Positions 1 to 64,000 of a stretch of DNA of 64,000 bases are shown piece after piece. Positions within the stretch are counted from its first letter, which is position 1. Every line of letters begins with the position of its first letter. The notes beneath the pieces are model-generated. The model was given only the letters and a program-made list of their open reading frames with translations. It ran no database searches and had not been told where the DNA came from. A program made the translations under genes and the position numbers. Source of the DNA: a virus (lineage: Duplodnaviria > Caudoviricetes). The DNA lies in IMG/VR virus record IMGVR_UViG_2906626472_000001, positions 32,001-96,000 of that record. One strand, given 5' to 3'.

Positions 1-1558
1 ACTCGAACGCGGTCATCACGAAGCCCTCGACATCGCTGAACGAGATCGAGGCGGTCTGGCTGCCGTGTAGGCGGTAGAAGTCGTTCGAGCCACCGCGACG
101 CCGGGTGTAGCTCGGGAACTGCTCCACCATCAGGCCACCCTCGGCCAGGTCGACGTCCTGGGTGAGGCGCTGCAGCCGACCACCGGACGTGACCATGATG
201 GTCTTGCGCTTGCGGATCGTCTTGCTGACGCGCTTGGTCACCGGCACCTTGAAGGTGTCCAGCTCGATGACCTCGGGATTGCCGAGGGCAGCCAGAACAT
301 CGTCGCGGAACAGGCGCTTGCAGCGGACCCAGAGGACCTTCTTCCCGACCAGCTGAGCCATGTGGAAGCGGCTCAGCGAGTAGCTCGGGTTGTGCTCGAT
401 GACGACCGTGGCATCGGCCGCCCACTGGGTGCGGACCGTGGTGTCCTCGAACTTGTCGAACTGCTGCCAGCCCTCGCCGAGGGTGTCCATCTTGCAGTTG
501 GCCTTCGACAGGGTCTCGGTGATGCGCAGGCCCTGCCAGTCGACGATGCTCCGCAGCCGCTCAGTGCGGGACCGGCCGAGCGTCTCCGTCTCCTTCTCGA
601 AGATGGCGGCGGCTTCAAACAGGGTCTCGGCCGCGTCCACCTTCTCGCGCAGCTGCTCGATGAAGCTGTCCTCATACTGCTTGACGAGGGACTTCAGCGT
701 CGTCTTGGTCGTCTCGTCGTAGGCCAGCTCTTCGCGGGACAGGATGACCTTCAGCGAGCCGATCGGCGCATCGAACAGGACGACGTCGTCGTAGTCGAGG
801 AAGCCGCTGGTCTCGACCTGGTCGAGATCGAACGGATACATCACGCAGCCCATGCGAACGCGGGGGCCGTAGAAGGGGACCGAGCCTTCCTTGTACTTGG
901 TCCAGTTGTCGCCCTCGCTGAGCACGACCGGCTCCTTCCAGGTCACCGCACCCTCGGGGAAAATCGTCGGGCGGGGTTGGAACGACCAGAGGATGTCGCG
1001 GGCGGCCTTGGCGAAGCCTTCGATGTCGTCGCGGCGGACAGCGAAGGAAACCTCCATGCCGTTCGGCTGATCGGTCGGACCGTCGTGCAGCAGGTCCATC
1101 TTCGGCATGCCGTCGTCGGCAAGCGACATGATGTAGGCCAGCATCCGGCCGTTGTAATACGAGGTGATGTTGTAGCTGCCGGAGCCGGTATCGCCGATCA
1201 GGTAGGCATACGGGCTCTTGGAGCCGATGCCCCAGCCACCAACCTCAGTGTTGGTGTCGCGCTTGGTGGAGGCGTACGGCTTGGCGTAGACGTTCTCCAT
1301 GGCCTCTTCGGACATGCCGGTGCCGTAGTCGCGGATGCGGAAGACCGGGTTGAGGCGGGTTGGAAGGTGAACCTCGAAATTGCCGCGGGCGACGTCCCAG
1401 GCGTTGGTCGACAGCTCGCGCATCGGATAGCCGATCTTGTCCTTCGCCAGACCGGAGAACGTGGCGTAGAAGGCCACCGCGTTGGTCTCGAACGCGACCT
1501 TGATCTCCTTCTTGACGCCGGTTGCGATGTGGGCGTGCTGCTTCATTCCAAGCTTCAT
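1..1558 (-). CDS. rIIA: rIIA-like protein (GHKL/Hsp90-type ATPase N-terminus); runs off the left edge of the window
   Basis: Translated by hand from the ATG at 1558: MKLGMKQHAHIATG...RELSTNAWD...FRIRDYGTGMS...YASTKRDTNTEVGGWGIGSKSPYAY, which carries the GHKL motifs typical of phage rIIA. Absent from the ORF track, presumably because it has no stop in the window. Confidence 0.85.
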   Translation of the reverse strand, partial: MKLGMKQHAHIATGVKKEIKVAFETNAVAFYATFSGLAKDKIGYPMRELSTNAWDVARGNFEVHLPTRLNPVFRIRDYGTGMSEEAMENVYAKPYASTKRDTNTEVGGWGIGSKSPYAYLIGDTGSGSYNITSYYNGRMLAYIMSLADDGMPKMDLLHDGPTDQPNGMEVSFAVRRDDIEGFAKAARDILWSFQPRPTIFPEGAVTWKEPVVLSEGDNWTKYKEGSVPFYGPRVRMGCVMYPFDLDQVETSGFLDYDDVVLFDAPIGSLKVILSREELAYDETTKTTLKSLVKQYEDSFIEQLREKVDAAETLFEAAAIFEKETETLGRSRTERLRSIVDWQGLRITETLSKANCKMDTLGEGWQQFDKFEDTTVRTQWAADATVVIEHNPSYSLSRFHMAQLVGKKVLWVRCKRLFRDDVLAALGNPEVIELDTFKVPVTKRVSKTIRKRKTIMVTSGGRLQRLTQDVDLAEGGLMVEQFPSYTRRRGGSNDFYRLHGSQTASISFSDVEGFVMTAFE

Positions 1559-1588
1559 TGGGTGTGTTCCTTGCTGGTGTTGGTTGGA

Positions 1589-2557
1589 TCAGGCAGCGCC
1601 TGAGAGGAGGTCGTCGAACAGGGAGCCGAAGGCGTCTCCCGTGTCGTCATCGTGTTCGTGGATCGCGTCGTGGAGCTGGTCGAAGGTGAAGCCCTTGTTC
1701 TCCAGGAAGGCGGAGACCTTCTCCGGGTACCAGTAGACGAGGTCGCGCAGCGTCTCTTCACGACGACGCAGGCGACGGAGGCCAAGACCAGAGCCGGTCG
1801 GCTTCTTGATCTTCGGCTTCACCGGGGCAAAAGGGTCGCGTTCAATCACCAGCTTGGACTGGTCGAACTTGACCATGTGGTCGCGCAACTCGATCAGGTG
1901 GCCGACATCGAGCGCCTCGTGGGGATGGTGCTCGTTGTAATAGCCGACCGAGAGGTTCGTGCATTCCTGCACCAGGTGCATGTATTGCTTGGTGTCGGTG
2001 ACGAAGCCGGTGTCGTCTAGCCGATAGCGCGACGGCAACATCGGCTGCATCGACTTGGCAAAGGCGTCCGAGCAGCAGCGCTGCCGCTGGTGGGTGATGA
2101 TCGAGTCGATGCCCTTGCGATCGAAGGCGATGGCCGCCTCGATGCTGATCAGCCGGCCCGGCTCGTTCTCTGCGATTGCCCGCGATCCCTGGCAGCCGAT
2201 CTCTTCCGCGTCGTGGAAGATGTACATGCCCGGTACCTTGGCCTTGATCATCTCGATCATGATCCAGACGCCGGCAGCGCAGTCAGCGCCGAGGCAGCTG
2301 GACTTCGAGTTGACCGTAAGCGTGATGAACTTGCCGTCGAAATCGACCCGCTGGTATCCCTCGGAACGATGGACGCTGTCCGTGTGCGAGGACCACAGCA
2401 CGGTCGGGACCTCGCCGATCGTCAGGCACCAGTTGCCGTGCTTGTCGCGCTTGGCGCCGGTAGGGACGATGAACTTCTCGATGAAGGCCTTCTCGGTCGC
2501 CGACCGGGCAGGGCGCCGGTAGGACAGCATGGCGATGATGGTTTCGAGATCAGACAT
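1589..2557 (-). CDS. M28/M20-like zinc metallopeptidase
   Basis: Motifs SHTDSVH, LGADCAAG, AEEIG, FDRKG and NLSVGYYNEH match the M28-type Zn ligand pattern. Confidence 0.75.
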   Translation of the reverse strand: MSDLETIIAMLSYRRPARSATEKAFIEKFIVPTGAKRDKHGNWCLTIGEVPTVLWSSHTDSVHRSEGYQRVDFDGKFITLTVNSKSSCLGADCAAGVWIMIEMIKAKVPGMYIFHDAEEIGCQGSRAIAENEPGRLISIEAAIAFDRKGIDSIITHQRQRCCSDAFAKSMQPMLPSRYRLDDTGFVTDTKQYMHLVQECTNLSVGYYNEHHPHEALDVGHLIELRDHMVKFDQSKLVIERDPFAPVKPKIKKPTGSGLGLRRLRRREETLRDLVYWYPEKVSAFLENKGFTFDQLHDAIHEHDDDTGDAFGSLFDDLLSGAA

Positions 2558-2566
2558 AGTGCTTCC

Positions 2567-3925
2567 TTAGGCCACGCGACGGTGACGATTGAGTAGGAGG
2601 TCAGACGTGGAGAGGGCGCCCGGCCGCGGACGCATCATCAGATCGGCGAAGGCATCGGCTCGATCGTCATCGTTGTCGTGGGCAACGCTCTTGTGCATGC
2701 GCTGCCCGTCCTTCTCGACGAACTCAGCCTTCGGCCAGTTCTTGCCCGACACCGTGCAGAACTCGCCGTGCTGTTCGAAGTGCTCCTTCGACCAGTACCG
2801 GCCATCTCCCATGATGACCTTGAAGTCGTTGGACCAGTGCTTGCCGGTGCCGCGGCAGACGAACGCCTCGTAACGGACAGCTTCTGGCGACCACATCTCG
2901 TCCGCACCGAGGACGAAGATCATGTCCGTGGTCTTGGCCGGCACGTTCTTACGCGGACACATGGTGTGCAACACCGCCGTGCCATCGTCAGAACTACCGC
3001 TCACGATCCAGGTCTTGCCCGGCTCGCCCTGTTCCGCCGTGACGAAGTGGTCGCCCATGTCGATGGCGACCTTGATGTCGTCGAAGTACGGCATCACGTA
3101 TTCGTCTTCGTGGTTTTCGGTCGGGATCTTCAGGAGCTTGGCGCCGACGAAGACCTGGAGCTTCTTGTTGCCGTGGACCGTGTTGTCGTCACGCATCCAG
3201 GTGTAGCCCTCGGCCTCCAGGGCAGCCTTCATGCGCTGGAAGTCGCCGTAGACGCGGCCGAACAGCTTCTTCTCAGGCCAGCAGAGTGCGCGGGACTGGA
3301 TGCGCCCGTCGCTGTTCTTGGTGTAGGCCACAGCCAGATCGCCGCCAGCGTATGGCGCAGACGGCCACGCCGGCAGGTCTTCGAAGTCGGCGGCATGCTT
3401 GCCGCTCATGCAGGACTCGGGACCGTCGCGGTAAATCCACTCGATGTCTTCCTCGCTGGTGGCGAAGTAGACCTCACCGCTTGGATCGATCGCAGCGATC
3501 AGGTGCCGGCGCCGGTTGTCGTCGATATCCGGATAGAAGCGGGTGAGATAGCGACCAGGCGTGAGCACGGTCGGCTTGTTGATGATGCCGTTCTCCTCGG
3601 ACTCGATGAAGCCGATCAGGCTGTTGTCGATCGTCGCGAGGTGGGCGAAATGATCCTTGATGGGCTCCAAGTCCCACTTCGGTGGAAGTGGAAGCAGCTG
3701 GCCATCCTCGAAGCGCTTCAGCATGGCTGCGCGCCAGTCGCCGGCCTGTGCAATGCGCCGACACTGGACCTTGGCGCCAGTGGCAGTCGCGGCAGTCTTG
3801 GACGCCTTCGCTGCATCGGCGCCCTTGGGGAATGTGCCGTAGTCCGGCAGCGGCGTCTCGACCAGGTTGCCGTTCTCGTCGCGGTCCAACCGAACCAGGT
3901 AGAACATCGTTTGCTCCGTTTGCAT
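2567..3925 (-). CDS. Phage hypothetical protein (452 aa)
   Basis: Long ORF with high-GC3 codon bias, directly upstream of the peptidase; GPESCM and YVMPYFD segments. Confidence 0.75.
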   Translation of the reverse strand: MQTEQTMFYLVRLDRDENGNLVETPLPDYGTFPKGADAAKASKTAATATGAKVQCRRIAQAGDWRAAMLKRFEDGQLLPLPPKWDLEPIKDHFAHLATIDNSLIGFIESEENGIINKPTVLTPGRYLTRFYPDIDDNRRRHLIAAIDPSGEVYFATSEEDIEWIYRDGPESCMSGKHAADFEDLPAWPSAPYAGGDLAVAYTKNSDGRIQSRALCWPEKKLFGRVYGDFQRMKAALEAEGYTWMRDDNTVHGNKKLQVFVGAKLLKIPTENHEDEYVMPYFDDIKVAIDMGDHFVTAEQGEPGKTWIVSGSSDDGTAVLHTMCPRKNVPAKTTDMIFVLGADEMWSPEAVRYEAFVCRGTGKHWSNDFKVIMGDGRYWSKEHFEQHGEFCTVSGKNWPKAEFVEKDGQRMHKSVAHDNDDDRADAFADLMMRPRPGALSTSDLLLNRHRRVA

Positions 3926-4285
3926 TCATGCATGTCGTTGGACATGGCTTTCTCGTCATTTCCCGCGGAGGAACCAATTTTCCTCCGCAGTCGGAGGCTT
4001 GCTCTATGTTTGCATTCAAGCAAGCAGAAAAGCAAGCCAAATCTGCGGCCCCCGTATTGGGCCGTACCTGTAGGTCTATCCCGTGAATTGAAAAGGCGAA
4101 GCCAATAGATGGCGTCGCCGAATTTGAGGACAATCATTTTTGACGCTCGCACTGTTACTCTTTTGGGGTTCTTGCCGCCCCGTGTTCTTGTCCAAAAGAG
4201 TGGGTTTCAAAATCGTAATGCCTTTTCAGTCGCGTTTTGCAGGTTCAGTCTCCGGCTCGTTACCGCACTAGCCAGCTCTCCTAGT

Positions 4286-4477
4286 TCAGTCCTCCTTGTC
4301 GACGTAATCGATGATGAATGATGCAAGGCCATCCTTGTGGGCTGCGTCGCAGACCGCATAGATGTCGTCGTACTGGCCGTGCCAGCGTTTCCCGGGCCAC
4401 TTTGCCCGAAGAGTCTTTCCGTTCAGCCTGGCGTAGAGCACAGGCTTGCCGGTTTGTTCGTCAGAGTCCGCGGACAT
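4286..4477 (-). CDS. Small hypothetical protein
   Basis: ORF in the leftward operon; ATG at 4477 chosen. Confidence 0.5.
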   Translation of the reverse strand: MSADSDEQTGKPVLYARLNGKTLRAKWPGKRWHGQYDDIYAVCDAAHKDGLASFIIDYVDKED

Positions 4478-4624
4478 GGTCGATGCCGTAGTTGCGGAGC
4501 TGATCGCGGAGCGAGGCAACCACCATGTCGTCCTCGATGGGATCTTCGAGGCGGAGGAGAAGCGCGCCTGTGCGGACAGCCTTCTCGCGCTCGGCGTGGC
4601 GTTGTGTCGTCCTGGTCTGTTTGG

Positions 4625-5314
4625 TCATACGTCGTTCCAATCGATGGTGATGTTGGCGACCTCGTCGATCAGCAGTGCTCGGCCGCCGAAAAAAGCGACA
4701 GCCTTTGCGATGTGCGAAAGGACAGCGGTTTTGGGTTTGCTCTGGAAGTAGTGGCCGGTGCCCAGCTCCCGGTCGATGCCGGTCAGGCTGATGCCGTCCT
4801 CTTCACAGCGGGTGATGATGGAGTCCACGACCGGGTTGCCGGTCCTGGTCAGCTTGCGATCTGATTTCGGGCCGGTCGGCTTGTGCGTCAGCGGGACATA
4901 GGTCAGCCCCATCTTTCGCCGTTGCCATTGAATGCTCTTTACCGTCCGGCCCGGGATCAGCTCCATGAGCTGTCGTGCCGTCTTGTTTGGGTGGTTGCGG
5001 ATGACGTCCAGCTCACTGTCGAGCCAGAGCTTGATGATGCCGAGCCGGAGGCTTCGGGCCGAGATGGCCCTCTGCGTTCTTCCCGGCAGCAGCCTCGTCA
5101 GCTCCTTCGCCGAGAGGACTCTGTTATCCTTGAGGATGGCGTCCTCTTCAGGTCGCCACTCTTCACCTAACCTCTCGGCACCAGAATTTCTCGAGACAGG
5201 CCGAACATTCAATAACTTCAGATGACCGATCACCTTCTTCGTCGAAGTCGAAGTTGCAGTGGGGGCAATCGAAGTGGGTTCGGATGTAGCCAAGGCAGTG
5301 TTCAAGGTTCTCAC
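4625..5314 (-). CDS. DNA-binding protein with two SANT/Myb-like repeats and a C-terminal HTH-like region
   Basis: Repeats WRPEEDAILK...LPGRTQRAISAR and WLDSELDVIR...IPGRTVKSIQWQ. Confidence 0.6.
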   Translation of the reverse strand: MRTLNTALATSEPTSIAPTATSTSTKKVIGHLKLLNVRPVSRNSGAERLGEEWRPEEDAILKDNRVLSAKELTRLLPGRTQRAISARSLRLGIIKLWLDSELDVIRNHPNKTARQLMELIPGRTVKSIQWQRRKMGLTYVPLTHKPTGPKSDRKLTRTGNPVVDSIITRCEEDGISLTGIDRELGTGHYFQSKPKTAVLSHIAKAVAFFGGRALLIDEVANITIDWNDV

Positions 5315-5486
5315 GGTCGGTGCTCACGCTGGTTCTCGTTTCATCGCATCGACAAAGCGACGCTCGCTCCGTCGATCGAGCCCGCGCCGTGTCTTTGCGA
5401 ATGGTTCTGGGTGGCGCTTCCAGGTGCTGTTCTCCAGCAGGAAGCGGAAGGCTGCGCCCAGCTTGCGCTGAGCGGGAGGCCCCTTG

Positions 5487-5780
5487 TCACTGGGGTGGCG
5501 GAGCCTCAGGTATCGCAGTTTCATGGAGCCCATTGTTTCCCTCCAATCGACAAGCCAGCTTCGGCTCGCCCTTGTCGTAAGAACCGGTCGGGACCTGCAC
5601 GAGCTTCAGCGGCTTCGGGCAGCCGACCTCCCAATTGCCGCACTCCTCGCAGACGCCACTGCGTCCGCAGGAATATCGGTTGGTGACTTGGGTGCAGACC
5701 TTGCGGGGAAGCGGCATGTCGCTGCCGCCCTCCTCGCACCCTGCCAGCAGCAGGGCGATCAGGATGACGGCGCGCTTCAT
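5487..5780 (-). CDS. Putative Cys-rich lipoprotein
   Basis: Signal peptide with lipobox LLAGC; several further Cys. Confidence 0.55.
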   Translation of the reverse strand: MKRAVILIALLLAGCEEGGSDMPLPRKVCTQVTNRYSCGRSGVCEECGNWEVGCPKPLKLVQVPTGSYDKGEPKLACRLEGNNGLHETAIPEAPPPQ

Positions 5781-6046
5781 GCGACAGCCCTCCGCCTCAC
5801 CGTGTCGGTGATGCAGTCGTACTCGATCGGGTTGTGATCCTTCAGGAACTGAAGGGCTTTCTGGTGATATTCGCTGCCGGCATCAGCGTAGGTGATGACG
5901 AACCGCCAAGCCTCGATGTCGCTCTTGAACTTGTCGAGTTCGTCACATTTCTGAAGCTGCCACGGACCGTTCTCACTGCCGTAGCATTCGCAAATGCACC
6001 AGCCCTCGTCGATCGCCCGATTGTTGTCGAACGCTGTGACGGTCAT
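5777..6046 (-). CDS. Hypothetical protein
   Basis: MTVTAFDNN... start overlapping the upstream stop (ATGA coupling). Confidence 0.6.
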   Translation of the reverse strand: MTVTAFDNNRAIDEGWCICECYGSENGPWQLQKCDELDKFKSDIEAWRFVITYADAGSEYHQKALQFLKDHNPIEYDCITDTVRRRAVA

Positions 6047-6432
6047 GCTGCCTCCAGATGCGGGATCTCGTGGCGATAGAATTGCGGCTTCGGCGCCTCG
6101 TACCAGAACGCCACACGCGGCGGCTCCTCGTAGACCGCAATGACGATCGGGTTGGCGTTGCGATACCAACGTGCTGCCTTGCGCAGTGTGCGTCCGCTTT
6201 CGCGGGCGGTGTCGATGATGAGGAGCCTGAATTTCTCGGGGCACAGCTGGCCGTACGGGATGAACGGGATGTGCAGCATGTGCGAGGTGTAGACCGCGGC
6301 GATAGCGCCGGACCGGCCAGGCCCCGTGACTGCGCCAACGCTGTCGACGTTGTGCTCCTGAAGGGCGATGCGCAGCTGAGAGGCAAACTCTTCTTCGCTG
6401 ACGATGCGGACAGTTCTTCTCGGGCTAGTCAT
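6043..6432 (-). CDS. Type I phosphoribosyltransferase-like protein
   Basis: GPGRSGAIAA loop and PRPP-loop-like LLIIDTARESGRTL. Confidence 0.6.
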   Translation of the reverse strand: MTSPRRTVRIVSEEEFASQLRIALQEHNVDSVGAVTGPGRSGAIAAVYTSHMLHIPFIPYGQLCPEKFRLLIIDTARESGRTLRKAARWYRNANPIVIAVYEEPPRVAFWYEAPKPQFYRHEIPHLEAA

Positions 6433-6649
6433 TGTGCGGCTCCTGGTCGGCGCTGAGTTCGTTGGTGAGGACTTGTTCCGGAAAGTCGGGCGGCAGGCCG
6501 TACGCTTGCAGCGCCAGCTCGACGATCGGCTGAAACTCTGGTGGAGCGAGCTGTGGCGACTCGCAGATGAGGTTGATCAATTGGCGCGATGCTTCGAACG
6601 CATCGAACGCCTGGACGATCTGGGCATCGCTTCCCAATCTTCTCGGCAT
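6425..6649 (-). CDS. Hypothetical protein
   Basis: ORF overlapping the next gene's start. Confidence 0.5.
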   Translation of the reverse strand: MPRRLGSDAQIVQAFDAFEASRQLINLICESPQLAPPEFQPIVELALQAYGLPPDFPEQVLTNELSADQEPHND

Positions 6650-6706
6650 GTGATCCTCGGAGGTAGCGGACCCGCCTCCCGAAGGAGACGGGCCGCATTG
6701 GCTGGC

Positions 6707-7645
6707 TCAGTAGCGAACGTGGCTGTTCCACGCCCAATAGGCGGCGGTGCCGTCCTTCGGCTGGAGACAGAGCGACTTGGTCGCATCGCGGCGGAGCTTC
6801 GTGACCGTGCATTCACGCACGCCGAAGTCCTTGCGCTTTGCGTAGACGATGTCGCCCACGCGGCGCATGCGGCCGGCGACGTACATCTCGGTCGGCGGAG
6901 CGTTCGGATCGACCTCGGCTTCGGCCTCGTCCGTGCCCTCGACGTCCTCGTCGTCCTCTTCCTCGATCGCCTGCTCGTCGCTCTCGACGCCGCCATCATG
7001 GAAGTCGCTGATGGCCTCGGCCGGCGCCTCGGCGACAACCGGCGGCTCTTCCTTCGCCTGGATGACGACGGGGAAGATGCCGGCGATTTCGTCGATGTTG
7101 GTCTCCTCGGCCGCTGCCGCCTCGCTGGCGTAGAGGTCCGGATCGAGCACGAGGTTGCGACCGTCGCGACCGATCACCACGAACATCGTCCGCGGATACG
7201 GCTGGTCCTGCTCGACCTTGAAGTCGCCGGAGAGCGAGTCGCCGTCCGTGTCGAACTGGTCGATGCGCTGCTCGCCCTGGCTCCAGAAGGAGACCACGAC
7301 CGGATGCAGGCTGCCCTTCAGCACCGTCACGATCGACGGGTTGTCGAGCAGCTCCTGATCGTCATTGGAGTCGACGACCAGGATCGGCAGGTTGAAGTCG
7401 ATCAGGCCGATCGGATACTGCGGGATGGAGGGCGGCGTCTCCGGAGCCGGAGCGGGAGCCTCGGCGGCAGCGGGCGCTTCGGGCGGAAGCACTTCGCCGT
7501 CGAGTGGGGCAGCGACGGTCTCGACGACAGCCAGGGCGACGGGCGCCTCGGCAGCGGCGAGCATCGGCTGCGGTTGCTCCGCCTGCGTCTGGAGCTGGTC
7601 GGCAACAGACGAATAGCGGAAGGGATCGTTGGAGGCAGGGTTCAT
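6707..7645 (-). CDS. Acidic hypothetical protein with basic C-terminal domain
   Basis: 312 aa; AAGGAAG RBS; D/E-rich middle region. Confidence 0.7.
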   Translation of the reverse strand: MNPASNDPFRYSSVADQLQTQAEQPQPMLAAAEAPVALAVVETVAAPLDGEVLPPEAPAAAEAPAPAPETPPSIPQYPIGLIDFNLPILVVDSNDDQELLDNPSIVTVLKGSLHPVVVSFWSQGEQRIDQFDTDGDSLSGDFKVEQDQPYPRTMFVVIGRDGRNLVLDPDLYASEAAAAEETNIDEIAGIFPVVIQAKEEPPVVAEAPAEAISDFHDGGVESDEQAIEEEDDEDVEGTDEAEAEVDPNAPPTEMYVAGRMRRVGDIVYAKRKDFGVRECTVTKLRRDATKSLCLQPKDGTAAYWAWNSHVRY

Positions 7646-7767
7646 GTCGTCTTCCTTTTTGGTTGCAAGCCGTCATTGCTCTCACCCCCGTTCGTGAGGG
7701 CGGCTCGCGGGCTCAGAACGGGGGTGTTCTTTGCATCGCTTGCATTCAAGCAAGCGGCAGGGCATGG

Positions 7768-8223
7768 CTACGCCAGCTGGTCTTCCACGAGATGGAAGCC
7801 GCAGGCCCGGTACCAGTCGGGATCGCCTGTGGCGAGAAAGCTGTCGATCGCACAGAGCGCGGCGCCCGGCGTGATGTCCGAGTAGGCCATGTCCTGGATC
7901 TCGTTCTGGTCGGGATAGTACAGCGCGCGGAGGGCAAAGCTGCGGTCGTGCGTGACGTAGCGGCCGGCGGTTGGGCTCGACGTGGTGCGGTCGCGGCTCA
8001 TTGCGGCCCAGACCCAGCCGCCGATGCAGCAGGTGGTGCCGCAGGACGTTTCCGTCTCGGCCTGGTCCATGTTGAAGCCGTCCGGCTTGTCGGCTTCGAG
8101 GGCAGGGTCGTGCTTGAAGACGCCCTTGGCGAACAGGTCGCGGATCTCGAGCAGGGCGCGGTGCTCGCCGGCCGTGATCCGCAGCGCGGGGGCGGAAAGA
8201 ACTATTCTGTGATCGTCGCTCAT
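7768..8223 (-). CDS. Phage hypothetical protein (CGTxCCIGGW motif)
   Basis: ATG at 8223 with GGAGG RBS; Cys motif of a kind seen in phage hypotheticals. Confidence 0.65.
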   Translation of the reverse strand: MSDDHRIVLSAPALRITAGEHRALLEIRDLFAKGVFKHDPALEADKPDGFNMDQAETETSCGTTCCIGGWVWAAMSRDRTTSSPTAGRYVTHDRSFALRALYYPDQNEIQDMAYSDITPGAALCAIDSFLATGDPDWYRACGFHLVEDQLA

Positions 8224-8287
8224 CAAAAACCTCCGTGATTGGGTTGGCGTCCGGATAAGACGTCGCAGGCTCGAATGCAAGCGAAAT

Positions 8288-8767
8288 TTGCAGGAATGCA
8301 AATCCTCTGCTACGGCTCGTTCCATGCAGAAGACCGAGATTGCTTACGGACTCCCTTGGCTCCAATCGAAGCCGGAACGTGCCATTTTTCTGGAACTCGG
8401 TTTTGCCTGTGTGTATGCGGTCGGTCCCACCGGGGGCCGGCCGCTACGCATCAGCTGGGCAAAGCAGCTGCGCGACAAGCTCGTGGACTTGCAGCCCGGA
8501 TGCTGGAAGGAGCTGCAGGTTCATGATGTGCGGTGGACTGCGGGCGACATGCTCGCAATCCGGCTGTTGAACGAAGCGACTGCGCTGCTCGACAAGGCGA
8601 AGCGCAGGCTTACCGGCGATTGGTTTGATGTGACCCCCGAGTTCGCTCAGCAAATCCTGCGCTTCGCCGCCGACAAGAGCGGCATTCCGACCTTCAGCCA
8701 TGCCGAGATGCTCGACAAGGTGAGGGCAGCACGCCGCTCTCGGATCGAAGCAGCCATGAAGTCCTAG
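8288..8767 (+). CDS. GIY-YIG/T5orf172-like domain protein, probably degenerate (true start may be the ATG at 8324)
   Basis: VYAVG...PLRISWAK...LVDLQPG...ELQV and GDWFDV resemble T5orf172/Mug113. Confidence 0.5.
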   Translation: MQECKSSATARSMQKTEIAYGLPWLQSKPERAIFLELGFACVYAVGPTGGRPLRISWAKQLRDKLVDLQPGCWKELQVHDVRWTAGDMLAIRLLNEATALLDKAKRRLTGDWFDVTPEFAQQILRFAADKSGIPTFSHAEMLDKVRAARRSRIEAAMKS

Positions 8768-9031
8768 TACCTTGCATCTGTCAGCCGAAATGAGGCGCGG
8801 GAGCGCACAACCCGGGTTTGGCCCGAGTCCGCCGACTTGCGCGGTGCAGCAAGTCGGCAGCTATCTGGAGTACAGCGGCCGTGGCGCCAACGCATTCGGG
8901 AAGGCAGCCATTGACCGATCTCCGACATAGGCCGACCTGTTTTCCAAGATTATCTTGCAATCCCCCAATTGCGTCGCGGTAGGAGCTAGTGCACGTGGAC
9001 AATGCACAATCCAGATTAACCACGCTTTCCC

Positions 9032-10018
9032 ATGTCTTCATCCAGTCAGAATCAGAGAAAGCAGCTTCCCATGCATCCTAGCGTCTCGCCCGGCCTTAAG
9101 CGGGTTCAAGATTACATCCGAGAACAGACGAGTCAAACGACAGCGACTTTTTCAGCATTCGAAGCCGCCGTCACTCGCGCTCATGAACTTTACGACTCCA
9201 TGCCGGCAGAGCTGCGCCTTCGCATTTTTAAAAATATGCATCCGGCGAATTACGGCGATGATATTCGAACTTCATTGTTTGGAATCATTGATGAAGAAGT
9301 GTCACTTCTTGACGCAATCGGAGTGACCTACGGCCATAAACTCCGCGAATTAGTAACGGGGGTTTGGGAAGGATTTAGTCCCCAGCATTTTAGAAGCGCT
9401 GTTCTTTCGTGTCGGACCTTGTACGAAGAGGCAGCAGCGGCGAAGTATTACGGCGATCAGGCCGAATCCGCAATAAAGCACCTACTCTCGACGCCGCCGT
9501 CGGCATATCGATTAGAACGCATGAAAAAATTGAGGGCGACTAATACAGAACGGCTCAAAGTTCTTCTCAATGATACGTCGTCTCCAGCCAAGATACTCAA
9601 AACATGGTACGCAGTGCGAAAAATCGACTGGCAAAAACCAGATTACTTTAACGATCACAAGCTCGACAAAAAAGATCCGCTGTATCCCGGTTTTTTCCTA
9701 TCTGCATTCAAGACACTCAAATGGCAGCATGAAATCCCGGCCGAATACTTTTATGCCCTCCTCTGCGAAGCCACGCATCCGAACATGTTATCGAACACGT
9801 TATATGTCGATGACGCCTCCCAAACCGATAGCGAGCAACTGGTCTATTTAATTCGCAAGATGCCTGTGACGATCGAGCCGTACGTAACACTGTATAGTTT
9901 CGTCTCTGTCCCGACAGTCGAGTGCGTCAAGATCATTGATCAATACATTCAGAAAATAGCCTCCCTTCGATCGGACCTAGCCCAATATGTGCAGAAGGCG
10001 CGGCGAGTTACTGCGTAA
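9032..10018 (+). CDS. Low-GC moron; HEPN-like (DUF5677-like) protein
   Basis: Visibly AT-richer than its flanks and opposite to the early block; motifs CRTLYE and YALLCEATHPN. Confidence 0.55.
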   Translation: MSSSSQNQRKQLPMHPSVSPGLKRVQDYIREQTSQTTATFSAFEAAVTRAHELYDSMPAELRLRIFKNMHPANYGDDIRTSLFGIIDEEVSLLDAIGVTYGHKLRELVTGVWEGFSPQHFRSAVLSCRTLYEEAAAAKYYGDQAESAIKHLLSTPPSAYRLERMKKLRATNTERLKVLLNDTSSPAKILKTWYAVRKIDWQKPDYFNDHKLDKKDPLYPGFFLSAFKTLKWQHEIPAEYFYALLCEATHPNMLSNTLYVDDASQTDSEQLVYLIRKMPVTIEPYVTLYSFVSVPTVECVKIIDQYIQKIASLRSDLAQYVQKARRVTA

Positions 10019-10165
10019 GATGTCTCAGTTTGGCCTAGGGCTGCCGAAATGTGGTGCTGCAGCAATCCGGCAGCTATCTGGAGTACACCGGCCATCAAAT
10101 CAACGTAGCGTCACCGCAGCCCGTGGCCCTGCGGTCCATCCAAGGCAGACTGCCCCGGTCCATGG

Positions 10166-10363
10166 TCAGGCAGCTTTCATGTTGTCGTTGCAGGCTGGGC
10201 GGATCGCATCCCGGCTCATGGCCAGGAGGTGAATGTCCATCGTGAGCTGCTCGGTCCAGGTGTAGCCGGTGACGCTGCGATGACGATGCGGGAAGGTGAC
10301 CCGGTCGACAACCAGGGTGGTGAAGGGCAGGCGATAGCCCGGTGCTGTTCCGATGGCGAACAT
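10166..10363 (-). CDS. Small hypothetical protein
   Basis: Translationally coupled ORF in the leftward block. Confidence 0.45.
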   Translation of the reverse strand: MFAIGTAPGYRLPFTTLVVDRVTFPHRHRSVTGYTWTEQLTMDIHLLAMSRDAIRPACNDNMKAA

Positions 10364-10602
10364 CAGATGTTCCTCAGTTTCTGGCGTTGTGTGGTGCTCA
10401 GCTGCAGCAGCAGCCCGGCCAGCTCGAAGCCCTCGGTGTCGCCGGTTTCGAGCGCATACTCGGCGGCGCAGGTGACGTGCTTGTTCCGGACGTTGCCGTC
10501 ATCGAGCACGAGATGAAGCGAGCCCCAGCTCGGGTTCGCGGCCTTGTAGGCACGGAACCTTTCGATCACAGCGGGCAGGGACAGGGTGTTGTTGGGTTGC
10601 AT
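10363..10602 (-). CDS. Phage hypothetical protein (GSLHLVLDDGN motif)
   Basis: GAGGAG RBS; coupled to the next ORF. Confidence 0.65.
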   Translation of the reverse strand: MQPNNTLSLPAVIERFRAYKAANPSWGSLHLVLDDGNVRNKHVTCAAEYALETGDTEGFELAGLLLQLSTTQRQKLRNI

Positions 10603-10778
10603 CTCGACTCCTCGCTTGCATTATAGGCTGCAAATTCTTGCATTCAAGCAAATACTATGACACACCAAAGCGCCGCCGAGATCAGGACAGCAGTCCCGAG
10701 GGTCTTGGCGCTGATGAACTCACTCGGCGGAGCTTGGAGCATTGGTGGTCACCCTTCTGATCGTGTTGGTGGAGAAGA

Positions 10779-10961
10779 TCAGGCAAAGCCTACGGCTTCG
10801 CCGGACTTCATGAGGATCGCGACGAAGCCGAGATCCCAGGAGCGATCGGGATTGCGCTGCCGCCTGCGCTTCACCCGGAAGGTGTCGGCGCGGTCTTCGT
10901 CGACGGCTTTCCTGGCAGCGCTCAGGGCGGACCGTTCGGAGATGTAGAGGTTGTCGTCCAT
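10779..10961 (-). CDS. Small hypothetical protein
   Basis: RBS GAGGAAG upstream of ATG. Confidence 0.55.
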   Translation of the reverse strand: MDDNLYISERSALSAARKAVDEDRADTFRVKRRRQRNPDRSWDLGFVAILMKSGEAVGFA

Positions 10962-10964
10962 GGC

Positions 10965-11366
10965 TCACTTCCTCTTCATGAACCCGACTTTGACCATCGT
11001 GGCCCCGTACTTCTTGCAGAAGTAGCGTTCGCCCTTCTTGATCTCGCCCATCAGTTCTTCGAGATCGGCGCGGACAAACCGGGTCACCTCGGGGATCAGC
11101 TTGGTGCGGTCGTACTCGATGCCGATGATCACGAAGATGGCGTTCATGGTCGCAGGGCCGTAGGTGTCGAAGTCGGCACCGACCTGGTCGGCCGCCTTCT
11201 GGGCGCTGCCGTCGATGAACTCGTACTGGTCACCGCACTTGTTGATGACCGTGTAGGAGATGGTGGCGAGAGCGATGAACTCCCGGTTGACATTCTCGGC
11301 CGCAGCCGGCGTGAATTGAGCAAGCACCAGCGTTACCGCCAGCGCTGCAAGAGCGCGCAGTTTCAT
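10965..11366 (-). CDS. Secreted/periplasmic hypothetical protein
   Basis: Signal peptide MKLRALAALAVTLVLAQFTPAAA; AAGGA RBS. Confidence 0.7.
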   Translation of the reverse strand: MKLRALAALAVTLVLAQFTPAAAENVNREFIALATISYTVINKCGDQYEFIDGSAQKAADQVGADFDTYGPATMNAIFVIIGIEYDRTKLIPEVTRFVRADLEELMGEIKKGERYFCKKYGATMVKVGFMKRK

Positions 11367-11558
11367 TTCATAGTCCTTCGATGTTGGGTTAGATTGGGTC
11401 GCGGTCGTCGTTCACGACCTTGATCTTAAAGTGCTGCGAGATGCGGCCAGTCCCCTGGCTCGCTTCGACGATGCCGTGGCTGGCACGGTCGATGGAGAAA
11501 CCCTTCTCGCGAAGGGCGTCCTGAACGATCTGTTGAATGTCGCGGGTGGAATAGAGCT

Positions 11559-11927
11559 TCACAGGTCATAGCTCCTTTCGCCTGCGATATCGCGGGCAAT
11601 GGCGACATGCAGCTCGTCGATCTCCGTCGAGCTGTAGGACTTGTTCATCCAGGCAATCGCCTCGCTGTGGGTCTTGGCTTCGAAGACGTCTTTCTCGCCC
11701 TGGTAGCCGGCGTTCTGGACCACCACGTAAACCGGAACTCGAGCCCGGGCGTCAGCAAACTTCAGCAGCACCTGGTCCAGGTTGTCACGCAGATTGCGAG
11801 CCTGGAGATAGCTCATGGTGTAATAGGCACCGCCGCCACGCGGCCCGATCAGCGCGAGGTTGATCCGATCTTCGTTGGTGTAGTCGAGCGTGATCGGCGA
11901 ATAGAAGCACGAGACATGTTCCCTCAT
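11559..11927 (-). CDS. Hypothetical protein
   Basis: Coupled ORF with phage-like codon use. Confidence 0.6.
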   Translation of the reverse strand: MREHVSCFYSPITLDYTNEDRINLALIGPRGGGAYYTMSYLQARNLRDNLDQVLLKFADARARVPVYVVVQNAGYQGEKDVFEAKTHSEAIAWMNKSYSSTEIDELHVAIARDIAGERSYDL

Positions 11928-12184
11928 GACCCGATCACCTCGTGCTCGCTGATCTCGACGCGGGGCATCGAGTTGAAGTGGTCGACGTACGCCACCTTGG
12001 CGTCTTCCAGCTCCTCTTCCCAGTTGTCGACCGTCACCTCGATCTTCTCATCGTCGATGAGGTCGTTGAGGATGATGTTGACCAGCGCGACGGCTTCAAG
12101 GTCGGCCAGGGTCTTGGAGGCGCAGACCTTGACGATGATGCCGGGCACGCTGTGGTGCTCGCCTTCAACTATCCAGACCTTCAT
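11924..12184 (-). CDS. Acidic hypothetical protein
   Basis: Coupled ORF; GGAGG RBS. Confidence 0.65.
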   Translation of the reverse strand: MKVWIVEGEHHSVPGIIVKVCASKTLADLEAVALVNIILNDLIDDEKIEVTVDNWEEELEDAKVAYVDHFNSMPRVEISEHEVIGS

Positions 12185-12440
12185 CGTCTTCCTCCTCGTC
12201 TTCGTCGTCCTCGGCCTCGACCGGCTGGAGTTGATCGAACGTCCACTCGGCGCCGTTCTCGTCCAGGAAGATCATCTTGCCGTCCTTGGTCGCCGTGACC
12301 TGGTCGTCATAGAAAATCTCGGTGCCGCCCTGGTAGACAGGCTCGCCGTTATCGTCGATGCCCATGATCTCGGCGCGGCCGGTCAGCTTCTCCAGCGTGC
12401 CCAGTATGGGCGAGCCGGTGGGTGAGACGTATTCCTTCAT
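12165..12440 (-). CDS. Acidic hypothetical protein
   Basis: MKEYVSPTG... from the ATG at 12440, overlapping the upstream stop. Confidence 0.65.
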   Translation of the reverse strand: MKEYVSPTGSPILGTLEKLTGRAEIMGIDDNGEPVYQGGTEIFYDDQVTATKDGKMIFLDENGAEWTFDQLQPVEAEDDEDEEEDDEGLDS

Positions 12441-13051
12441 CACGGAGTCTCCGGTTTGGTGATCTCTTTGTCGGTCGCGAGGTCGATGACGATGCCGAAC
12501 GTGCCCGCCTTGTGGCGAGCGTTGTAGCTGGTGTCGTCGATCAGGAACCATTTCTCGGCGCCGTCGCTCTGGCGGCGAGCCACTACGCCGACCTTGCCTT
12601 TCGGCACCCACTTCGCCCAATCGCCCCATGCAGATGCCAGGACGAATTTGGTAGCGTTCTCGTCTCGCCACCGTGCCTCATCCCTCGTGCGGGACTCGCC
12701 TGGCTTGAGCGTGACGCCGAAAAACTGCTCGTATTGGTCGGGGTACCAGCCGCGGAAGGAGTCGAGTGCATACTCGTACTCGGTCTTGTCGGGCCTGCCT
12801 TCGATCGTCACCACCCGCTGGAATGCTTCCTTGTGGACCATGGCGGCGATCGACCACTGGCAGTCTTCCTCGTACCATCCACCAGCCGAGCGCATGTATT
12901 CTGGGACGGCGGCATTGCGCTCGCGGGACAGCTTGATTCCGCCGTGGCCCGCGGTCGAAACCTGCCAGATGCCAGGCGCCAGCTCTCGCTTGTCCTGGAT
13001 GGCGCCCCAGGGCGACGACTTGGGGCATTCGCTTCGCTTGTACTCGCTCAT
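12440..13051 (-). CDS. DUF7007-like protein
   Basis: SPWG...STAGHGGIKLS...WYEEDC motifs. Confidence 0.65.
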   Translation of the reverse strand: MSEYKRSECPKSSPWGAIQDKRELAPGIWQVSTAGHGGIKLSRERNAAVPEYMRSAGGWYEEDCQWSIAAMVHKEAFQRVVTIEGRPDKTEYEYALDSFRGWYPDQYEQFFGVTLKPGESRTRDEARWRDENATKFVLASAWGDWAKWVPKGKVGVVARRQSDGAEKWFLIDDTSYNARHKAGTFGIVIDLATDKEITKPETP

Positions 13052-13320
13052 TCGATCACCAGAAGATGGGTTTCAAGGGACTCGTTGTGGGCTCCGAGCA
13101 CCTCCGCCCAGTCCTCGATCACGCCGACCAGCGCATCGACCAGATGCGTGGGGACGTAGACCGTGGCGGGGTAGGTCTCGACCGCCTCCATTGTCTCCAG
13201 CAGGAAGTCGATCGCCTCGAAGCGGACCTCGTGCGTCACGTCGTCAGGATGGTTTTCGAGCCACACAGCGAGGTCGGACAGCTCTTCCTCGTTGGCGGCG
13301 ACCAATCGGCCGGACCTCAT
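13048..13320 (-). CDS. Acidic hypothetical protein
   Basis: MRSGRLVAANEEE... coupled by ATGA overlap. Confidence 0.6.
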   Translation of the reverse strand: MRSGRLVAANEEELSDLAVWLENHPDDVTHEVRFEAIDFLLETMEAVETYPATVYVPTHLVDALVGVIEDWAEVLGAHNESLETHLLVIE

Positions 13321-13931
13321 TTCATCGGGCCGAAATCTAGGAGTTCCAGCTCTTCGCCGAGTGCCTTGACGAACTCGGCCGGCTTCTCCTTCGCCTCGAA
13401 GGCGCGCTGCACTTCGTCGGGGTGATCGCTGATCAGATCGGCGTAGCACCACTGCTCCTCCGCCTCATCGCGGCAGTCCTTGATGAACTGGTCGCGCTCG
13501 CGGGTTGAAGGCGGGTACTTGCTGACGAACGCTTTGCAGCGGGCGCGGGCAGCCTGATACAGGCTGCGGAGGTCTTCCGGACGAGCGACAACCGGATTGA
13601 CGTCTTCGCCGTCGCCGAAGTTGAGGCAGTAGATCATGAACTCCGGCACGAACTCGAAGTCCCAGCAGATCATGCCATCGCGATCGGCCTCGGGCATGAT
13701 GGCCCAGACGCTCTCGATGATCGGTGCCATCTGCCACGCAGCCCAGCGCATGCCGCGGGCGCCGTAGTCCTCGCAGTATTGCGCCATCTGCTGCTCGGCT
13801 TCCTTGTACGGATGGTCGTCGGGCAGCGTCGTGCCGACGATGAGCCGGGTGTCTTCGAGCACCGCGTAGGCAGCCATCGCGGTCTCGATGATGAGGTAGT
13901 TGGTCTTGATGATCTCAGGCGTCTTGCCCAT
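13317..13931 (-). CDS. Hypothetical protein (204 aa)
   Basis: AGGA RBS; strong codon bias. Confidence 0.7.
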   Translation of the reverse strand: MGKTPEIIKTNYLIIETAMAAYAVLEDTRLIVGTTLPDDHPYKEAEQQMAQYCEDYGARGMRWAAWQMAPIIESVWAIMPEADRDGMICWDFEFVPEFMIYCLNFGDGEDVNPVVARPEDLRSLYQAARARCKAFVSKYPPSTRERDQFIKDCRDEAEEQWCYADLISDHPDEVQRAFEAKEKPAEFVKALGEELELLDFGPMK

Positions 13932-14047
13932 GGTTCAGTTCCTGCTTGCTGTTGCGGCGAAAGCGGCGGCGCATCTTTGCGCTGACACGCGCCTTCGCCC
14001 GCTTCGATCGGTTGCTGCTGTAGGTTTCGGATGGGTAAACGTCCGCA

Positions 14048-17000
14048 TCATCCTGCTCCCTGCGCTTCGCGGACAATTCCGCGTAGCTCGAAGAAAATTT
14101 CATTGCGGGCCGGGTCATCCGGGCCGACGTTTTCGATGAACCACCATGCTAGGAAGAGCGCCCGCTCCTTGGCGAACGGGTTCGGTGTCATGGACGGCGC
14201 GAGATGGGTTTCGTCGTACAGGGCCGCAGCCTGCCGGAACTGGGCATGTGTTTTCTTCAGTGCCATCGGCTTTGCTCCGGCTTCGTTTCAGTCAGATCGG
14301 CATCGCTGATCCAGATGAAGCGGTAGACCTTGTCGTGATCGAACAGCGCTTCGGTCTTGCTCAGCAGCTCGACGTCGCGCCAATGCACGGCGTAGCTGTC
14401 TCCCCAGCCCGTGCGCTGCCGCTCAACCGGGGTCCCGCGCTTGACAGCCAGACGATGGATGTCCTGGTAGGTGATGATCAGGTCGCGGCTGACGTACTTC
14501 CATTGCGGCGGTACCTTGTTCATGGGCGTGCTCACTTGGCGTCTGAGCAGATCAGGTGCGCGGCCTTTTCGAGCGTCTTGGCGTCGACGTCCCAAGCCTT
14601 TGCGCTCGTGCCGTCCTGCCAGTTGTGGCGCAGGTGCTCGGCCTTCTCCGAGCAGATCAACGAAAGCCCGGTGACGACATGCGTAAGGCCGTGACGATCG
14701 ATCAGGCCTTCCAAGATGGCGGTGACGTTCTCCATGTCAGTCCTCCAGAGAGTCGAGATAGGCCTGACCAGCAGGCGTGAGGTACAGCTCGCCCAGGATG
14801 AAGACGGCGAAGCCGGCGAGCACAGCGCTCCAGACCGGGCCGAGGATGGCCAAGGCCTCATATGTGAGGGATTGCAGCGCGAGCATTGCATTTGCTTTCA
14901 AGCAAGGCTCAAGGCACACCTCGGGCGCGAAGTGGAAGAGGTTAGGCATTCAGCCCTGCGTATTTGCTCAGATCATCCCAGTCAGCGTCCCAGACGGGAC
15001 GCGGTGTGCTGCCAGGCTCGGTCACGGTGACGCGCTTCACACGGTCGTTAAAGCAGATGCGGTTGCGGTAGAAGTCCCGCGCCTCGCTGAACGATTTGAA
15101 CGGATGCCGGTCGGCCGAGCCGTTCGTGAAGCGAATGATTACGGTGTGCATGCCTCGTCACCTGTTGAATTGCACCAGCGGATTGGTTTGCCCGCCGCTG
15201 GTCGGGCTGTGCGTCCGGTCGCTCGCGGCTTCACCGGTCCAAAAAGTCGTCAGTCGTTCTGCAGCTGGTTGAAACGTGGGGGTCGCTTACTTCATGGCCG
15301 ATCTCCATCGTCGTTGCTCAAACTCGGCACCCTCGCCTTGCGCTTCTTGTTGGGCACAACGCGGGGCTTGTATTTCGGCGTCCGCAGATCACGAGCGATC
15401 GGCGAGCGCCTGACCGTCTTGCGTTTCTTCATGGTCTGCGGCTCGATGAATTGGGGATGGCCGGATAGCGCCGGCCTCGCCACTGCGTTTGGGTCGCAGC
15501 AACCAAATACGCTGCCCATTTCTCCGGGCTCGCGAACTTCACAGTCCTGTCATGGGTGGCCATCCTCGCCAGGCGCGGGCCAGGGCGCCGAAGCTAGGCC
15601 GTTTGATGAGTGGCCCTGCGGATTTCCCCTGCCTTCGTGTGCGGACCGCTTTACCGCACACCTTGGGGTCTCGTTGCCACCTTGCCGCGCCCGTTGCAGG
15701 CGGAGCATGGTGGTGATCCGTCGTTGTCGTAGTAGCCGGAGCCGTTACACGCGCTGCATTTCACCAGCTTCCAGCCCTTCACGTTTTGCTCGAAGTGCTG
15801 GCGTCGCAGCGCCTTGCGCTCGTGGTAGTCCATGCTCGATCTCCCAGCGATTGGTCCGCCAGTACAGATCGGACTCGGACCAGAGACGGTCGCTAACCCG
15901 CACGCGGGCCAGCATCTCTTCGTGCTCCCTGCTCATCGCTCCAGCTCCGCCAGCTCGACTTCGAGCGGGTGATAGTCCTCGAACCTGGTGTTGGCCCAGC
16001 CGCCGCGGGACAGGTCCGACAGGACGCGGATGATCGCCAGCCGGCGCCGCCTGCGCTGCTTTGCACTCATCACAGCCGCCAATGGTTCATGCGGGCGCGG
16101 ATGTCCTCGCGCTCGTTGCTGTTGGCCGGAAGCGGTGAGGGTCGCTCCGCTCCGGCAAACTCGGCGCCGGCAACGAACGCCGCACGCATGGCGCGGTGCT
16201 CGACCGTATCCAGGTTCCAGCGGCGGGCCGCCGCTTCCTCGGCCTCGGACAGGAGGATGCTCATGCTCGCCCCATCTCGCACCAGGGCAGATCGAGAGCG
16301 TGGACCATGTACGCCGAGGTGAAGGCGACGAAGGCGTCGAACTCCATGCAGCGCATGGCCTGCGCCCGGTTGACGACGTAGTGCCGGCCGCCGTCGTCCT
16401 TGAACTCGAAGGCGTCCATGCCGCTCTCGCAGAATGTCCGCGTCGTCCTGGCCGCCCGGTGCTGGCTCTCGATGATGGCCGGATCGCTCTGGAAGGGATC
16501 GGCCGGGTGGAATGGAAGTGACGTCAACATCAGCGCCTCCCGACGTGCAGGGTGGTGGTTTCAGGGGTGAGGATCGAGCGAATGCCGTTGACCAGCTCGG
16601 TGTCGTCGCAGCCGTTGGCGATCAGCTTCTCGGCATGGGCGTAGACTCGAGGGATCGAGGTCATGGGGATCAGGATGCCGGTCACGGCGCGCTGGATCCG
16701 AGCGGCGTCGGCCGCCTGCTGTTTCTTGGTGCGCTTCACGGCTCAAGCCTCGACGAAGGCCCAGCCGCGGGGGACGCGGGGAGCGGGCGGTTGGAGGCGA
16801 GCGAACACGGCGCGGTAGTTGCCGCCATCGTTCAGGACGTGGGCGGCTTCACGGGCGATGCGGAGCGAGCGCATGCAGACCTGTGCGACTGAGCCGTCCT
16901 TGGTGACGACGGTCAGGGTGGGTTGAGGACGTGGGACGAGTCTGGTCACGAACGTTGCTCCTTGAGCGGTGGGGAAGGCATTTGCACGAATGCTAAAGCA

Positions 17001-17311
17001 AATGCAAGAGCAAATTCGCCCTAACAAAGCCAAACTTTCATGCGAAAAGATGAGGGTCCGGAAGGCGCTCAGCGCCCGCCCGGAAATTCGAGAATATTTC
17101 CCGAATAAATGGGCCGCCGACGAATTTCGGACCGCCCCGGGGTATTTTCGAAGGCCGCCTCTAGGGCCTCGATCGTGGCTTGGATCACCTGGTCCTGGAC
17201 ACGGGGAGAGAGGACCACGGAGCCGGCTTCCATCAGGATCGCCGACTGGCTCGGGGTCCGATTGGTGCGGGTAGAGTACGCACAGAACAGAGCGCGCAGA
17301 CGCTCACGCAT
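14048..17311 (-). other. Run of more than a dozen small, tightly coupled leftward early genes (e.g. 14048-14266, 14257-14523, 14532-14735, 14737-14949, 14942-15151, 16070-16264, 16261-16530, 16530-16739, 16743-16950, 17069-17311)
   Basis: Consecutive 60-110 aa ORFs with overlapping stop/start codons, typical of phage host-takeover regions. Confidence 0.6.
15651..15833 (-). CDS. DnaJ-type zinc-finger small protein
   Basis: CSACNGSG...CSACNGRG (CxxCxGxG twice). Confidence 0.65.
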   Translation of the reverse strand: MDYHERKALRRQHFEQNVKGWKLVKCSACNGSGYYDNDGSPPCSACNGRGKVATRPQGVR

Positions 17312-17948
17312 TGGGTTCCTCCATGCGGTTCAGTTTCACGTTTCAGCTGGAAATCACGGGATATCGGGGCCGCCGCCATTCGCGGGCCGCCGGACCTCCA
17401 CCACCTCAAGCAAGAGGCACAGGAGGAGGAGCAGCAGGGACAGGAGACACAGCCAGTAGGGATGGCTCAGGGGAGGGTGCAGACACACGAGGAGTCCACA
17501 CCGGCCTGTTTCTGGCACTCACCAGCACGCAAACACACGGATTTCGAGCGTAGACACGTACGGGCCGTCGTCTCGAAACTTCGCTCGCCATAAAAGAGCG
17601 GATTAATTTTCACGTCGAAATGGGACAAACGGCCCCCTCGGACACAAGATATAGTGCCCGAGGGGGCCAAAATGATCACGAAAGCGGGGTCCAGACCCTG
17701 TTTTGGAGGGGTCACCTACCAGATCTTGTTATCTGGTCAGCTGCGCTATGTGCGCCTCCAGCCCTGAGGCTGCGACTTTGCCTGCCAGTGTCCAGCCGGC
17801 GTATGCAAATGCACACAGGAAGGCAAATGCGACGGGGACGGGGATGACGAGTGCGGAGAGTCTTCTCATGGGATTTCCTTTCAGGGGTTTTGGTCAGGGA
17901 CCGCCAGTGCGCCGGGACGTCGACGGGGCGCACGCCGCCAATTCGGGG

Positions 17949-18167
17949 TTAGCGAGCGCGGATCTGGAGCGCGGCATCGAGCGGAGGGGTGGCGCGCATC
18001 CGGGCGCCGGTCAGCACGGCGTCTTCCAGATCGTCGGTGTAGTAGGCGGAGGGCTCAGCCTTGGAGTAGGGCAGCTCGGCGAAGGCGACGCGGAACTCGC
18101 GGTCACGGCGAGTGAGGCGCATGCCGGACAAAGCGAGGCGCTGACGGGCTTCGGTGATGGTGAACAT
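17949..18167 (-). CDS. Small hypothetical protein
   Basis: AGGA RBS; MFTITEARQRL... Confidence 0.6.
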   Translation of the reverse strand: MFTITEARQRLALSGMRLTRRDREFRVAFAELPYSKAEPSAYYTDDLEDAVLTGARMRATPPLDAALQIRAR

Positions 18168-18224
18168 GGGACGGATTCCTGGCGTGTGGTGAATCGGTGT
18201 TGCGGGGATGGGGTGGAGGCGTGC

Positions 18225-18584
18225 TCAGCCGGCCATGATGCGGCCGACGATCGGCGAGTGGCCGGAGCGCAGGAGGCGATTGGGGCGCGGGTAGACGATG
18301 GGCGCGAACCACTCAGCCGGCTTCTTGCGGATGAGCGGGCGCACGGGTGGCGTGGCCTCGACCGGCTCATGTCCGAGCATGGTGCGGACCTGCCGCACGG
18401 TGGCTTTGGTGACGAGCGTACGCCCGGTGCGGACGCACACGAGGCGTGCGTTGGCTGGCGAGGTCTCGATCTGGCGGAGCGTGGCGCGGGACAGCACGAA
18501 CTCAAGGCGCTGGCCGGAGCTGTCGCGTGGGGTGACCCATGACCCGTCGTGTTGGGTCTGGAGGTAGCCGATGGGTGGTCTCAT
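18225..18584 (-). CDS. Hypothetical protein
   Basis: ORF downstream of a terminator-like hairpin. Confidence 0.5.
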   Translation of the reverse strand: MRPPIGYLQTQHDGSWVTPRDSSGQRLEFVLSRATLRQIETSPANARLVCVRTGRTLVTKATVRQVRTMLGHEPVEATPPVRPLIRKKPAEWFAPIVYPRPNRLLRSGHSPIVGRIMAG

Positions 18585-18602
18585 GGCGTGTGGTCCAAAT
18601 AG

Positions 18603-18637
18603 AAACCCCGCCCGGAGACGGACTCCGAGCGGGGGTT
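18603..18637 (-). terminator. Intrinsic terminator-like hairpin
   Basis: On the minus strand, AACCCCCGCTCGGAG-TCCGT-CTCCGGGCGGGGTTTCT just after the 18666 stop. Confidence 0.55.
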
Positions 18638-18665
18638 GAGGAGGGACGGCAGTGGTGGGGTGGGG

Positions 18666-19286
18666 TTACGCGGCCTGCGCAACCGGGGCGGACGCTGCCG
18701 GAGCGGTGGCGGGGGTTGCCTTGGCTTCCTTCGGAGCCTTGGCGCCGCGCGCAGCGGTGGCGTTCTGCTTCTGGCGCTCGACCGCGGTCTCGTCGCCTTC
18801 CGGGCGAATGGCGAGGAGCTTGGCGATCATGCTGGTATGGTCGCGGCCGGTCTCCTTGTGGTCGCGTTCCATCTTCTTGACGAGCGAGTCGATGGACTTG
18901 GCGATGTCCATGGGCACGTAGTCCGCCTCCGGCTTGAAGGCGTAGAACGGCTTGGCCATGGCGTCGCCCAGCTTGACCGGGTTGGCGCCATTGAACTTGA
19001 TGTCGCCACCTTCCGCGAACGTGACGGGACCGAAAAATTCGAACCACGCCTTGACGGCATTCTTGCGCGTCATGTCGGGCAGCGACGAAAGCAGTTCCGT
19101 CACGAGGCGGATGTCGGAATGCTTGCCGACATGGGCGAGCACGGAGCAGCAAGCGACATGGATGTCGCGTTGCAGGGTCGCACCTCGAGTCTTGATCGAA
19201 GCGAGCGCCTTCTTGATGGCGGTTTCGCCGTCAATGAGCTTGATGACGGACGGAGTAGCAGCCTTAACGGTCGTGGTCTTGGACAT
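18666..19286 (-). CDS. First gene of the leftward early block; phage hypothetical protein
   Basis: ATG at 19286 with AGGAG RBS (MSKTTTVKAATP...); Ala/Pro-rich tail. Confidence 0.75.
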   Translation of the reverse strand: MSKTTTVKAATPSVIKLIDGETAIKKALASIKTRGATLQRDIHVACCSVLAHVGKHSDIRLVTELLSSLPDMTRKNAVKAWFEFFGPVTFAEGGDIKFNGANPVKLGDAMAKPFYAFKPEADYVPMDIAKSIDSLVKKMERDHKETGRDHTSMIAKLLAIRPEGDETAVERQKQNATAARGAKAPKEAKATPATAPAASAPVAQAA

Positions 19287-19289
19287 AGT

Positions 19290-20930
19290 CGGACTCCTGA
19301 TTGACTTGGGGTTTAGATGGGGGTCACGCCCATCGGAAAACGCGAGCGTTAAGCAGCGCTTTGCGAGAGGCATGCAGACACACTCCGAGCGCAGACAGAG
19401 TCGGCGCCCGGAGCGGTTCGGTTTTGGGGAATTTCGAGAGTTGTTAGCCGGGGGAAAGGCTAGGCCTAGTTCCTCGCAAGTCCGGCCAAGCAAAAACCGC
19501 GGTTAGAATTTCGTCGCGGTCCGTCACTTGGCTAACCTTGAAAGGCTATTGAAAAGCTTCACTGTCCCGGCGGACCGTTGCGCCTCAAAGCATGCCATTG
19601 CGGATAGAGGCGGACTCAACGGTCCCGGTTGAACCACGCTACCAGAGGCCGCAGCATTGCGTTATGTCATGGAGTCGGACCGTGACGGCGCAACGTGTCC
19701 CGGATTATGTGCCGTTGTTTGGCTTTAGTCCCGGGCATTGGGCTTGCATTTGAGAGTCGCGCATTGTCCGATTACTAGCCGGGCAATGCGCCATTCCCGC
19801 AAACGTACAGGGTTGATAGCGTAATTTCCGATACTCTCATATGCCGGGTTACCTAACTTAATAGGCCTTCCCATGTGACAGGTCCGTCACTTGAGCGAGA
19901 GGCGTTGCCATGAACGCGGGAAACTTGCCGGACCATATCGCCACTTAAGGCCGCTACTGTGAAACCCGCTTAGAGCATGCTGGCAAGCCGCGCATATCTC
20001 TAGACCGTTTCACCTAACCAAGCCGCCAAGCTTGGCCGGTAACTTCCTTTCCCTCACAACCCGCGATCTAGTGGCACAATGCCAAGCCCGACTAAGGGGA
20101 CTCTAGATCGCCGATTGCTACCGGTAACCCTGTTAGGGTTAGGGCTTTCGGCCCTACTTGGAAGCGGTAGCTATGTCCCGAAAGTTTCTCGCCTAGCTTT
20201 GCTGCCGGTTCCTACCCGGGCAAGCCCGGGACCAAACCATATTGCAAACGCGGTGCAAGAAACCAAAAGCGAAAGGACTTTGAAGGTAAGTCCGAAGTCC
20301 GTTTCGTTTCGGTCCCGAAGCTTCATTGCTTCAGTGACAACAACGTAGCATCAAAAACATGGTTGGAAAGCGAAAAAAATATTCAATGAAATCAGCAAGT
20401 TAGAAGCCCGAAAATTGCATCTCTTGCATTCTCAGAGCAAAAATCGTGCAACAAAAATGCAAGCAAATCAAAGACTTAGCAGAGTGAAACGACGAGTCGG
20501 CAAGTCTGATTTGCATTCCCTTTGGAAAGTCCCCTGAAATGAATACGAAATGAGAACAAACCTTAGACTTTGGTCTAGTCTCTGATCATTTCGAGTATTC
20601 ATCCGGGCGAGAAAAAGATTTCAAAGTTTCGAAAAGAAGAGGATTTTTTTTATTGACATGGCCCCCTCGTGTGGCCGTCCGCTCCAAACTTCCCACGCCC
20701 AAAAGGCCATTTATCACAAGCGCTTGGACCCCACCCGCCCAAACGGCAGCCCCGTGCTACAGCTGCGGCCCGCCATGCGTTAAATCGCTCCCCGAGCTGG
20801 CTCAGTGCCCCCGATCTGGGAGGCCGCTCCTGGGGCTTCTCTGGCCGTTTGCATTCTAGGGGTGGCCTGCAAAAAGACCCCACCCCGTTTTGGGGCCCCA
20901 TCGGGGCGGCCCGCGTCCCAAAAGGCCGAT
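19290..20930. other. Long non-coding, hairpin-rich control region at the transcription divergence point
   Basis: No convincing ORF; lower GC; many inverted repeats; AT-rich promoter-like segment at 20350-20660. Confidence 0.6.
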
Positions 20931-21021
20931 TTCCGAGTGTAGCGAGGGCTTCGCCCTGATACATGAGACCGAACGCCCGCCGCCCATGGGTAGCGAGCGC
21001 TCCGCGCTGATAGGGAGAACC

Positions 21022-21216
21022 ATGGCCGGCCTCGGGCAACACGACACCATCATCGGCTACCGCGTCGACGAGCTGCGCCGGCTCCTCGCCCTGCGGGACG
21101 AGGTGATGCATGTGCTCAGGCCTGGCGCCGATCGGCCGCGCCGCATCGCGGAGTATCTGTCGCAGCGGCACCTCGCCAGGCGCTTCAAGAGCGTCGAGCC
21201 GGCCAACGATCCGTAG
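21022..21216 (+). CDS. Cassette gene 1, hypothetical (64 aa)
   Basis: GGAG RBS right after a repeat; TAG stop 2 nt before the next repeat. Confidence 0.6.
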   Translation: MAGLGQHDTIIGYRVDELRRLLALRDEVMHVLRPGADRPRRIAEYLSQRHLARRFKSVEPANDP

Positions 21217-21237
21217 CTGGGTGGCGAGCGCTCCGCG

Positions 21238-21450
21238 CTAACCGGAAGAGGTTGGTCCCGGCCGCGTGGCCCCGGGGAAGGGGACCACATCGCCGTCCGC
21301 TGCGCGTATCACCGCCTTGGCCATCCGCATCGGGTCGAACCCGAGATCTGCGACCGCGTCGGCTACGCCCTGGCGCTCCAGCTCGGCGACGATCGCCTCG
21401 CTCACCTTCATCAGCCTGGCCAGCTCGGCGGAGCTGTCGGTCATGATCAT
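21238..21450 (-). CDS. Cassette gene 2, hypothetical (70 aa)
   Basis: GAGG RBS; stop codon lies inside the repeat copy at 21219-21241. Confidence 0.6.
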   Translation of the reverse strand: MIMTDSSAELARLMKVSEAIVAELERQGVADAVADLGFDPMRMAKAVIRAADGDVVPFPGATRPGPTSSG

Positions 21451-21528
21451 GCCCTCGGTAAAGCCGAGACCATGGTATCACGCCGGCCGTGGGTAGCGAG
21501 CGCTCCGCGCTGATGGTATCGAGCCGGC

Positions 21529-21945
21529 ATGTGGCAGACCAGGCAATGCGAACACTGCGAGACCCCGTTCACCCGTCGAGACCGGCCGAACCAGCGCTTC
21601 TGCTCGCACGACTGCTCGGTGGCCTTCAAGATTAAGGGCCGCCCGACGAGCCGCCGCTGCGAGTGCTGTCCGACCGTCTTCCCGATCGGTGCCCGGCAGA
21701 AGAACAAGCGCTTCTGCTCGATGCACTGCGTCGGTCTCTGGCGCGAGCGCGAGAAGCGCCTGAACCGGAAACCGGAGCCGCCGAGGATCCGCCGCAAGCC
21801 TGGCCGCCTCGAATGGAAGATCTCCGGCGGCCAGAACAGCCGTGGCATGGCGCCGAGCCCGCGGTCACCGTCGTCGTCGCCGCCCCGCTGGGCTGACCTT
21901 CTGACCAGGCTCGGCTACGCCCGGGTCAGAACCGGGCATGGGTAG
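21529..21945 (+). CDS. Cassette gene 3, tandem zinc-finger protein
   Basis: Two CxxC...RFCSxxC units; TAG stop inside the repeat. Confidence 0.6.
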   Translation: MWQTRQCEHCETPFTRRDRPNQRFCSHDCSVAFKIKGRPTSRRCECCPTVFPIGARQKNKRFCSMHCVGLWREREKRLNRKPEPPRIRRKPGRLEWKISGGQNSRGMAPSPRSPSSSPPRWADLLTRLGYARVRTGHG

Positions 21946-22022
21946 CGAGTGCTCCGCGCTGGACTATTGCAACACTGTCGCGGCGCTGGCAGGAATGCGT
22001 CCATCGTTTTCGGGAGGGGGCA

Positions 22023-22430
22023 ATGGCATCCAGCGACGAACGCGCCAAATTACTCCGAATAAGCCGAGGGCTCGACCGACTAAACAACCCATGTCAATTG
22101 TGTAAGCAACGGGGAGCTATTTCGTCGAAAACACACTTTGCTGCAAATTTCGGATTGGCGTTTACGCGGACTGAAAACCATCTGGAGGGCTACTTTTGCG
22201 GGCCATGCATCCATAAGAAATTTCTGCTTTTTACTTTTATCAATTTGATTGGTTGGTTCGGAATAGTGTCCATCATCAAGGTTCCCATGTTTTTGCTGTC
22301 CAATATTGCGGAGTATGAATTTGCGATCAGGGCTATGCTACGAAAGCGCAAGCAGCGCCTCGCCCTGATTGAGGACTTGCTTGAGAAAGACGCGCAAGCC
22401 CGTCGGAATTTGAGTTCTCGAGGATCCTGA
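22023..22430 (+). CDS. Cassette gene 4, low-GC zinc-ribbon membrane protein
   Basis: GGAGG RBS; CQLC...CGPC followed by a hydrophobic segment. Confidence 0.6.
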   Translation: MASSDERAKLLRISRGLDRLNNPCQLCKQRGAISSKTHFAANFGLAFTRTENHLEGYFCGPCIHKKFLLFTFINLIGWFGIVSIIKVPMFLLSNIAEYEFAIRAMLRKRKQRLALIEDLLEKDAQARRNLSSRGS

Positions 22431-22435
22431 ATCCG

Positions 22436-22645
22436 ATGACGAAACCACCCAAAGAATTGCGCGATCTCGACAAGCAATTTGAGGCGACCCTAATTGCTGT
22501 TCGAGACCTCTATACTAGAGCGATGGAGCTTGGTGTCAGAGACATCGAACGAGCCTCTGAAGTTGCCCACGATGCCCTTGTAGTTTGCAAGCTAGCTCGA
22601 TTACCCACGTCGTGCCGGACGCCCAGAAGTCGAGGGCATGGGTAG
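22436..22645 (+). CDS. Cassette gene 5, hypothetical
   Basis: TAG stop inside the last repeat. Confidence 0.45.
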   Translation: MTKPPKELRDLDKQFEATLIAVRDLYTRAMELGVRDIERASEVAHDALVVCKLARLPTSCRTPRSRGHG

Positions 22646-22813
22646 CGAGCGCTCCGCGCTGATCTAACCGAACTGATCCGCCACCCGGCTGAACGCTGGG
22701 TGCTTCCGGTTCTTCACCTTGAACCAGTTGCACGTCGGCGGCCGGTATCGCCGCTCGCCGTGCTTGGAGACAAAGAAAGGCCCTTGAAACTATCGGGCAA
22801 TCCGTAGATCAGT

Positions 22814-23077
22814 GTGGCCATGGAAGACTCCTCGCCCGAAATAATTATTTGTGCTGCTGTTCGTGCTTCCAATGGAAAGGTCATCAGGGGCCATCGACAC
22901 ATTGATGCTGTTCGCGCACTTCAAGCGATGGACGGATATCAGGGTGAACAACCGCATGGTGACGACCAGGGCTTCGTCACGTCAACTAACAGGTTCGTAG
23001 ATCGACGGGAGGCCTATCGGCTACATTTTCCAGACAGAGAAGAACCAGACGAGCTTCGCAGCGACGACCTGTACTGA
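22814..23077 (+). CDS. Phage hypothetical protein (ICAA...GHRH...QGF...RFVDRREA...SDDLY)
   Basis: Motif set I recognise from a widespread small phage protein family. Confidence 0.65.
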   Translation: MAMEDSSPEIIICAAVRASNGKVIRGHRHIDAVRALQAMDGYQGEQPHGDDQGFVTSTNRFVDRREAYRLHFPDREEPDELRSDDLY

Positions 23078-23096
23078 CTGGGGAAAGAACGCAAAG

Positions 23097-23555
23097 ATGA
23101 AAACTCCAAGACTAAACCTTGTCGTTATTGCTGGCTTGCTCGCAAGCATTTCAGGGGTGAATGCCGGTGATGTGGCTGATAAGCCCGCTGTTTTGTCTGT
23201 CACTTGGTTTGTGGAGGGGCAGCCTCCAGCGACAACCAACACTCCCATGAGCAGCTTAAAGGCGTGCTTGCTGGCGAAGGCTCATGCCGAAGCTGCCGGT
23301 GAGCAGGCTCACAACGAGCGTATTCGTTTGAACGAACAAGATAAGGCTGATGTTTTAGAAGGCCGAGTTTCTAAAGCAGATGAAAAAGGATATTGGCAAG
23401 AAGCCCCCGGCGTTTATGCAGTTGACAAAGAAGGTCAACCGCTCAAACCGAGACCTCCTAAGAAATGGGTAGTCACTGAACTTTCGTCAGAAGCAAAGCG
23501 AAAACTCAAGGGTGTTGCCCCACCTCAACTGAGTGCGTTTTGTATAGAGCAGTGA
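23097..23555 (+). CDS. Low-GC secreted hypothetical protein
   Basis: N-terminal signal peptide; AT-richer codon use. Confidence 0.55.
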   Translation: MKTPRLNLVVIAGLLASISGVNAGDVADKPAVLSVTWFVEGQPPATTNTPMSSLKACLLAKAHAEAAGEQAHNERIRLNEQDKADVLEGRVSKADEKGYWQEAPGVYAVDKEGQPLKPRPPKKWVVTELSSEAKRKLKGVAPPQLSAFCIEQ

Positions 23556-23592
23556 TCTGGGATCGCAAAGGACTGGCAAGTCAGGCGCCGCT

Positions 23593-24186
23593 TCAGAACT
23601 GGTCGGCCACGCGGCTGTAAGCCGGATGCTTTCGGTTCTTCACCTTGATCCAGTCGCAGGTGCGTGATCGGTAGCGCCGCTCGCGGTGCTTCGAGACGAT
23701 CCCCTCCAGCTCCATGCGGCAGGCAGCCTCGAACAGCTGCGGGCCGATCTCGCCCTGTTCGAACGGTGCCACAAAGATACCCTCGGGCCGGCGGTGCAGG
23801 ACTTTGGCAAGCTTTCCCTTGCGCTCGAACAGCGGCAGTTCCCGCAGGTCATCGCCTTCGAGCGCCACGATGTCGAAGGTGTAGAACTGCGCCTCGTCAT
23901 TGTGACGGTTGGAGTGCAGCGCGTTGAAGTCCGAGACCCCCCGCACGTCGAGCACGCAGATCTCGCCGTCGATCACGAAGCTCTTCTGCTTGATCTTCAG
24001 CGCGGCCTCGACGATGAACGGGTAGCGCCAGGTCCAGTCGAGGCCCGACCTGGAGAACACCTTCACGTCCTTGCCATCGCGGACCACGCGCCCGCGGTAG
24101 CCGTCGTACTTGATCTCGTGGATCCAGTCCGGCCCGCTCGGCACCACCTTGCGCATTACAGGTTTGCAATACTCAAATCTAAACAT
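23593..24186 (-). CDS. ATP-dependent DNA ligase adenylation domain (LigD/LigC-like, no OB-fold)
   Basis: EIKYDGYR (motif I), IDGE, FDIV, EGIVSK, WIKVK. Start at ATG 24186 chosen; the ORF extends to 24258. Confidence 0.85.
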   Translation of the reverse strand: MFRFEYCKPVMRKVVPSGPDWIHEIKYDGYRGRVVRDGKDVKVFSRSGLDWTWRYPFIVEAALKIKQKSFVIDGEICVLDVRGVSDFNALHSNRHNDEAQFYTFDIVALEGDDLRELPLFERKGKLAKVLHRRPEGIFVAPFEQGEIGPQLFEAACRMELEGIVSKHRERRYRSRTCDWIKVKNRKHPAYSRVADQF

Positions 24187-24254
24187 GCGCGGCAGATATG
24201 CATGATCGCCGGAGAGTCGAGTCTGTCCGAAAAACGTACCCAATTTTCTGACAG

Positions 24255-24614
24255 TCACAGCTGCAGCGGCAGCGGCAGCTGCACGCCGATTCTCCGGCCG
24301 ACCTGGCTCTCGATGAAGTCCTGCAGCGCGTCGGATATCTCCCGGCCCTCGGTGCCTATCCGGCGCTCCAGCTCGCGGGCGACGTCCTCGCTGGCATCCC
24401 TCGACCAGCCCTCAGCCGGATTGAAGGCGACGACCCGAAGCACCTGGTCGTACTCGCCCCGGAGGAGGTCTTCGATCAGCGTGGAATAGTCGATCCCTTC
24501 GTCGGTCTCGCGGAAGGCCGCGCCGCTCCTGAAGTCCTCCAGCACAAGGTAGAAATCCTTGTCGAGGCGATCGTTCGGCACGATTGACGGCGAGGCCATA
24601 CGCATGAACTCCAC
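24255..24614 (-). CDS. Hypothetical protein (ligase-associated, Bradyrhizobium-type)
   Basis: YLVLEDF...FRETD...VVAFNPAEGWSRDASEDVA recalled from rhizobial ligase loci. Confidence 0.65.
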   Translation of the reverse strand: MEFMRMASPSIVPNDRLDKDFYLVLEDFRSGAAFRETDEGIDYSTLIEDLLRGEYDQVLRVVAFNPAEGWSRDASEDVARELERRIGTEGREISDALQDFIESQVGRRIGVQLPLPLQL

Positions 24615-24640
24615 TGACCGGAGTCCAAGGTATGGGACCG

Positions 24641-24904
24641 TTAACCCGAACGCGAGTCGTTGCTGTCGAGAATCCGCACGTAGGTTCCGCTCTCGTGCAT
24701 CTCCAGGAACTTGCGCCCGATCAGGAAGTCGAGGCCGGCCTTGTACTCAGCCGGGCTGGCGCCGTCGCGGAACAGGAAGGGGTAGTTGATCTTCTCGATG
24801 TGCAGCCGGCCGTCCTGCACGGGCTCGACCTCGCGACAGATATGCATCAGCCGTTTCGCCGCGGCCTCTGGCTTGGCGTAGGGCCGGTCCTCTGCGAGCT
24901 TCAT
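24641..24904 (-). CDS. Hypothetical protein (Bradyrhizobium-type)
   Basis: MKLAEDRPYAKPEAAAKRL...HESGTYVR; coupled start at 24904. Confidence 0.65.
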   Translation of the reverse strand: MKLAEDRPYAKPEAAAKRLMHICREVEPVQDGRLHIEKINYPFLFRDGASPAEYKAGLDFLIGRKFLEMHESGTYVRILDSNDSRSG

Positions 24905-25344
24905 GCGCCAATCCCCCGGTGGGCACAGTGAATGTGCTCGTCCTGAGACGCGATGGTGATGAACTCGCCGCAGAAGCACCTGGCCGGCGCTCCTCGTGTC
25001 TGCGTCGGCAAGAACAGCTTCTCCTCGTGCATCTTGTCCTTCCAGGCGTGAAAATCTCGAGACCGTCGCCACTCCTCGAAGTGTTCTTCGGTGCGGGTGG
25101 CGAGCAGCTTCTCCCAGTCCCTCTCGAACCCGGCTCTGGCTTCCTCGAAGCTCTCAGCTGTCCCGGTCGTCGACTGGCCCGGCTCGCATCCGGGGTAGAA
25201 GCCGCAGCTCCAGCCCCACTGCGGAGTGTGGTTAGGGATGCCGGCTCGCTTTGCGATGTGACCGACCCGCACGTCACCCCAGTAGACGAACCAGCCGCCG
25301 GCTCGGTGTGGGTCCTTGTCGGGCTTGCGATGCAGATGGCTCAT
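24901..25344 (-). CDS. Hypothetical protein
   Basis: WGWSCGFYPG and C-terminal CFCG...H..H; coupled to the next gene. Confidence 0.65.
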   Translation of the reverse strand: MSHLHRKPDKDPHRAGGWFVYWGDVRVGHIAKRAGIPNHTPQWGWSCGFYPGCEPGQSTTGTAESFEEARAGFERDWEKLLATRTEEHFEEWRRSRDFHAWKDKMHEEKLFLPTQTRGAPARCFCGEFITIASQDEHIHCAHRGIGA

Positions 25345-25355
25345 GATTTCTCAGG

Positions 25356-25437
25356 TGTGATCGGCATTCACAGGTGTGATCCTCGTTCACAGGGGGGGTG
25401 TGATCCTTGTTCACACCCGATGTGAACCTGGTTCACA
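25356..25437. repeat. Four tandem TGTGA-N7-TCACA palindromes (iteron- or operator-like)
   Basis: Units at 25356-25372, 25375-25391, 25399-25415 and 25421-25437. Confidence 0.85.
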
Positions 25438-25512
25438 CCTTTAACCTCCCTATAGAACCTTCCACCATAAGAACCATATCCCCTACCCCTTACGGGGCAG
25501 GGCGCTGGCTGG

Positions 25513-25695
25513 TCATTCCGGTTCCTTGATGTAGAGCTGGCCGCCGGCCTCGTAGACCATCGCTTGGTCGTTCTTCACCAGCTCGGCCGCGGCGACGAAG
25601 CTCTCGATCGTGACCCGAACGCCATGCCGGTTCCTGCCAATGGCAGCCAGCAGGGTGGTCTTCAGCTTCTCGAATGCGATCTCGTCCTCGGTCAT
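25513..25695 (-). CDS. Small hypothetical protein
   Basis: AGGA RBS; 60 aa. Confidence 0.55.
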   Translation of the reverse strand: MTEDEIAFEKLKTTLLAAIGRNRHGVRVTIESFVAAAELVKNDQAMVYEAGGQLYIKEPE

Positions 25696-25772
25696 GACCA
25701 GTTCCTATTCCTGCCGGCCGGCGGTTTCAACAGATCGGCCGGAAATACCTCCGAGGTGTTGAAACCGGTCCC

Positions 25773-25853
25773 CATTTGCATTTTCATTTGCCGGACTTGA
25801 CAAACAGGGGGAGGGTGCTGTACCAGATCAGCTACCGTTAGCATTCGTGCAAA
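25773..25853 (+). promoter_or_regulatory. Rightward sigma70-like promoter with flanking TTGC/GCAA boxes
   Basis: CATTTGCATTTTCA at 25773, TTGACA at 25797 and TTAGCATTCGTGCAAA at 25838; same layout as at 40116-40186. Confidence 0.6.
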
Positions 25854-26139
25854 CGGGAAACAAGCCCCAGGACATGGCCCGGAACATACGCCGGGACGTT
25901 GGGCGGCGTCCGGACCCACAAACCCCATGCTGCCGCCGCGATGGCGCCCGGCGAGGCGACACGAGTTCGGCATGTCCAGGCGCTTGCATGAATGCAAACG
26001 GAGGAGGACATCGTGACGGCAGACATCGAGTTCCTGATGGTTCTCAGCAGAACCATCCTGCAGCTGATGCTGCTCTCGGGCAGTGCCATCGTCACGGTCC
26101 TGGTCGTCACCCTCGTCGTCTGGCTGTTCGGAGGTCTGC

Positions 26140-26388
26140 GTGGCTGACCTCCTGCGCGGCGTGTCGCCCGAGCGCAAGGAGAAGATCCTGGCGCGGGCCG
26201 AGGAACTCATCCGCGAAGAGCGGATGCGGCGAGGGCGCTTCGCGCCCCCAGACGAAATCCAAAACGCCGCCGACCCGTTCGAGCTGCGCCCCGCCAACTG
26301 GGTGCTGGCCTCGATGCTCGCCATGGGCGCCGCCACCATCATTGCGCTGATCGCTACCGCCCTGCGTGCGGCAGGCTCCAAAGTTTAA
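26140..26388 (+). CDS. Membrane-anchored hypothetical protein
   Basis: GGAGG RBS before GTG; C-terminal transmembrane segment. Confidence 0.5.
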   Translation: MADLLRGVSPERKEKILARAEELIREERMRRGRFAPPDEIQNAADPFELRPANWVLASMLAMGAATIIALIATALRAAGSKV

Positions 26389-26439
26389 CCAGAGCCCGCG
26401 GCCTGCCCCAGGCAGCCCGGGTCACCATTTGAGGCGTGC

Positions 26440-26718
26440 ATGTCTGTGCCTGACGAACTCGTCGATCTCGCGCTCGAAGCGCTGGAGGCCGAAGTCGCGT
26501 GCTGGCGCAAGGTGCCATGGCGCCCAGACTACACCCGCCTGATGCGCTTCTCGGACACCTGCCGCGGTCCCGTTGGACCTGCGGAGGTTACCGAGGAGGA
26601 GGCGACCATCACCTGCCACGACGTGCCAACGCACATGGCTGACGACATGATCGTCCGCTTCGCGATGGAGAAGGTCGTAGAGGCCGTCATCGGCGCCATC
26701 TCGGTCGGAGGTGAGTGA
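26440..26718 (+). CDS. Hypothetical protein
   Basis: GAGG RBS; coupled to the next gene. Confidence 0.6.
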   Translation: MSVPDELVDLALEALEAEVACWRKVPWRPDYTRLMRFSDTCRGPVGPAEVTEEEATITCHDVPTHMADDMIVRFAMEKVVEAVIGAISVGGE

Positions 26719-26900
26719 TGGCGCGATCGTCTTACGTCTACGTGGTCATGACCAACGGCTCGCCCGAGGCGGCCTTCACGGTCAAGCACGAGCTGGCCAC
26801 CTACCTGAACAAGCGCGACCCCATGAAGCCGCCGTACACCATCTGGCGGCTGCGCGATGGCGGCAAAGAACCCGAACTCACGCAGATCATCGAGCTATGA
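26718..26900 (+). CDS. Small hypothetical protein
   Basis: TGATG coupling. Confidence 0.55.
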   Translation: MARSSYVYVVMTNGSPEAAFTVKHELATYLNKRDPMKPPYTIWRLRDGGKEPELTQIIEL

Positions 26901-27331
26901 CCACAATCGCCTACAAGGACGGAGTGCTCGCTGGCGACACCCTGATGATCAAGGGCTCGACCATCACGGGGCACATCACCAAGATCGTTCGCCGCGAGAG
27001 CGACGGCGCGCTGTGCGGCGGCTCCGGCAATCTCAACTGGCTCCAGGCCTTCCATCGCTGGTTCCTGGACGGCGAGAAGGACGACGAGATGCCCGAGCCG
27101 AGCGAGTATGACAATGCCATCATCGCTCGCAAAGACGATCCCGAAGTCGAGATATTCGAGTTCGGCGGCTCCTTCGTCTTCGAGCCCAACTTCACTGCGA
27201 TCGGCTCCGGCAAGGAATACGCATTCGGCGCCATGAGCGCTGGCGCGGACGCCGAGGAAGCCATCCGGATCGCATGCCTCTACGACCCGGGCACGGGCGG
27301 CGAGGTCCAGGTGGTCCGCCATGACGGCTGA
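26897..27331 (+). CDS. HslV/proteasome-beta-like Ntn-hydrolase protease
   Basis: N-terminus M-TTIAYKDGVLAGDT, plus TKI, GSG, AIGSG and D..TGG motifs. Confidence 0.8.
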   Translation: MTTIAYKDGVLAGDTLMIKGSTITGHITKIVRRESDGALCGGSGNLNWLQAFHRWFLDGEKDDEMPEPSEYDNAIIARKDDPEVEIFEFGGSFVFEPNFTAIGSGKEYAFGAMSAGADAEEAIRIACLYDPGTGGEVQVVRHDG

Positions 27332-27539
27332 CAGCTGCGGATACTGCGAGACCAAGCCGGCCAAGGACACCTGTTCGAAGTGCGGCAAGACACAGGGCGG
27401 CATCGACTGGTTCGGCGCCGCCTTCCGCAAGCTGCGGCTCCGGAAGGGTCATCCCGACCCGGGCATCCTGTGCGGATCATGTGCCGGCGCAATCACCGGC
27501 AAGGAAATTGGGGAGAAGGTCCTTGGCGGAAAAGATTGA
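27321..27539 (+). CDS. Zinc-finger small protein
   Basis: Three CxxC pairs. Confidence 0.55.
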   Translation: MTADSCGYCETKPAKDTCSKCGKTQGGIDWFGAAFRKLRLRKGHPDPGILCGSCAGAITGKEIGEKVLGGKD

Positions 27540-27783
27540 TCCGATCTCGACCAGCCCCAAGGCGATGCAAGCCTACCAGCTCATGAAGATCCTCGACCCG
27601 CTGGTCGGGGTGGCTGAGGCCGCGTTCTTCATGCAGCGTGCAAACGACCTATGCGGCGGCGTCACGCCCGTCACGGCAATCAAAGAAGGCCGGATCGACG
27701 AGGTTACGCGAGCCGTGCAGGCGGTCGCCTGCGAGAAGGGCGTCTTCGCCGACCCGTGGCTGCCGCCGAAGACGCGACGCTGA
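27523..27783 (+). CDS. Xre/MbcA/ParS C-terminal (DUF2384)-like small protein
   Basis: AAFFMQRANDLCGGVTPVTAIKEGRIDEV resembles the N..LgG.tP...l..G....V signature. Confidence 0.5.
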   Translation: MAEKIDPISTSPKAMQAYQLMKILDPLVGVAEAAFFMQRANDLCGGVTPVTAIKEGRIDEVTRAVQAVACEKGVFADPWLPPKTRR

Positions 27784-27786
27784 ATT

Positions 27787-27861
27787 GCTGGGGTAGCTCA
27801 ACGGTAGAGCGCCTGGCTTCCAACCAGGTGGTTGTGGGTTCGAGCCCCACCCCTCGCTCCA
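27787..27861 (+). tRNA. tRNA-Gly(TCC)
   Basis: Cloverleaf with anticodon arm CCTGG-CTTCCAA-CCAGG, T-arm GTGGG-TTCGAGC-CCCAC, U73 and encoded CCA. Confidence 0.9.
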
Positions 27862-27873
27862 AAGGATCAGAAA

Positions 27874-28137
27874 ATGAGGAACGTCAAACCGTGGTGCGCG
27901 ATCATCGCCGCCTCGGAGGATATCGCTGCGCAGTACCGCGCCGCCTTCGGTCTCTCGGACGAGATCTGGGCTGTGATCCGCCACGACGCGGACACCCGCG
28001 GTCAGCAGTTCGACCGCGTCGTCGTCATCCGGCCGCACTGGCAGATCGACGCCGAAGAGGCTGCTCGCTTCGAAGAACAGATCACGACGCAGTGGCGGAC
28101 GATTGTACGCCCCGGCGGCTGGCTCACCATCATCTGA
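27874..28137 (+). CDS. Hypothetical protein
   Basis: AAGGA RBS before ATG 27874. Confidence 0.6.
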   Translation: MRNVKPWCAIIAASEDIAAQYRAAFGLSDEIWAVIRHDADTRGQQFDRVVVIRPHWQIDAEEAARFEEQITTQWRTIVRPGGWLTII

Positions 28138-28144
28138 GGACACC

Positions 28145-28303
28145 ATGGGCTTCTGGGAAGCAATCATCATCGGCATCGCGCTCTACGCGGGCCTCAACTC
28201 CATCGCCGAAGCGTTCGACAACATCGCTGTCGGCATTGAACAGGCGGGTCTCCACCTCGCCGCGGCTCTCGAAGAGCCGGTCGCAGAAGAGGACGAGGAC
28301 TGA
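28145..28303 (+). CDS. Small membrane protein
   Basis: GAGGA RBS; hydrophobic N-terminus and acidic tail. Confidence 0.5.
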   Translation: MGFWEAIIIGIALYAGLNSIAEAFDNIAVGIEQAGLHLAAALEEPVAEEDED

Positions 28304-28517
28304 TGCCATTTCCGTTCTCGATCCTGATGTTCAGCTACGCCATATGGCAGGCGTCCATCGAGCGGGCTTTCCACCCGTTCGAGGTGCGCCATGTGGAGCC
28401 GAAGCACATTTGACGATCTAATCATCCTGGCGCCTCTGCTGTTCGTCTTCTTCCTCGTCGCGATGGCGCACCTCTTCAGCTGACGAATAGCCGGCTCCCA
28501 AAAACCCGAGCACAACA

Positions 28518-28997
28518 ATGAAGGCTCTAGCACTGGCCCTTGCGGGCCTGGTGATGACTGCTGCCGTGTCGCCATCCCACGCGCTGCTCATCGAGAAAGA
28601 CCCCGGTGGGGTGATCGTGGACTTCGTCAAGAAGTATTCGAAAATTCGGGACAGCGGCGAGAAGATCGTGATCAACGGCGAGTGCGATTCGTCCTGCACC
28701 ATCTTCCTCGGCATCGTCCCCAAGAAGAACGTTTGCATCACGTCGAATGCCAAGCTCGGATTTCATACGGCTTCGCTCCGTACCGTCGACCCTGATGGCT
28801 CCGTGACTTGGTCGCACGCCGAAGAGTTCTCGGCGCTCATGTGGAATCTCTATCCAGGCAAGTTCCGCGCTTACCTCAAGCGCGTCGGCTGGAATGGTGA
28901 TGACCCCAAGATCGCACATCCCGACATCGTCTATGTCGGACCGCGCGCTCTGCATGCGCTCGGCATCCGCTACTGCGGCCTGGAGAGCTTGCTGTGA
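28518..28997 (+). CDS. Periplasmic ClpP/crotonase-fold-like protein
   Basis: Signal peptide; DPGG, INGECDSSCT and LGFH motifs. Confidence 0.6.
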   Translation: MKALALALAGLVMTAAVSPSHALLIEKDPGGVIVDFVKKYSKIRDSGEKIVINGECDSSCTIFLGIVPKKNVCITSNAKLGFHTASLRTVDPDGSVTWSHAEEFSALMWNLYPGKFRAYLKRVGWNGDDPKIAHPDIVYVGPRALHALGIRYCGLESLL

Positions 28998-29350
28998 GCC
29001 GGTCCCGAAAGCTTCCCGATCGCCGGAAGCTGCCGTCGATCATCAAGATCGGCATCTTCGTCTACACGCTGGTGCATTGGGATCCAGCCGAGGCTGAGGA
29101 GAAGGAATGCCTCGGTCTGTGCGACCGTCTCAACTTTATCATCTACGTGCGCGACGACCTGCCTGACAGCGGTTTCGCTGAGGTCCTTGAGCACGAGATC
29201 AACCACGCCTGCTGGCACGCAGCAGCGCTCAAGTCCCGGGCAAACGAAGAGACGGTCGTGAACCGTCTGACGCCGGTCATGATCATGGCTCGCCGGGACA
29301 ACCCGGAGATCTACGCCTGGATCGACCGCGCCGTCGCCCAGAAAGCCTGA
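28994..29350 (+). CDS. HExxH zinc metalloprotease-like phage protein
   Basis: LEHEINHA...EETVV. Confidence 0.6.
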   Translation: MSRSRKLPDRRKLPSIIKIGIFVYTLVHWDPAEAEEKECLGLCDRLNFIIYVRDDLPDSGFAEVLEHEINHACWHAAALKSRANEETVVNRLTPVMIMARRDNPEIYAWIDRAVAQKA

Positions 29351-29353
29351 TCC

Positions 29354-29617
29354 ATGCTGAACGCAATGGTCGCCTCTACGAAGAGGCAGGCAGAAGCGAT
29401 GATTGCTCTGCTGAAACTCAACCCCAACGAATGGGAGCCCGTCATCTACGGGCAGCCCATCAAGAAGCTCATCGGGCACGCCAAGCTCGTGCGGCCCAGC
29501 GAGGGCGTCGAACGGTCTCACTGCGACTGGGTGCTCGGAGTGCTCGTCCCGAACCTGTGCCTGTCGGTGACTACCGTGCCGCCGCACTGGAAGATCCCTC
29601 AGGAGCACGTCGCCTAG
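29354..29617 (+). CDS. Hypothetical protein
   Basis: In-operon ORF. Confidence 0.55.
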   Translation: MLNAMVASTKRQAEAMIALLKLNPNEWEPVIYGQPIKKLIGHAKLVRPSEGVERSHCDWVLGVLVPNLCLSVTTVPPHWKIPQEHVA

Positions 29618-29630
29618 TTAAGAAAGAAAA

Positions 29631-29732
29631 ATGGCCAAGAAGCACGTCAAAAAGGTGTCTAAGAACACCAAGCTCACGGAGCTGCGCATCGAGCGTAAGC
29701 GCCGCCGTCGTCGCCAGAAAGCTGGCGGCTAA
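29631..29732 (+). CDS. 33-aa Lys/Arg-rich peptide MAKKHVKKVSKNTKLTELRIERKRRRRRQKAGG
   Basis: Translated by hand; purine-rich leader; not in the ORF track. Confidence 0.5.
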   Translation: MAKKHVKKVSKNTKLTELRIERKRRRRRQKAGG

Positions 29733-29911
29733 CCGAACCACCATCCCCGGAGTCGCAGACAGGGAGCAGGGATTATAGAAGCCCTGACCGTCTGCTCGTG
29801 GCCCGGCCTGCGGCGGGGGTTTCTCCTCCTTTACCCCGCCGCGCCCGAGGACAAATCAGCTTACTGCAAAACCTCGGGCACCCAACCGTTTCAACCATCG
29901 AAGGATCTGTC

Positions 29912-30031
29912 ATGGACGCCGTGAAGTCCGTCTACAACTATGCGACCGCCTGGGTCGCAGCGCATCCGGTCGCGACCGTCAACGCCATCCTGGCGGTTGT
30001 CGTGCTCAAGACCGTTCTCGTCATTCTCTGA
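29912..30031 (+). CDS. Small membrane peptide (39 aa)
   Basis: AAGGA RBS; single hydrophobic segment. Confidence 0.5.
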   Translation: MDAVKSVYNYATAWVAAHPVATVNAILAVVVLKTVLVIL

Positions 30032-30099
30032 TCTCGCTTCGTTCGATTTCGGAAATAAGTTGCCCGTTTCTGGAAAGACCTTTCCGGTCGCGAAACGTC

Positions 30100-30470
30100 T
30101 CAAGAACACAGGTGGTCTACCGCACCGGCAACGGTGTCGGCTCTAACGGGTAAGCCAGTAGCCCCGCAGCCCTCGTAATTCCTCAAAGCGGCCCCTGAGG
30201 GGGAACACTGATCCTGTTAAAACGCGATGCGGTCGAGGCAAGATCGATCGACTTCTGGATTGGATCGATCCCACCTGGAGAGGCCTCCGGCTCGCGCGCA
30301 CGTCGGGTTAAATCCATCTGCCGTAAAACACGGTGGAGCCTCTCATACATTTCCCTCGGTGCCAGCCGATCGTCACCTGAAGACATAGGGGTGGCTGGTT
30401 AAATGCAGGCCATGCGTCAAGCCGAGCGCTCGCGTTGTCGAGCACAGCCCGTCGCCCATCGGCGGCGGGC
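30100..30470 (+). ncRNA. Candidate structured ncRNA upstream of tRNA(CAT)
   Basis: No plausible ORF; hairpins CACCG-GCAA-CGGTG, GATCGATC...GATCGATC and GCCCGTCGCC-CATC-GGCGGCGGGC. Confidence 0.35.
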
Positions 30471-30473
30471 ATC

Positions 30474-30548
30474 GCCTGGGTAGCTCAGCGGTAGAGCAGC
30501 GGGGTCATAATCCGCTTGTCGTAGGTTCGATCCCTGCCCCCGGCACCA
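30474..30548 (+). tRNA. tRNA with CAT anticodon (Met or Ile2)
   Basis: D-arm GCTC-AGCGGTA-GAGC, anticodon arm GCGGG-GTCATAA-TCCGC, T-loop TTCGATC, A73 and CCA. Confidence 0.85.
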
Positions 30549-30656
30549 AATTCAAGCCGCAAGGCGCACGCTCCCCCGCGTACCGACGACTGGTCACTCC
30601 GTCGCGTGAAGAAATCGGAGAGGGGGATCAACACACACGCCATTGAAAATTCATGC

Positions 30657-30730
30657 ATCGGGGTCCTCCGGCGTAGGCGGCCGGTCTCCAAAACTGCGCT
30701 GCGAGAGTTCGAGTCTCTCCCCCGGTGCCA
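30657..30730 (+). tRNA. tRNA-Trp(CCA) with atypical D-arm
   Basis: Acceptor ATCGGGG/CCCCGGT, loop CTCCAAA, T-arm GAGAG-TTCGAGT-CTCTC, G73 and CCA. Confidence 0.75.
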
Positions 30731-30750
30731 ATAAAAAAACAAGAAGAGCC

Positions 30751-33261
30751 ATGGCCACGAACAACTCATCGGAAGTGCAGGATGCGACTGTCAGCGACAC
30801 GTCGGCGTCCAATCCGGCGACTGCCGGAACGTCGCGCTACCGCGTCATCGCCCCGCACGGAATCCACCTCGGGCTCGATTTCTTCGGCGTAAATTCGATC
30901 ATCAATCTGACGGCAGGCGGCGCCAAATATCTGCTCCTGAACAGCCAGATTGCGCTCGCATCCGAGCAGGCCCCTGTGGGCGTGCCGGATGGTCCAAGCG
31001 AAGACGACGTCAAGATCGATATCTACGTCAACAGTGCGGCGAAGACCGTTTCGCTCACGAAGCTCCGGGAGATGTTCCCGAACATCCAGGGTCCTGCTGG
31101 CGATCCCGGTCTGCCGGGACCACGCGGCGCCCGTGGTGAGAAGGGCGACAAGGGCAGCGACGGTCACAGCATCTACCTGAAGGGCGTTGTCTGGAGCGTG
31201 GACCTTCTCCCGGCGGGCGCGAGCCAGGGCGACGTTTATCTTGTGCAAACCACGAGCCATTGGTGGGCGTGGCTGGACTCCAGCTGGGTCGACCTGGGCT
31301 CGTTCAGGGGAGAGCAAGGCCCGCAAGGTCTGCGCGGACCTGAGGGCGAGCGCGGAGAAAAGGGCGAGCGAGGTCCACTCGGCGCAGTCGATCCCGCCGA
31401 CATGCTGACGATCGCAAACAATGTTCTGTCGGCGCAAGCCTACGCCGATTCTGCTCATACGTCTGAGACGAATGCGGCTTCGTTCAAGAATGGCGCGGCA
31501 AGCTCGGCGACGGCGGCGGCTACGTCCGCGACGAATGCCAGCGACAGCGCAGCAGCGTCTGCCGGATCGGCATCCGCCTCGGCCATGAGTGCCTCGGCAG
31601 CTAGTTTGAGCGAGACCAATGCTGCCGTCAGCGCATCAAATGCGGCAACCAGCGAAGTCAATGCTGCGGCTTCTGCCGCCGCGGCTGCGTCGTCCAAAGG
31701 CGATGTAGAAACCGCACTGGCGGAAATGACCACCCTGGCTGCGGATGCGTCAACGAGCGCCTCCAACGCTCATACCTCGGAGACGAACGCGGCTGCGTCA
31801 AAGAGCGCTGCTGCTGCTTCGGCTTCGGCGGCGGCTACGTCCGAGACCAATGCGAGCGCGAGCGCGACGGCTGCCGCTGGATCGGCATCATCCGCATCCG
31901 ACAGCGCCGCATCGGCTCTGGGAAGCAAGAACGCAGCCAGCACCAGCGCATCGAATGCGGCCACCAGCGAAAGCAACGCAGCTGCTTCCGCCGCGGCGGC
32001 GGCTGCATCAGCGGGCGCGATGACGCCTGCCTCGGCCTTGCCGCTCGTGGATGGCGCGGCCGACGTTGGTACGTCAGCGAAATACGCGAGGGAGGATCAC
32101 AGGCACGGCACGGATACCACTCGTGCTCCTGTTGCGTCGCCGTCCTTCACCGGAAATGTCAGTATTGAGGCGGGCAGCTATCTCAGCTTCGGTGCAACAC
32201 CCGGCACCAGCGGCTACGGCATCCGCGACAATGCGGGTGTCATCGAGACCAAGAGTTCCGGCGCAGCCTGGTCGCCGGTCGCTACCACCGCCTACGTCTC
32301 TTCGGCTGTGGCGAACATCGTCAACTCGGCTCCGAGCACGCTCGATACTCTGAACGAGCTGGCTTCGGCTCTCGGCAACGATGCGAACTTCTCGACCACG
32401 GTTTCGGCCGCCCTGGGCAACCGCCTCCGGGTCGACACCAACGCGCAGGGCCTGGATGCCACCCAGCAGAGCAATGGCCGGACCAATCTCGGCCTCGGCA
32501 ACGCCGCGACCCAGAACGTCGGCACGACCGCCGGCACCGTCGCTGCGGGTAACGACTCTCGTTTCACGGCTGGCGCCTTCACGACGCTGACGGTCGGTGG
32601 CAACGCCGTCTGGCACACCGGCAACTTCGCTCCTGGCAACTACATGCCGCTCGGTGGCGGGACGATGACCGGTGTGATGTATGGCGCCACGCTCAATTTG
32701 GCCATGGTGGCGGGCGACGGCAGCTCACTTGGTAGCTTCGTTTGCCGAGCCGCCGGTACCGGCGATGGCGGTCTGGCCGGCTTGACCTTCTACAACAACG
32801 CTTATGCCATCAAGCTTGGCATTCGTTCGGACGGCTACTTCGGCCTGGGAGGTTGGTCGCGAGCAGCTTGGTCCTGGTACTCGGCGTCAGACGGCTCGAT
32901 GGTCGCAGCCGGCAACATCTCGGCGTACTCGGATCCAGATCTGAAGGACGATGTGAGCGTCATTTCTGATGCGCTCGACATCATCAGCAAGCTCGATGGT
33001 GTCCGGTTCACCTGGAACCACAAGACGAAGCTGATTGGCCGTCCTGGAGAGCGCGACGTTGGTGTCCTGGCCGACCAGGTCGAGGCGGTCCTGCCCGAAC
33101 TCGTTGGTCTTTCGATTCCCGATGACGACAACGATGGCAAGCAGTGGCGCGTGGTCGCCTACGACAAGCTCGTGCCCGTCCTCATCGAAGGCATCAAGGC
33201 GCAGCAGGCGAAGATCGACGGGCTCCTGAGCTGGGCGCGATCCAACGGCTTCGACGGATAA
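30751..33261 (+). CDS. Fibre protein with collagen-like Gly-X-Y repeats, Ala/Ser coiled-coil repeats and C-terminal peptidase S74 chaperone
   Basis: GPAGDPGLPGPRGARGEKGDKG; repeated SETNAAAS; YSDPDLKDDV...GVLADQVEAVLPE...VAYDKLVPVLIEGIK. Confidence 0.85.
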   Translation: MATNNSSEVQDATVSDTSASNPATAGTSRYRVIAPHGIHLGLDFFGVNSIINLTAGGAKYLLLNSQIALASEQAPVGVPDGPSEDDVKIDIYVNSAAKTVSLTKLREMFPNIQGPAGDPGLPGPRGARGEKGDKGSDGHSIYLKGVVWSVDLLPAGASQGDVYLVQTTSHWWAWLDSSWVDLGSFRGEQGPQGLRGPEGERGEKGERGPLGAVDPADMLTIANNVLSAQAYADSAHTSETNAASFKNGAASSATAAATSATNASDSAAASAGSASASAMSASAASLSETNAAVSASNAATSEVNAAASAAAAASSKGDVETALAEMTTLAADASTSASNAHTSETNAAASKSAAAASASAAATSETNASASATAAAGSASSASDSAASALGSKNAASTSASNAATSESNAAASAAAAAASAGAMTPASALPLVDGAADVGTSAKYAREDHRHGTDTTRAPVASPSFTGNVSIEAGSYLSFGATPGTSGYGIRDNAGVIETKSSGAAWSPVATTAYVSSAVANIVNSAPSTLDTLNELASALGNDANFSTTVSAALGNRLRVDTNAQGLDATQQSNGRTNLGLGNAATQNVGTTAGTVAAGNDSRFTAGAFTTLTVGGNAVWHTGNFAPGNYMPLGGGTMTGVMYGATLNLAMVAGDGSSLGSFVCRAAGTGDGGLAGLTFYNNAYAIKLGIRSDGYFGLGGWSRAAWSWYSASDGSMVAAGNISAYSDPDLKDDVSVISDALDIISKLDGVRFTWNHKTKLIGRPGERDVGVLADQVEAVLPELVGLSIPDDDNDGKQWRVVAYDKLVPVLIEGIKAQQAKIDGLLSWARSNGFDG

Positions 33262-33306
33262 CACACTCAACCCAACCGGAGCTGCCTCACCGCGGCTCCG
33301 GTCAAC

Positions 33307-33729
33307 ATGGCTAGAACGATGTTCGCCCTCCTATCCCTCATCCCGGGTCTCGTCTCAGGACTTCTGAACTGGCTCAACAAGAAGACAGATGCCGACCTTG
33401 AGAAGTGGAAGGCTGCTGTCGGCGGAGACGTGACGCTGAATGTCGCCGAACTCCGATACAAGGTCGAGGTCGCCAGAATGGCGGCCGAGATGCGCAAGGA
33501 CGACCGCGACCACTGGTTCACCGCCTGGATGGTGCCGACCGCCTTCGCAATCTTCATCATCCACGTCGCCGCTGTCGTTTTCGACAGCATCCCGTTGCTC
33601 GGCCACGAGGTCGGAAGCTGGCAGGTCGCCAAGTTGCCGGGCCTGTATGCCGACATGCAATACAACATCGTCATGACGATCTGCGGCGTCGCCGGCGTCT
33701 CGGCGATCAAGAAGATTTTCTCCCGATGA
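33307..33729 (+). CDS. Putative holin (3TM type)
   Basis: Amphipathic N-terminus, two hydrophobic segments and a basic C-terminus. Confidence 0.45.
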   Translation: MARTMFALLSLIPGLVSGLLNWLNKKTDADLEKWKAAVGGDVTLNVAELRYKVEVARMAAEMRKDDRDHWFTAWMVPTAFAIFIIHVAAVVFDSIPLLGHEVGSWQVAKLPGLYADMQYNIVMTICGVAGVSAIKKIFSR

Positions 33730-34061
33730 AGCCCATCACCGACACCTCGATGGTCTCCGAACTCTCGGCGGCCAAGAAGCCCATCGTCATCAAATTCGAA
33801 GCCAAATGGTGCGCGCCATGCAAAGCGATGACCCCGATGCTCAACGCTATCGAGCAAGAATACGGGGACCGCGTTCAATTCTTCACGGCCAACGTGGAAC
33901 ACTGTCAGCTGATGGCCCAGCGGTATCGGGTCTCTCAGATCCCCGCGCTTTTGGCTTTGGACGGAGGGATCGTGACAGGAACACGCACCGGCTCAGGATC
34001 AAAAGCGGAAGTCGTGGAGTGGATGAAGCAGTCCATCGCAGGCCTCCGAAATGAGCGATGA
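33726..34061 (+). CDS. Thioredoxin
   Basis: FEAKWCAPCK active site and cis-Pro IPA; ATG at 33726. Confidence 0.9.
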   Translation: MKPITDTSMVSELSAAKKPIVIKFEAKWCAPCKAMTPMLNAIEQEYGDRVQFFTANVEHCQLMAQRYRVSQIPALLALDGGIVTGTRTGSGSKAEVVEWMKQSIAGLRNER

Positions 34062-34278
34062 GGCGAAGCAAGGCTTCGTCATCGACTTCAACTCCATGAA
34101 CATCGTCTTCGAAGGCGGGTTTTCCGCGCCGATCGTTGCAATGATCGATCGGTTCGACATGGAGACGGACGATCCCCGCGAGGCTGAGGAAATTCTGATC
34201 GAGATGCCTCCGGAAGGCATCGTCGTGACCATGCTGATGAGCGACCTCGCACCCGTAATCGAGGCCACTCGCAACTAA
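34051..34278 (+). CDS. Hypothetical protein
   Basis: ORF overlapping the thioredoxin stop. Confidence 0.6.
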   Translation: MSDEAKQGFVIDFNSMNIVFEGGFSAPIVAMIDRFDMETDDPREAEEILIEMPPEGIVVTMLMSDLAPVIEATRN

Positions 34279-34291
34279 CAAGAAGAAGAAA

Positions 34292-34840
34292 ATGAGTGAT
34301 CTACCGCCACGTCGCCGGGGACGGCCGACGAAGGAGGAGGCGGCTGCCTATGCCGCTGCCGCCCAGGACAAGCAGAAGAAGGACAACAAGGAGACCGAGT
34401 ACCTCGACGAGGTGTTGGCCCAGCCGATCAAGCGACGCGCGGCGCAGGCAAAACTGCAGCCCGACGAGGCGACTTTGCGCACGATCGGCGAGCTGGGCAA
34501 GCTTTTCTGTACCCAGGAAGAGGTCGCAGCCGTGCTCGGCGTCTCCCGCCGCACGTTTCAGACCTTCATCTCCGAATGTCAGGAAGCCCGGGACGTCTGG
34601 GACGACGGCCTGATGCACGCCAAGGTCTCGCTCCGACGCAAACAGCTGTCGCTCGCCGACAAGAATGCGCCGGCCGCCATCTTCCTCGGCAAGAACTACC
34701 TCGGCCAGAAGGACGAGAGCACCACCAACATGAACATCTCCAAGCCCGTCGCTGAAATGAGCGAGGCGGAGCTGATGGAGATTGCCCAGCGCAAGTCGGC
34801 CGAGCCGAAGCCCGAGGCGAAGAAGGAAAGCGTCCACTGA
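34292..34840 (+). CDS. Putative terminase small subunit (HTH)
   Basis: HTH TQEEVAAVLGVSRRTF and AAIFLGKNYLGQKD, upstream of terL. Confidence 0.7.
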   Translation: MSDLPPRRRGRPTKEEAAAYAAAAQDKQKKDNKETEYLDEVLAQPIKRRAAQAKLQPDEATLRTIGELGKLFCTQEEVAAVLGVSRRTFQTFISECQEARDVWDDGLMHAKVSLRRKQLSLADKNAPAAIFLGKNYLGQKDESTTNMNISKPVAEMSEAELMEIAQRKSAEPKPEAKKESVH

Positions 34841-35087
34841 CGATCGAGCACCGGTCGTAGGAGAGATCCCAATGACCAACGACCGGCGCCGAACTCGAGC
34901 CGTCACCGAGACCATTCGCCAGCAGCGTCGCGACGCTATGGAGAAAAGCCTTTGGCACTCGAAGAACCTCTCCGAGGCCAAGCGAGAAGTGGCGGCTCCC
35001 GCTGCACCTCGACACGAAGAGCCGTTGGAAGTCCCGCAGGAGCAGGACATCCCGGCCATTGAACCACCCACGAAAGGAGAACTGATA

Positions 35088-35765
35088 ATGGGACTTCCCC
35101 ACCTGGTCATCGTCGGCGCCGATAAGGGCGGCGTCGGCAAGACCGTCGTTGCGCGCACCGTGCTCGACTACTTCAAGAGCGTCGGCGTCGATGCCCGCGC
35201 CGTCGACACGCAGCAGCCCGCCGGCAACCTGATCCGCTTCCACAAGGACGTCACCGAGGTGATCGACCTGTCCAGCTCGGACGGCCAGATCAAGGTGTTC
35301 GACTCGCTGCCGAAGCATCCGGTCACCGTGATCGACATCCAGGCAGGCCTGCTCACCCCGACGCTGACCCTGCTGAGCGAGATTGGCCTGCTTGCCATGG
35401 TGCAGGACGGCAAGATGAACGTGACCACGATGCAGGTCATCGGCAGCACGGTCCAGTCGCTCAGCGAGATCGAGGTCGCTGCCAAGATCCTGACCGGATC
35501 GCGGCACTTCATCGTCAAGAACCACACCAACGACGCCGCGTTCTTCGCCGGCCTCAATGTGGCGACCGACGCGATGAAGGCCGGCACCGCGCTGATCGAC
35601 ATCCCGAAGCTGGATGAGCGCGCAACCGAATACGTTGAGGCCGCGGCCACGTCGTTCTCGGAATACGCCAAGACCGGCGACTCCTTCGTCATGAGGGGGA
35701 AGGTCGGCCACTGGCTCAAGAGCGTCTTCGCCCAGTACGAGGCTACCAAGCTGAACATCGTCTAA
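35088..35765 (+). CDS. ParA/MinD-superfamily P-loop ATPase
   Basis: Deviant Walker A GADKGGVGKT; AAAGGAGA RBS before ATG 35088. Confidence 0.8.
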   Translation: MGLPHLVIVGADKGGVGKTVVARTVLDYFKSVGVDARAVDTQQPAGNLIRFHKDVTEVIDLSSSDGQIKVFDSLPKHPVTVIDIQAGLLTPTLTLLSEIGLLAMVQDGKMNVTTMQVIGSTVQSLSEIEVAAKILTGSRHFIVKNHTNDAAFFAGLNVATDAMKAGTALIDIPKLDERATEYVEAAATSFSEYAKTGDSFVMRGKVGHWLKSVFAQYEATKLNIV

Positions 35766-36295
35766 TGGCCCTCGTCATCAACCTCATCGGAGGCCCGGGC
35801 TCGGGGAAGAGCACGACCGCAGCCGGTCTGTTCTTCCTTATGAAGCTCGCCGGGCTGAAGGCGGAGTTGGTGGTGGAGTACGCCAAAGAGCTGTCCTACG
35901 ACGAGAACTGGAGCACGTTGAAAAACCAGCTCCACGTTCTCGCCGAGTAGGAGAGACGACAGCGATGCCTGGTCGACAAGGTCGACTACATCATCACGGA
36001 CTCGCCATTGCTGACCAGCATGGCCTACGTCTCGGACCCGCGGGATTGCATGCCAGTGGCCGAGGCGGCGACCGTCCTCTTCTCCACCTACGACAATGTC
36101 AACTTCGTCATCAAGCGGGTCAAGCCGTACGCCACGTACGGGCGCAATCAGACAGAGGACGAAGCCAAAGAGCTTGATCAACGCCTGGTCGAAGGGATCT
36201 GGGCGAACGAAGTGATCGACCTCATCGTGTCAGGAGACGTGACCGCGCCACAGGTGATCTTCGATCATCTGAAGCGAACGCGGATGATTTTCTGA
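35765..36295 (+). pseudogene. NadR/Ttd14-type AAA_28 kinase/ATPase interrupted by an in-frame TAG (35948-35950)
   Basis: GGPGSGKST, EYAKE, NQLHVLAE*ERRQRCLVDKVDYIITDSPLL all in one frame. Confidence 0.75.
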
Positions 36296-36403
36296 CAGGC
36301 CGAGAACAAGACCCCTGACGGGATCGCGCAAGCGACCGCAACACTAAGTTCTGAGCTTACAGGACGATCCGCTTGGCCAGCGGGCGTGGGGTCCTCCTTT
36401 TTC

Positions 36404-36477
36404 GACGCGGTGGCCGAGCGGCCAGGCAGCAGATTGCAACCCTGCGGAGGCTGGTTCGACTCCAGCCCGCGTCTCCA
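36404..36477 (+). tRNA. tRNA-Cys(GCA)
   Basis: Acceptor GACGCGG/CCGCGTC, loop TTGCAAC, T-arm GCTGG-TTCGACT-CCAGC, U73 and CCA. Confidence 0.9.
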
Positions 36478-36554
36478 TTCACTCTGGTCGAGTTGCCGCT
36501 TCGGGGGCATCAGCGCCTCGCGCCTCGACCGGAGTCTAAACTCCGGAAAGCACC

Positions 36555-38012
36555 GTGAACGAACTTATCGACGTCTCCCCCGAGGAGGCGGCGGCCGAGA
36601 TCCTGCGTCGTAGGAGGGGCCGCGAGCACCTCATCGACTTCACCCAATACACGCTCCCCAAATACAAGGCCGATCCGTTTCATCGTCTCGTCGCAGAGAA
36701 GCTGGAAGCAGTCGAGCGCGGGGAGATCAAGCGACTGATGCTGTTCGCGCCGCCGCGGCACGGCAAGTCCGAGCTGTCGACCAGGCGCTTCCCGGCCTTC
36801 TTCATGGCCAGGAACCCCGAGAAGAACGTGATCTCGGCGTCGTACAACGGCGACTTCGCGACCACGTTCGGACGCAACGTCCGCGACATCGTCAAGGGCA
36901 AAGAATTTCAGACCCTGTTTCCGAATGTCGGAATCAAGTCCGACAACCGAGCGGCCGACGAATGGGCGCTAGAGCAGGGCGGGCAATACTTCGCGGTCGG
37001 CGTCGGCACAGGCACGACAGGTAAGGGCGCCCATCTCTTTCTGATCGACGACCCCATCAAGGACCGCAAGGAAGTCAAATCAGCCGGCTTCCGCGACGAC
37101 CAGTGGGATTGGTATCGCGACGTCGTTTACACCCGTCTCGAGGAGGATGCCGCAATCGTCCTCACGCTGACGCGGTGGCACTACGACGACATCGCCGGCC
37201 GGCTCATCGAACTGATGAACGACGGCAAGGGCTTGCCCTGGGAGATCCTGTATCTACCGGCGCTGCCCTACACGAAGAAGACCGAGTCGGGTGAGCTGAT
37301 CCTCAACGACGACGGCACATGCCCGGGCGATCCGCTCCGGCGCAAGCCGAACGAGCCGCTGGCTCCGCAGCGCTTCTCCTACAACGCGCTCCAGGATCGT
37401 CTCGACGTTCTCGGCGAGCGCTCGTTCGCAGCGCTCTATCAGCAGCAGCCGATGACCGACGACGGCGGCATGTTCAGGTCCGACTGGTTCGCGCCATGTC
37501 CGGTCGCTGAGCTTCCCGCTCGCCGCGTCAAGGTTCGTGCCTGGGATTTGGCGGCAACAGCTGACGGCGACTACACGGTCGGCGTCCTGATGTCGCGCGA
37601 CGCTCAAGGCATCTTCTACATCGAGCACGTCATCCGCTTCCGCGGCTCGCCTCTCGAAGTCGAAAAGAAAATCTTCGAGACGGCCAAGAACGACGGTCGC
37701 TCGACGCAGATCTTCATCCCGCAAGACCCAGGCCAGGCCGGCAAGAGCCAGGTCCAGGGCTTCATCCGCCGGCTCGCCGGCTACATCGTTAAGACTGCAC
37801 GCCCCACCGGATCGAAAGAAGTCCGCGCTGCCGCATTCGCGGCGCAGGCTGAGAACGGCATGGTGAAGATGGTTCCGGGCTCCTGGAACAACGTCTTCAC
37901 CGATGAGCTGGAGACGTTCCCACTCGGCACCTACGACGACCAAGTCGACGCAGCTGCTGACGCATTCAACGCTCTGCTCGGTCCCAAGAAGGCCGCGGTC
38001 CTTGACTGGTAA
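36555..38012 (+). CDS. terL: Terminase large subunit
   Basis: Walker A PPRHGKS, Walker B LIDDP, coupling motif TRWH, nuclease WDLA...D and DDQVDA. Confidence 0.95.
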   Translation: MNELIDVSPEEAAAEILRRRRGREHLIDFTQYTLPKYKADPFHRLVAEKLEAVERGEIKRLMLFAPPRHGKSELSTRRFPAFFMARNPEKNVISASYNGDFATTFGRNVRDIVKGKEFQTLFPNVGIKSDNRAADEWALEQGGQYFAVGVGTGTTGKGAHLFLIDDPIKDRKEVKSAGFRDDQWDWYRDVVYTRLEEDAAIVLTLTRWHYDDIAGRLIELMNDGKGLPWEILYLPALPYTKKTESGELILNDDGTCPGDPLRRKPNEPLAPQRFSYNALQDRLDVLGERSFAALYQQQPMTDDGGMFRSDWFAPCPVAELPARRVKVRAWDLAATADGDYTVGVLMSRDAQGIFYIEHVIRFRGSPLEVEKKIFETAKNDGRSTQIFIPQDPGQAGKSQVQGFIRRLAGYIVKTARPTGSKEVRAAAFAAQAENGMVKMVPGSWNNVFTDELETFPLGTYDDQVDAAADAFNALLGPKKAAVLDW

Positions 38013-38032
38013 CGTCAGGACACCCCCGCCAA

Positions 38033-39673
38033 ATGGCTGATAACAGCAACCAATTCGTCTACGTCCCTTCACCCCAGAGTGGCAACCCAGGTCAGACGTC
38101 TGCCGCTTTCACGACCATGCAGACCAGGACCTCATTGCTCCGCGCCGTTTACGGCGGCACGGAGACGATGCGCGCCAAGGCCCAAGAATTTCTTCCGCAG
38201 TATGAGAAGGAATCGGACGCTCGCTACCAAGCGCGACTGAAGTCCACGTTTGCGCTGAACAAGCTGCGTGAAGCGGTCGACGCCGCTTCGGCGAAGCCCT
38301 TCCGCACCATGCTCAAGGTTCTGGATCCGAGCAATGACCAGGACCTGCCGCTGTGGGTCCAGGACATCGACTTGCAGGGCAATCACCTGCACGTCTTCGC
38401 TCACCAGCTCTTCAACAACGCCATGCTCGACGGCATGGCTCACGTTCTGATCGACCATCCGTCGACGTTCAACATGCCAAACCTGGCGGCGCAGAAGGCG
38501 TCGGGCGCTCGTCCGTTCTTCAAGCTGTACAAGGTTGATGACGTCGCTGCCGCCTACGACGCTTATGTCGGTGGTGACGTCAAGACGTGGCATGTCCGCA
38601 TCCGCGGCTTCCGCGCTGATCGCGACGGGTTCAAGGAGAAGAGCTACAACCAGCTGCGAGTAATCGAGATCGACCCCACGAAGGGGACCGGTATCGTGCA
38701 GCTCTGGGAGCAACTTGCAACGTCGGGCGGCGGCAGCTGGACCTTCATCAGCGAAGAGCCGTTGCAGAACATGCCAGAGGTCCCGTTCGTCACGCTCTAT
38801 GCCGGCGAAAAGGAAGCCGACTACCAGGTCAAATCCGTCTTCCAGGACCTTGCCTATAAGCAGATCGAGCACTGGATCTCCAGCTCGGATCAGCGCTCCA
38901 TCCTCTCGGCTGCCCGCTTCCCGATGCTGGCGTGTTCCGGCGTCCAGATCGACCCGGAAGACGAGGCTCAGTTCGCCATCGGTCCGTACAAGGTGCTCTA
39001 CGCGCCCGAGGCCAATGGCCGCTGGTATTACGTCGAGCCCCGCGGCACGGCGATCGAGAGCGGCGCCAAGGATCTCGACCGACTCGAGATGCAGATGGAC
39101 ATGATGGCGCTCAACCCGGTCACGGGCACGCACCGTCAGTACGTTCCGCAGAACGAGCGCGACATCCAGGAGACTCGCGTTCACTCCGTCGTCCACGACA
39201 TGGCAATCAACTGTCAGGACGCCATTGAGCGGTGCATCCAGTTCATGGGGCAGTGGACCAATAAGGACCTGACCCAGGCCAAGGCGATCCTCAACACCGA
39301 GTTCTCGAACACCAAGGACCGGCTGCTCGAAGTCGCCCAGCTCGTGAAGATGTGGGAAGAGCGCGGCCTGTCGCGCAAAGCCCTGTTGACCGAAGTGGTG
39401 AACAGGAACTTGCTCGGAGACGATTTCAGCTTGGATGACGAGCTGGCCTTCTGGGCCAAGATCGACGAGCTGAACATGCAGGCCGCTGACGGCATGCTGC
39501 CCGGCCGCTGGACCCAGGCCGATCCGACGAAGGAGCCGGCAGGCGGTGGCGGCAGCAGCAGCTCCGACCCGAATGCCTCTGCAAACGGAAATGGAACCGG
39601 CACCGGAACCAACCCCGCGCCGAAGACATTCGATTTCCCGAAAGGTCAGACGCGCCCGACAAAGCAAATCTGA
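38033..39673 (+). CDS. Portal protein (DUF4055-like)
   Basis: Follows terL; GGTETMR...FLPQYEKES..RY..RL and IDLQGN.L..FA. Confidence 0.85.
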   Translation: MADNSNQFVYVPSPQSGNPGQTSAAFTTMQTRTSLLRAVYGGTETMRAKAQEFLPQYEKESDARYQARLKSTFALNKLREAVDAASAKPFRTMLKVLDPSNDQDLPLWVQDIDLQGNHLHVFAHQLFNNAMLDGMAHVLIDHPSTFNMPNLAAQKASGARPFFKLYKVDDVAAAYDAYVGGDVKTWHVRIRGFRADRDGFKEKSYNQLRVIEIDPTKGTGIVQLWEQLATSGGGSWTFISEEPLQNMPEVPFVTLYAGEKEADYQVKSVFQDLAYKQIEHWISSSDQRSILSAARFPMLACSGVQIDPEDEAQFAIGPYKVLYAPEANGRWYYVEPRGTAIESGAKDLDRLEMQMDMMALNPVTGTHRQYVPQNERDIQETRVHSVVHDMAINCQDAIERCIQFMGQWTNKDLTQAKAILNTEFSNTKDRLLEVAQLVKMWEERGLSRKALLTEVVNRNLLGDDFSLDDELAFWAKIDELNMQAADGMLPGRWTQADPTKEPAGGGGSSSSDPNASANGNGTGTGTNPAPKTFDFPKGQTRPTKQI

Positions 39674-39712
39674 TTGACTCGCTGCAAACGGCAATGCTAA
39701 TTACCGCGCCCC

Positions 39713-39967
39713 ATGGCTGACTTGACCCTGAAGCTCGAAGCATCCGAATATCGATGTGAACCCTGCACGTTGCGGCAGGGGACCGTCGTGCGCGAACTCG
39801 TGCGGATGATCCCCAAGTCGGTCGTGGTGTTCGGCAAGCTGGTGGGGCCGGAGTATTACTGCTGCCCGATCTGCTACGAACCCAAGTTCGATGCAAAGAC
39901 ACGGAAACCAGTGAAAAATGGCGTCAAATCAGCAGCAAAATCCAAACGGATCTCAGTGGTCAAATAG
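39713..39967 (+). CDS. Zinc-ribbon protein
   Basis: CEPC...CPIC; TTGACT promoter-like sequence upstream. Confidence 0.6.
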   Translation: MADLTLKLEASEYRCEPCTLRQGTVVRELVRMIPKSVVVFGKLVGPEYYCCPICYEPKFDAKTRKPVKNGVKSAAKSKRISVVK

Positions 39968-40115
39968 TCCTCCTCCGATCCAGACAGACCCGTGGGTGAA
40001 GCTGGCGGCCAGGATCTACGTTTTCAAATCGATGGCGCCGGCTTTTGCCATCCTGCTCCTCGTCGCCTTCACGTATTGGTTCTTCACCCGCCCCTGATGG
40101 GGCGGGCTTGCCCTC

Positions 40116-40186
40116 CATTTGCATTTTCAGACCCCCCTCTTGACAAACATGGGGGGACTGTGCTTATACATTTGCTCAAATGCAAA
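40116..40186 (+). promoter_or_regulatory. Rightward sigma70-like promoter with TTGC/GCAA boxes
   Basis: CATTTGCATTTTCA at 40116, TTGACA at 40140 (same 24-nt offset as 25773/25797) and TTTGCTCAAATGCAAA at 40171. Confidence 0.6.
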
Positions 40187-40196
40187 TGGAGTGACC

Positions 40197-40481
40197 GTGC
40201 AGCTCTTCCACCGCAACAGCCTCGTTTCCGCCTTCAAAATTCCGCTGTGGGGGCAGGTTGCGGAGGAAACCCCGCCGAATTGGCTGGTTTCGCGGCTGCA
40301 AACGGGCGAACTTGAGATCAACCGCCTTGGCGGCCTGACCGTGAACACGCCGTTCGGCGTTCAGCAGAGCCTCCCTGGCGACGTCGTGATCCTCTTTGCA
40401 GACAATTCGATCGGCTTCGAGAAGCCTGAGAAGTTCGAGCGGGACTTCGCGCCCGTCAAGGAGCTGCCGCTGGCAGCCTGA
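40197..40481 (+). CDS. Hypothetical protein
   Basis: GGAG RBS before GTG 40197; TPFG...PGD...F..KF motif of small phage proteins. Confidence 0.6.
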   Translation: MQLFHRNSLVSAFKIPLWGQVAEETPPNWLVSRLQTGELEINRLGGLTVNTPFGVQQSLPGDVVILFADNSIGFEKPEKFERDFAPVKELPLAA

Positions 40482-40491
40482 TCCAGTTTCC

Positions 40492-40575
40492 ACCCGGTCC
40501 TCGTGACCGGGTTTTTTTCTGTCTCACTCACTCCAACTTCCTCACCCGCCAGGGACCTCTCTGGCGGGATTTTTT
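40492..40575 (+). terminator. Two tandem intrinsic terminators
   Basis: ACCCGGTC-CTCGT-GACCGGGT followed by a T run, then CCCGCCAG...CTGGCGGG-ATTTTTT. Confidence 0.75.
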
Positions 40576-40950
40576 CTCGCGCCACGGGTTCGCGCTCCTG
40601 GGTTCTTCCAGTAGAGCGCGATTTCGGCGGTCTCAGCTCGCATCCCGCACAAGACGAGCAGGGATATCCAAGAGCGCGCCGCACGCCCGCGCCGCCGCCG
40701 AACTAGACATGGGTGCCGGTAAGCCGGCTTGGACCTCCTGAGAGGTCGGTACAGCAGTTCGCTGCCAAGGCCAGCCCACACTCAAAAGTTTCGCCAGCAA
40801 CGCACCACCGAGCGCCGGGACGGCCTCGGAACGGCATCTGCTGGCTTCCAGAGATTCCCCGGTCCTCGGGGATATCACCGGCCCTCAGGCGGGATGCTTG
40901 ACGGGCCTTTTATCACGAGGGGCGGGACGCCCCGCATTTCCGGGATGGAT

Positions 40951-41841
40951 ATGCTTAAAGCAGTCGTAACTGATCTCAACGAACTCGATGAGGGCCTCCG
41001 AGGCTACTACGTCGCGAAGGACGGGAAGTTCTTCCTGAACGTGACGCCGGTCGAAGGCTTCCAACTCGACAACACCCAGGGCCTGAAGACGGCGCTCGGT
41101 GCGGAACGCAACAACGTTTCCGTGCTCCAGGCGCAGCTGAAACCCTACGAAGGACTCGATGTCGCCGCGGCCAAGACCGCGATCGAGCGCATCGCTGCCT
41201 TCGGAGACATCACGCCGGAAGCCGCCAAGCAGGCGGTGGAAACGGCGGCTCGACTGACTGCACTCGATCCCGAGAAGCAGGCCGAGCAGATCGCGAACAC
41301 CAAGCTCGACACCATCAAGGGCCAGCTCTCCGCTCAGTACAATCTGAAGGAGACCGAGTGGTCCACGAAGGTCAAGGGCCTGGAAGACACGAATGCCAGC
41401 CTGGTGGGGCAGCTGAAGAAGATCAAGGGCGAGAGCCTGATCCAATCGGAAGTCGCCAAAGCCAACCCCCTGGACGACGCGCGGGATGCCGTCGAACTCC
41501 TGGTGGGCAAGTTCGTCCGCACGTCCTTGAAGGACGGCGAGGTCGTCACCGAAGTGATCGACACGAACGGCAACCCCCGCATCAAGGACGTGAACGGCAC
41601 GCCGTTTACGGTCGCTGATCTCGTCAACGAGATCCGCGAAAAATCCGCGTCGCTCTTCAAGCCCGACGAGAAGCGCGGTCTGGGGACCAACCCCGGCAAT
41701 CAGGGCGGCGCTGCGCCGGCCGGTGGGGTTGTGAACCCCTGGGCCGCGGAGACGCGCAACATCACCCAGCAGATGGTGCTGGAAAACACCAAACCCGAAT
41801 TGGCCAAGCAGCTGAAAGCAGCGGCCGGCGTGACCGACTAA
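40951..41841 (+). CDS. Capsid scaffolding protein
   Basis: MLKAVVTDLNELDEGLRGYYVAKDGKFFLNV, coiled coil, C-terminal NPW...NITQQ; directly before the capsid gene. Confidence 0.8.
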   Translation: MLKAVVTDLNELDEGLRGYYVAKDGKFFLNVTPVEGFQLDNTQGLKTALGAERNNVSVLQAQLKPYEGLDVAAAKTAIERIAAFGDITPEAAKQAVETAARLTALDPEKQAEQIANTKLDTIKGQLSAQYNLKETEWSTKVKGLEDTNASLVGQLKKIKGESLIQSEVAKANPLDDARDAVELLVGKFVRTSLKDGEVVTEVIDTNGNPRIKDVNGTPFTVADLVNEIREKSASLFKPDEKRGLGTNPGNQGGAAPAGGVVNPWAAETRNITQQMVLENTKPELAKQLKAAAGVTD

Positions 41842-41944
41842 GGTCCTCACGCCTTCCAACATGCATGCGCCCGGCACCCGTGTGTCCGGGCGTTTGCTTG
41901 AATGCAAACCAGCGGCGGCCAGTCAACAACCTCAAGAGTGAGAA

Positions 41945-42925
41945 ATGACTGCAACTGCTCTCGCGGACATGATCGTCCCGACCAAGTTCAACAAGTACGT
42001 CCAGGTTCTTTCGACGCAGAAGTCCGAACTGTTCCAGTCGGGCATCATCACCGACCTGACCTCGGTGATCGACAGCGAGATCGAAGGCAAGACGGTCAAC
42101 ATGCCGTTCTTCAACGACCTCGATGCGTCCGACGCCGAGCAGGTGCTCGACGACTCGACCGACCTGACCGTCAGCAAGATGACGACCGGCCAGGACGTGG
42201 CCGTGAAGCTCCTGCGCGGTAAGGCGTTCGGCGCGACCGATCTGGCGGCCGACCTGTCCGGCGCCGACCCGATCGACGCCATCGCGAACCGTTTCGCTGA
42301 CTGGTGGAACAAGCGCATGCAGACCGCGCTGCTCGCCACCCTCGCGGGTGCGATGGGCTCGGCCGACATGGCTGCCAACGTCAACGACATCTCCGCCCTG
42401 ACCGGTGGCGCCGAGAACTTCGACGCCGACTCGTTCATCGACGCCGCGTTCTTGCTCGGCGACGAACAGGGCGGCCTGAACGCCGTCGCCGTCCACTCGC
42501 TGACGCTGAAGGCGATGGTCAAGGCGGACCTCATCGACTTCGTGCCCGACAGCCAGGGCAAGCTGACGATCCCGACCTATCTCGGCAAGACCGTGATCGT
42601 CGACGACAGCATGCCGGTGACCGGCGCGGGCGCGAACCGCGTGTTCACCACCTACATCTTTGGCCCCGGCGCGATCGGCTACGGCGAGAAGTCGCCGAAG
42701 ACCCCGGTCGAGGTCGAGCGCCAGGCTCTGAAGGGCATGGGCCAGGAGTACATCGTGAACCGCCGCCAGTGGGTCATGCATCCCCGCGGCATCAAGTGGC
42801 TCGGCACCAACCAGGCCGGCGTCACCCCCGCGAACTCCGAGCTGGCCGACGTCGCCAACTGGAAGCGCGTGTACGATCCCAAGATCGTCCGCATCGTCGC
42901 CTTCAAGCACAAGCTGGCGGCCTAA
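41945..42925 (+). CDS. Major capsid protein
   Basis: 326 aa, strong codon bias; ADMIVP..F..YV, MPFFNDL, D..DAIA...A.WW, VIVDD and HPRG. Confidence 0.9.
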   Translation: MTATALADMIVPTKFNKYVQVLSTQKSELFQSGIITDLTSVIDSEIEGKTVNMPFFNDLDASDAEQVLDDSTDLTVSKMTTGQDVAVKLLRGKAFGATDLAADLSGADPIDAIANRFADWWNKRMQTALLATLAGAMGSADMAANVNDISALTGGAENFDADSFIDAAFLLGDEQGGLNAVAVHSLTLKAMVKADLIDFVPDSQGKLTIPTYLGKTVIVDDSMPVTGAGANRVFTTYIFGPGAIGYGEKSPKTPVEVERQALKGMGQEYIVNRRQWVMHPRGIKWLGTNQAGVTPANSELADVANWKRVYDPKIVRIVAFKHKLAA

Positions 42926-42958
42926 TCGTCTCTGACGGTTAGATCTGAAACACGAGAT

Positions 42959-42988
42959 CCCTCCTCGGGCAACCGGGGAGGGTTCTTT
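42959..42988 (+). terminator. Terminator after the capsid gene
   Basis: CCCTCCTCGG-GCAA-CCGGGGAGGG-TTCTTT. Confidence 0.65.
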
Positions 42989-43006
42989 GTGACTCTGGAG
43001 ACAATC

Positions 43007-43366
43007 ATGATTGGAGCTAAGGGCTTTCGAGCCCGTGAGGCGGCTGCGAACTACAAGCGCCGCGATCGACGTCTGGTCTCGGACGAGGTCCGCGCCATTC
43101 GCTTCGCCAACCTGCACGGCAACGACGAAAAGCCGGAAGCGCCGGTCGAGCCGGAAGTGAATGTCGAGGCTGAAGCGCCCGACGAGCAGCCGGAGACGCA
43201 GGTCGAGCAGACCGAACAGTCTGAAGGCGATGCGACCGACGAAGCTGGCGACGAGGCCGGCGACGAAGGTGAAGGCGAGGGTGAGGCTGAAGGCGAGGCT
43301 GATGCCGGCGCCGACAAGACCGCCGCCCCGAAGAAGAAGGCCGGCAAGAAGTCGGCGAAGAAGTAA
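43007..43366 (+). CDS. Acidic low-complexity virion-associated protein
   Basis: GGAG RBS; E/D/G-rich with Lys tail. Confidence 0.6.
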   Translation: MIGAKGFRAREAAANYKRRDRRLVSDEVRAIRFANLHGNDEKPEAPVEPEVNVEAEAPDEQPETQVEQTEQSEGDATDEAGDEAGDEGEGEGEAEGEADAGADKTAAPKKKAGKKSAKK

Positions 43367-43375
43367 GGATTTGTG

Positions 43376-43804
43376 ATGGGCTACGCCAGCAAGGAAGATA
43401 TCGACGAGCTTTACGGCACCGATCTCCTGGTCCGCGTAGCCGATTACAACAAGGACGGCACGCCGGACCCCGAGGTCATCGCCAAGGGGCTCCAGGCAGC
43501 CGACGAGATTTGCGACGCCTACCTGTCGGCGCAGTACACGATCCCAGTAGTCCCCACGCCCGGCGTGGTGAAGAACTGCGCGATCGACATCGCCGTCTAC
43601 AAGATGGCGCTCGGCCGCACCGGCCGCACGGACGAAATGCGTGTGCGTTATGAGGACGCGCTAGCGCTGCTGGAGAAGATTTCCACCGGCAAGGTCGGCC
43701 TCGGGCTTCCGCCTGAGACGGTCGACAACGGCGACGGCACGAGCACAACGACCAACCCGAACGTCCGGCGCTCAGGAGGCTCGTTCGACTGCGGGAGGGC
43801 CTAA
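43376..43804 (+). CDS. Head-tail adaptor (Mu gp36/DUF1320-like)
   Basis: YAS..D...YG, A.EI.DAYL..Y..P and RYEDA...LEKI..GK..LG. Confidence 0.85.
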   Translation: MGYASKEDIDELYGTDLLVRVADYNKDGTPDPEVIAKGLQAADEICDAYLSAQYTIPVVPTPGVVKNCAIDIAVYKMALGRTGRTDEMRVRYEDALALLEKISTGKVGLGLPPETVDNGDGTSTTTNPNVRRSGGSFDCGRA

Positions 43805-44271
43805 TGGCCGGCCTTAAGCTCGACGTCGACGATCATGATTTCCGCCGCCTCACCCGGCGCATCGGCGACCTGCTGCACGACGTGCTCGAAATGCACACCG
43901 TGTACGCCCAGGCCGCGGAATACATGAAGCGGTCCACCGAGAACCGCCTGCTGCGCAGCAAGACCTCGCCAGACGGCGAGCGTTGGGAAGCGCTGCGCGA
44001 CGTGACCGTCAACCTGAAGGGTCACGACACCATCCTGTTCGAGACCGGCGAGCTGGCCAACAGCATCCAGATCGGCGACGTCAGCAATGACGGCTTCGAG
44101 CTGATCTCCAACGCGCCGCACGCCTCCTTCATGCAGGAAGGCATCAAGCGGACGCGCGGAATGATCAAGAACAAGAAGGTCCCCGCCCGTCCGTTCATGG
44201 GCTTCTCGGAAGAAAACAAACGACGGATCGCCCTGATGATCCGTGACTATCTGGCGCATGGAGGCGACTGA
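43804..44271 (+). CDS. Virion morphogenesis protein (Mu gpG/P2 gpS-like)
   Basis: SPDGERW..L, L..TG.L..SI and VPARPFMG. Confidence 0.85.
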   Translation: MAGLKLDVDDHDFRRLTRRIGDLLHDVLEMHTVYAQAAEYMKRSTENRLLRSKTSPDGERWEALRDVTVNLKGHDTILFETGELANSIQIGDVSNDGFELISNAPHASFMQEGIKRTRGMIKNKKVPARPFMGFSEENKRRIALMIRDYLAHGGD

Positions 44272-44852
44272 TGAGCAAGATCGTCGACTTCCGCCAGCGG
44301 ATTATCGACACGGTCAAGGCGATGTACCCCGACATGGATGTCGAGTGGTACGACGGCCTTTTCGACGAGCATGACATCGCTGAGTGGACGCTGAAGACTC
44401 CGTGCGCCCGCGTCGCGGTCATGAACTCGACCGGCGACCATGAAGCGACCGGCGAGCTGAACGCGCGCCTCCGCTGCCTGATCGTCATCATCGACGAGAA
44501 CCGGTACGCCGCCCTCGATGGCGACGCCCGTGCCTGGGAGTACGTCGAGAGCATCGCCATCATGGCGAACCTGAACCAATTCGGCGACCCGAACGCGGCG
44601 CCAGCAACCAACGTGAAGTTCCGGCGGATCAGTCAGCCGGTGCTCCGGCGCGAAGGCGTGTCGGTCGGCGTGGTGGAATGGGAAAGCGACCTGACGATCG
44701 GCCACAACCGCATCGCCGAGCGTGAATACTTCTACCGGCCGGATGGCTCCCGGATCACCCAGCTGCCTCTGACGGCCCACACCCGCGGTCATGTGCATAC
44801 CGCGGCCGGCGTGGTGTCCGACGAGACGACGGACTTCGACGTCGAGAGGTAA
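44271..44852 (+). CDS. Tail terminator/neck protein (Mu gp37-like)
   Basis: Position in the module; G.FD....L.TP.A.VA pattern. Confidence 0.55.
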   Translation: MSKIVDFRQRIIDTVKAMYPDMDVEWYDGLFDEHDIAEWTLKTPCARVAVMNSTGDHEATGELNARLRCLIVIIDENRYAALDGDARAWEYVESIAIMANLNQFGDPNAAPATNVKFRRISQPVLRREGVSVGVVEWESDLTIGHNRIAEREYFYRPDGSRITQLPLTAHTRGHVHTAAGVVSDETTDFDVER

Positions 44853-44854
44853 CG

Positions 44855-46342
44855 ATGAAGGCCCTTCTCGCCATCGAGCGGCGCTTGCAGGACATCGAAC
44901 GCAAGTTCGAGAACAAGGAGCGCCTCGGCAAGATCACGGCGGTCAAGTTCGAAAAAGACCGCTGGTACGTCAAGATGAACGACGGCGAGGACCAGACGCC
45001 CAGCGGATCGCAGTCAAGCGCCAATCCGATGGACGGCGAGGGCACCTTCAAGAGCGACTGGCAACCCTGGCTGGCTCACTCTCACGGCACCATCAAGTTC
45101 TCGATCCCGCCGAAGGTTGGGCAACAGGCGCTGCTGCGATCGGCCGGCGGCATCCCCGAGCTTTCCACGATTGAGCCTCATCACTACGGCCCGCAGGCGC
45201 CTTCGCCGCACGGCAAGCAGGATGAGACTGTCGGCCTGATCCACGAGAAAGAGGATCAGCAGCACTGGCAGCACGCGACCAAGGACACGAACCACCTCAT
45301 CATCAAGTCCAAGAAGAAGTCGGGCAGCATCGGCGGCCTCGGCGACATCGGCGGGCTCGGTGATCTCGCAGGCATCGGCCAGATGGCAGGCCTGAGCGGC
45401 ATGGACTTCTCCGGCATGCTCGGCAGCCTCGGCAACCTCGATATGAGCAGCCTGGGCAACCTGGCGAACCTCGACATTTCGAGCATCACCAACATGACGG
45501 GGCTTGGCGGCCTCGGTCTCGGCGACCTCTCGCAGCTCGCCAACGTCGGCGCCATGGCCAAGCTCGCGGGTCTCCCCGATCTGGCGCAGCTCGGCAACAT
45601 CGCCAACATCGCGCAGCAGGTCAAAGCCGGCGGCCTTATGGGCGTCGTTGGCGGCATGATCGGCGGCGGAGCGGGCGGCGGAGCAGGTGTCCCGGCCAGT
45701 CAGGGCGGAGGCCAGAAGGCTGAAGCGCCCAAGCTTCCGGAAGTCCCGGAGGACGGTGACGACGGCGTCACCCAGGTCAAGTCGACCAAGGAGTTCATCC
45801 TCAAGACGGTCGGCAAGAACAAGTCCTACTACCGGCAGGACGAAGAGAAGGTCCACATCCGCTACGGCGAGAAAGACGCCAAGGGCGACGTCCTGATGGA
45901 CGAGAACCAGGTCAAGGTCCAGTTCAAGGACAAGAAGGCCATGGTGAAGTGGACCGAGGAAGATCTCACGGTCCAGATGGGCGACGACGACAAGTCCCGC
46001 ATCCACATGACCGAAGAGGCTGTCCATCTCTCGCAGGGCGACAACGCCCACATCGAGATGAAGGAAGACGGCATCCTCTACAAAGTCGGCGATGCGTCGA
46101 TGTACCTGGAGGATGGCGGCCTGACCGTCACGATCGCCGGCACCTTCTGGAAGTTCTCCGGCAGCGGTCTGCATCAGACCGGCGGCGACATCGGCCACAA
46201 CAAGAAATCCATCGGCTACATGCACATCCACGGTGCGACGCCGCCCCCGAGCTTGCCCTTCCAGGGCGACGAAGGCTCCGCTCATACGGGCGGGCCCACG
46301 GACGCTGGCGGCGGACCTGATCCGGGGACGGGCACGGCCTAA
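44855..46342 (+). CDS. Baseplate spike (gpV-like) with a Gly/Leu-rich insertion
   Basis: OB-fold (SDWQPW...PPKVGQQ), beta-helix repeats and C-terminal HIH apex motif. Confidence 0.75.
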   Translation: MKALLAIERRLQDIERKFENKERLGKITAVKFEKDRWYVKMNDGEDQTPSGSQSSANPMDGEGTFKSDWQPWLAHSHGTIKFSIPPKVGQQALLRSAGGIPELSTIEPHHYGPQAPSPHGKQDETVGLIHEKEDQQHWQHATKDTNHLIIKSKKKSGSIGGLGDIGGLGDLAGIGQMAGLSGMDFSGMLGSLGNLDMSSLGNLANLDISSITNMTGLGGLGLGDLSQLANVGAMAKLAGLPDLAQLGNIANIAQQVKAGGLMGVVGGMIGGGAGGGAGVPASQGGGQKAEAPKLPEVPEDGDDGVTQVKSTKEFILKTVGKNKSYYRQDEEKVHIRYGEKDAKGDVLMDENQVKVQFKDKKAMVKWTEEDLTVQMGDDDKSRIHMTEEAVHLSQGDNAHIEMKEDGILYKVGDASMYLEDGGLTVTIAGTFWKFSGSGLHQTGGDIGHNKKSIGYMHIHGATPPPSLPFQGDEGSAHTGGPTDAGGGPDPGTGTA

Positions 46343-46356
46343 AAGGGAACACCCAC

Positions 46357-46590
46357 ATGAAAGACTACACCGTCGTGCGCGACTTCTGGCGCAACGGCAT
46401 CCTGCAGCCTGCCGGAAAAGTTCTCCGGCTGGCGGCGTCGGAAGCCAAGTATCTGGCGCACGCTGTCGAAGAGGCAGCAATCGAGGTCGAGCAGAAGGTC
46501 GAGACCGCTGTGAAGCGCGTCCGCGGCCAGAAGCCGCTCGCGGTCGCCGTGGTGGAGGCGCCGGCCGATGGCGACGACGTCTCCAACTGA
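46357..46590 (+). CDS. Hypothetical protein
   Basis: ORF in the baseplate operon. Confidence 0.6.
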   Translation: MKDYTVVRDFWRNGILQPAGKVLRLAASEAKYLAHAVEEAAIEVEQKVETAVKRVRGQKPLAVAVVEAPADGDDVSN

Positions 46591-46933
46591 GCATCTGATC
46601 GACATCGATCGGACGACCGGCGAGTACGTCCAGGGCTGGCCCCGGATTAAGCAGAGCATCTACACGATCCTCACCACACGGCTGCGCACGCGATTGATGC
46701 GCCTGTGGTGGGGCTCGAACTTCATCGACATGCAGGACAAGCCTGGCAACCAGGAAGTCCTCATGACCGGCATGATGGCTGCTATCGCCGCGATCAACAC
46801 CTACGAGCCCGAGTTCAAGGTGACCCGCGTCACCATCGACGACTTCGACGCGACCGGCGACATCACGATCACGATCGAGGGCATCGATCTGGTCGACGCC
46901 GCACTGAAGAGGGTTCGTCAAACCATCTCCTGA
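46568..46933 (+). CDS. Baseplate wedge gp25/gpW-like protein
   Basis: IKQSI..ILTT...TRLMR..WGS and AI..YEP. Confidence 0.85.
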   Translation: MATTSPTEHLIDIDRTTGEYVQGWPRIKQSIYTILTTRLRTRLMRLWWGSNFIDMQDKPGNQEVLMTGMMAAIAAINTYEPEFKVTRVTIDDFDATGDITITIEGIDLVDAALKRVRQTIS

Positions 46934-46951
46934 TTTCACGGCGAGGGATAA

Positions 46952-47821
46952 ATGCCGAGTTTCGAGTCTCCCGCGCTGTACATCGACTTTGCGAGGCTTC
47001 CGCCTCCGCAGGTGATCGAGGAAATCGACTACGAAAAGCTTCTCACGGGCTACCAGCAGCAGGTTCTCGCAAAGAACTCTGCACTCGAAGCCGCGCTGAA
47101 GCTTGAGCAGTCGCCCACGAACATCATCCTGGAGGCCGAGGCCTACGGAGAGATGATCGTCCGCGAGCGCATCAACGCCGCGGCTCGCGCCTCCATGCTG
47201 CCGTTCGCCACGGGGTCTGACCTCGACGTGATCGGCGCCCGGTTCAATGTGCAGCGAATGGACGGCGAGTTGGATCCTCGCCTCCGCAGGCGCATCCAGC
47301 TCTCGATGGAGAGCTACACGACGGCCGGCAGCCCCGGCTCCTACATCTTTCACGCGCTGAGCACCTCGACGAGCGTCAAGGACGCCACCGCGGTCGCCGA
47401 GCGCGGCACCGGCCGGGTCACCGTCACCATCATGGCGGACGGCACCGATCCGGTACCTGGCCAGCCGCTAGTCGACGCCGTCTACGACCGACTCATGTCG
47501 GACGGCATCAAGCCGCTGACCGACGACATCTCCGTCCTGCCGGTCACCAAGATCTCGGCCGACATCACCGCCAACCTGACGCTTTACCCTGGCCCTGACG
47601 CCTCGCTCGTCGTTGCCGACATCAACAAGGCGCTGACTGCGCTGCGCGCCCGCGTCTCTCAGATCGGCCGCGACCTGAAGCGGTCCGCCGTCCTCGCCGC
47701 CCTCACGCGAGAGGGCGTGCAGAACGTCGAAACGGACTTTCAGGACATCAACGTCGGCACGGGCGCAGTCGTCTGGATCACCTCCGCCAGCGTGAACGTC
47801 TCAAGCTTCCGCGAGGAGTAA
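46952..47821 (+). CDS. Baseplate J-like protein
   Basis: LPPPQVIEEIDYE, RERINAAA, ATGSDLD, TAGS.GSY.FHA and PLTD. Confidence 0.9.
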   Translation: MPSFESPALYIDFARLPPPQVIEEIDYEKLLTGYQQQVLAKNSALEAALKLEQSPTNIILEAEAYGEMIVRERINAAARASMLPFATGSDLDVIGARFNVQRMDGELDPRLRRRIQLSMESYTTAGSPGSYIFHALSTSTSVKDATAVAERGTGRVTVTIMADGTDPVPGQPLVDAVYDRLMSDGIKPLTDDISVLPVTKISADITANLTLYPGPDASLVVADINKALTALRARVSQIGRDLKRSAVLAALTREGVQNVETDFQDINVGTGAVVWITSASVNVSSFREE

Positions 47822-47824
47822 TCC

Positions 47825-49054
47825 ATGGCAGCTCGCCTGCTGGACCACATTCTTGCGCCGAATGCGACGCTCTACGAGCGCACCCTGGCTTCGCAGGTCG
47901 ATCGGCTCCTCTCGCTGGACACCGATCGACTGCGCCGGCTCTGGGATCCCTACCGATGTCATATCGACGACCTGCCGTACCTGGCCTGGTCGTTCTCGGT
48001 TGACCTCTGGGACACGGGCTGGCCCGAGGCCAAGAAGCGCAAGGTCGTCGCCGACGCAATCTCTCATCACCGGATCAAGGGCACGAAGGCCGGCATGGCC
48101 ACGTACCTTGACCTGGTCGACTGCGCGCTGAATGATCTGATCGTTCCCCCGGCGCGTGGTTACCGCATGCCGGCGATGACGAACGACGAGTTCATGTCCT
48201 GGCTGGTGCATCTGCCCCAGATCAGGATGTATCCGTACGTTATTCGAGACCCCGCGGGCCCCCGCGAGTTCCGGATGAAGGACGTGTACTTCCGGAACGA
48301 TAACTTCCGCGAGCCCAGCATCGGGCCTCAGATCTACGGTCGGAAGGCGTCCATCTACAAGGATGGTATCGAGACCTTCATCAAGCTGGAAGCCATGACC
48401 GAGCTTGGCGGCCAGCTCGTCGAGCGGGTCTCGTTCGCCAACAAGTCGACCCGCGACTATCACAGCGATGGCTTTCGCGGTCAGAAATTCTACGAGCCGA
48501 CCGACGCGGCCGACAACATCGTCACGGTGCGGCTCAACCAGGCTGCATCCGATCTGATCTCGGTGACGCCGGGGCTTACGCCTCAGGATGTTCGCCCGAC
48601 GCAGATCTCGGAAAAGCACACCGCCTATTCGGCGCAGCACTTCCACGACTACAATGCCTCGTTCCGCGGGAAAAACTTCCGCTGCGAGACGGACGCAGCC
48701 CACTGGATCTACGATCGAGTGTCTCTGCACAGCAAGGAAGACCTGCCCGCAGGCCTGGCCGTGAAGTCCTACCGCGGACACATCCGATACGGCATCCAGC
48801 CCTACACGGCTCAGGCAAGGGTCAGCGTTCCCACGGTTCGCTCAAATGCTCTGGGCTTCGGCGGCAGATTCCGAAACGGCTTCCGCGTCCCCAGCGACAT
48901 GTCGAAGCTCGACGATGCCTGCGGAGCAATCGTCGCCGTCAAGCCTCTGCGAGACACGGTCCTCGTCGACACGGTCAACTACCGAGTCGTGCGCCTCAAG
49001 GATCGTCGCCGCCTGGGAACGTTCAGGCTCGGCGAAATCAAGAAGGTCGCGTGA
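47825..49054 (+). CDS. P2 gpI-like tail/baseplate protein with C-terminal extension
   Basis: LWDP..C....LPYLAW..SVD.W...W.E..KR and HRIKGT. Confidence 0.85.
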   Translation: MAARLLDHILAPNATLYERTLASQVDRLLSLDTDRLRRLWDPYRCHIDDLPYLAWSFSVDLWDTGWPEAKKRKVVADAISHHRIKGTKAGMATYLDLVDCALNDLIVPPARGYRMPAMTNDEFMSWLVHLPQIRMYPYVIRDPAGPREFRMKDVYFRNDNFREPSIGPQIYGRKASIYKDGIETFIKLEAMTELGGQLVERVSFANKSTRDYHSDGFRGQKFYEPTDAADNIVTVRLNQAASDLISVTPGLTPQDVRPTQISEKHTAYSAQHFHDYNASFRGKNFRCETDAAHWIYDRVSLHSKEDLPAGLAVKSYRGHIRYGIQPYTAQARVSVPTVRSNALGFGGRFRNGFRVPSDMSKLDDACGAIVAVKPLRDTVLVDTVNYRVVRLKDRRRLGTFRLGEIKKVA

Positions 49055-49081
49055 GCGACTAGGACCATCAAGATCAACCCC

Positions 49082-49108
49082 AAGCCGCCCCTCACCCGGG
49101 CGGCTTTT
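49082..49108 (+). terminator. Hairpin plus T-tract
   Basis: AAGCCGCCC-CTCACCC-GGGCGGCTT followed by TT. Confidence 0.6.
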
Positions 49109-49125
49109 GAATTTTGGGAACACCA

Positions 49126-51381
49126 GTGGAAAACAAAATCATCTTCCATGCGAACATCGATGATGATCCGACCGACTTCACGCGGTTGCAGGATTTCGCC
49201 GAAGCTTCGCTCGACCACGTCGTCCTCGACGGCATCAGCAGCCTGACCAAGTACGTCGGCTTCGGCGTCACGAAGTCGGCTGTGACGCAGATCTCTGTCG
49301 CGACTGGCCGTCTCTATTCGGCCGGCAAGGTCTACTCCTCGGCGGACAACGCCTGGAGCAAGGACTTCATCACGCAGCTGCCGGTCGCCGGCAAGCGCAT
49401 CGCTTCGGTCGTGACCTGGGGGCAGGAGTCGGACACCGACATCCGTCCGCGCCAGTTCCTGATCAACGCTGAGACGCGCCAGGCTGAGCCGCAGGCCGTT
49501 CCGCTGGTTCACTCCCGCGTCGCGAGCCTCAACGTCGTGCTCGGTGCCGAGGCTCCGGACCCGACCGCGCCGCTGGTGGACGCCGGCTACACGGTCATCG
49601 CCAACGTCGTCCTGACGCCGACCGGCGTCGACACGATCACGATGGTCACCGACAACCAGCTGCCGAGCGTGCAGGCGCACGAGCAGCGAATCGACGACCT
49701 CGAAGTCTTCGAGGAGACCGCCGGTCTCCAGATCAAGACGCTCGCTTCCGACATCGCGGCCCTCAAGGCTGCCGGCTCGAAAGGCGACGTCGATCAGGCC
49801 ACCATGGGCCGCACGCTGGTTCGTCTGGCCGTGCTCGAGTCCAAGAACGGCGTGGTCTACAACGCGATCGACTCGGACGCGAACTTCTTCCTCGACACCA
49901 CGAAGTCGCAGCTGGATGACCCGCTATCGCATGTGAAGGTGGAAGAGGGCATCCGTATGCCGCACGCCGCCGAAGGCGCCGCGGCCCTCCAGATCTTCAA
50001 CCCGCTTGATCCGAGCGCGACGATCAAGAACGGCATCATGTTCCCCGCCTACACGCGGGAAGCCTGGCTCCAGTCCGGCAACATCAGCGGTGAGCTGCAA
50101 GTCGCGGCTTACTCGGTCCAGTCGTTCGACATGGTCCAGAAGATGATGTCGAAGACCCGCATCCGATACGGCGACGAGTTCTACGTCTGCACGAACAGCT
50201 TGTTCTGGCAGACCGGACAGTACAACGGCGCCGGCCTGTTCTTCCGCGACGGGGCGACCTACGAGGTCGAGAACCCGCAGGACACGCCGTACCACGCCTT
50301 CATCCGCCTGCGTCAGATCTGGATCGACCGCTGGGATGAGCCGTACTGGGAAAAGGTGACGACCACCACCACGGTGACCGGCACCCAGATCGCCGAGACC
50401 TGGCTCCAGGGCCAGAACATGTGGCTCGATGCCGTTGGCGTCTGGTTCACCCGTCTCGCGGCCTCCGGCTCGGCTCACTTCGCCATCGTCGAGGTCTCCG
50501 ACTACGGTCTGCCGAACCTCAAGGCGTGTATCGCTCAGACCACGGTGCTCCGCGAGAACCTCGTTCTCCAAGGAGAGACCAAGGTCTCGTTCCAGCCGAC
50601 CTTCCTCCAGGCCGGTAAGCGCTACGCGGTCGTCGTGACCACGGCAGCCGACCACTGGGTCGCCACGGTCCCGGGTCAGCAGTTCACGTCCGGCACGTTC
50701 TTCTACGTGCTCGATGGCGCCTACGCCCAGGGCGATGCGTTCAAGGATCTGTGGATGCGGCTCTACCGCTGCAAGTTCAACCAGGCCCGTGCGGTCATCA
50801 CGTTGAACCCCCTGCAGCTGGCCGGCGGCATTCTCGCGATCGACCTGCTCACCGGCACGGTCGTCCCGGACGGCACCTCGCTCACGTACGAGATCCAGGT
50901 CGGTTCGACTTGGTACAACTTCCTCGACGTGGACAAGTACATGCTCGGCCAGGGCGGCACGATCCCGCCGCTGCTCCCGCTGCGAGCCGTCTTCATGGGC
51001 TCCGTCGACTGCATGCCGTGCATCAACCTGGCTGACAGCTCGGTCTACGTGTCCCGCCCGGATGTCTATGCGCAGCACGTCTCCAAGACGCGCACGCTGC
51101 CGGCGGCCTCGACCTCGATCCGAGTCATCGAGCGCTACGAATACTTCGATCCGGCCTACCACACGGCAAGCTGCAAGCTTCTGACCGGTGCGGGCTTCAC
51201 GACGCAAGTATCTCCGTCCTCGGTCTCCACCTGGATCGATCCGGACGATGGCGCTTACGAGAAGACCTACGTCTTCAACCTCGGCGCAGCGATCACGCAG
51301 TTCAGGAAGCTGACCCGTCTCGACACCTCGACCAACCAGCGTGTGTTCCACGTCGGTTGGCAAAAGGACTACGCCGTCTAA
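49126..51381 (+). CDS. Baseplate/tail-fibre-associated structural protein (751 aa)
   Basis: Position between gpI and the fibre gene; beta-rich; GTG start after GGGA. Confidence 0.7.
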   Translation: MENKIIFHANIDDDPTDFTRLQDFAEASLDHVVLDGISSLTKYVGFGVTKSAVTQISVATGRLYSAGKVYSSADNAWSKDFITQLPVAGKRIASVVTWGQESDTDIRPRQFLINAETRQAEPQAVPLVHSRVASLNVVLGAEAPDPTAPLVDAGYTVIANVVLTPTGVDTITMVTDNQLPSVQAHEQRIDDLEVFEETAGLQIKTLASDIAALKAAGSKGDVDQATMGRTLVRLAVLESKNGVVYNAIDSDANFFLDTTKSQLDDPLSHVKVEEGIRMPHAAEGAAALQIFNPLDPSATIKNGIMFPAYTREAWLQSGNISGELQVAAYSVQSFDMVQKMMSKTRIRYGDEFYVCTNSLFWQTGQYNGAGLFFRDGATYEVENPQDTPYHAFIRLRQIWIDRWDEPYWEKVTTTTTVTGTQIAETWLQGQNMWLDAVGVWFTRLAASGSAHFAIVEVSDYGLPNLKACIAQTTVLRENLVLQGETKVSFQPTFLQAGKRYAVVVTTAADHWVATVPGQQFTSGTFFYVLDGAYAQGDAFKDLWMRLYRCKFNQARAVITLNPLQLAGGILAIDLLTGTVVPDGTSLTYEIQVGSTWYNFLDVDKYMLGQGGTIPPLLPLRAVFMGSVDCMPCINLADSSVYVSRPDVYAQHVSKTRTLPAASTSIRVIERYEYFDPAYHTASCKLLTGAGFTTQVSPSSVSTWIDPDDGAYEKTYVFNLGAAITQFRKLTRLDTSTNQRVFHVGWQKDYAV

Positions 51382-51402
51382 GGCGGAAAGGACAACTCCA
51401 AC

Positions 51403-51609
51403 ATGACCGACAACACGAACGCGGCCACCCCCGAGGTGGTCGCGAGCGAACCCGCGCCGGCTCCCGTCTACTACGACGTGAAGCTGAACGCCCGGTTCAC
51501 GCTGCAAGACTTCAATTACCTGCCGAGGGACCATCACATCGTGGACAAGACGGTCTACGACGCGATGGAAGCCGCGGGGGTGGTTGCCGATGTCAAGCAA
51601 CTTTCCTGA
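51403..51609 (+). CDS. Small tail protein
   Basis: AAGGA RBS. Confidence 0.6.
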   Translation: MTDNTNAATPEVVASEPAPAPVYYDVKLNARFTLQDFNYLPRDHHIVDKTVYDAMEAAGVVADVKQLS

Positions 51610-53272
51610 GCTTGTATTCAGCGAGGATGAAGACTTCACGGCTGATCGTTTGAACTCGGCGATGGAGGTGCTCGATAAGCGCCTCCGCGCCCTGGAGCCC
51701 TTCACGCCTTCTTGGCAGCAGGCAGTCAACGATCTGCGTGACGTCGGTCTCTCTCGTTTGAACGACGCCATACTGCCGGCGTATCAGCGCATCCAGCTGC
51801 TGTCCACGCTCGGCTTCCTCTTCGCTGGTTCGTCCAGCGAAGTCACTCTCACCAACGACATGACTGCGACGTTCATCATCGACGGTGAAACGCAGAAGTC
51901 TCTATTCACGCCTACGCCATTCCTGGCGCTGACGCGCTCCTCGACGGTCGATGACTGGGCTATCGCCCAGCTGATCTCCTACGAGGCTGCGACCGGCACC
52001 TTGATGGTGAAGGTCAAGGCGATCACCGGCAACGCCGGCCCGCACACTGATTGGCAGATCGGCGCATGCGCGGGTAATACCGCCGCTGCGATGGCGTATT
52101 TCGCCCAGATCGATGCGGCCCGCAACCAGTCGAACGTTGCCAAGGCGGCGACCGCAGCTGATCGCGTGCAGACCGGACTTGACCGGGTCCAGACTGGGCT
52201 CGACGTTACGGCTGCAAACATTGCCAAGGAACAGGCGCAGGCGGCTGCCTCGGGTGCAGGCACCTGGGATCCGACGAACTACGCGCTGAAGACCTACGTC
52301 GACAACGCCATCGCCAACCTGATCGGGGCAGCTCCGTCCACATTGGACACGCTGCAGGAGATTGCGCAGCGGTTCGTCACGGACGAGAACGCGCTCAACT
52401 CTCTGACCACCACGGTTTCTGGAAAGCTCCAGAAGTCGATGAACCTCAGCGACTTGACGGATACGGTTGCTGCAAAGGCAAACCTTGGCATCTCGTTCGC
52501 CAATCCGACATCGAAGTCGGGCCTTGCTGCCGTGGCCGGATCGGCCGTCACCTACATGCGCTCGGATGCTGCTCCGGCAATCGATGTCTCGATTTCGCCG
52601 ACCTGGACGGGAAAGCACATCTACCAGTATTCGTCTGGACTGAGCTACGTCCATCAGACGAGCACCTGGGGTGGGCTCTCGGTCTACGCTCCCGACCAAG
52701 GAACCGCCTTCATCAGCTATCATCGCGGCGTTTATGCGGTGAACGCTGGTCTCGACGGCGACAACTGGTGGCGCATCGGCGGTTGGTCTGATGGCGCTGC
52801 CTGGCGCTTCGGCGTCAGCCCGGCTGGTCTGATGCAGTCCGCAGGCTACGGCGCAAACACCACGCCAGTGGCAAGCCAGGTTCGAGCCGCAGGCGACATC
52901 ATCTACGGCGTCTCCGATGTGCGTCTGAAGAAGGACATCGAGACGATCGAGAACGCTCTGGAGAAGATCCGGCAGCTGCGAGGCGTCACCTGGGATCAGA
53001 GCGATCTGGCCAAGGAGCTGAAGGCGCCTGATCAGCCCCGCCGCAAGGCAGGTCTGCTGGCTCAGGATCTGCAGAAGGTTCTGCCTGAAGCGGTCGGCCT
53101 CGCGCCGTTTGACACCGACAAGTTCGGTAGGAGCAAGTCGGGGCTCGACCTCCTGAACATCTACTACGAGCAGCTCTCCGGCCTCTTGGTCGAGGCTGTC
53201 AAGGAGTTGGCGGACAGGAATGATGCGCTCGAAGCGCGCCTGGCCAAGCTCGAAGCAAAACTGGGGGTCTAA
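51590..53272 (+). CDS. Tail fibre with C-terminal peptidase S74 intramolecular chaperone
   Basis: APSTLDTLQEIA; SDVRLKKDI..I..ALEKI..LRGV...AGLLAQD...VLPEAV. Confidence 0.9.
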   Translation: MSSNFPELVFSEDEDFTADRLNSAMEVLDKRLRALEPFTPSWQQAVNDLRDVGLSRLNDAILPAYQRIQLLSTLGFLFAGSSSEVTLTNDMTATFIIDGETQKSLFTPTPFLALTRSSTVDDWAIAQLISYEAATGTLMVKVKAITGNAGPHTDWQIGACAGNTAAAMAYFAQIDAARNQSNVAKAATAADRVQTGLDRVQTGLDVTAANIAKEQAQAAASGAGTWDPTNYALKTYVDNAIANLIGAAPSTLDTLQEIAQRFVTDENALNSLTTTVSGKLQKSMNLSDLTDTVAAKANLGISFANPTSKSGLAAVAGSAVTYMRSDAAPAIDVSISPTWTGKHIYQYSSGLSYVHQTSTWGGLSVYAPDQGTAFISYHRGVYAVNAGLDGDNWWRIGGWSDGAAWRFGVSPAGLMQSAGYGANTTPVASQVRAAGDIIYGVSDVRLKKDIETIENALEKIRQLRGVTWDQSDLAKELKAPDQPRRKAGLLAQDLQKVLPEAVGLAPFDTDKFGRSKSGLDLLNIYYEQLSGLLVEAVKELADRNDALEARLAKLEAKLGV

Positions 53273-53275
53273 GAA

Positions 53276-53509
53276 ATGGCCGTTCCATCATCAGGAGCGG
53301 TCGCTTTCTCGACCGTCAACTCTGTCTTCGGCTACGGCGGCGCGATGAGCAGCTACGTCGGCAAGTATTACTACTGGTACGATCCAAACTGGGGTGTGCG
53401 CTCCGCCCAATTCCCCGGCTCGAACTTCCCGATGACGATGTTCTACGGCACGTCGGGCCACGACGAATGGAATTGTGCCTGCGACTGCAACTGCGCCTGC
53501 GGCAAATAA
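53276..53509 (+). CDS. Cys-tailed small protein A (candidate precursor or fibre-tip adhesin)
   Basis: MAVPSSGAVAFSTVNSVFG...FYGTS..DEWNCACDCNCACGK. Confidence 0.85.
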   Translation: MAVPSSGAVAFSTVNSVFGYGGAMSSYVGKYYYWYDPNWGVRSAQFPGSNFPMTMFYGTSGHDEWNCACDCNCACGK

Positions 53510-53521
53510 CGGAGGTCACTG

Positions 53522-53740
53522 ATGGCTATTGCTACCTCAGGCAGCATCGCAATGTCGACGGTCCAATCAGTTTTCGCCCGAGGCTACTCCATTAGCGGAT
53601 ATCGCGGGACGCAATACTACACGTCGGCGGGATTGGGAACTTTCCCGACTGGAGGCTTCCCATTCTCGGCGTTCTACGGGACGTCACCCAATAATGAGTG
53701 GGCTTGCGCCTGCGACTGTAACTGCAACTGCGGCAAATGA
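53522..53740 (+). CDS. Cys-tailed small protein B (paralogue of A)
   Basis: GGAGG RBS; MAIATSGSIAMSTVQSVFA...FYGTS..NEWACACDCNCNCGK. Confidence 0.85.
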   Translation: MAIATSGSIAMSTVQSVFARGYSISGYRGTQYYTSAGLGTFPTGGFPFSAFYGTSPNNEWACACDCNCNCGK

Positions 53741-53746
53741 GGACAC

Positions 53747-54058
53747 ATGGAAAAGAAATTCAGCTTCAAAGTGAAGGACTGGAGCGCTGACGGCTCAGCG
53801 CGAGTGGAATACATCCACGGCACGCTCGGCACCATCACCAAGTCCGTCTTCATTCCGCTGAACTTCTCCGAGGAGGAGCAGCGCAGCGCGATCGCGATGC
53901 AGTTCCCGTCGACCATGTTCCACTCACGGTGGCTTGGTTATCTGCAACGCGAGGCACCTCTTCCGGCACCCGCCGCCATGGAAGGGGAGTTCACGTTCAG
54001 CCTCGATCGGCCGGATGACAATCTGGTCGAGCAGGCGCACGAGATCGAAAAGGTCTGA
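53747..54058 (+). CDS. Hypothetical protein in the modification cluster
   Basis: GAGGA RBS; coupled to the next gene. Confidence 0.75.
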   Translation: MEKKFSFKVKDWSADGSARVEYIHGTLGTITKSVFIPLNFSEEEQRSAIAMQFPSTMFHSRWLGYLQREAPLPAPAAMEGEFTFSLDRPDDNLVEQAHEIEKV

Positions 54059-54600
54059 TGCGCCGCAAGCGTATGCGGTTCGGAAGTTTTATGGTCACGC
54101 TCTTCACCTGCTACGCGGGTGAGGAGCGGATCATTCCTCCTGGCGAACTGAACCGGGGCATCACTGAAGCCCCGATCGATGATCTCATCGAGATCAACAA
54201 GAATGCCAAGCCGCTAAACCCCATCACGGTCTTCACCAAGGGATCGTTCGAGATGGATCTCGGCTGGGACAAACCATTCCCTATCAAGGCGGGTGAGGGT
54301 GGATACAGAGGCGCTTTTGCGGAGCGTCTGGACAACATTCGGCTACGTGCAGTCGAAGACGGCAGCGAATATCACTGCATTCTTCCGCTCGATCGAACGG
54401 CTCGATACTGGGACAGGCGCCCAGTGAGCTGTGACGAGGGTCAAGCGATCGAGCTTTCCGCCGGCCAGTTTCTATACATCGCGACGGGCGCGATCGAGAT
54501 TGGCGGCAAGACCTTCACCGGTCCTGCCATGGTGGAGTCATCCAAGGACCAGACTGCAATGGCCACAGAGCGTGTGATCGGTGCAAAGATATGGATCTGA
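54058..54600 (+). CDS. Beta-rich (cupin-like) hypothetical protein
   Basis: TGATG coupling; VFTKGSF and LYIATGAIEIGG double-stranded-beta-helix-like segments. Confidence 0.6.
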   Translation: MRRKRMRFGSFMVTLFTCYAGEERIIPPGELNRGITEAPIDDLIEINKNAKPLNPITVFTKGSFEMDLGWDKPFPIKAGEGGYRGAFAERLDNIRLRAVEDGSEYHCILPLDRTARYWDRRPVSCDEGQAIELSAGQFLYIATGAIEIGGKTFTGPAMVESSKDQTAMATERVIGAKIWI

Positions 54601-55322
54601 GTTTCAAACCCAAACACTACCTCCCGGTCCTGTACACGGGATTGGCCGCCGTTGTGCTCGGCGCAATTCTCGTGCTGATCGGCGTGGTTTGGTGGCCGTG
54701 GCTGCTCCTGACCTGGAGCGTCTACTGCTTCCTGGCTATCACCAATTCGGCCGGTCACCACCGGCTATTCTGTCATGGCTCATACGAGACATCGACATTC
54801 TGGGAAGTGTTCCTGATCCTGACGGGGACGCTGTCCTGCTATAGCTCGTCGCTGCAATACTGCGTGACCCACAGCTGGCACCACAAATACGCGGACACCG
54901 ATGGTGATCCCCATCACTTCGAGTCGTTCTGGGACGTTTTCCGTGAGAGCTATCGCATGGAGAACGCCCCGCTCAGCAGCCGGAAGGCAATGGCCAGACT
55001 CCTGAAGCGTCCGGGCCATGCCTTCTTCCATCGCTACTTCTGGGCTTTCCCGGCCCTGATGGTGGTGATCCTGGCCCTCATCGGCTGGAAGGTGCTCCTG
55101 TTTGGATATGTGGCTCCGGTGGGCATCATCCTGTTCTCGGCAGCGATGTTCAACTTCCTGTCCCACGACGACGACGGTCCGAACAACAAAACAATCGCGC
55201 TGTTCGTCTCTGGCGAGGGTAGGCACAAGCTCCATCACGAGAACCCGCACCTTTGGGATTTGCGGCAGAGGTGGTGGCACATCGATCCGAGCGCCTGGCT
55301 CATCTCGCTCATCAAGAGGTAA
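54591..55322 (+). CDS. Membrane fatty-acid desaturase (delta-9-like, di-iron)
   Basis: Three His boxes GHHRLFCH, HSWHH..D...DPH and GEGRHKLHH; transmembrane segments. Confidence 0.9.
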   Translation: MDLSFKPKHYLPVLYTGLAAVVLGAILVLIGVVWWPWLLLTWSVYCFLAITNSAGHHRLFCHGSYETSTFWEVFLILTGTLSCYSSSLQYCVTHSWHHKYADTDGDPHHFESFWDVFRESYRMENAPLSSRKAMARLLKRPGHAFFHRYFWAFPALMVVILALIGWKVLLFGYVAPVGIILFSAAMFNFLSHDDDGPNNKTIALFVSGEGRHKLHHENPHLWDLRQRWWHIDPSAWLISLIKR

Positions 55323-55324
55323 CA

Positions 55325-55954
55325 ATGCCGACGATCCGCTTTCTGACGCCTGCGGACTATCCAGACATGTGCGATATCCTGGACAAGCACACCAGCGGTC
55401 CAGGCGCCTATGCCAATGACCGCACCGCCGCTCCGTCAGCGGATTTTAACTGGCATGCGAAGTGGTACATCGACACGCTCTTCGAGGCGGCGATGACCAA
55501 CTTCTTCGGCTACTTCGATGACGAGGGGCGACTCGCGGCGTTCGTTTGCTTCATCCGGTGGGTTAACGACACCGATATCTCCATCAACATCAAGGTGGAA
55601 GACCCGACCATCGATCTCCCTCGTGCGGAGGGGGCTCGCTGGTCGGATGTCACCATCGACCTGATCAACTGGGGTGTCGGCTACTTCTACTCAGAAGGCG
55701 TGACGACGTTCTGGACGCTGATGATGAGTGGGCAAGAGGCCGCAAGCTTCGCCGCCCATGAGAACTGCATCCTCAACCAGTACGGCAAGGAAAAAGTCCT
55801 GTCGCTTCCGGCCGGCGAGTTGCCGCCGGAGCAATATCGGCGTGTGCAGTGGATGCCGATTTTTCAGGACTCGGAGATCTACAAATACACCGATCCGCTG
55901 CCGCTGTCTGAATACCTGAAAGTAGAGAATGATCCGACTGGACTTGCTGGATAG
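55325..55954 (+). CDS. GNAT-fold-like hypothetical protein
   Basis: N-terminal IRFLTPADY..M..IL and FFGYFDDEGRLAAFV; fold is inferred only. Confidence 0.45.
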   Translation: MPTIRFLTPADYPDMCDILDKHTSGPGAYANDRTAAPSADFNWHAKWYIDTLFEAAMTNFFGYFDDEGRLAAFVCFIRWVNDTDISINIKVEDPTIDLPRAEGARWSDVTIDLINWGVGYFYSEGVTTFWTLMMSGQEAASFAAHENCILNQYGKEKVLSLPAGELPPEQYRRVQWMPIFQDSEIYKYTDPLPLSEYLKVENDPTGLAG

Positions 55955-57227
55955 GGACGGGGAGGTCGTGCCCCTGTTCTATGATCAGCACACGTCACGA
56001 CTGATGGACCAAAACGGCTGGCGAGCCATCGACTTCACGGGGCACCAGCTACTCGAGTCCGCGCCGACAGAGCGCCGCAAGTTCATTGCGGTCGACTACG
56101 ACCAGCCGGGCAAGAAGGTCCGCGAGGTCACCAAGCTGAAGATCCAGCTCGGCCTCGGCTGCAACTATTCCTGCGCCTACTGCCTTCAGGCGGCGCAGAT
56201 CCACAAGGCCGCAGCGTCATCGACGCGCGATGCCAGCGAGTTCCTCTCGAACATCGACAACTGGATCGGCGCTCCCGAGGGCATGGAGAAGGTCGAGCTG
56301 TGGGGCGGCGAGCCGCTGCTCTACTGGAAGAAGATCGAGGTTCTCGCGCCCGCGCTGAAGGAGAAGTTCCCGAACGCCCGCTTCTCGATCATCACCAACG
56401 GATCGCTCCTGACCCGTGAGATCGTCGATCAGCTGAAGGCGTGGGACTTCTCGGTCTCGATCAGCCACGACGGTCCGGGCCAGCACATCCGCGGCGATGA
56501 CCCGTTCGAGGATCCACACAAGTTCGCCTTCATCCAGTATGCATTCAAGCAGCTGCATCCACGCTTCTCGTTCAACTCGGTCCTGACGCCGGCAAGCCAC
56601 GACGTCAGCGCCATCATCGACTGGTTCCAGGACTACTTCCCGGGATGCAATGTCGCGTTCGAGGGCGTGGTTCACAGTTACGCCGCGGACGCTTCGTCGA
56701 TCTTCACGATCGAGCAGCTGGAGCAGTTCAGCGACATGCTGTCGCGCCAGCTCGTCGACGGAAGCGCGTTGCGTTCGCCGGCAATGGCAGACAAGCTCCG
56801 CAGGGCGATGACCTCGCTCGTGAACGAGCGCTCGTCTGATACCTTGTTCCAGAAGTGCGGGATGGACACGCCGGAATACCTGGCCGTCGATCTCAAGGGC
56901 AACGTCATGACCTGCCAGAACGTGGGTGCCAACGGCAACCACAAGATCGGGCATGTGGACGACTTCGAGAGCATCGCGCTCAACACCTCGCGCCACTGGA
57001 GCAAACGCGCCGAATGTCAGAGCTGCCCCGTGCTGCAGCTTTGCCAGGGTGCCTGCATGTACCAGGGCGGTGACAACTGGACGCACAGCTGCAACGCCGA
57101 GTTCTATTACAACCTAGCCTTTCTCCGCGTGGCCCTCTACGGGCTGACCGGTCGATGGCTGACTGGGTTCTCTGGCGACATCGTCAGGCCGACCCTGAAA
57201 AAGGATCGACATGTCCAAGTTCGTTAA
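55929..57227 (+). CDS. Radical SAM protein with SPASM domain
   Basis: CNYSCAYC, WGGEPLL, TNGSLL, ISHDG; C-terminal KCG...GNVMTC...CQSCPVLQLCQGAC...C. Confidence 0.95.
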   Translation: MIRLDLLDRDGEVVPLFYDQHTSRLMDQNGWRAIDFTGHQLLESAPTERRKFIAVDYDQPGKKVREVTKLKIQLGLGCNYSCAYCLQAAQIHKAAASSTRDASEFLSNIDNWIGAPEGMEKVELWGGEPLLYWKKIEVLAPALKEKFPNARFSIITNGSLLTREIVDQLKAWDFSVSISHDGPGQHIRGDDPFEDPHKFAFIQYAFKQLHPRFSFNSVLTPASHDVSAIIDWFQDYFPGCNVAFEGVVHSYAADASSIFTIEQLEQFSDMLSRQLVDGSALRSPAMADKLRRAMTSLVNERSSDTLFQKCGMDTPEYLAVDLKGNVMTCQNVGANGNHKIGHVDDFESIALNTSRHWSKRAECQSCPVLQLCQGACMYQGGDNWTHSCNAEFYYNLAFLRVALYGLTGRWLTGFSGDIVRPTLKKDRHVQVR

Positions 57228-57948
57228 GCTGGCAGCCCAGCTGGACAAGATCCCGCACCTGAAGCTGGGGCCAGAGTTCTTCGTGCCCCTGCTCCAGGCC
57301 GAGCTGGCTGCGATCGACGCGGCGCTCTTCGTGCCGTATCGATCCAAGAGTCACAACACGGCGCACATCGCCAAGTCCTGGCACGGCCTGTCCCTAATCT
57401 CTCCGGGCGGAACGGTTCACGGCGACCTCACCGAGGAGCCTTATGCCGGCCGCACGGACTGCGCATGGACGCCGATCGCAGAGGCCAGCCCCTACATCAA
57501 GCACGTCATCAGTGAGCTTGGCGGCGAGGGCCAGCGGGCTCGGTTCATGTGCATGCGGGCAGGCGGGAGCCTCACCTGGCACCGGCACGGCACCGAGATT
57601 TCGATCGAGCAGGGCAACATCATGGGCCAGCTCAGGCCCAACTGGTACGAGGTCATCGTCCACGTCCCGGTGCGATCGAACCCGGAATACAGCTACGAGG
57701 TCATCGCCGCTCACGAGTACGAGCTGGGCGACTTCTTCGCTGCCGGCATGAAGATCCACTCGCAGAACTATCCGGAGGGAGAGGCGTGGGCCTTCAACGG
57801 CACCCACTACCACAACGTCTTCAACCGCTCGGCCACACAGGATCGCTACTCGATCATGCTGACAGCGGACATCCGGATGAAGAAGACCTTCGACATCGTG
57901 TCGAAAGCCATTGAGGCCTATGACGGGCCGCTGATCGAGAGGTCCTGA
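57211..57948 (+). CDS. AspH-like Fe(II) oxygenase 1
   Basis: W.GLSL, R.RFM....G.LTWHRH, VHVPVRSNP, GEAW.FN....HNVFN...R. Confidence 0.75.
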   Translation: MSKFVKLAAQLDKIPHLKLGPEFFVPLLQAELAAIDAALFVPYRSKSHNTAHIAKSWHGLSLISPGGTVHGDLTEEPYAGRTDCAWTPIAEASPYIKHVISELGGEGQRARFMCMRAGGSLTWHRHGTEISIEQGNIMGQLRPNWYEVIVHVPVRSNPEYSYEVIAAHEYELGDFFAAGMKIHSQNYPEGEAWAFNGTHYHNVFNRSATQDRYSIMLTADIRMKKTFDIVSKAIEAYDGPLIERS

Positions 57949-58697
57949 TGTCAAAGTTCGTAGAGCTGGCCAGGAAACTGGACAGCATCCCGCATCTCGA
58001 CCTCGGCCGAAGCTTTGAGGTGGAGAGGCTTCAAGCGGAGCTGGACTCAATCGACTCAGCATTGTTCGTGCCGTACCGCACGGTGAGCAGATACAAGCAG
58101 CTCATCGCGAACAACTGGCAAGGCCTGTCGATGGTGGCGCCACACGGCTCCATCCATGACGATCTGACGGAGGAGTTCAACGGGCCTCCGCTCGACGCTA
58201 CCTGGACGTCGGTTGCCGAGCAGTGCCCTTACATGAAGCAGGTGATCACCGAGCTTGGCGGCGAGGGCCAGCGCGTGCGCTTGATGCGAGTGATGCCCGA
58301 AGGTCGCCTGACATGGCACCGTCACGGCAACGAGACTTCGGTCGAGAACGGCAAGATCCTCGGCGGCCTTCGTCCCAACTGGCACGAGCTGATCGTCCAC
58401 GTCCCTGTCAGGACGAACCCGGAGTTCAGTTACGAAGTCATCGAAGTTCCTTCATATCAATTGATCGACTTCATGACCGAGCCGCTGGCGATCCACCGCA
58501 AGAACTACCCGGCCGGCGAGGCCTGGGGTTTCAACTCGGTCCACGTCCACAACGTGTTCAACCGCTCCAAGACCGAACCGCGATACGCTCTGATGCTGAG
58601 CCTCGACATCAGGATGAAGAAGACCTTCGACATCGTCTCCAAGGCGGTCGAGCGCTACATCGCGAACGGCGAGGGGCCTTTAATGCCAGGGCTCTGA
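57948..58697 (+). CDS. AspH-like Fe(II) oxygenase 2 (tandem paralogue)
   Basis: Colinear with oxygenase 1 (MSKFV.LA..LD.IPHL, LTWHRHG, RPNW.E, HNVFNRS, DIRMKKTFDIVSKA). Confidence 0.75.
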   Translation: MSKFVELARKLDSIPHLDLGRSFEVERLQAELDSIDSALFVPYRTVSRYKQLIANNWQGLSMVAPHGSIHDDLTEEFNGPPLDATWTSVAEQCPYMKQVITELGGEGQRVRLMRVMPEGRLTWHRHGNETSVENGKILGGLRPNWHELIVHVPVRTNPEFSYEVIEVPSYQLIDFMTEPLAIHRKNYPAGEAWGFNSVHVHNVFNRSKTEPRYALMLSLDIRMKKTFDIVSKAVERYIANGEGPLMPGL

Positions 58698-58698
58698 A

Positions 58699-59121
58699 AT
58701 GCAAACCATTCTGTCTTCGAAGCCCCCTGTCGTTCTCGAAGACGACTTCAATGTTGCCACCAACGAAGACTGGGTTCGTGAGTGGCAGCTCAAGAATGAT
58801 GACGAAATCGTCCCGCTCGACACGTCCTGGAAACTGTACTCGCAGCTCCAGAGACAGAACACGGGCGACATCGCCGTCATGCTCTCAACCGACAACGGTC
58901 GACTCGTCGTCACCGATCGGCAAGCCGGCAAATTCGGCCTCAGGCTGAAGCAGGCTGACGCCAATCAGTGTCCGCCCGGGACGTACCTGTATGACATCGT
59001 CCTCGTTGCTGGCGATGGCATCTACCGCTTGGTCACAGGGACGATCATCGTCCAGCAGGGGATCACCAACGTCCCCGGCCAGGAGACGTGGAAGCATGTT
59101 CCGCTGATCCTCAGACCATAA
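58699..59121 (+). CDS. Ig-like structural protein (BppU-N-like)
   Basis: PPGTYLYDIVL......RLVTGTIIVQQGIT pattern. Confidence 0.55.
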   Translation: MQTILSSKPPVVLEDDFNVATNEDWVREWQLKNDDEIVPLDTSWKLYSQLQRQNTGDIAVMLSTDNGRLVVTDRQAGKFGLRLKQADANQCPPGTYLYDIVLVAGDGIYRLVTGTIIVQQGITNVPGQETWKHVPLILRP

Positions 59122-59147
59122 CCATCGACAACAAATCCAACCCTCCA

Positions 59148-59176
59148 GCCGCCCCTCCCGGGCGGCGTTTTTGTTT
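59148..59176 (+). terminator. Hairpin plus T-tract before the sheath gene
   Basis: GCCGCCC-CTCCC-GGGCGGC-GTTTTTGTTT. Confidence 0.65.
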
Positions 59177-59187
59177 GGGAGAACCAA

Positions 59188-60624
59188 GTGACTGTTCAAT
59201 ACCTCCACGGCATCGAGACGATCGAACTCGATAGCCCCTCCGGCCCGGTCGAGACCGTCAAGTCGAACGTGATCGGCTTGGTCGGCACGGCGCCGAACGC
59301 CGACCCGGATCTCTTCCCGCTCAACACTCCGGTCGCTGTGTTCGCCGACGCCCTCAAGGCCGGCTCGCTGAAGACGGACGGCACGCTGCTCGACGCCGTG
59401 GACGCCATCTACAGCCAGAAGTCGGCTGTGGTGGTCGTGGTCCGCGTCGCAGAGGGCACGTCCACGGAAGAGACCTGGTCCAACGCTGTCGGTTCGCCGA
59501 CCGGCAAGACCGGCGTCTGGTCGCTGCTCAAGGCGCGTCCGATGCTTCAGGTCATTCCGAAGCTGCTCGTCGCTCCCGGCCTCACCTCCGGTCGCCCGAC
59601 CAACGGTCTGCGCAACCTGGTGATCGGTGACACGGGCGCGAACTACGTCCAGGGCACGACCGGCATCACCATCGCGCCGCCCCCGGCCGGCGGACGCCAG
59701 GCCACGGCCCGCGCGCAGGTGGTCGGCGGCAAGCTGACCGGCGCGATCATCACCGACCCCGGCTACGGCTACGACAGCATTCCCGCCGTCACCGTCACGG
59801 GCGCCGGCACGGGCGCCACGGTCACCGCAACCCTCGGCCACGTCGCCAACCCGGTTGGCGTGTCCTTCGCCTCGATCGTCGACCGCCTCCGCGCGGTGGC
59901 GTTCCTCGACGGCCCCGGCACCTCGTACGAAGACGCGGTCGAGTACCGCGGCGACTACGGCAGCCAGCGCATCTCGATCGTCGATCCGGGTGTCCTGAGC
60001 TGGGATACCGAGAACTCCATCTACGTGCAGAAGCCGGCGTCCGCCTACGCGGCCGGCATCCAGGCGCGGATCGATGAGGAGAAGGGCTTCTGGTACTCGT
60101 TCTCGAACGAGGTGATCCAGAATATCGGCGGCCCCGCCCGTCCGGTCGACTTCATGCCGAACGACCGCGACTGCGAAGCCAACATGCTCAACAGCCAGCA
60201 GATCACGACCATCATCCACGATGATGGCTTCCGGTTCTGGGGTGTTCGTGGCACCGGCACCGACCCGCTCTGGGCGCATCTGTCGGTCCGCCGCACCGCG
60301 GACATGATCTACGAGTCGCTGGAGCGTGCCGAGCGCTCCCGCATGGACAAGCCGTTCAGCCTTCAGCTGCTCTCCGGCATCCAGGGCGATGTCAACAAGT
60401 ACCTCCGCCTGCTGAAGGCGCGCGGTGCTCTGATCGGCGGCCGGTCGTGGATCGATCCCCACGTCAACACCCCGGCGACCTTCGCCGCTGGTGAGCTGAC
60501 GGTGGACTTCGACCTCGAACCCCCGGCGCTCCTGGAGCACCTGCAGTTCCGCGCGCAGCGTCGCCCGGACTACTACAGCGACTTCATCGAAGAGTTCACC
60601 CGCACCATCGCCAACAACGGCTAA
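59188..60624 (+). CDS. Contractile tail sheath protein (P2 FI-like) with inserted domain
   Basis: YLHGIETIE, IGLVGTAP, G.W.S.SN, GFRFWG.R and VRRTAD. Confidence 0.95.
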   Translation: MTVQYLHGIETIELDSPSGPVETVKSNVIGLVGTAPNADPDLFPLNTPVAVFADALKAGSLKTDGTLLDAVDAIYSQKSAVVVVVRVAEGTSTEETWSNAVGSPTGKTGVWSLLKARPMLQVIPKLLVAPGLTSGRPTNGLRNLVIGDTGANYVQGTTGITIAPPPAGGRQATARAQVVGGKLTGAIITDPGYGYDSIPAVTVTGAGTGATVTATLGHVANPVGVSFASIVDRLRAVAFLDGPGTSYEDAVEYRGDYGSQRISIVDPGVLSWDTENSIYVQKPASAYAAGIQARIDEEKGFWYSFSNEVIQNIGGPARPVDFMPNDRDCEANMLNSQQITTIIHDDGFRFWGVRGTGTDPLWAHLSVRRTADMIYESLERAERSRMDKPFSLQLLSGIQGDVNKYLRLLKARGALIGGRSWIDPHVNTPATFAAGELTVDFDLEPPALLEHLQFRAQRRPDYYSDFIEEFTRTIANNG

Positions 60625-60723
60625 GGCGCGGCTCTTCGAGCCAACCACACCCACCAACATCGCTAGTCGCGAGCCGCTCGGTCCTACGGGGCCGGGCGCG
60701 CTTTCGTCTGGCTGGAGACATCA

Positions 60724-61248
60724 ATGGCAAATCTTCGCGACTCCAACATTTTCCAGGACTTCACGGTCTGGATCAACGACAACGGCAAGATCGGCGAAGC
60801 GCCGAACTTCCAGCCGCCCGAGATCAACATCCAAACGGAAGAGTTCCGCGGCGGCGGTATGGACGGCACCGTCGAAATCCCGATGGGCATCGAGAAGATC
60901 GAGTTCGACTTCGAGCTGCACACCTGGGACGAGGAGGTCTGGGCCAACCTCGGCTACGGCGTCGGCTCGCTCGACGTTCCGATCACCTTCCGCGGCTATC
61001 TGCTCACGGCGGGCGGCGCTGAGAAGGGCGTGATCATCGAGACGCACTCGCTGATCAAGTCGATCAAGCCCGGCAAGGTCGAACCTGGCAAGAAGGCCAG
61101 CATGACCATCAACCTCTGCGCCAACTACTACCGGCACGAGATCAACGGCGTCACCGTCACCGAAATCGATGTGTTCAACAAGATCAACATCATCGGCGGC
61201 ACCGACAAGACGTCGAACGCGCGACGGATTCTCGGCTTCACCTACTAA
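60724..61248 (+). CDS. Tail tube protein (P2 FII-like)
   Basis: TEEFRGGGMDG.VEI.MG.EK.E and YY...ING....EID. Confidence 0.95.
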   Translation: MANLRDSNIFQDFTVWINDNGKIGEAPNFQPPEINIQTEEFRGGGMDGTVEIPMGIEKIEFDFELHTWDEEVWANLGYGVGSLDVPITFRGYLLTAGGAEKGVIIETHSLIKSIKPGKVEPGKKASMTINLCANYYRHEINGVTVTEIDVFNKINIIGGTDKTSNARRILGFTY

Positions 61249-61273
61249 GCCGTAGCGACCGTCCGACCAACTG

Positions 61274-61307
61274 GGCCCTGCCAATCCTGGCGGGGCCTTT
61301 TTCTTTT
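61274..61307 (+). terminator. Terminator after the tail tube gene
   Basis: GGCCCTGCCA-ATCC-TGGCGGGGCC-TTTTTCTTTT. Confidence 0.75.
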
Positions 61308-61333
61308 CTACCCAAGCAAGGTGTGCAAACCAA

Positions 61334-61609
61334 ATGACCGAGAAAGTTTTCGAACTGAAATACCCCTTTGAGTATCGCGGTGCGCGGTACGAGAAGATGA
61401 CCGCCCGCCGCCCGAAGGTGCGTGACCTCCGCAACTTCATCAAGAACGTCGAGAAGGACTCCGTCAACGCGATGGAGAAGGTGCTGGCTGATCTCATGGA
61501 GGTCGACACCCTGATCATCTCCGAGATCGACGTCGAGGACTTCGGCCCCATGAAGGCGTGGTTCGAAGGTTTTTTGAAGAGCATGCTGGGCGAGTCGGAA
61601 GATTCCTAA
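61334..61609 (+). CDS. Tail assembly chaperone (gpE-like)
   Basis: LKYP...RRPKVRD...D.EDF between the tube and tape measure genes. Confidence 0.85.
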   Translation: MTEKVFELKYPFEYRGARYEKMTARRPKVRDLRNFIKNVEKDSVNAMEKVLADLMEVDTLIISEIDVEDFGPMKAWFEGFLKSMLGESEDS

Positions 61610-61770
61610 TCGACTCCTTCCCGATCTTCGAGCGTTTCAAATGGACGCTCGAAGACGTGGAGTCGCTGGACTTCTATGACTTCTGTCTGATCGCAGACGG
61701 CGTCCAGGAACTCAATCGGCGAGATGCCGAAGAAATCGTGAAGATACGTCAGGCCCAGGGCAGCAAGTAG
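61570..61770 (+). CDS. -1 frameshift extension of the chaperone (gpE'-like)
   Basis: Slippery TTTTTTG at 61570-61576; the -1 frame is open to 61770 with FKWTLEDVESLDFYDF. Confidence 0.75.
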   Translation, partial: FFEEHAGRVGRFLIDSFPIFERFKWTLEDVESLDFYDFCLIADGVQELNRRDAEEIVKIRQAQGSK

Positions 61771-61803
61771 CCCTGGGTTTTCCTTTTTGTTTCGAGGAAG
61801 CGA

Positions 61804-64000
61804 ATGTCCAACAACAATCTCGACATCAGGGCAAGGCTTACCGCCGAGGACCACGCGTCCGCGACGGTCGTCAAGCTCCTGGCGAAGATCAAGAGCCTCG
61901 AAGCTCAGATGGCGAAGCTCGGCAAGGCCGGCAACGCCATCACCGACATCCCTATGGAGGGCTACGTCAAGAAGATCAACGCCGCGGGCAAGGCGCTGAA
62001 CGGACTGACGCAGAAGCACCTCAACTGGGCAAAGGCAAACGGTGCATCGGGCGACAAGGCCCAGTGGCACTGGACCAAGCTCACCAACGATATTCAGAAG
62101 GCGAAGGACGACCACGAGAAGTACGTCAACTCGCGCGTCCGCGGCCACAAGAAGCTCGCGAAGGCGGCTCAGGAGGAGCTGTACCAGCACTACAAGAACG
62201 CCCAGGCGTTCAAGTACATCTACAACAAGACCAACGATGAGCGCCTCGACCTTCAGCGCCGGTTCCACAAGGAGCTTGGCGAGCTTGAAGGATCCCATCT
62301 GCGGAACATCGAAAACTCCCACCGCGCTCACTTCCGCAACCTCGCTGCGATGCGACGGAGCGCGATGAACAGCATGCGGTCGATGTCCAACATCGGCAGC
62401 AGAGCGATCCCATACGCTGCGGCAGGCGCTGCGGCTTCCGGCTATGCCGGCGTGTCGGCTCTCCGCACCCGCATGCGGATCAACGACGCCGAAACCAACA
62501 TGCAGATCTTCGGTGGCCTCGACCCTGAGGCCGTCAAGAAGATGCGCAAGGAATGGGGCAACGCGGACGCCATCAAGTTCGGCCTGTCGCCGGACGCGAT
62601 GATGAACTCGTACACCGAGGTCATCAAGGCCGGTATTCCTGAGGCAATCGCGAAGGCGGTCACCGAGTCGATCGTCAAGTCGTCGATCGGCCTGGAAATG
62701 GACTCGCTCCAGACGACCAAGCTGGCCGGTTCGGCCGCGACGCTGCTCGGCGACATGAAGAACCTCGATCCGAAGAAGATCGACTCGATCATGGGCGCCA
62801 TCGCAATCGCAGCCCGCGACTCGAGGGCTGACGCCAACGAAATCGTCGCCGCCAACAAGCGCGGCAGCTCGGTTATGGCCATGGGCATGTCCATGGAAGA
62901 TCTGTCGGCGTTCACGGCCGGCGGCATCTCCGCTGGTATCCAGCAGGGCAAGGCCGGTACCATGATGGACCACATCGTGTCCGAGTTGCTCGGCGCCAGG
63001 TTCAAGAATGGGAAGCGCGGCCAGGATCTCGGCAAGGCCGCGAACCTGTTGGGCATGGGTGGAAAGCAGGGCTTCTCTGCCCGTATGGCTTCAAACCCGA
63101 CCGAAACCTTGATGAAAATCTTGGATAAGGTCGGCACCATGAAGCCGATGCAGCAGGAGCAGATTGCTCAGCTGATCGGCCAGGACCAGTGGAGCGGCGA
63201 GTTCCTGCAGATGGTGCAGGCTCGCGAGAAGATCCGCGAGATCCTCGACAACATCAAGAACCCGAAGAACGCAAACTTCAACGACGATGCTGCCGCGAAG
63301 AAGATCAACAGTCTGACCGGGCGCTGGAAGTCGATGGTGACCGCTTTCACCCTGCTGTGGGAAGCGGTTGGCGCCGGTTTGGAGAAGATGTTCGGCCAGT
63401 TCGCCAGCTTCTTCATCGACTACGCCGGCAAGGCCGACACCTCGAAGATCACAGAGACGGTCGAAGCGTTCACTGACGGTATCATCCAGGGGCTCGGATA
63501 CGAGAGCTGGACGGCAATGCTCAGGGACGTCTTCGGCGATCCGGCCAATATCCGCAGCTACGGCAAGGAGTTCGGCGGATTCGCCAAGGGCTTCATGGCC
63601 GGCATGAAGGAGATCTACGACGGCGTCAAGTTCGTCATCACCGGTCTGATCAATGCCTTCGGGCTTGACTCGAAGGACCCGGAAGCGATGGGCAAGTTCA
63701 CCGCTCGCATCATCGAGTTCGCGGCTGCCATCAAGACGATCGGCTCGGTCGCTGATGTCCTCGCCAGCATCGTGACTTTCCTGGAAGGGCTCGCTGCGGT
63801 CGTCGCATTGATTGTCGCGCCCGAGGTTGCCGTGCCCATCCTGGGCGTGGGTATCGGCGCGTATCTGGGCAAGAAGCTGCACGACTATTGGTACGGACCA
63901 GACAGCAAGGCTCCGCCGCCTGTGGGAGAGCCGAAGCGCAAGCCGGGAACGAGCCAGCAGGAGTGGCAAAAGCAGATCGACGACTACACGCGCGATCGGC
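61804..64000 (+). CDS. Tape measure protein (truncated at the right edge)
   Basis: ATG 61804 (MSNNNLDIRARLTAEDHAS...) after a GAGGAAG RBS; long helical Ala/Gly/Lys-rich frame following the chaperone. Confidence 0.9.
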   Translation, partial: MSNNNLDIRARLTAEDHASATVVKLLAKIKSLEAQMAKLGKAGNAITDIPMEGYVKKINAAGKALNGLTQKHLNWAKANGASGDKAQWHWTKLTNDIQKAKDDHEKYVNSRVRGHKKLAKAAQEELYQHYKNAQAFKYIYNKTNDERLDLQRRFHKELGELEGSHLRNIENSHRAHFRNLAAMRRSAMNSMRSMSNIGSRAIPYAAAGAAASGYAGVSALRTRMRINDAETNMQIFGGLDPEAVKKMRKEWGNADAIKFGLSPDAMMNSYTEVIKAGIPEAIAKAVTESIVKSSIGLEMDSLQTTKLAGSAATLLGDMKNLDPKKIDSIMGAIAIAARDSRADANEIVAANKRGSSVMAMGMSMEDLSAFTAGGISAGIQQGKAGTMMDHIVSELLGARFKNGKRGQDLGKAANLLGMGGKQGFSARMASNPTETLMKILDKVGTMKPMQQEQIAQLIGQDQWSGEFLQMVQAREKIREILDNIKNPKNANFNDDAAAKKINSLTGRWKSMVTAFTLLWEAVGAGLEKMFGQFASFFIDYAGKADTSKITETVEAFTDGIIQGLGYESWTAMLRDVFGDPANIRSYGKEFGGFAKGFMAGMKEIYDGVKFVITGLINAFGLDSKDPEAMGKFTARIIEFAAAIKTIGSVADVLASIVTFLEGLAAVVALIVAPEVAVPILGVGIGAYLGKKLHDYWYGPDSKAPPPVGEPKRKPGTSQQEWQKQIDDYTRDR

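Follow-up and report, generated by a model that had tools for sequence, protein, structure and literature searches.

The bulk of the unknown genes in phage genomes resides at a handful of hypervariable spots, and the route by which such genes enter and exit is known for very few groups. In integrons, attC sites are 57–141 nt long, have paired inverse core sites (R and L boxes) and a GTTRRRY core, and are accompanied by the integrase IntI, an attI site and a Pc promoter. REP elements have a GT[A/G]G head placed 5' of an imperfect palindrome, are associated with a RAYT transposase, and reach hundreds of dispersed copies per host genome. In T4-type phages, PeSL (promoter-early stem-loop) elements are described as a repeated intergenic motif of hyperplastic regions, lying beside genes without homologues and laid out as upstream stop, stem-loop, Shine-Dalgarno and start, which bounds insertions, deletions and replacements between close relatives, occurs in ~50 dispersed copies, carries a strong sigma-70-type early promoter, and is linked to excised mini-circles (Arbiol et al., 2010, PMC2839356; Comeau et al., 2014, PMC4122927). 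Finally, according to a review of phage N4, it is the 5'G..A3' loop, closed by a C:G pair, that enables promoter hairpins of this kind to extrude and to resist SSB (PMC4496689).

Here we analyzed a 64,000-nt stretch of phage DNA (hereafter the window) that carries six copies of a repeat, a conserved gene-junction element restricted to a single hypervariable locus of accessory genes. This element marks the exact borders of small genes that differ between otherwise syntenic phages, and homology breaks fall at it. We lean toward interpreting it as a conserved gene-junction hairpin where recombination shuffles accessory genes. No relevant report was retrieved from the searchable literature, either with the motif strings or with BDU-MI-1 and phage intergenic repeats as queries.

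A six-copy hairpin array in a Bradyrhizobium phage

The window encodes a terminase, portal, capsid and tail fibre, and its capsid protein is 86.8% identical to that of a named relative, Bradyrhizobium phage BDU-MI-1. Eight of the 15 IMG/VR records that hold the motif have capsid proteins 83–92% identical to that of the window, these relatives being BDU-MI-1-like temperate Bradyrhizobium phages.

Six same-strand (+) copies of a 23–34 nt hairpin-forming repeat (consensus GT[A/G]G-CG-AGCGC-TNC-GCGCT) lie at 20937–22662, each made of a head (GT[A/G]G or CCGG), an invariant CG and a 5-bp G+C stem that encloses a 3-nt loop. Searching the window with the 23-mer at up to three mismatches returned five matches, all on the plus strand (exact at 20988, 21491 and 22640, two mismatches at 21219 and 21940), for a mean of 0.00 expected by chance (100 shuffles). 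The remaining copy (20937–20959, GTGTAGCGAGGGCTTCGCCCTGA, four mismatches) was detected by a repeat-family search, which grouped all six into one 34-nt family, their starts 51, 231, 272, 449 and 700 nt apart; these spacings reproduce the six same-orientation copies and the gaps of 28, 208, 249, 426 and 677 nt reported in the first-pass annotation. A covariance model built from 49 copies, the alignment being pre-selected for at most one stem mismatch, likewise singled out these copies in the 64-kb window: the six score E 2.7e-8 to 9.4e-6, and the next match E 0.66. Copy 1 has the variant stem AGGGC-TTC-GCCCT (model E 6.7e-6), with the sequence first described as a compensatory change. Copies 2 (20988–21010), 4 (21491–21513) and 6 (22640–22662) are exact to the consensus, copy 2 being followed by GGGAGA and an ATG 13 nt past the stem. 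Copy 3 (21219–21241) has a GTGG head and a tail A, and copy 5 (21940–21962) an AGTGC stem with a G-T wobble. Across the 49 copies, 24 heads read GTAG, five GTGG and 20 otherwise, nine of the latter being CCGG.

Directly left of copy 1 is a conserved non-coding block (20813–20933), which holds a terminator-like hairpin on the minus strand (20896–20882, followed by a T run). To the right, 22670–22771 is a duplicate of the 3' end of a ligase gene (23596–23697, 81% identical). The gene itself (23593–24258, minus strand) encodes a 221-aa ATP-dependent DNA ligase which comprises the adenylation domain only, and it adjoins the repeat array in three phage groups. As the ligase stop adjoins the last repeat in relatives, 22772–23592 looks like an insertion in the window. 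Most flanking genes had no family in Pfam, and for the left neighbour (18666–19493) the ESM Atlas returned only unnamed viral clusters.

Small genes between the repeats

The four long gaps hold four plus-strand ORFs and one on the minus strand, and GC is 0.69, 0.69 and 0.68 in the first three of these gaps vs. 0.505 in the last (window mean 0.614), in line with the mixed orientation and composition noted at first pass. The same annotation had ORFs stopping in or beside repeats, and four stops indeed overlap a repeat or lie 2 nt from one. A TAG at 21214–21216 sits 2 nt ahead of copy 3, the final bases of copy 3 supply the TAG stop of the minus-strand ORF (21238–21240), and the TAG stops of the ORFs at 21529–21945 and 22436–22645 (21943–21945 and 22643–22645) fall within the GTAG heads of copies 5 and 6.

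The first cassette gene (21022–21216, plus strand, 64 aa, no family found) is missing from the eight compared relatives; one metagenome contig does carry it, and there the homology begins at copy 2. The second, F0 (21238–21450, minus strand, 70 aa), is the most widespread cassette, with 323 homologues in Bradyrhizobium and soil metagenomes. F0 is a three-helix protein (AlphaFold model a three-helix bundle, pLDDT 86) that matched nothing in Pfam and nothing better than E 6 in a Foldseek search of the PDB; among PDB profiles it matched a Cpl-7 lysozyme repeat best (E 6.5e-4) and, more weakly, a UBA domain (E 0.13), and some JGI records label its homologues “RuvA DNA-binding subunit” or “ThiS”. 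The third gene (21529–21945, plus strand, 138 aa), which only G012 among the compared relatives has in common with the window, encodes two CxxC...RFCSxxC zinc-finger-like motifs. The only Pfam match among the cassette proteins was a weak one to zf-FCS under the cut-off (E 0.0029), and the PHROGs match of the 138-aa protein is an HNH-associated zinc-finger region. Last comes the low-GC cassette (22023–22645, plus strand) with two ORFs, 22023–22430 (135 aa) and 22436–22645 (69 aa); the 135-aa product is predicted from a hydrophobic stretch to be a membrane protein and has one homologue among 5.8 billion proteins. A PADLOC search of the cassette proteins gave no match.

Array content varies between conserved flanks

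In ten related phages, the repeat was found only as one array of 3–6 copies in the same syntenic place, the exception being a second array in one relative (G011). In the eight relatives matched by capsid, the array lies on the same strand, at ~20–27 kb upstream from the capsid gene. For the complete relative G007, all six covariance-model matches fall at 63,280–65,007. This comparison across relatives, which the first-pass annotation had proposed, shows variable array content: the array flanks align at 70–88% identity and the array content does not align. The 57 ORFs of eight arrays form 42 clusters, 31 of them singletons, and even F0 differs in array position between phages. Identical gene content in related phages, which would have spoken against a gene-capture site, is not what was found; rather, content varies between relatives with boundaries at the repeats, as in integrons and PeSL-bearing regions. 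Within an array the repeats hold one orientation, and the intervening genes lie either way: all annotated genes are on the minus strand in the BDU-MI-1 array, vs. four plus and one minus in the window.

Breakpoints point the same way. Alignments of metagenome contigs to the window end or begin at 20990, 21011, 21513 and 21965. Of 44 BLAST segment ends, 19 fall no more than 10 nt from a repeat, a zone that takes in 12.9% of positions; some of these segments are the repeat itself. One run (X2) had no coverage of 22005–22505 and no contig bridging it, and a megablast of 17000–27000 against the phage collection returned no match.

Beyond the close relatives, the repeat occurs in several unrelated phage groups and on plasmids, and F0 accompanies it on Bradyrhizobium plasmids as well as in three phage groups. 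No gene besides the ligase and F0 was common to all repeat-bearing phage groups. A contig scan for the motif gave at least 120 stretches; since each of the 80 listed has a single match and their taxa are very diverse (five named Bradyrhizobium), these matches are mostly background.

The hairpin and the strand that folds

When copies were collected with an anchor blind to the stem, all five pairs were present in 42 of them, of which 33 are AGCGC, seven AGGGC/GCCCT and two GGCGC/GCGCC. When the middle pair was left free in a scan of the whole IMG/VR, the counts were CG 16, GC 4, GG 2 and AA 1. The covariation rests on one pair, and the AGGGC copies may stem from one or two events, as they are often the first of an array. 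Single-copy folding energies were no better than those of shuffled sequences (z −2.2 to +1.0).

The top-strand loop reads T-N-C, i.e., G-N-A on the bottom strand, in 48 of the 49 copies, and the bottom strand as a whole is AGCGC-GNA-GCGCT with a C:G closing pair. In these 48 copies it matches the N4 stem-loop design (5–7 bp stem, 3-nt G-N-A loop and C:G closing pair on the template strand). The GNA mini-hairpin analogy drawn at first pass is chemically apt by the N4 review, as a resemblance rather than membership. Among single-mismatch variants, two would give a wobble pair if the top strand folds and two if the bottom one does, and so they do not settle which strand folds.

Around the stem, six plus-strand starts, each with a GGAG-like sequence, come 13–17 nt past it, and on the minus strand six ATGs are set 6 nt ahead of the CG; downstream of the stem, the copies have no conserved sequence. 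Only 21 of 49 bottom-strand loops read GGA, and we rejected a Shine-Dalgarno role for this loop. An operator bound by a dimer is also unlikely, given that one and the same phage has both AGCGC and AGGGC stems.

Proposed recombination at a conserved gene junction, and its alternatives

We infer exchange at the repeats from comparisons of assembled sequences. Genes would be gained, lost and replaced via recombination between short direct repeats, most economically when co-infecting phages and prophages exchange DNA by homology, long or short, along the lines proposed for the T4-type PeSL. The hairpin itself would be kept by selection for structure in single-stranded nucleic acid, the selected strand being probably the bottom one, where C-GNA-G is an unusually stable mini-hairpin able to extrude from supercoiled DNA. 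The putative ancestral form looks like an intercistronic joint of a leftward operon, with a stop overlapping the stem, the hairpin, and an ATG 8 nt on. Short direct repeats 200–700 bp apart should delete readily, and their persistence may need a further function.

Alternatively, the repeats could be purely an expression signal, i.e., an intercistronic RNA hairpin (stabilizer, processing site or attenuator) or a protein-binding site, with breakpoints a by-product of the sole shared sequence; we regard this as doubtful. In its favor, repeats are wedged between stop and start, with the six plus-strand and six minus-strand starts placed as noted above, the second array of G011 precedes three paralogous genes that each have a Shine-Dalgarno and ATG, and PeSLs are also regulatory elements. 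However, repeat orientation is independent of the genes, so that the mRNA loop would be UNC for some and GNA for others. The covariance model found the element in no other intergenic region of the window or of complete G007, which argues against a general expression signal. The repeats have neither a U tract nor sigma-70-like hexamers: none of the five terminator-like sites in 19300–23700 is the repeat, which speaks against an intrinsic terminator, and a promoter scan of the same interval (E. coli consensus) gave two sites, both on the minus strand and neither overlapping a repeat. Rfam at gathering thresholds returned only tRNAs (best in 19300–23700, E 0.53).

Dedicated cassette capture, in which a phage or host enzyme recognizes the hairpin folded from the bottom strand and moves units of gene plus repeat in or out as a functional analogue of attC or HUH/Y1 ssDNA transposition, is in our view unlikely. 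It would account for the strict single orientation of copies per array, the invariant CG and conserved head outside the stem, the near-empty units (the 28-nt gap in the window, 88–126 nt in relatives), the recurrence of F0 with repeats in three phage groups and Bradyrhizobium plasmids, and the supply of stop codons by the repeat to unrelated ORFs; the GT[A/G]G head ahead of the hairpin also resembles REP/RAYT sites. The enzyme is harder to find. The first-pass annotation saw no recombinase in the window, and the integrases of relatives indeed have no homologue there (best E 0.6). Looking elsewhere, as it advised, identified as the only tyrosine recombinase the phage integrase, matched by PF00589 in four of five relatives and tens of kb from the array (in G006, at 23.8 kb vs. 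an array at 83 kb), and a search for the Y1 transposase (PF01797) was negative in all five relatives with positive control genomes. The repeat moreover has neither the length nor the core sites of attC, and only the ligase and F0 are common to the carrier groups. An integron mechanism proper is not supported, given the lack of an adjacent integrase, a repeat far shorter than attC, and genes in both orientations. It is tempting to speculate on a more specific version, hairpin-directed gene capture by temperate phages, with the extruded C-GNA-G hairpin cut and rejoined by a putative enzyme, possibly together with the minimal ligase; we consider this improbable, yet if true it would be an integron-like cassette platform operating without an integron integrase.

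Local spread of a selfish miniature repeat (REP/MITE-like) with no role for the phage would fit the head-plus-hairpin form and the occurrence in several unrelated phage groups and plasmids. It is nonetheless very unlikely, as the repeats always form small same-strand clusters at gene borders and are never dispersed, no cognate transposase was found in the five relatives searched, and five Bradyrhizobium genomes (8.1–9.9 Mb) hold only 2, 2, 7, 1 and 2 matches (reversed-pattern control 0, 0, 4, 0 and 0). These 1–7 copies per genome rule out a common host REP, the finding that was to have undone the original proposal.

Least probable among these readings is an array of N4-type ssDNA hairpins that serve as promoters or priming sites, with a phage polymerase or primase acting on the extruded bottom strand. 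The bottom strand does follow the promoter-hairpin design (stem, 3-nt loop, sheared G:A pair) given in PMC4496689, the predicted start would lie ~11 nt to the right of the loop, which at copy 2 is immediately ahead of GGGAGA-ATG, and relatives encode a Toprim-DnaB primase-helicase. Against this, two complete relatives have no N4-like or T7-like polymerase, their largest ORFs being 1151 aa (G007) and 1208 aa (G011) and the 1,100-aa-class ORFs of G007 a ribonucleotide reductase (1151 aa) and a tail tape-measure protein; PF00940 was matched in none of five relatives, the search control being blank as well, and sigma-70 region 2 had no match in relatives; about half of the array genes, and all in BDU-MI-1, face the wrong way; and the sequence past the stem is not conserved. 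The first-pass proposal of a gene-capture or shuffling site or a hairpin-promoter array stands for the cassette-like array of variable genes with breakpoints at repeats, and finds no support for either the integron mechanism or the promoter array. A CRISPR array does not fit the gaps of 28–677 nt, which hold ORFs with high GC3.

Comparison with known systems

The joints described here are unusually sharp, with a ~25-nt repeat at one locus across several Bradyrhizobium phage groups and plasmids, and the repeat has the chemistry of an extrudable DNA mini-hairpin. The locus offers a defined site for measuring gene exchange, cruciform extrusion and expression in a host that is not pathogenic (B. 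diazoefficiens USDA110 with BDU-MI-1), and the repeat is a simple tag by which islands of accessory genes could be located in soil viromes.

Integron cassette arrays are similar in that folded-strand repeats of a single orientation delimit small variable genes, most of which have no known function, that the repeat can supply a stop codon, and that cassette content differs between relatives. The present array differs in having no IntI, attI or Pc nearby, genes lying both ways, and a repeat of 23–34 nt with one 5-bp stem, a 3-nt loop and no conserved GTTRRRY core. A partial likeness to REP lies in the GT[A/G]G head (29 of 49 copies, the other 20 having different heads), the hairpin after it and the position at gene ends, whereas the copies here form clustered direct arrays, neither dispersed nor in inverted pairs, and relatives have no RAYT.

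The repeat resembles the N4 promoters in its short G+C stem and, on one strand, in a C:G pair closing a 3-nt loop that begins with G and ends with A, a design described in the review as extruding at physiological supercoiling (PMC4496689). The repeat differs from them in that neither a virion RNA polymerase (a giant of ~3500 aa) nor a conserved initiation region was found, and in that the repeats are not consistently upstream of co-oriented genes.

Compared with the PeSL, the present repeat is much shorter (23–34 nt), has no sigma-70 promoter by a scan using the E. coli consensus, and forms one array per genome vs. ~50 dispersed copies, with genes in both orientations, in a temperate siphovirus-like phage of a high-GC alphaproteobacterial host. 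Both are nevertheless repeated intergenic motifs that bound indels and replacements in a hyperplastic region.

Repeat copies and gene borders

Scanning the window with the 23-mer GGGTAGCGAGCGCTCCGCGCTGA (≤3 mismatches) returned five plus-strand matches, i.e., exact copies at 20988, 21491 and 22640 and copies with two mismatches each at 21219 and 21940, where 100 dinucleotide-preserving shuffles of the window returned none. A sixth plus-strand copy (20937-20959) carries four mismatches, and repeat finding placed it with the others in a 34-nt family of six, whose starts are 51, 231, 272, 449 and 700 nt apart, in agreement with the six copies and gaps of 28, 208, 249, 426 and 677 nt reported in the first-pass annotation. 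A looser 16-nt pattern matched the window 12 times (2.4 expected), with 0-1 mismatches in the six array copies and two in the six other matches, and a covariance model built from 49 repeat copies found only the six array copies (E 2.7e-8 to 9.4e-6; next match E 0.66).

The 49 distinct copies show no variation in the CG preceding the stem or at most positions of the stem. The most common heads are GTAG (24), CCGG (9), GTGG (5) and GCAG (5), preceded in 21 copies by the five bases CATGG or CGTGG, and the loops are TCC (21), TTC (20), TAC (5), TGC (2) and TAA (1). The repeats fit closely between genes: plus-strand ORFs stop at the TAG of the head, which is why two unrelated window ORFs both end in residues GHG, and plus-strand starts lie 13-17 nt beyond the stem (six cases). 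Minus-strand ORFs stop at the stem end (GCGCTA/CTA) and start at the CAT of CATGG, 6 nt ahead of CG (six cases). The ORFs and their stops in or beside repeats are as first described, as is the GC contrast between the first three long gaps (0.68-0.69) and the last (0.505).

Phage identity and distribution of the repeat

The window encodes a large terminase subunit, portal, major head protein and tail fibre; in an IMG/VR relative of 127.6 kb it corresponds to positions 21.8-86 kb. The closest GenBank capsid protein, with 86.8% identity, belongs to Bradyrhizobium phage BDU-MI-1 (host B. diazoefficiens USDA110; KY940711.1, 121,342 bp); all other GenBank phages fall below 51%, SPP1-like Bacillus phages coming next. 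ARAGORN called four tRNA genes, three of them confirmed by Rfam: Gly-TCC (27787-27861), Met-CAT (30474-30548), Trp-CCA (30657-30730, overlapping the tail-fibre ORF start) and Cys-GCA (36404-36477).

A strict motif scan of IMG/VR yielded 17 loci in 15 records, eight of which encode a capsid 83-92% identical to that of the window; all of these but G011 (108,080 bp, direct terminal repeats) are listed by IMG/VR as proviruses or linear fragments. In these phages and in BDU-MI-1, the copies form one array each (3-6 copies on a single strand), which shares the strand of the capsid gene and lies ~20-27 kb upstream of it. G011 has a second, inverted array in its other arm, where each copy precedes the Shine-Dalgarno and ATG of one of three paralogous genes. 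The covariance model found no copies outside arrays in the complete relatives G007 and G011.

Five Bradyrhizobium genomes (8.1-9.9 Mb) hold just 1-7 copies each, and the matches listed from other genomes are single, chance-like and scattered over many phyla, so the repeat is not a common host REP element, an alternative raised at the outset. Repeat variants also occur in at least three other provirus groups lacking the capsid gene of the window, and flank small genes on Bradyrhizobium plasmids. On one such plasmid (NZ_CP088101.1, Bradyrhizobium barranii), at 6280-6340, the F0 cassette and two repeat variants abut what appears to be the 3′ portion of a tRNA gene (T arm, acceptor end, CCA), suggesting that an integrated element has its edge here. 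Separately, IMGVR_UViG_3300036913_000020 contains a tandem array of 21-nt period (5690-5880) with a unit similar to the head and half-stem of the repeat (GTAGCGAGGGCTACGCGCTC) but unable to fold into the hairpin; this array is probably a coding repeat of unrelated origin.

Variable content between fixed joints

Array flanks align at ~70-88% identity between phages, and array content is mostly unalignable. An ORF set drawn from eight phages, spanning the arrays with 400 nt of left and 1200 nt of right flank, comprised 57 ORFs in 42 clusters, including 31 singletons. The commonest cassette, F0 (70 aa, minus strand, 21238-21450), occupies the third of five places in the window, the opening place in the relatives G012 and G019 and the final one in G007, and its pairing with a zinc-finger gene is common to the window and G012. 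The 135-aa protein of the low-GC cassette (22023-22645) has one homologue among 5.8 billion proteins. A 138-aa cassette protein (21529-21945), found in only two of the compared arrays, carries a C-x2-C ... RFCS-x2-C motif twice, with a weak zf-FCS match and a match to a PHROG zinc-finger region accompanying HNH endonucleases, and could bind nucleic acid.

Alignments to relatives stop at repeats (e.g., window 21218-21511 vs. G019, 21262-21960 vs. G012). Overall, 19 of 44 segment ends lie ≤10 nt from a repeat, as do 12.9% of all positions (binomial P ~7e-7); in four of these segments the repeat simply aligns with another copy of itself. In independent metagenome contigs, homology to the window ends at 21011, 21513 or 21965 or begins at 20990, with unrelated sequence past these breakpoints. 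Relatives therefore do not carry identical gene content between the repeats, the outcome named in the first-pass annotation as refuting its proposal. Our best reading is that the repeats are junction elements where accessory genes are exchanged, either through ordinary short-homology recombination or through a structure-directed reaction.

In BDU-MI-1 all annotated genes from the ligase through the array lie on the strand opposite the repeats, and the relatives G014 and G016 also have a single same-strand run, arranged as ligase-repeat-cassette-repeat-F0 or a permutation of this order. From these runs we infer that the ancestral unit was an intercistronic joint of a leftward operon; the plus-strand genes of the window would have been placed later between such joints.

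Hairpin structure

With an anchor ignoring stem sequence, 42 of 344 matches showed five of five stem pairs (33 AGCGC/GCGCT, 7 AGGGC/GCCCT, 2 GGCGC/GCGCC). The four single-mismatch array variants are transitions. Leaving the middle pair free across IMG/VR gave C-G 16 times, G-C four times, G/G twice and A/A once, the G/G cases stemming from an unrelated 21-nt tandem repeat. In the 49-row alignment, whose rows were pre-selected for ≤1 mismatch, pairing holds in 98.8% of cells, and at one pair both sides change (seven rows). The compensatory stem change first noticed is thus borne out as one clean pair, qualified by this selection of rows and by AGGGC copies that may descend from very few events. 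Single-copy folding energies were no better than those of shuffles. Evidence for a hairpin is therefore modest, coming from this pair and from different stems coexisting within one phage, a coexistence which also argues against a dimeric operator read by sequence.

Candidate mechanisms

A general RNA signal is hard to reconcile with the data, as repeat orientation is fixed regardless of gene strand and the repeat is missing from all other intergenic regions of the phage. Neither a sigma-70 promoter nor an intrinsic terminator was found overlapping any repeat.

A hairpin promoter array, as first suggested, is not sustained either. The bottom-strand loop (G-N-A with a C:G closing pair) does match what an N4 review names as necessary for such hairpins to extrude and be stable (PMC4496689), and GCGNAGC mini-hairpins are the topic of a 2026 review. 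N4-like promoters are unlikely: no ORF in two complete relatives is longer than 1208 aa, no sigma factor was found in relatives, and many genes face the wrong way. Large G007 proteins examined were ribonucleotide reductase, tape measure, helicases and a Toprim-DnaB primase-helicase; PF00940 had no match in relatives, yet its positive control was also blank.

The integron mechanism is not supported: no recombinase was found near the array, the tyrosine integrase of relatives is encoded tens of kb away and has no homologue in the window (consistent with the earlier remark that no recombinase is visible there), and integron attC sites are far longer than the array repeat. A search of five relatives for an HUH/Y1 enzyme, the other target first suggested, found none.

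Neighbourhood of the array

A 1.4-kb, low-GC (0.53) stretch with no convincing ORFs (19500-20936) separates the array from the leftward gene block; cumulative GC skew is highest near 20 kb. The final ~120 nt of this stretch (20813-20933), adjoining copy 1, are non-coding, conserved in six phages and contain a minus-strand terminator-like hairpin. On the right, a minus-strand ATP-dependent DNA ligase (23593-24258, 221 aa) has the adenylation domain alone by Pfam (OB domain absent; RNA_ligase also matching, E 9.8e-9), and its homologues in BDU-MI-1, G014 and G016 terminate at the same residue. The last ~100 nt of its gene are directly duplicated (22670-22771 and 23596-23697, 81% identical), bracketing two plus-strand genes of GC 0.53 (22814-23077 and 23097-23555). 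The ligase stop adjoins the last repeat in the relatives G008 and G019, and G007 has three copies of the ligase-end segment; the duplication resembles an insertion joint of another kind. To the right of the array, where the leftward ligase operon gives way to the rightward late genes, there is a further hairpin family, GGGCGC-TNC-GCGCC (window 26233; other stretches L140 at 9520 and 10680, L142 at 2959, L141 and L143), with AGAGTCATAACCAAAC-like sequence coming next in relatives.

Comparison with known systems

The literature searched, on the repeat motif, BDU-MI-1 and intergenic phage repeats, yielded no description of the element. The closest described system is the PeSL of T4-type phages, repeated intergenic motifs of hyperplastic regions in which an upstream stop is followed by a stem-loop and then the Shine-Dalgarno and start of the next gene, and which mediate modular shuffling and mini-circle formation via recombination (PMC2839356, PMC4122927). 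Compared with PeSLs, the repeat described here is without a promoter, much shorter and restricted to one locus, and it bounds genes in both orientations.

What the first reader, a model, noticed from the sequence alone, without database searches (positions are those of the whole stretch)
53276..58697. RiPP-like post-translational modification cluster embedded in the tail-fibre module
Seen: right after the S74 tail fibre lie two paralogous 72-77 aa genes ending in EW[N/A]CACDCNC[A/N]CGK. A tightly coupled run follows: a 103-aa unknown, a cupin-like protein, a His-box desaturase, a GNAT-like protein, a radical SAM/SPASM enzyme and two AspH-like oxygenases. Structural genes then resume. Established: SPASM radical SAM enzymes install thioether crosslinks (sacti-/ranthipeptides, Cys to Asp/Asn carbons) or aromatic crosslinks in short peptides, and AspH hydroxylates Asp/Asn in Cys-rich domains. 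Inference: the phage chemically tailors a Cys-rich virion peptide (fibre tip or adhesin) or makes a RiPP. I do not know of a characterised system like this.
Basis: partly seen in the sequence, partly recalled or inferred. Interest (0 to 1): 0.95.

Follow-up and report, generated by a model that had tools for sequence, protein, structure and literature searches.

The report
Enzyme-matured cysteine-ladder phage fibre-tip proteins
A Bradyrhizobium prophage encodes, inside its tail-fibre operon, two small fibre-associated proteins ending in a ladder of alternating cysteines beside a radical-SAM enzyme and helper enzymes, so the phage probably cross-links its host-binding tip chemically, which I found in no paper.

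Summary
All eleven ORFs exist as described, tightly coupled, between an S74 tail fibre and a fibre-assembly-like gene, and the run ends at a terminator-like hairpin before the sheath gene.

It is a C-terminal (N/D/A-Cys)n ladder plus a radical SAM/SPASM enzyme. I found such a ladder upstream of a homologue of this enzyme in 51 of 79 genome loci, and in 42 of the 58 loci with at least 4 kb of upstream flank under a strict test. In many of these the ladder ends a 280-630-aa open frame that follows the tail-hub gene.

The N-terminal 60 residues of the two small proteins are a widespread module. In 3 of 3 cultured phages inspected, the gene carrying it starts right after an S74-type fibre gene. 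The small proteins are therefore more likely virion tip proteins than secreted RiPPs.

The GNAT fold and the SCD1-like desaturase are confirmed. The cupin label rests on the Atlas's predicted model. The AspH label sits just below the Pfam cut-off.

The chemistry (probably thioethers) is inferred, not shown.

Eight literature searches found no description. This scan noted the same theme earlier on other genomes.

The parts
51584..53272 (+). Tail fibre with a C-terminal S74 intramolecular chaperone domain (562 aa)
   Evidence: Pfam Peptidase_S74 1.7e-16 at residues 444-504. 32 PHROG families at E<=0.01; 22 of the 25 listed are tail-fibre, spike or baseplate families and 3 have no known function.
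53276..53509 (+). pepA, 77 aa: post-fibre N-terminal module, hypervariable middle, DEW junction and the Cys ladder NCACDCNCACGK
   Evidence: ORF. 24 database relatives. Alignment A5. Module homology.
53522..53740 (+). pepB, 72 aa: paralogue of pepA (53% identity) with the ladder ACACDCNCNCGK; GGAGG ribosome-binding site 7 nt upstream
53747..54058 (+). 103-aa protein of unknown fold, conserved in the clade
   Evidence: ORF. Present in 10 of 90 loci. No Pfam, NCBIfam, PHROG or PDB-profile match.
54058..54600 (+). 180-aa protein, cupin-like by predicted structure only
   Evidence: Atlas model pTM 0.75; TM 0.58-0.69 to pirin/KduI/HutD clusters. No sequence-level match.
54591..55322 (+). 243-aa membrane His-box protein of the stearoyl-CoA desaturase type; an optional insert
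   Evidence: PDB 4ZYO 4.9e-11 and 4YMK 1.5e-9 with His boxes aligned. Present only in the window (L012) and L003, 2 of 90 loci.
55325..55954 (+). 209-aa GNAT-fold protein
   Evidence: AF2 pLDDT 81.6. All listed Foldseek top matches are GNAT acetyltransferases, best E 2.9e-8. No Pfam hit.
55929..57227 (+). Radical SAM/SPASM enzyme, 432 aa: C78-X3-C82-X2-C85 plus seven SPASM cysteines
   Evidence: Pfam PF04055 7.7e-13; TIGR04085 above cut-off; best named families are PapB, nif11 and QhpD, all far below their cut-offs. phrog_1802 6.8e-59. Invariant cysteines in A1. PDB profile best hits 8VPO, CteB 5WGG and anSME 4K37.
57211..57948 (+). AspH-like putative oxygenase 1 (245 aa)
   Evidence: PF05118 E 2.6e-4, 21.3 bits against a cut-off of 22.6. 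6 of 8 clade members match.
57948..58697 (+). AspH-like putative oxygenase 2 (249 aa), paralogue (60% identity)
   Evidence: PF05118 E 1.7e-4, 21.9 bits. Alignment A6.
58699..59121 (+). 140-aa tail-fibre-assembly-like protein that closes the operon
   Evidence: phrog_1084 1.3e-11; phrog_3304 'L-shaped tail fiber protein assembly' 2e-7. Conserved in relatives.
59148..59166 (+). Terminator-like hairpin (7 G-C pairs, then a T-run) between the cassette and the sheath gene
   Evidence: This is a pattern match only: 7 such sites were found in the region against 5.9 expected.

Best explanation
This is a fibre-tip maturation cassette inside the late tail-fibre operon of a P2-like-ordered Bradyrhizobium prophage.

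pepA and pepB are small fibre-associated virion proteins. Each has an N-terminal module of about 58 residues that is typical of proteins encoded just after S74-type fibres. A hypervariable loop follows, then a conserved DEW junction and a C-terminal ladder of five alternating cysteines.

Inferred steps:
1. The radical SAM/SPASM enzyme binds the ladder and abstracts a hydrogen from the residue between the cysteines (Asn, Asp or Ala; beta- or alpha-carbon). It joins that carbon to a neighbouring Cys sulfur, giving several thioether rings (-2 Da each).
2. The AspH-like proteins add hydroxyl groups (+16 Da).
3. The GNAT-fold protein acylates an amine. The invariant C-terminal Lys and the N-terminal Ala are candidates.
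4. The product is a compact, redox-insensitive tip that sits on the mature fibre after the S74 chaperone is cut off.

Shown here: gene content, operon structure, the conserved ladder-enzyme linkage and the module homology. Inferred: every chemical step, and incorporation into the virion.
For: (1) Linkage of ladder and enzyme.
- Among 79 genome loci fetched with the enzyme alone, I read an N/D/A-type Cys ladder at or near the C-terminus of a same-strand upstream ORF in 51 (list, used).
- Under a strict automatic test, 42 of 58 loci with at least 4 kb upstream and 6 of 21 shorter ones had one. The rate was 52.5 hits per Mb of frame upstream against 2.6 elsewhere.
- Seven of 7 close viral relatives with upstream sequence have one.

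(2) Ladder on larger tail-module frames.
- In many loci the ladder ends a 280-630-aa open frame (stop-to-stop length) that follows the tail-hub gene.
- Ralstonia phage RSP15 'side tail fiber' ends in NCQCGN.
- Achromobacter phage 2-1 gp27 has NCNCDCNCSC followed at once by a Hint domain (PF05203, 5.3e-12).

(3) The N-terminal module.
- The pepA profile found 152 proteins. Most match only profile positions 1-60, at their own N-termini.
- In Burkholderia phage JC1, Synechococcus phage MinM2 and Sinorhizobium phage phiM9 (3 of 3 inspected), that gene starts within 4 nt of the end of a tail-fibre gene, or overlaps it by 4 nt. In phiM9 the fibre is annotated S74.

(4) Conservation pattern of the peptide.
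- Mean column identity is 0.84 for the N-terminal part, 0.59 for the middle (length 6-16 residues), 0.86 for the junction and 0.84 for the ladder.
- This is the reverse of the usual RiPP pattern of a conserved leader and a variable core (that pattern is from my knowledge).

(5) Enzyme kinship. The best named families are thioether-forming SPASM maturases: PapB 82 bits, nif11 73, QhpD 72. anSME scores 49.

(6) Residues between the cysteines. Over 44 distinct tails they are N 86, A 30, D 26, R 15, T, Q and Y 3 each, and V 2. The review PMC9389541 (passages read) says NxxcB's native beta-thioether acceptor is Asn and that Ala, Gln and Asp are tolerated.

(7) Precedent on proteins. CrpC installs thioethers on the 29-kDa CrpA (PMC13692751; abstract and passages). 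QhpD cross-links QhpC before an oxygenase acts (PMC7876137; abstract).

(8) Oxygenase genes recur. 39 of 51 ladder loci carry at least one gene of the groups F4, F5, F65 or the AspH-like group. Sampled members of F4, F5 and F65 match the 2OG-Fe(II) families PF13759 or PF13640, though the two F5 members scored were one below and one just above the cut-off, and a third had no hit.

(9) No protease or exporter gene lies in the run.
Against: - No modification, mass shift or virion proteomics exists for any member.
- 12 of 51 ladder loci have no oxygenase, so hydroxylation is not part of the core.
- The AspH-like family shows no profile similarity to the 2OG oxygenases of the distant loci (hhalign probability 0.1), and its own assignment is below Pfam's cut-off.
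- In close relatives the ladder is mostly Cys-Ala (NCACACACACGK). An Asn/Asp-specific chemistry therefore cannot be general.
- Spacing is not strictly alternate in some relatives (CNCGACGK, CACVDPNCAC).
- The same enzyme family also sits in 10 non-phage loci, beside a YcaO-nitroreductase gene and a 65-77-aa ORF with one or two Cys in most loci and four in L044. So the family is not restricted to virion proteins.
- No RiPP recognition element was detected in the enzyme's N-terminus or in the 103-aa protein.
- The enzyme falls far below every curated NCBIfam equivalog cut-off.
- Attachment of the N-terminal module to the fibre is inferred from gene order only.
Confidence: 0.55

Rival explanations
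1. pepA and pepB are precursors of a released RiPP (a bacteriocin or signal). The N-terminal 60 residues act as leader, the ladder is the core, and the product leaves the cell at lysis.
For: - Small precursor-like ORFs lie directly upstream of a SPASM maturase and tailoring enzymes.
- The same enzyme family sits in YcaO-type RiPP-like clusters in Variovorax, Ramlibacter and Polaromonas loci, next to 65-77-aa ORFs.
- Duplicated precursors are common in RiPP clusters (from my knowledge).
Against: - No leader peptidase or exporter lies in the run.
- The 'leader' is a module of much larger proteins encoded right after fibre genes.
- The putative core is conserved and the middle is variable.
- In other phages the ladder ends 280-630-aa open frames in the tail module.
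- The genes lie inside the structural late operon, between the fibre gene and the fibre-assembly-like gene.
Confidence: 0.12
2. The ladder is a metal or iron-sulfur binding site. This would be metallothionein-like C-X-C, or a cysteine counterpart of the HxH iron sites of T4-type fibres. The radical SAM enzyme would then do something other than thioether formation, or would modify only one position.
For: - C-X-C repeats are classical metal ligands (from my knowledge).
- The authors of PMC13692751 suggest that modified CrpA may bind metals (passage read).
- Cys is invariant while the residues between vary.
Against: - The tight, wide linkage to a SPASM maturase whose nearest named relatives make thioethers.
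- Irregular spacing is tolerated in some relatives.
- Free thiolate-metal sites on an extracellular particle of an aerobic soil bacterium would be prone to oxidation (inference).
Confidence: 0.12
3. pepA/pepB and the enzymes act only during assembly. They would be a transient cap or chaperone for the fibre tip and would be absent from the finished virion.
For: - The position between the fibre gene and the fibre-assembly-like gene is where P2-type phages encode assembly factors (gene order; P2 order recalled).
- The search listing shows a paper on transient chaperone caps on Alteromonas phage fibres (PMC10579305; listing and abstract start only).
Against: - A hypervariable loop with length changes fits a host-contacting surface better than a chaperone.
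- In other phages the ladder is part of a large tail-module protein itself.
- The fibre already has its own S74 chaperone.
Confidence: 0.08

Closest known systems
CrpC/CrpA of Methanococcus voltae (PMC13692751; abstract and passages read)
   Same: A SPASM radical SAM enzyme with three [4Fe-4S] clusters acts on a neighbouring Cys-rich protein rather than a short peptide. The cysteines are C-terminal, there are paralogous substrates with a shared N-terminus, and thioether (ranthionine) links were reported.
   Different: CrpC belongs to TIGR04463. The window enzyme scores 47 bits against that family's cut-off of 525. CrpA has 17-residue repeats with C-X-X-Q/D, not a C-X-C ladder. The system is archaeal and cellular, not viral, and the paper's text contains no occurrence of 'phage'.
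QhpD/QhpC/QhpG maturation of quinohemoprotein amine dehydrogenase (PMC7876137, abstract read; Cys-Asp/Glu links as described in PMC13692751)
   Same: A radical SAM enzyme makes intra-protein Cys-to-Asp/Glu thioethers in a small Cys-rich subunit, and then an oxygenase tailors it. That is the same order of enzyme types as proposed here. QhpD is the third-best NCBIfam match (72 bits).
   Different: 72 bits is far below the cut-off of 453. QhpG is a flavoprotein, not a cupin or 2OG-type enzyme. The product is an enzyme cofactor subunit, not a virion part.
NxxcB/NxxcA and PapB/PapA ranthipeptide systems (review PMC9389541, passages read)
   Same: These make radical beta-thioethers from Cys to Asn or Asp. 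NxxcB tolerates Ala, Gln and Asp as acceptor, which matches the residues found between the ladder cysteines. PapB is the best NCBIfam match (82 bits).
   Different: Their substrates are short secreted peptides with leaders, and donor and acceptor are 3-4 residues apart. Here they would be adjacent. 82 bits is far below PapB's cut-off of 340.
T2/S16-type gp38 tail-fibre tip adhesins (function recalled from memory)
   Same: A small separate protein is encoded after the fibre gene and carries hypervariable segments. One protein that shares pepA's N-terminal module (P0155) weakly matches Pfam GP38 (4.8e-4, below cut-off) and phrog_2056 'tail fiber protein; host specificity' (5.4e-7) in its Gly-rich part.
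   Different: pepA and pepB themselves have no GP38 match. They have a Cys ladder where those proteins have glycine-rich domains. No enzyme-dependent maturation is known to me for gp38.

Membership tests
Radical SAM superfamily | CX3CX2C cluster motif and a match to PF04055 above its gathering score | tested here: met
   GCNYSCAYC at C78/C82/C85, invariant in 24 sequences. PF04055 49.4 bits against 29.5.
SPASM subfamily | C-terminal domain with the seven- or eight-Cys auxiliary-cluster motif (motif recalled) and a match to TIGR04085 | tested here: met
   TIGR04085 39.9 bits against 27. C310, C329, C363, C366, C372, C376 and C388 are invariant. Spacing is CX13GX4C...CX2CX5CX3C...C, read.
PapB-family ranthipeptide maturase (NF047865) | Score at or above the curated equivalog cut-off | tested here: not met
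   82.1 bits against 340.
QhpD (TIGR03906), CrpC-type (TIGR04463), anSME (TIGR03942) | Score at or above the curated cut-off | tested here: not met
   71.9 against 453, 47.2 against 525, and 49.1 against 349.
RiPP biosynthetic cluster | Short precursor gene beside the maturase | tested here: met
   pepA and pepB lie 2.2-2.4 kb upstream in the same operon.
RiPP biosynthetic cluster | Leader peptidase and/or exporter, and a RiPP recognition element | tested here: not met
   No protease, ABC-transporter or PqqD-like match in any of the ten proteins at E<=0.1. PDB-profile matches to the enzyme start at residue 45 or later, and those to the SPASM maturases at 61-74. Absence of a sequence match does not exclude a divergent recognition element.
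Aspartyl/asparaginyl beta-hydroxylase family (PF05118) | Score at or above the gathering cut-off; Fe-binding His pair | tested here: inconclusive
   21.3 and 21.9 bits against 22.6. 6 of 8 clade members match at E<=0.01. His124, His126, His151 and His201 are invariant. The AF2 model was unusable (pLDDT 34), and there was no PDB sequence match.
GNAT acyltransferase fold | GNAT alpha/beta fold; acyl-CoA binding loop | tested here: inconclusive
   The fold is met: pLDDT 81.6, and all listed Foldseek top matches are GNAT enzymes (E from 2.9e-8, TM by target 0.50-0.74). There is no Pfam match, and I could not place the cofactor loop with confidence.
Membrane fatty-acyl desaturase (SCD1 type) | Three His boxes and homology to solved desaturases | tested here: met
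   4ZYO 4.9e-11 and 4YMK 1.5e-9. HRLFCH, HSWHHK and GEGRHKLHH align with the desaturase boxes. Pfam gave no FA_desaturase match at E<=0.1, and NCBIfam DesA gave only E 0.003.
Cupin superfamily (180-aa protein) | Double-stranded beta-helix fold | tested here: inconclusive
   Only the Atlas's own model supports this: TM 0.58-0.69 to pirin/KduI/HutD clusters. There is no Pfam or PDB-profile match.
Post-S74-fibre module proteins (unnamed family) | N-terminal module of about 58 residues (M-x-hydrophobic-P-x-S-G ... F-G ... F-P ... F-Y-G), encoded directly after a tail-fibre gene | tested here: met
   Profile matches to positions 1-60 in most of the 150 listed proteins. Alignment. Gene order in the window and in 3 of 3 cultured phages inspected.

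The most novel reading that the evidence does not exclude
Phages display a natural-product-like chemical group on a virion protein. The ladder would be converted into a polycyclic thioether that is hydroxylated and possibly acylated, and that group itself would contact or penetrate the host envelope. Host range would then be set jointly by the hypervariable loop and by which tailoring enzymes the phage carries. In this window, two adhesins each come with an oxygenase paralogue of their own.
Probability: 0.2. Interest if true: 0.92.

Novelty: new variant of a known kind. Interest (0 to 1): 0.8.

Why it matters
Receptor-binding tips decide which bacteria a phage can infect, and they are thought of as plain folded protein. 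If a dedicated iron-sulfur enzyme with oxygenase and acyltransferase helpers rewrites the tip covalently, two things follow. Sequence alone would not predict the binding surface, and heterologous expression of such fibres without the enzymes would give inactive protein. RiPP-type chemistry would also gain a structural role in viruses.

The system is directly testable by co-expressing a 77-aa protein with one enzyme and reading the mass. The ladder-enzyme pair recurs in dozens of species of Alpha- and Betaproteobacteria and in cultured Ralstonia and Achromobacter phages.

Tried and rejected
- Sequence-level identification of the 103-aa, 180-aa and GNAT-fold proteins failed. Profile searches of PDB sequences gave nothing below E 0.3.
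- The AspH-like profile had no PDB match, and its AF2 model was unusable (pLDDT 33.9). No fold test was therefore possible.
- hhalign found no relation in three comparisons. Family F3 of distant loci did not match the 180-aa or the 103-aa protein. The AspH-like family did not match the 2OG oxygenases F4/F5. The 180-aa protein did not match F4/F5.
- F3 (about 300 aa, in 41 of 51 ladder loci) remains unidentified. Its best PDB match was intimin at E 0.07.
- Reciprocal search. The DNA pattern for E-W-N-C-x-C-x-C-x-C in viral contigs gave 15 stretches. Seven lie on the already known clade contigs, which carry the enzyme. Eight are chance matches: five lie in frames full of stops and three in short, Cys-rich low-complexity frames (35-53 aa). 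None of the eight has the enzyme. This added no independent locus.
- An alignment-based scan with the diverse ladder proteins was impossible because the alignment has no conserved stretch.
- tblastn of pepA against cultured phages found nothing.
- No RNA holder was listed for the stretch. I did not lay reads.
- I considered a CTQ-like Trp-Cys cofactor because of the invariant Trp before the ladder. I set it aside because distant ladders have Phe, Tyr or other residues there.
- I considered Cys-to-formylglycine chemistry. The anSME family scores lower than the thioether families, and no C-x-P/A-x-R motif (recalled) is present.
- The third in-window ladder hit, at 24283(-), lies out of frame with the real gene there.
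- Supplements of the papers were not seen. They may hold the catalytic-proximity data that could classify this enzyme.
- Literature searches that found no description of the system. One search returned 0 papers holding 'radical SAM', 'tail fiber', 'cysteine-rich' and 'phage' together.

Full report
WHAT IS THERE.

The window is a high-GC (about 0.62) stretch whose second half is a phage late region. A 100%-identical locus (L012) was fetched from a Bradyrhizobium genome contig of 144,687 bases, so this is a prophage or phage-like element of Bradyrhizobium.

PHROG matches give the following order:
- baseplate wedge (46952-47821)
- tail protein (47825-49054)
- a 755-aa protein of phrog_17470
- the S74 tail fibre (51584-53272; Pfam 1.7e-16)
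- the run in question
- a 140-aa protein matching 'L-shaped tail fiber protein assembly' (2e-7)
- sheath (phrog_23, 9.5e-99), tube, tail chaperone and tape measure

This is the P2-type order (recalled), with the run in the place of the fibre-assembly genes. Spacings run from a 26-nt overlap to a 12-nt gap. pepB and the 103-aa gene have GGAGG and GAGGA just upstream. A G+C-rich hairpin with a T-run follows the 140-aa gene at 59148-59166. That hairpin is a pattern match only.

THE ENZYMES.

- The 432-aa protein is a radical SAM/SPASM enzyme (PF04055 7.7e-13; TIGR04085 above cut-off). CX3CX2C and seven further cysteines are invariant across 24 homologues.
- Its best named relatives are PapB (82 bits), nif11-type (73), QhpD (72), geopeptide (68) and CcpM (64). 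All are far below their cut-offs. anSME scores 49.
- Against solved structures the best matches are 8VPO (2e-21), CteB 5WGG (3.5e-16) and anSME 4K37 (1.4e-15).
- It belongs to phrog_1802 (6.8e-59).
- The 243-aa protein is a short stearoyl-CoA-desaturase-type His-box protein (4ZYO 4.9e-11).
- The 209-aa protein folds as a GNAT (pLDDT 81.6; all listed Foldseek top matches are GNAT acetyltransferases, among them RimI).
- The 180-aa protein is cupin-like only by the Atlas's own model.
- The two 245/249-aa paralogues match PF05118 just under its cut-off. Six of 8 clade members match. My model of them failed.
- The 103-aa protein matches nothing.

WHAT IS CONSERVED.

Nine close viral relatives (enzyme 78-87% identical) keep this order: fibre, one peptide, 103-aa, 180-aa, GNAT, radical SAM, one AspH-like, 140-aa.
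- The desaturase occurs only in the window and L003.
- Two AspH-like genes occur only in the window and L003.
- Two peptides occur only in the window (L003 is cut upstream).
- Counts of peptides and AspH-like genes are therefore 1:1 in nine loci and 2:2 in the window.

Iterated HMM searches over all 90 loci held at that point found the 103-aa, 180-aa, GNAT and AspH-like proteins in 10-12 loci only, all of this clade.

The enzyme family itself is large: 2786 proteins at E<=1e-20. A genome scan gave 79 loci, at 37-47% identity beyond the clade, mostly from Alpha- and Betaproteobacteria.
- In 51 of these I read a ladder of N/D/A-spaced cysteines at or within a few residues of the C-terminus of a same-strand ORF, 0.5-3 kb upstream of the enzyme (list used).
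- By a strict automatic criterion the count is 42 of 58 loci with at least 4 kb upstream. The enrichment over all other frames is twentyfold.
- Of the 28 loci without a ladder, 10 are a different, non-phage context (see below) and 14 have under 3 kb of upstream sequence. In one of those 14 (L083) an internal ladder lies downstream of the enzyme. Four have full flanks and no ladder.
- Over 44 distinct tails, the residues between cysteines are N 86, A 30, D 26, R 15, T, Q and Y 3 each, and V 2. The residue before the first Cys is Asn in 36. Zero to 6 residues follow the last Cys.

THE LADDER SITS ON FIBRES.

In many distant loci the ladder ends a 280-630-aa open frame (stop-to-stop length) that follows the tail-hub gene and two small genes.

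Among cultured phages, Ralstonia phage RSP15 has the enzyme (38.5% identity) three genes after a 'side tail fiber' ending in NCQCGN. Achromobacter phages JWF and 2-1 have it (37-41%) two genes after a 480-aa protein. In that protein NCNCDCNCSC is followed at once by a Hint domain (PF05203 5.3e-12). Self-cleavage there would leave the ladder at the new C-terminus. This is an inference from what Hint domains do, which is recalled.

Between ladder and enzyme the distant loci carry an unidentified protein of about 300 aa (F3/F163, 41 of 51 loci). They also carry one to three genes of the groups F4, F5 and F65. Sampled members match PF13759 or PF13640, some only below the cut-off. Counting these groups and the AspH-like group, 39 of 51 ladder loci have at least one. 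Some loci carry a second radical SAM gene.

These oxygenases show no profile similarity to the AspH-like family. Oxygenase partners were therefore recruited more than once, and 12 ladder loci have none.

WHAT pepA AND pepB ARE.

Twenty-four database relatives plus pepB were aligned.
- N-terminal part: mean column identity 0.84
- middle: 0.59, with 6-16 residues
- FP...FYG...DEW segment: 0.86
- ladder: 0.84
- All 25 sequences end in Lys.

A profile of this alignment, searched against 1.84 billion representatives, found 152 proteins.
- About 28 of the 150 listed match through to the ladder region. The 26 of these that I read include P0151 (246 aa, no ladder); the other 25 are small module-plus-ladder proteins sharing a junction, usually EWNC.
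- One of them (P0166) continues into a Hint-like sequence. A few have a Gly run in place of the ladder.
- Most of the rest match only positions 1-60, at their own N-terminus, and continue into 150-540-aa bodies that are often glycine-rich. One has Gly_rich_2 (1.7e-14). One weakly matches the gp38 adhesin family and a 'host specificity' PHROG.

In Burkholderia phage JC1, Synechococcus phage MinM2 and Sinorhizobium phage phiM9 (3 of 3 records inspected), the gene with this module starts within 4 nt of the end of an annotated tail-fibre gene, or overlaps it by 4 nt. In phiM9 the fibre is annotated as S74. In the other two the S74-like C-terminus is visible by eye.

pepA and pepB are therefore members of a fibre-associated protein family in which the usual distal domain is replaced by the ladder. 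The phiM9 paper (PMC4621102, passages read) says nothing on that gene.

MECHANISM.

I take the ladder to be the substrate of the radical SAM/SPASM enzyme. The most likely product is a set of thioether links from Cys sulfur to a carbon of the intervening residue.

Support is by analogy:
- the nearest named relatives make such links;
- the spectrum N, A, D, Q matches the acceptors tolerated by NxxcB (PMC9389541);
- CrpC and QhpD do this on proteins.

Cys-Ala ladders in close relatives mean that the acceptor need not be Asn or Asp. Any residue with a beta- or alpha-hydrogen would do.

The AspH-like proteins, the GNAT-fold protein and the cupin-like protein would tailor the product further in this clade. 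The desaturase may be an unrelated lipid-directed insert. None of these steps is shown.

A SECOND CONTEXT OF THE SAME ENZYME FAMILY.

Ten loci (Variovorax, Ramlibacter, Polaromonas and others) carry four genes in this order:
- an ORF of about 350 aa with no significant family match;
- a YcaO-nitroreductase fusion (PF02624 8.7e-44);
- a 65-77-aa ORF, visible in seven of the ten, that carries (S)DC in six and has no ladder;
- the enzyme.

This shows that the family also works in ordinary RiPP-like clusters. It hints that an Asp/Asn-Cys pair is the recognised unit.

KNOWN OR NEW.

Eight full-text searches found no paper that links a radical SAM enzyme to a phage fibre or to a Cys-rich virion protein. 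The CrpC paper does not mention phages.

This scan's own notes report the same ladder-enzyme theme in at least seven other genomes. I used them as leads for three papers and checked those papers myself.

New in this window are:
- the split form, with the ladder on a post-S74 module protein, in two copies;
- the Ala-rich ladder;
- a clade-specific helper set (103-aa, cupin-like, GNAT, AspH-like in two copies, desaturase).

VERDICT.

The chemistry is untested. This is a new variant of RiPP-like protein maturation, placed on a phage host-recognition organ.

Noticed in passing
L024, L031, L036, L040, L044, L048, L049, L053, L054, L020 (upstream of the enzyme match in each): Non-phage clusters hold an unidentified ORF of about 350 aa, a YcaO-nitroreductase fusion, a 65-77-aa ORF (visible in seven of the ten; six carry ...(S)DC...) and a homologue of the same radical SAM/SPASM enzyme. 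This looks like an uncharacterised azoline-plus-radical-SAM RiPP family.
   Followed up: partly
L002:5838-7280 (Achromobacter phage 2-1 gp27) and protein P0166: The Cys ladder is followed directly by a Hint (intein-like) domain. This occurs in a 480-aa tail-module protein and in a 237-aa module-plus-ladder protein. Self-cleavage would expose the ladder as the C-terminus.
   Followed up: partly
Proteins P0150-P0292; L091:4001-4690, L092:4001-4540, L093:4001-5146: An unnamed N-terminal module of about 58 residues (MxLPxSGxISxS..EFG...FPS.N.S..FYG) heads many phage proteins with glycine-rich bodies. It is encoded right after S74-type fibre genes. Two giant proteins (3998 and 1865 aa) show six matched stretches each.
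   Followed up: partly
window 53276-53740 and 57211-58697; L003-L014: The number of ladder peptides equals the number of AspH-like genes: 1:1 in nine relatives and 2:2 in the window. This hints at dedicated pairs.
   Followed up: no
Alignment A5 and proteins P0163, P0173, P0235, P0264: All 25 clade peptides end in Lys. Some distant relatives replace the ladder by a glycine run but still end in Lys.
   Followed up: no
L079:4361-5431, also L075 and L090: A second, shorter radical SAM gene (PF04055 1e-16 in L079; 356 aa) lies directly upstream of the SPASM enzyme in three loci.
   Followed up: no
window 23593-24258 (-): A 221-aa ORF contains EIKYDGYR, which resembles the ATP-dependent DNA ligase KxDG motif (recalled). 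It was not tested.
   Followed up: no
window 24283 (-): A third alternating-Cys run (CSCRCRCSCDC) lies in a 58-aa frame that is out of frame with the real gene 24255-24614(-). It is a chance product of G+C-rich DNA.
   Followed up: yes
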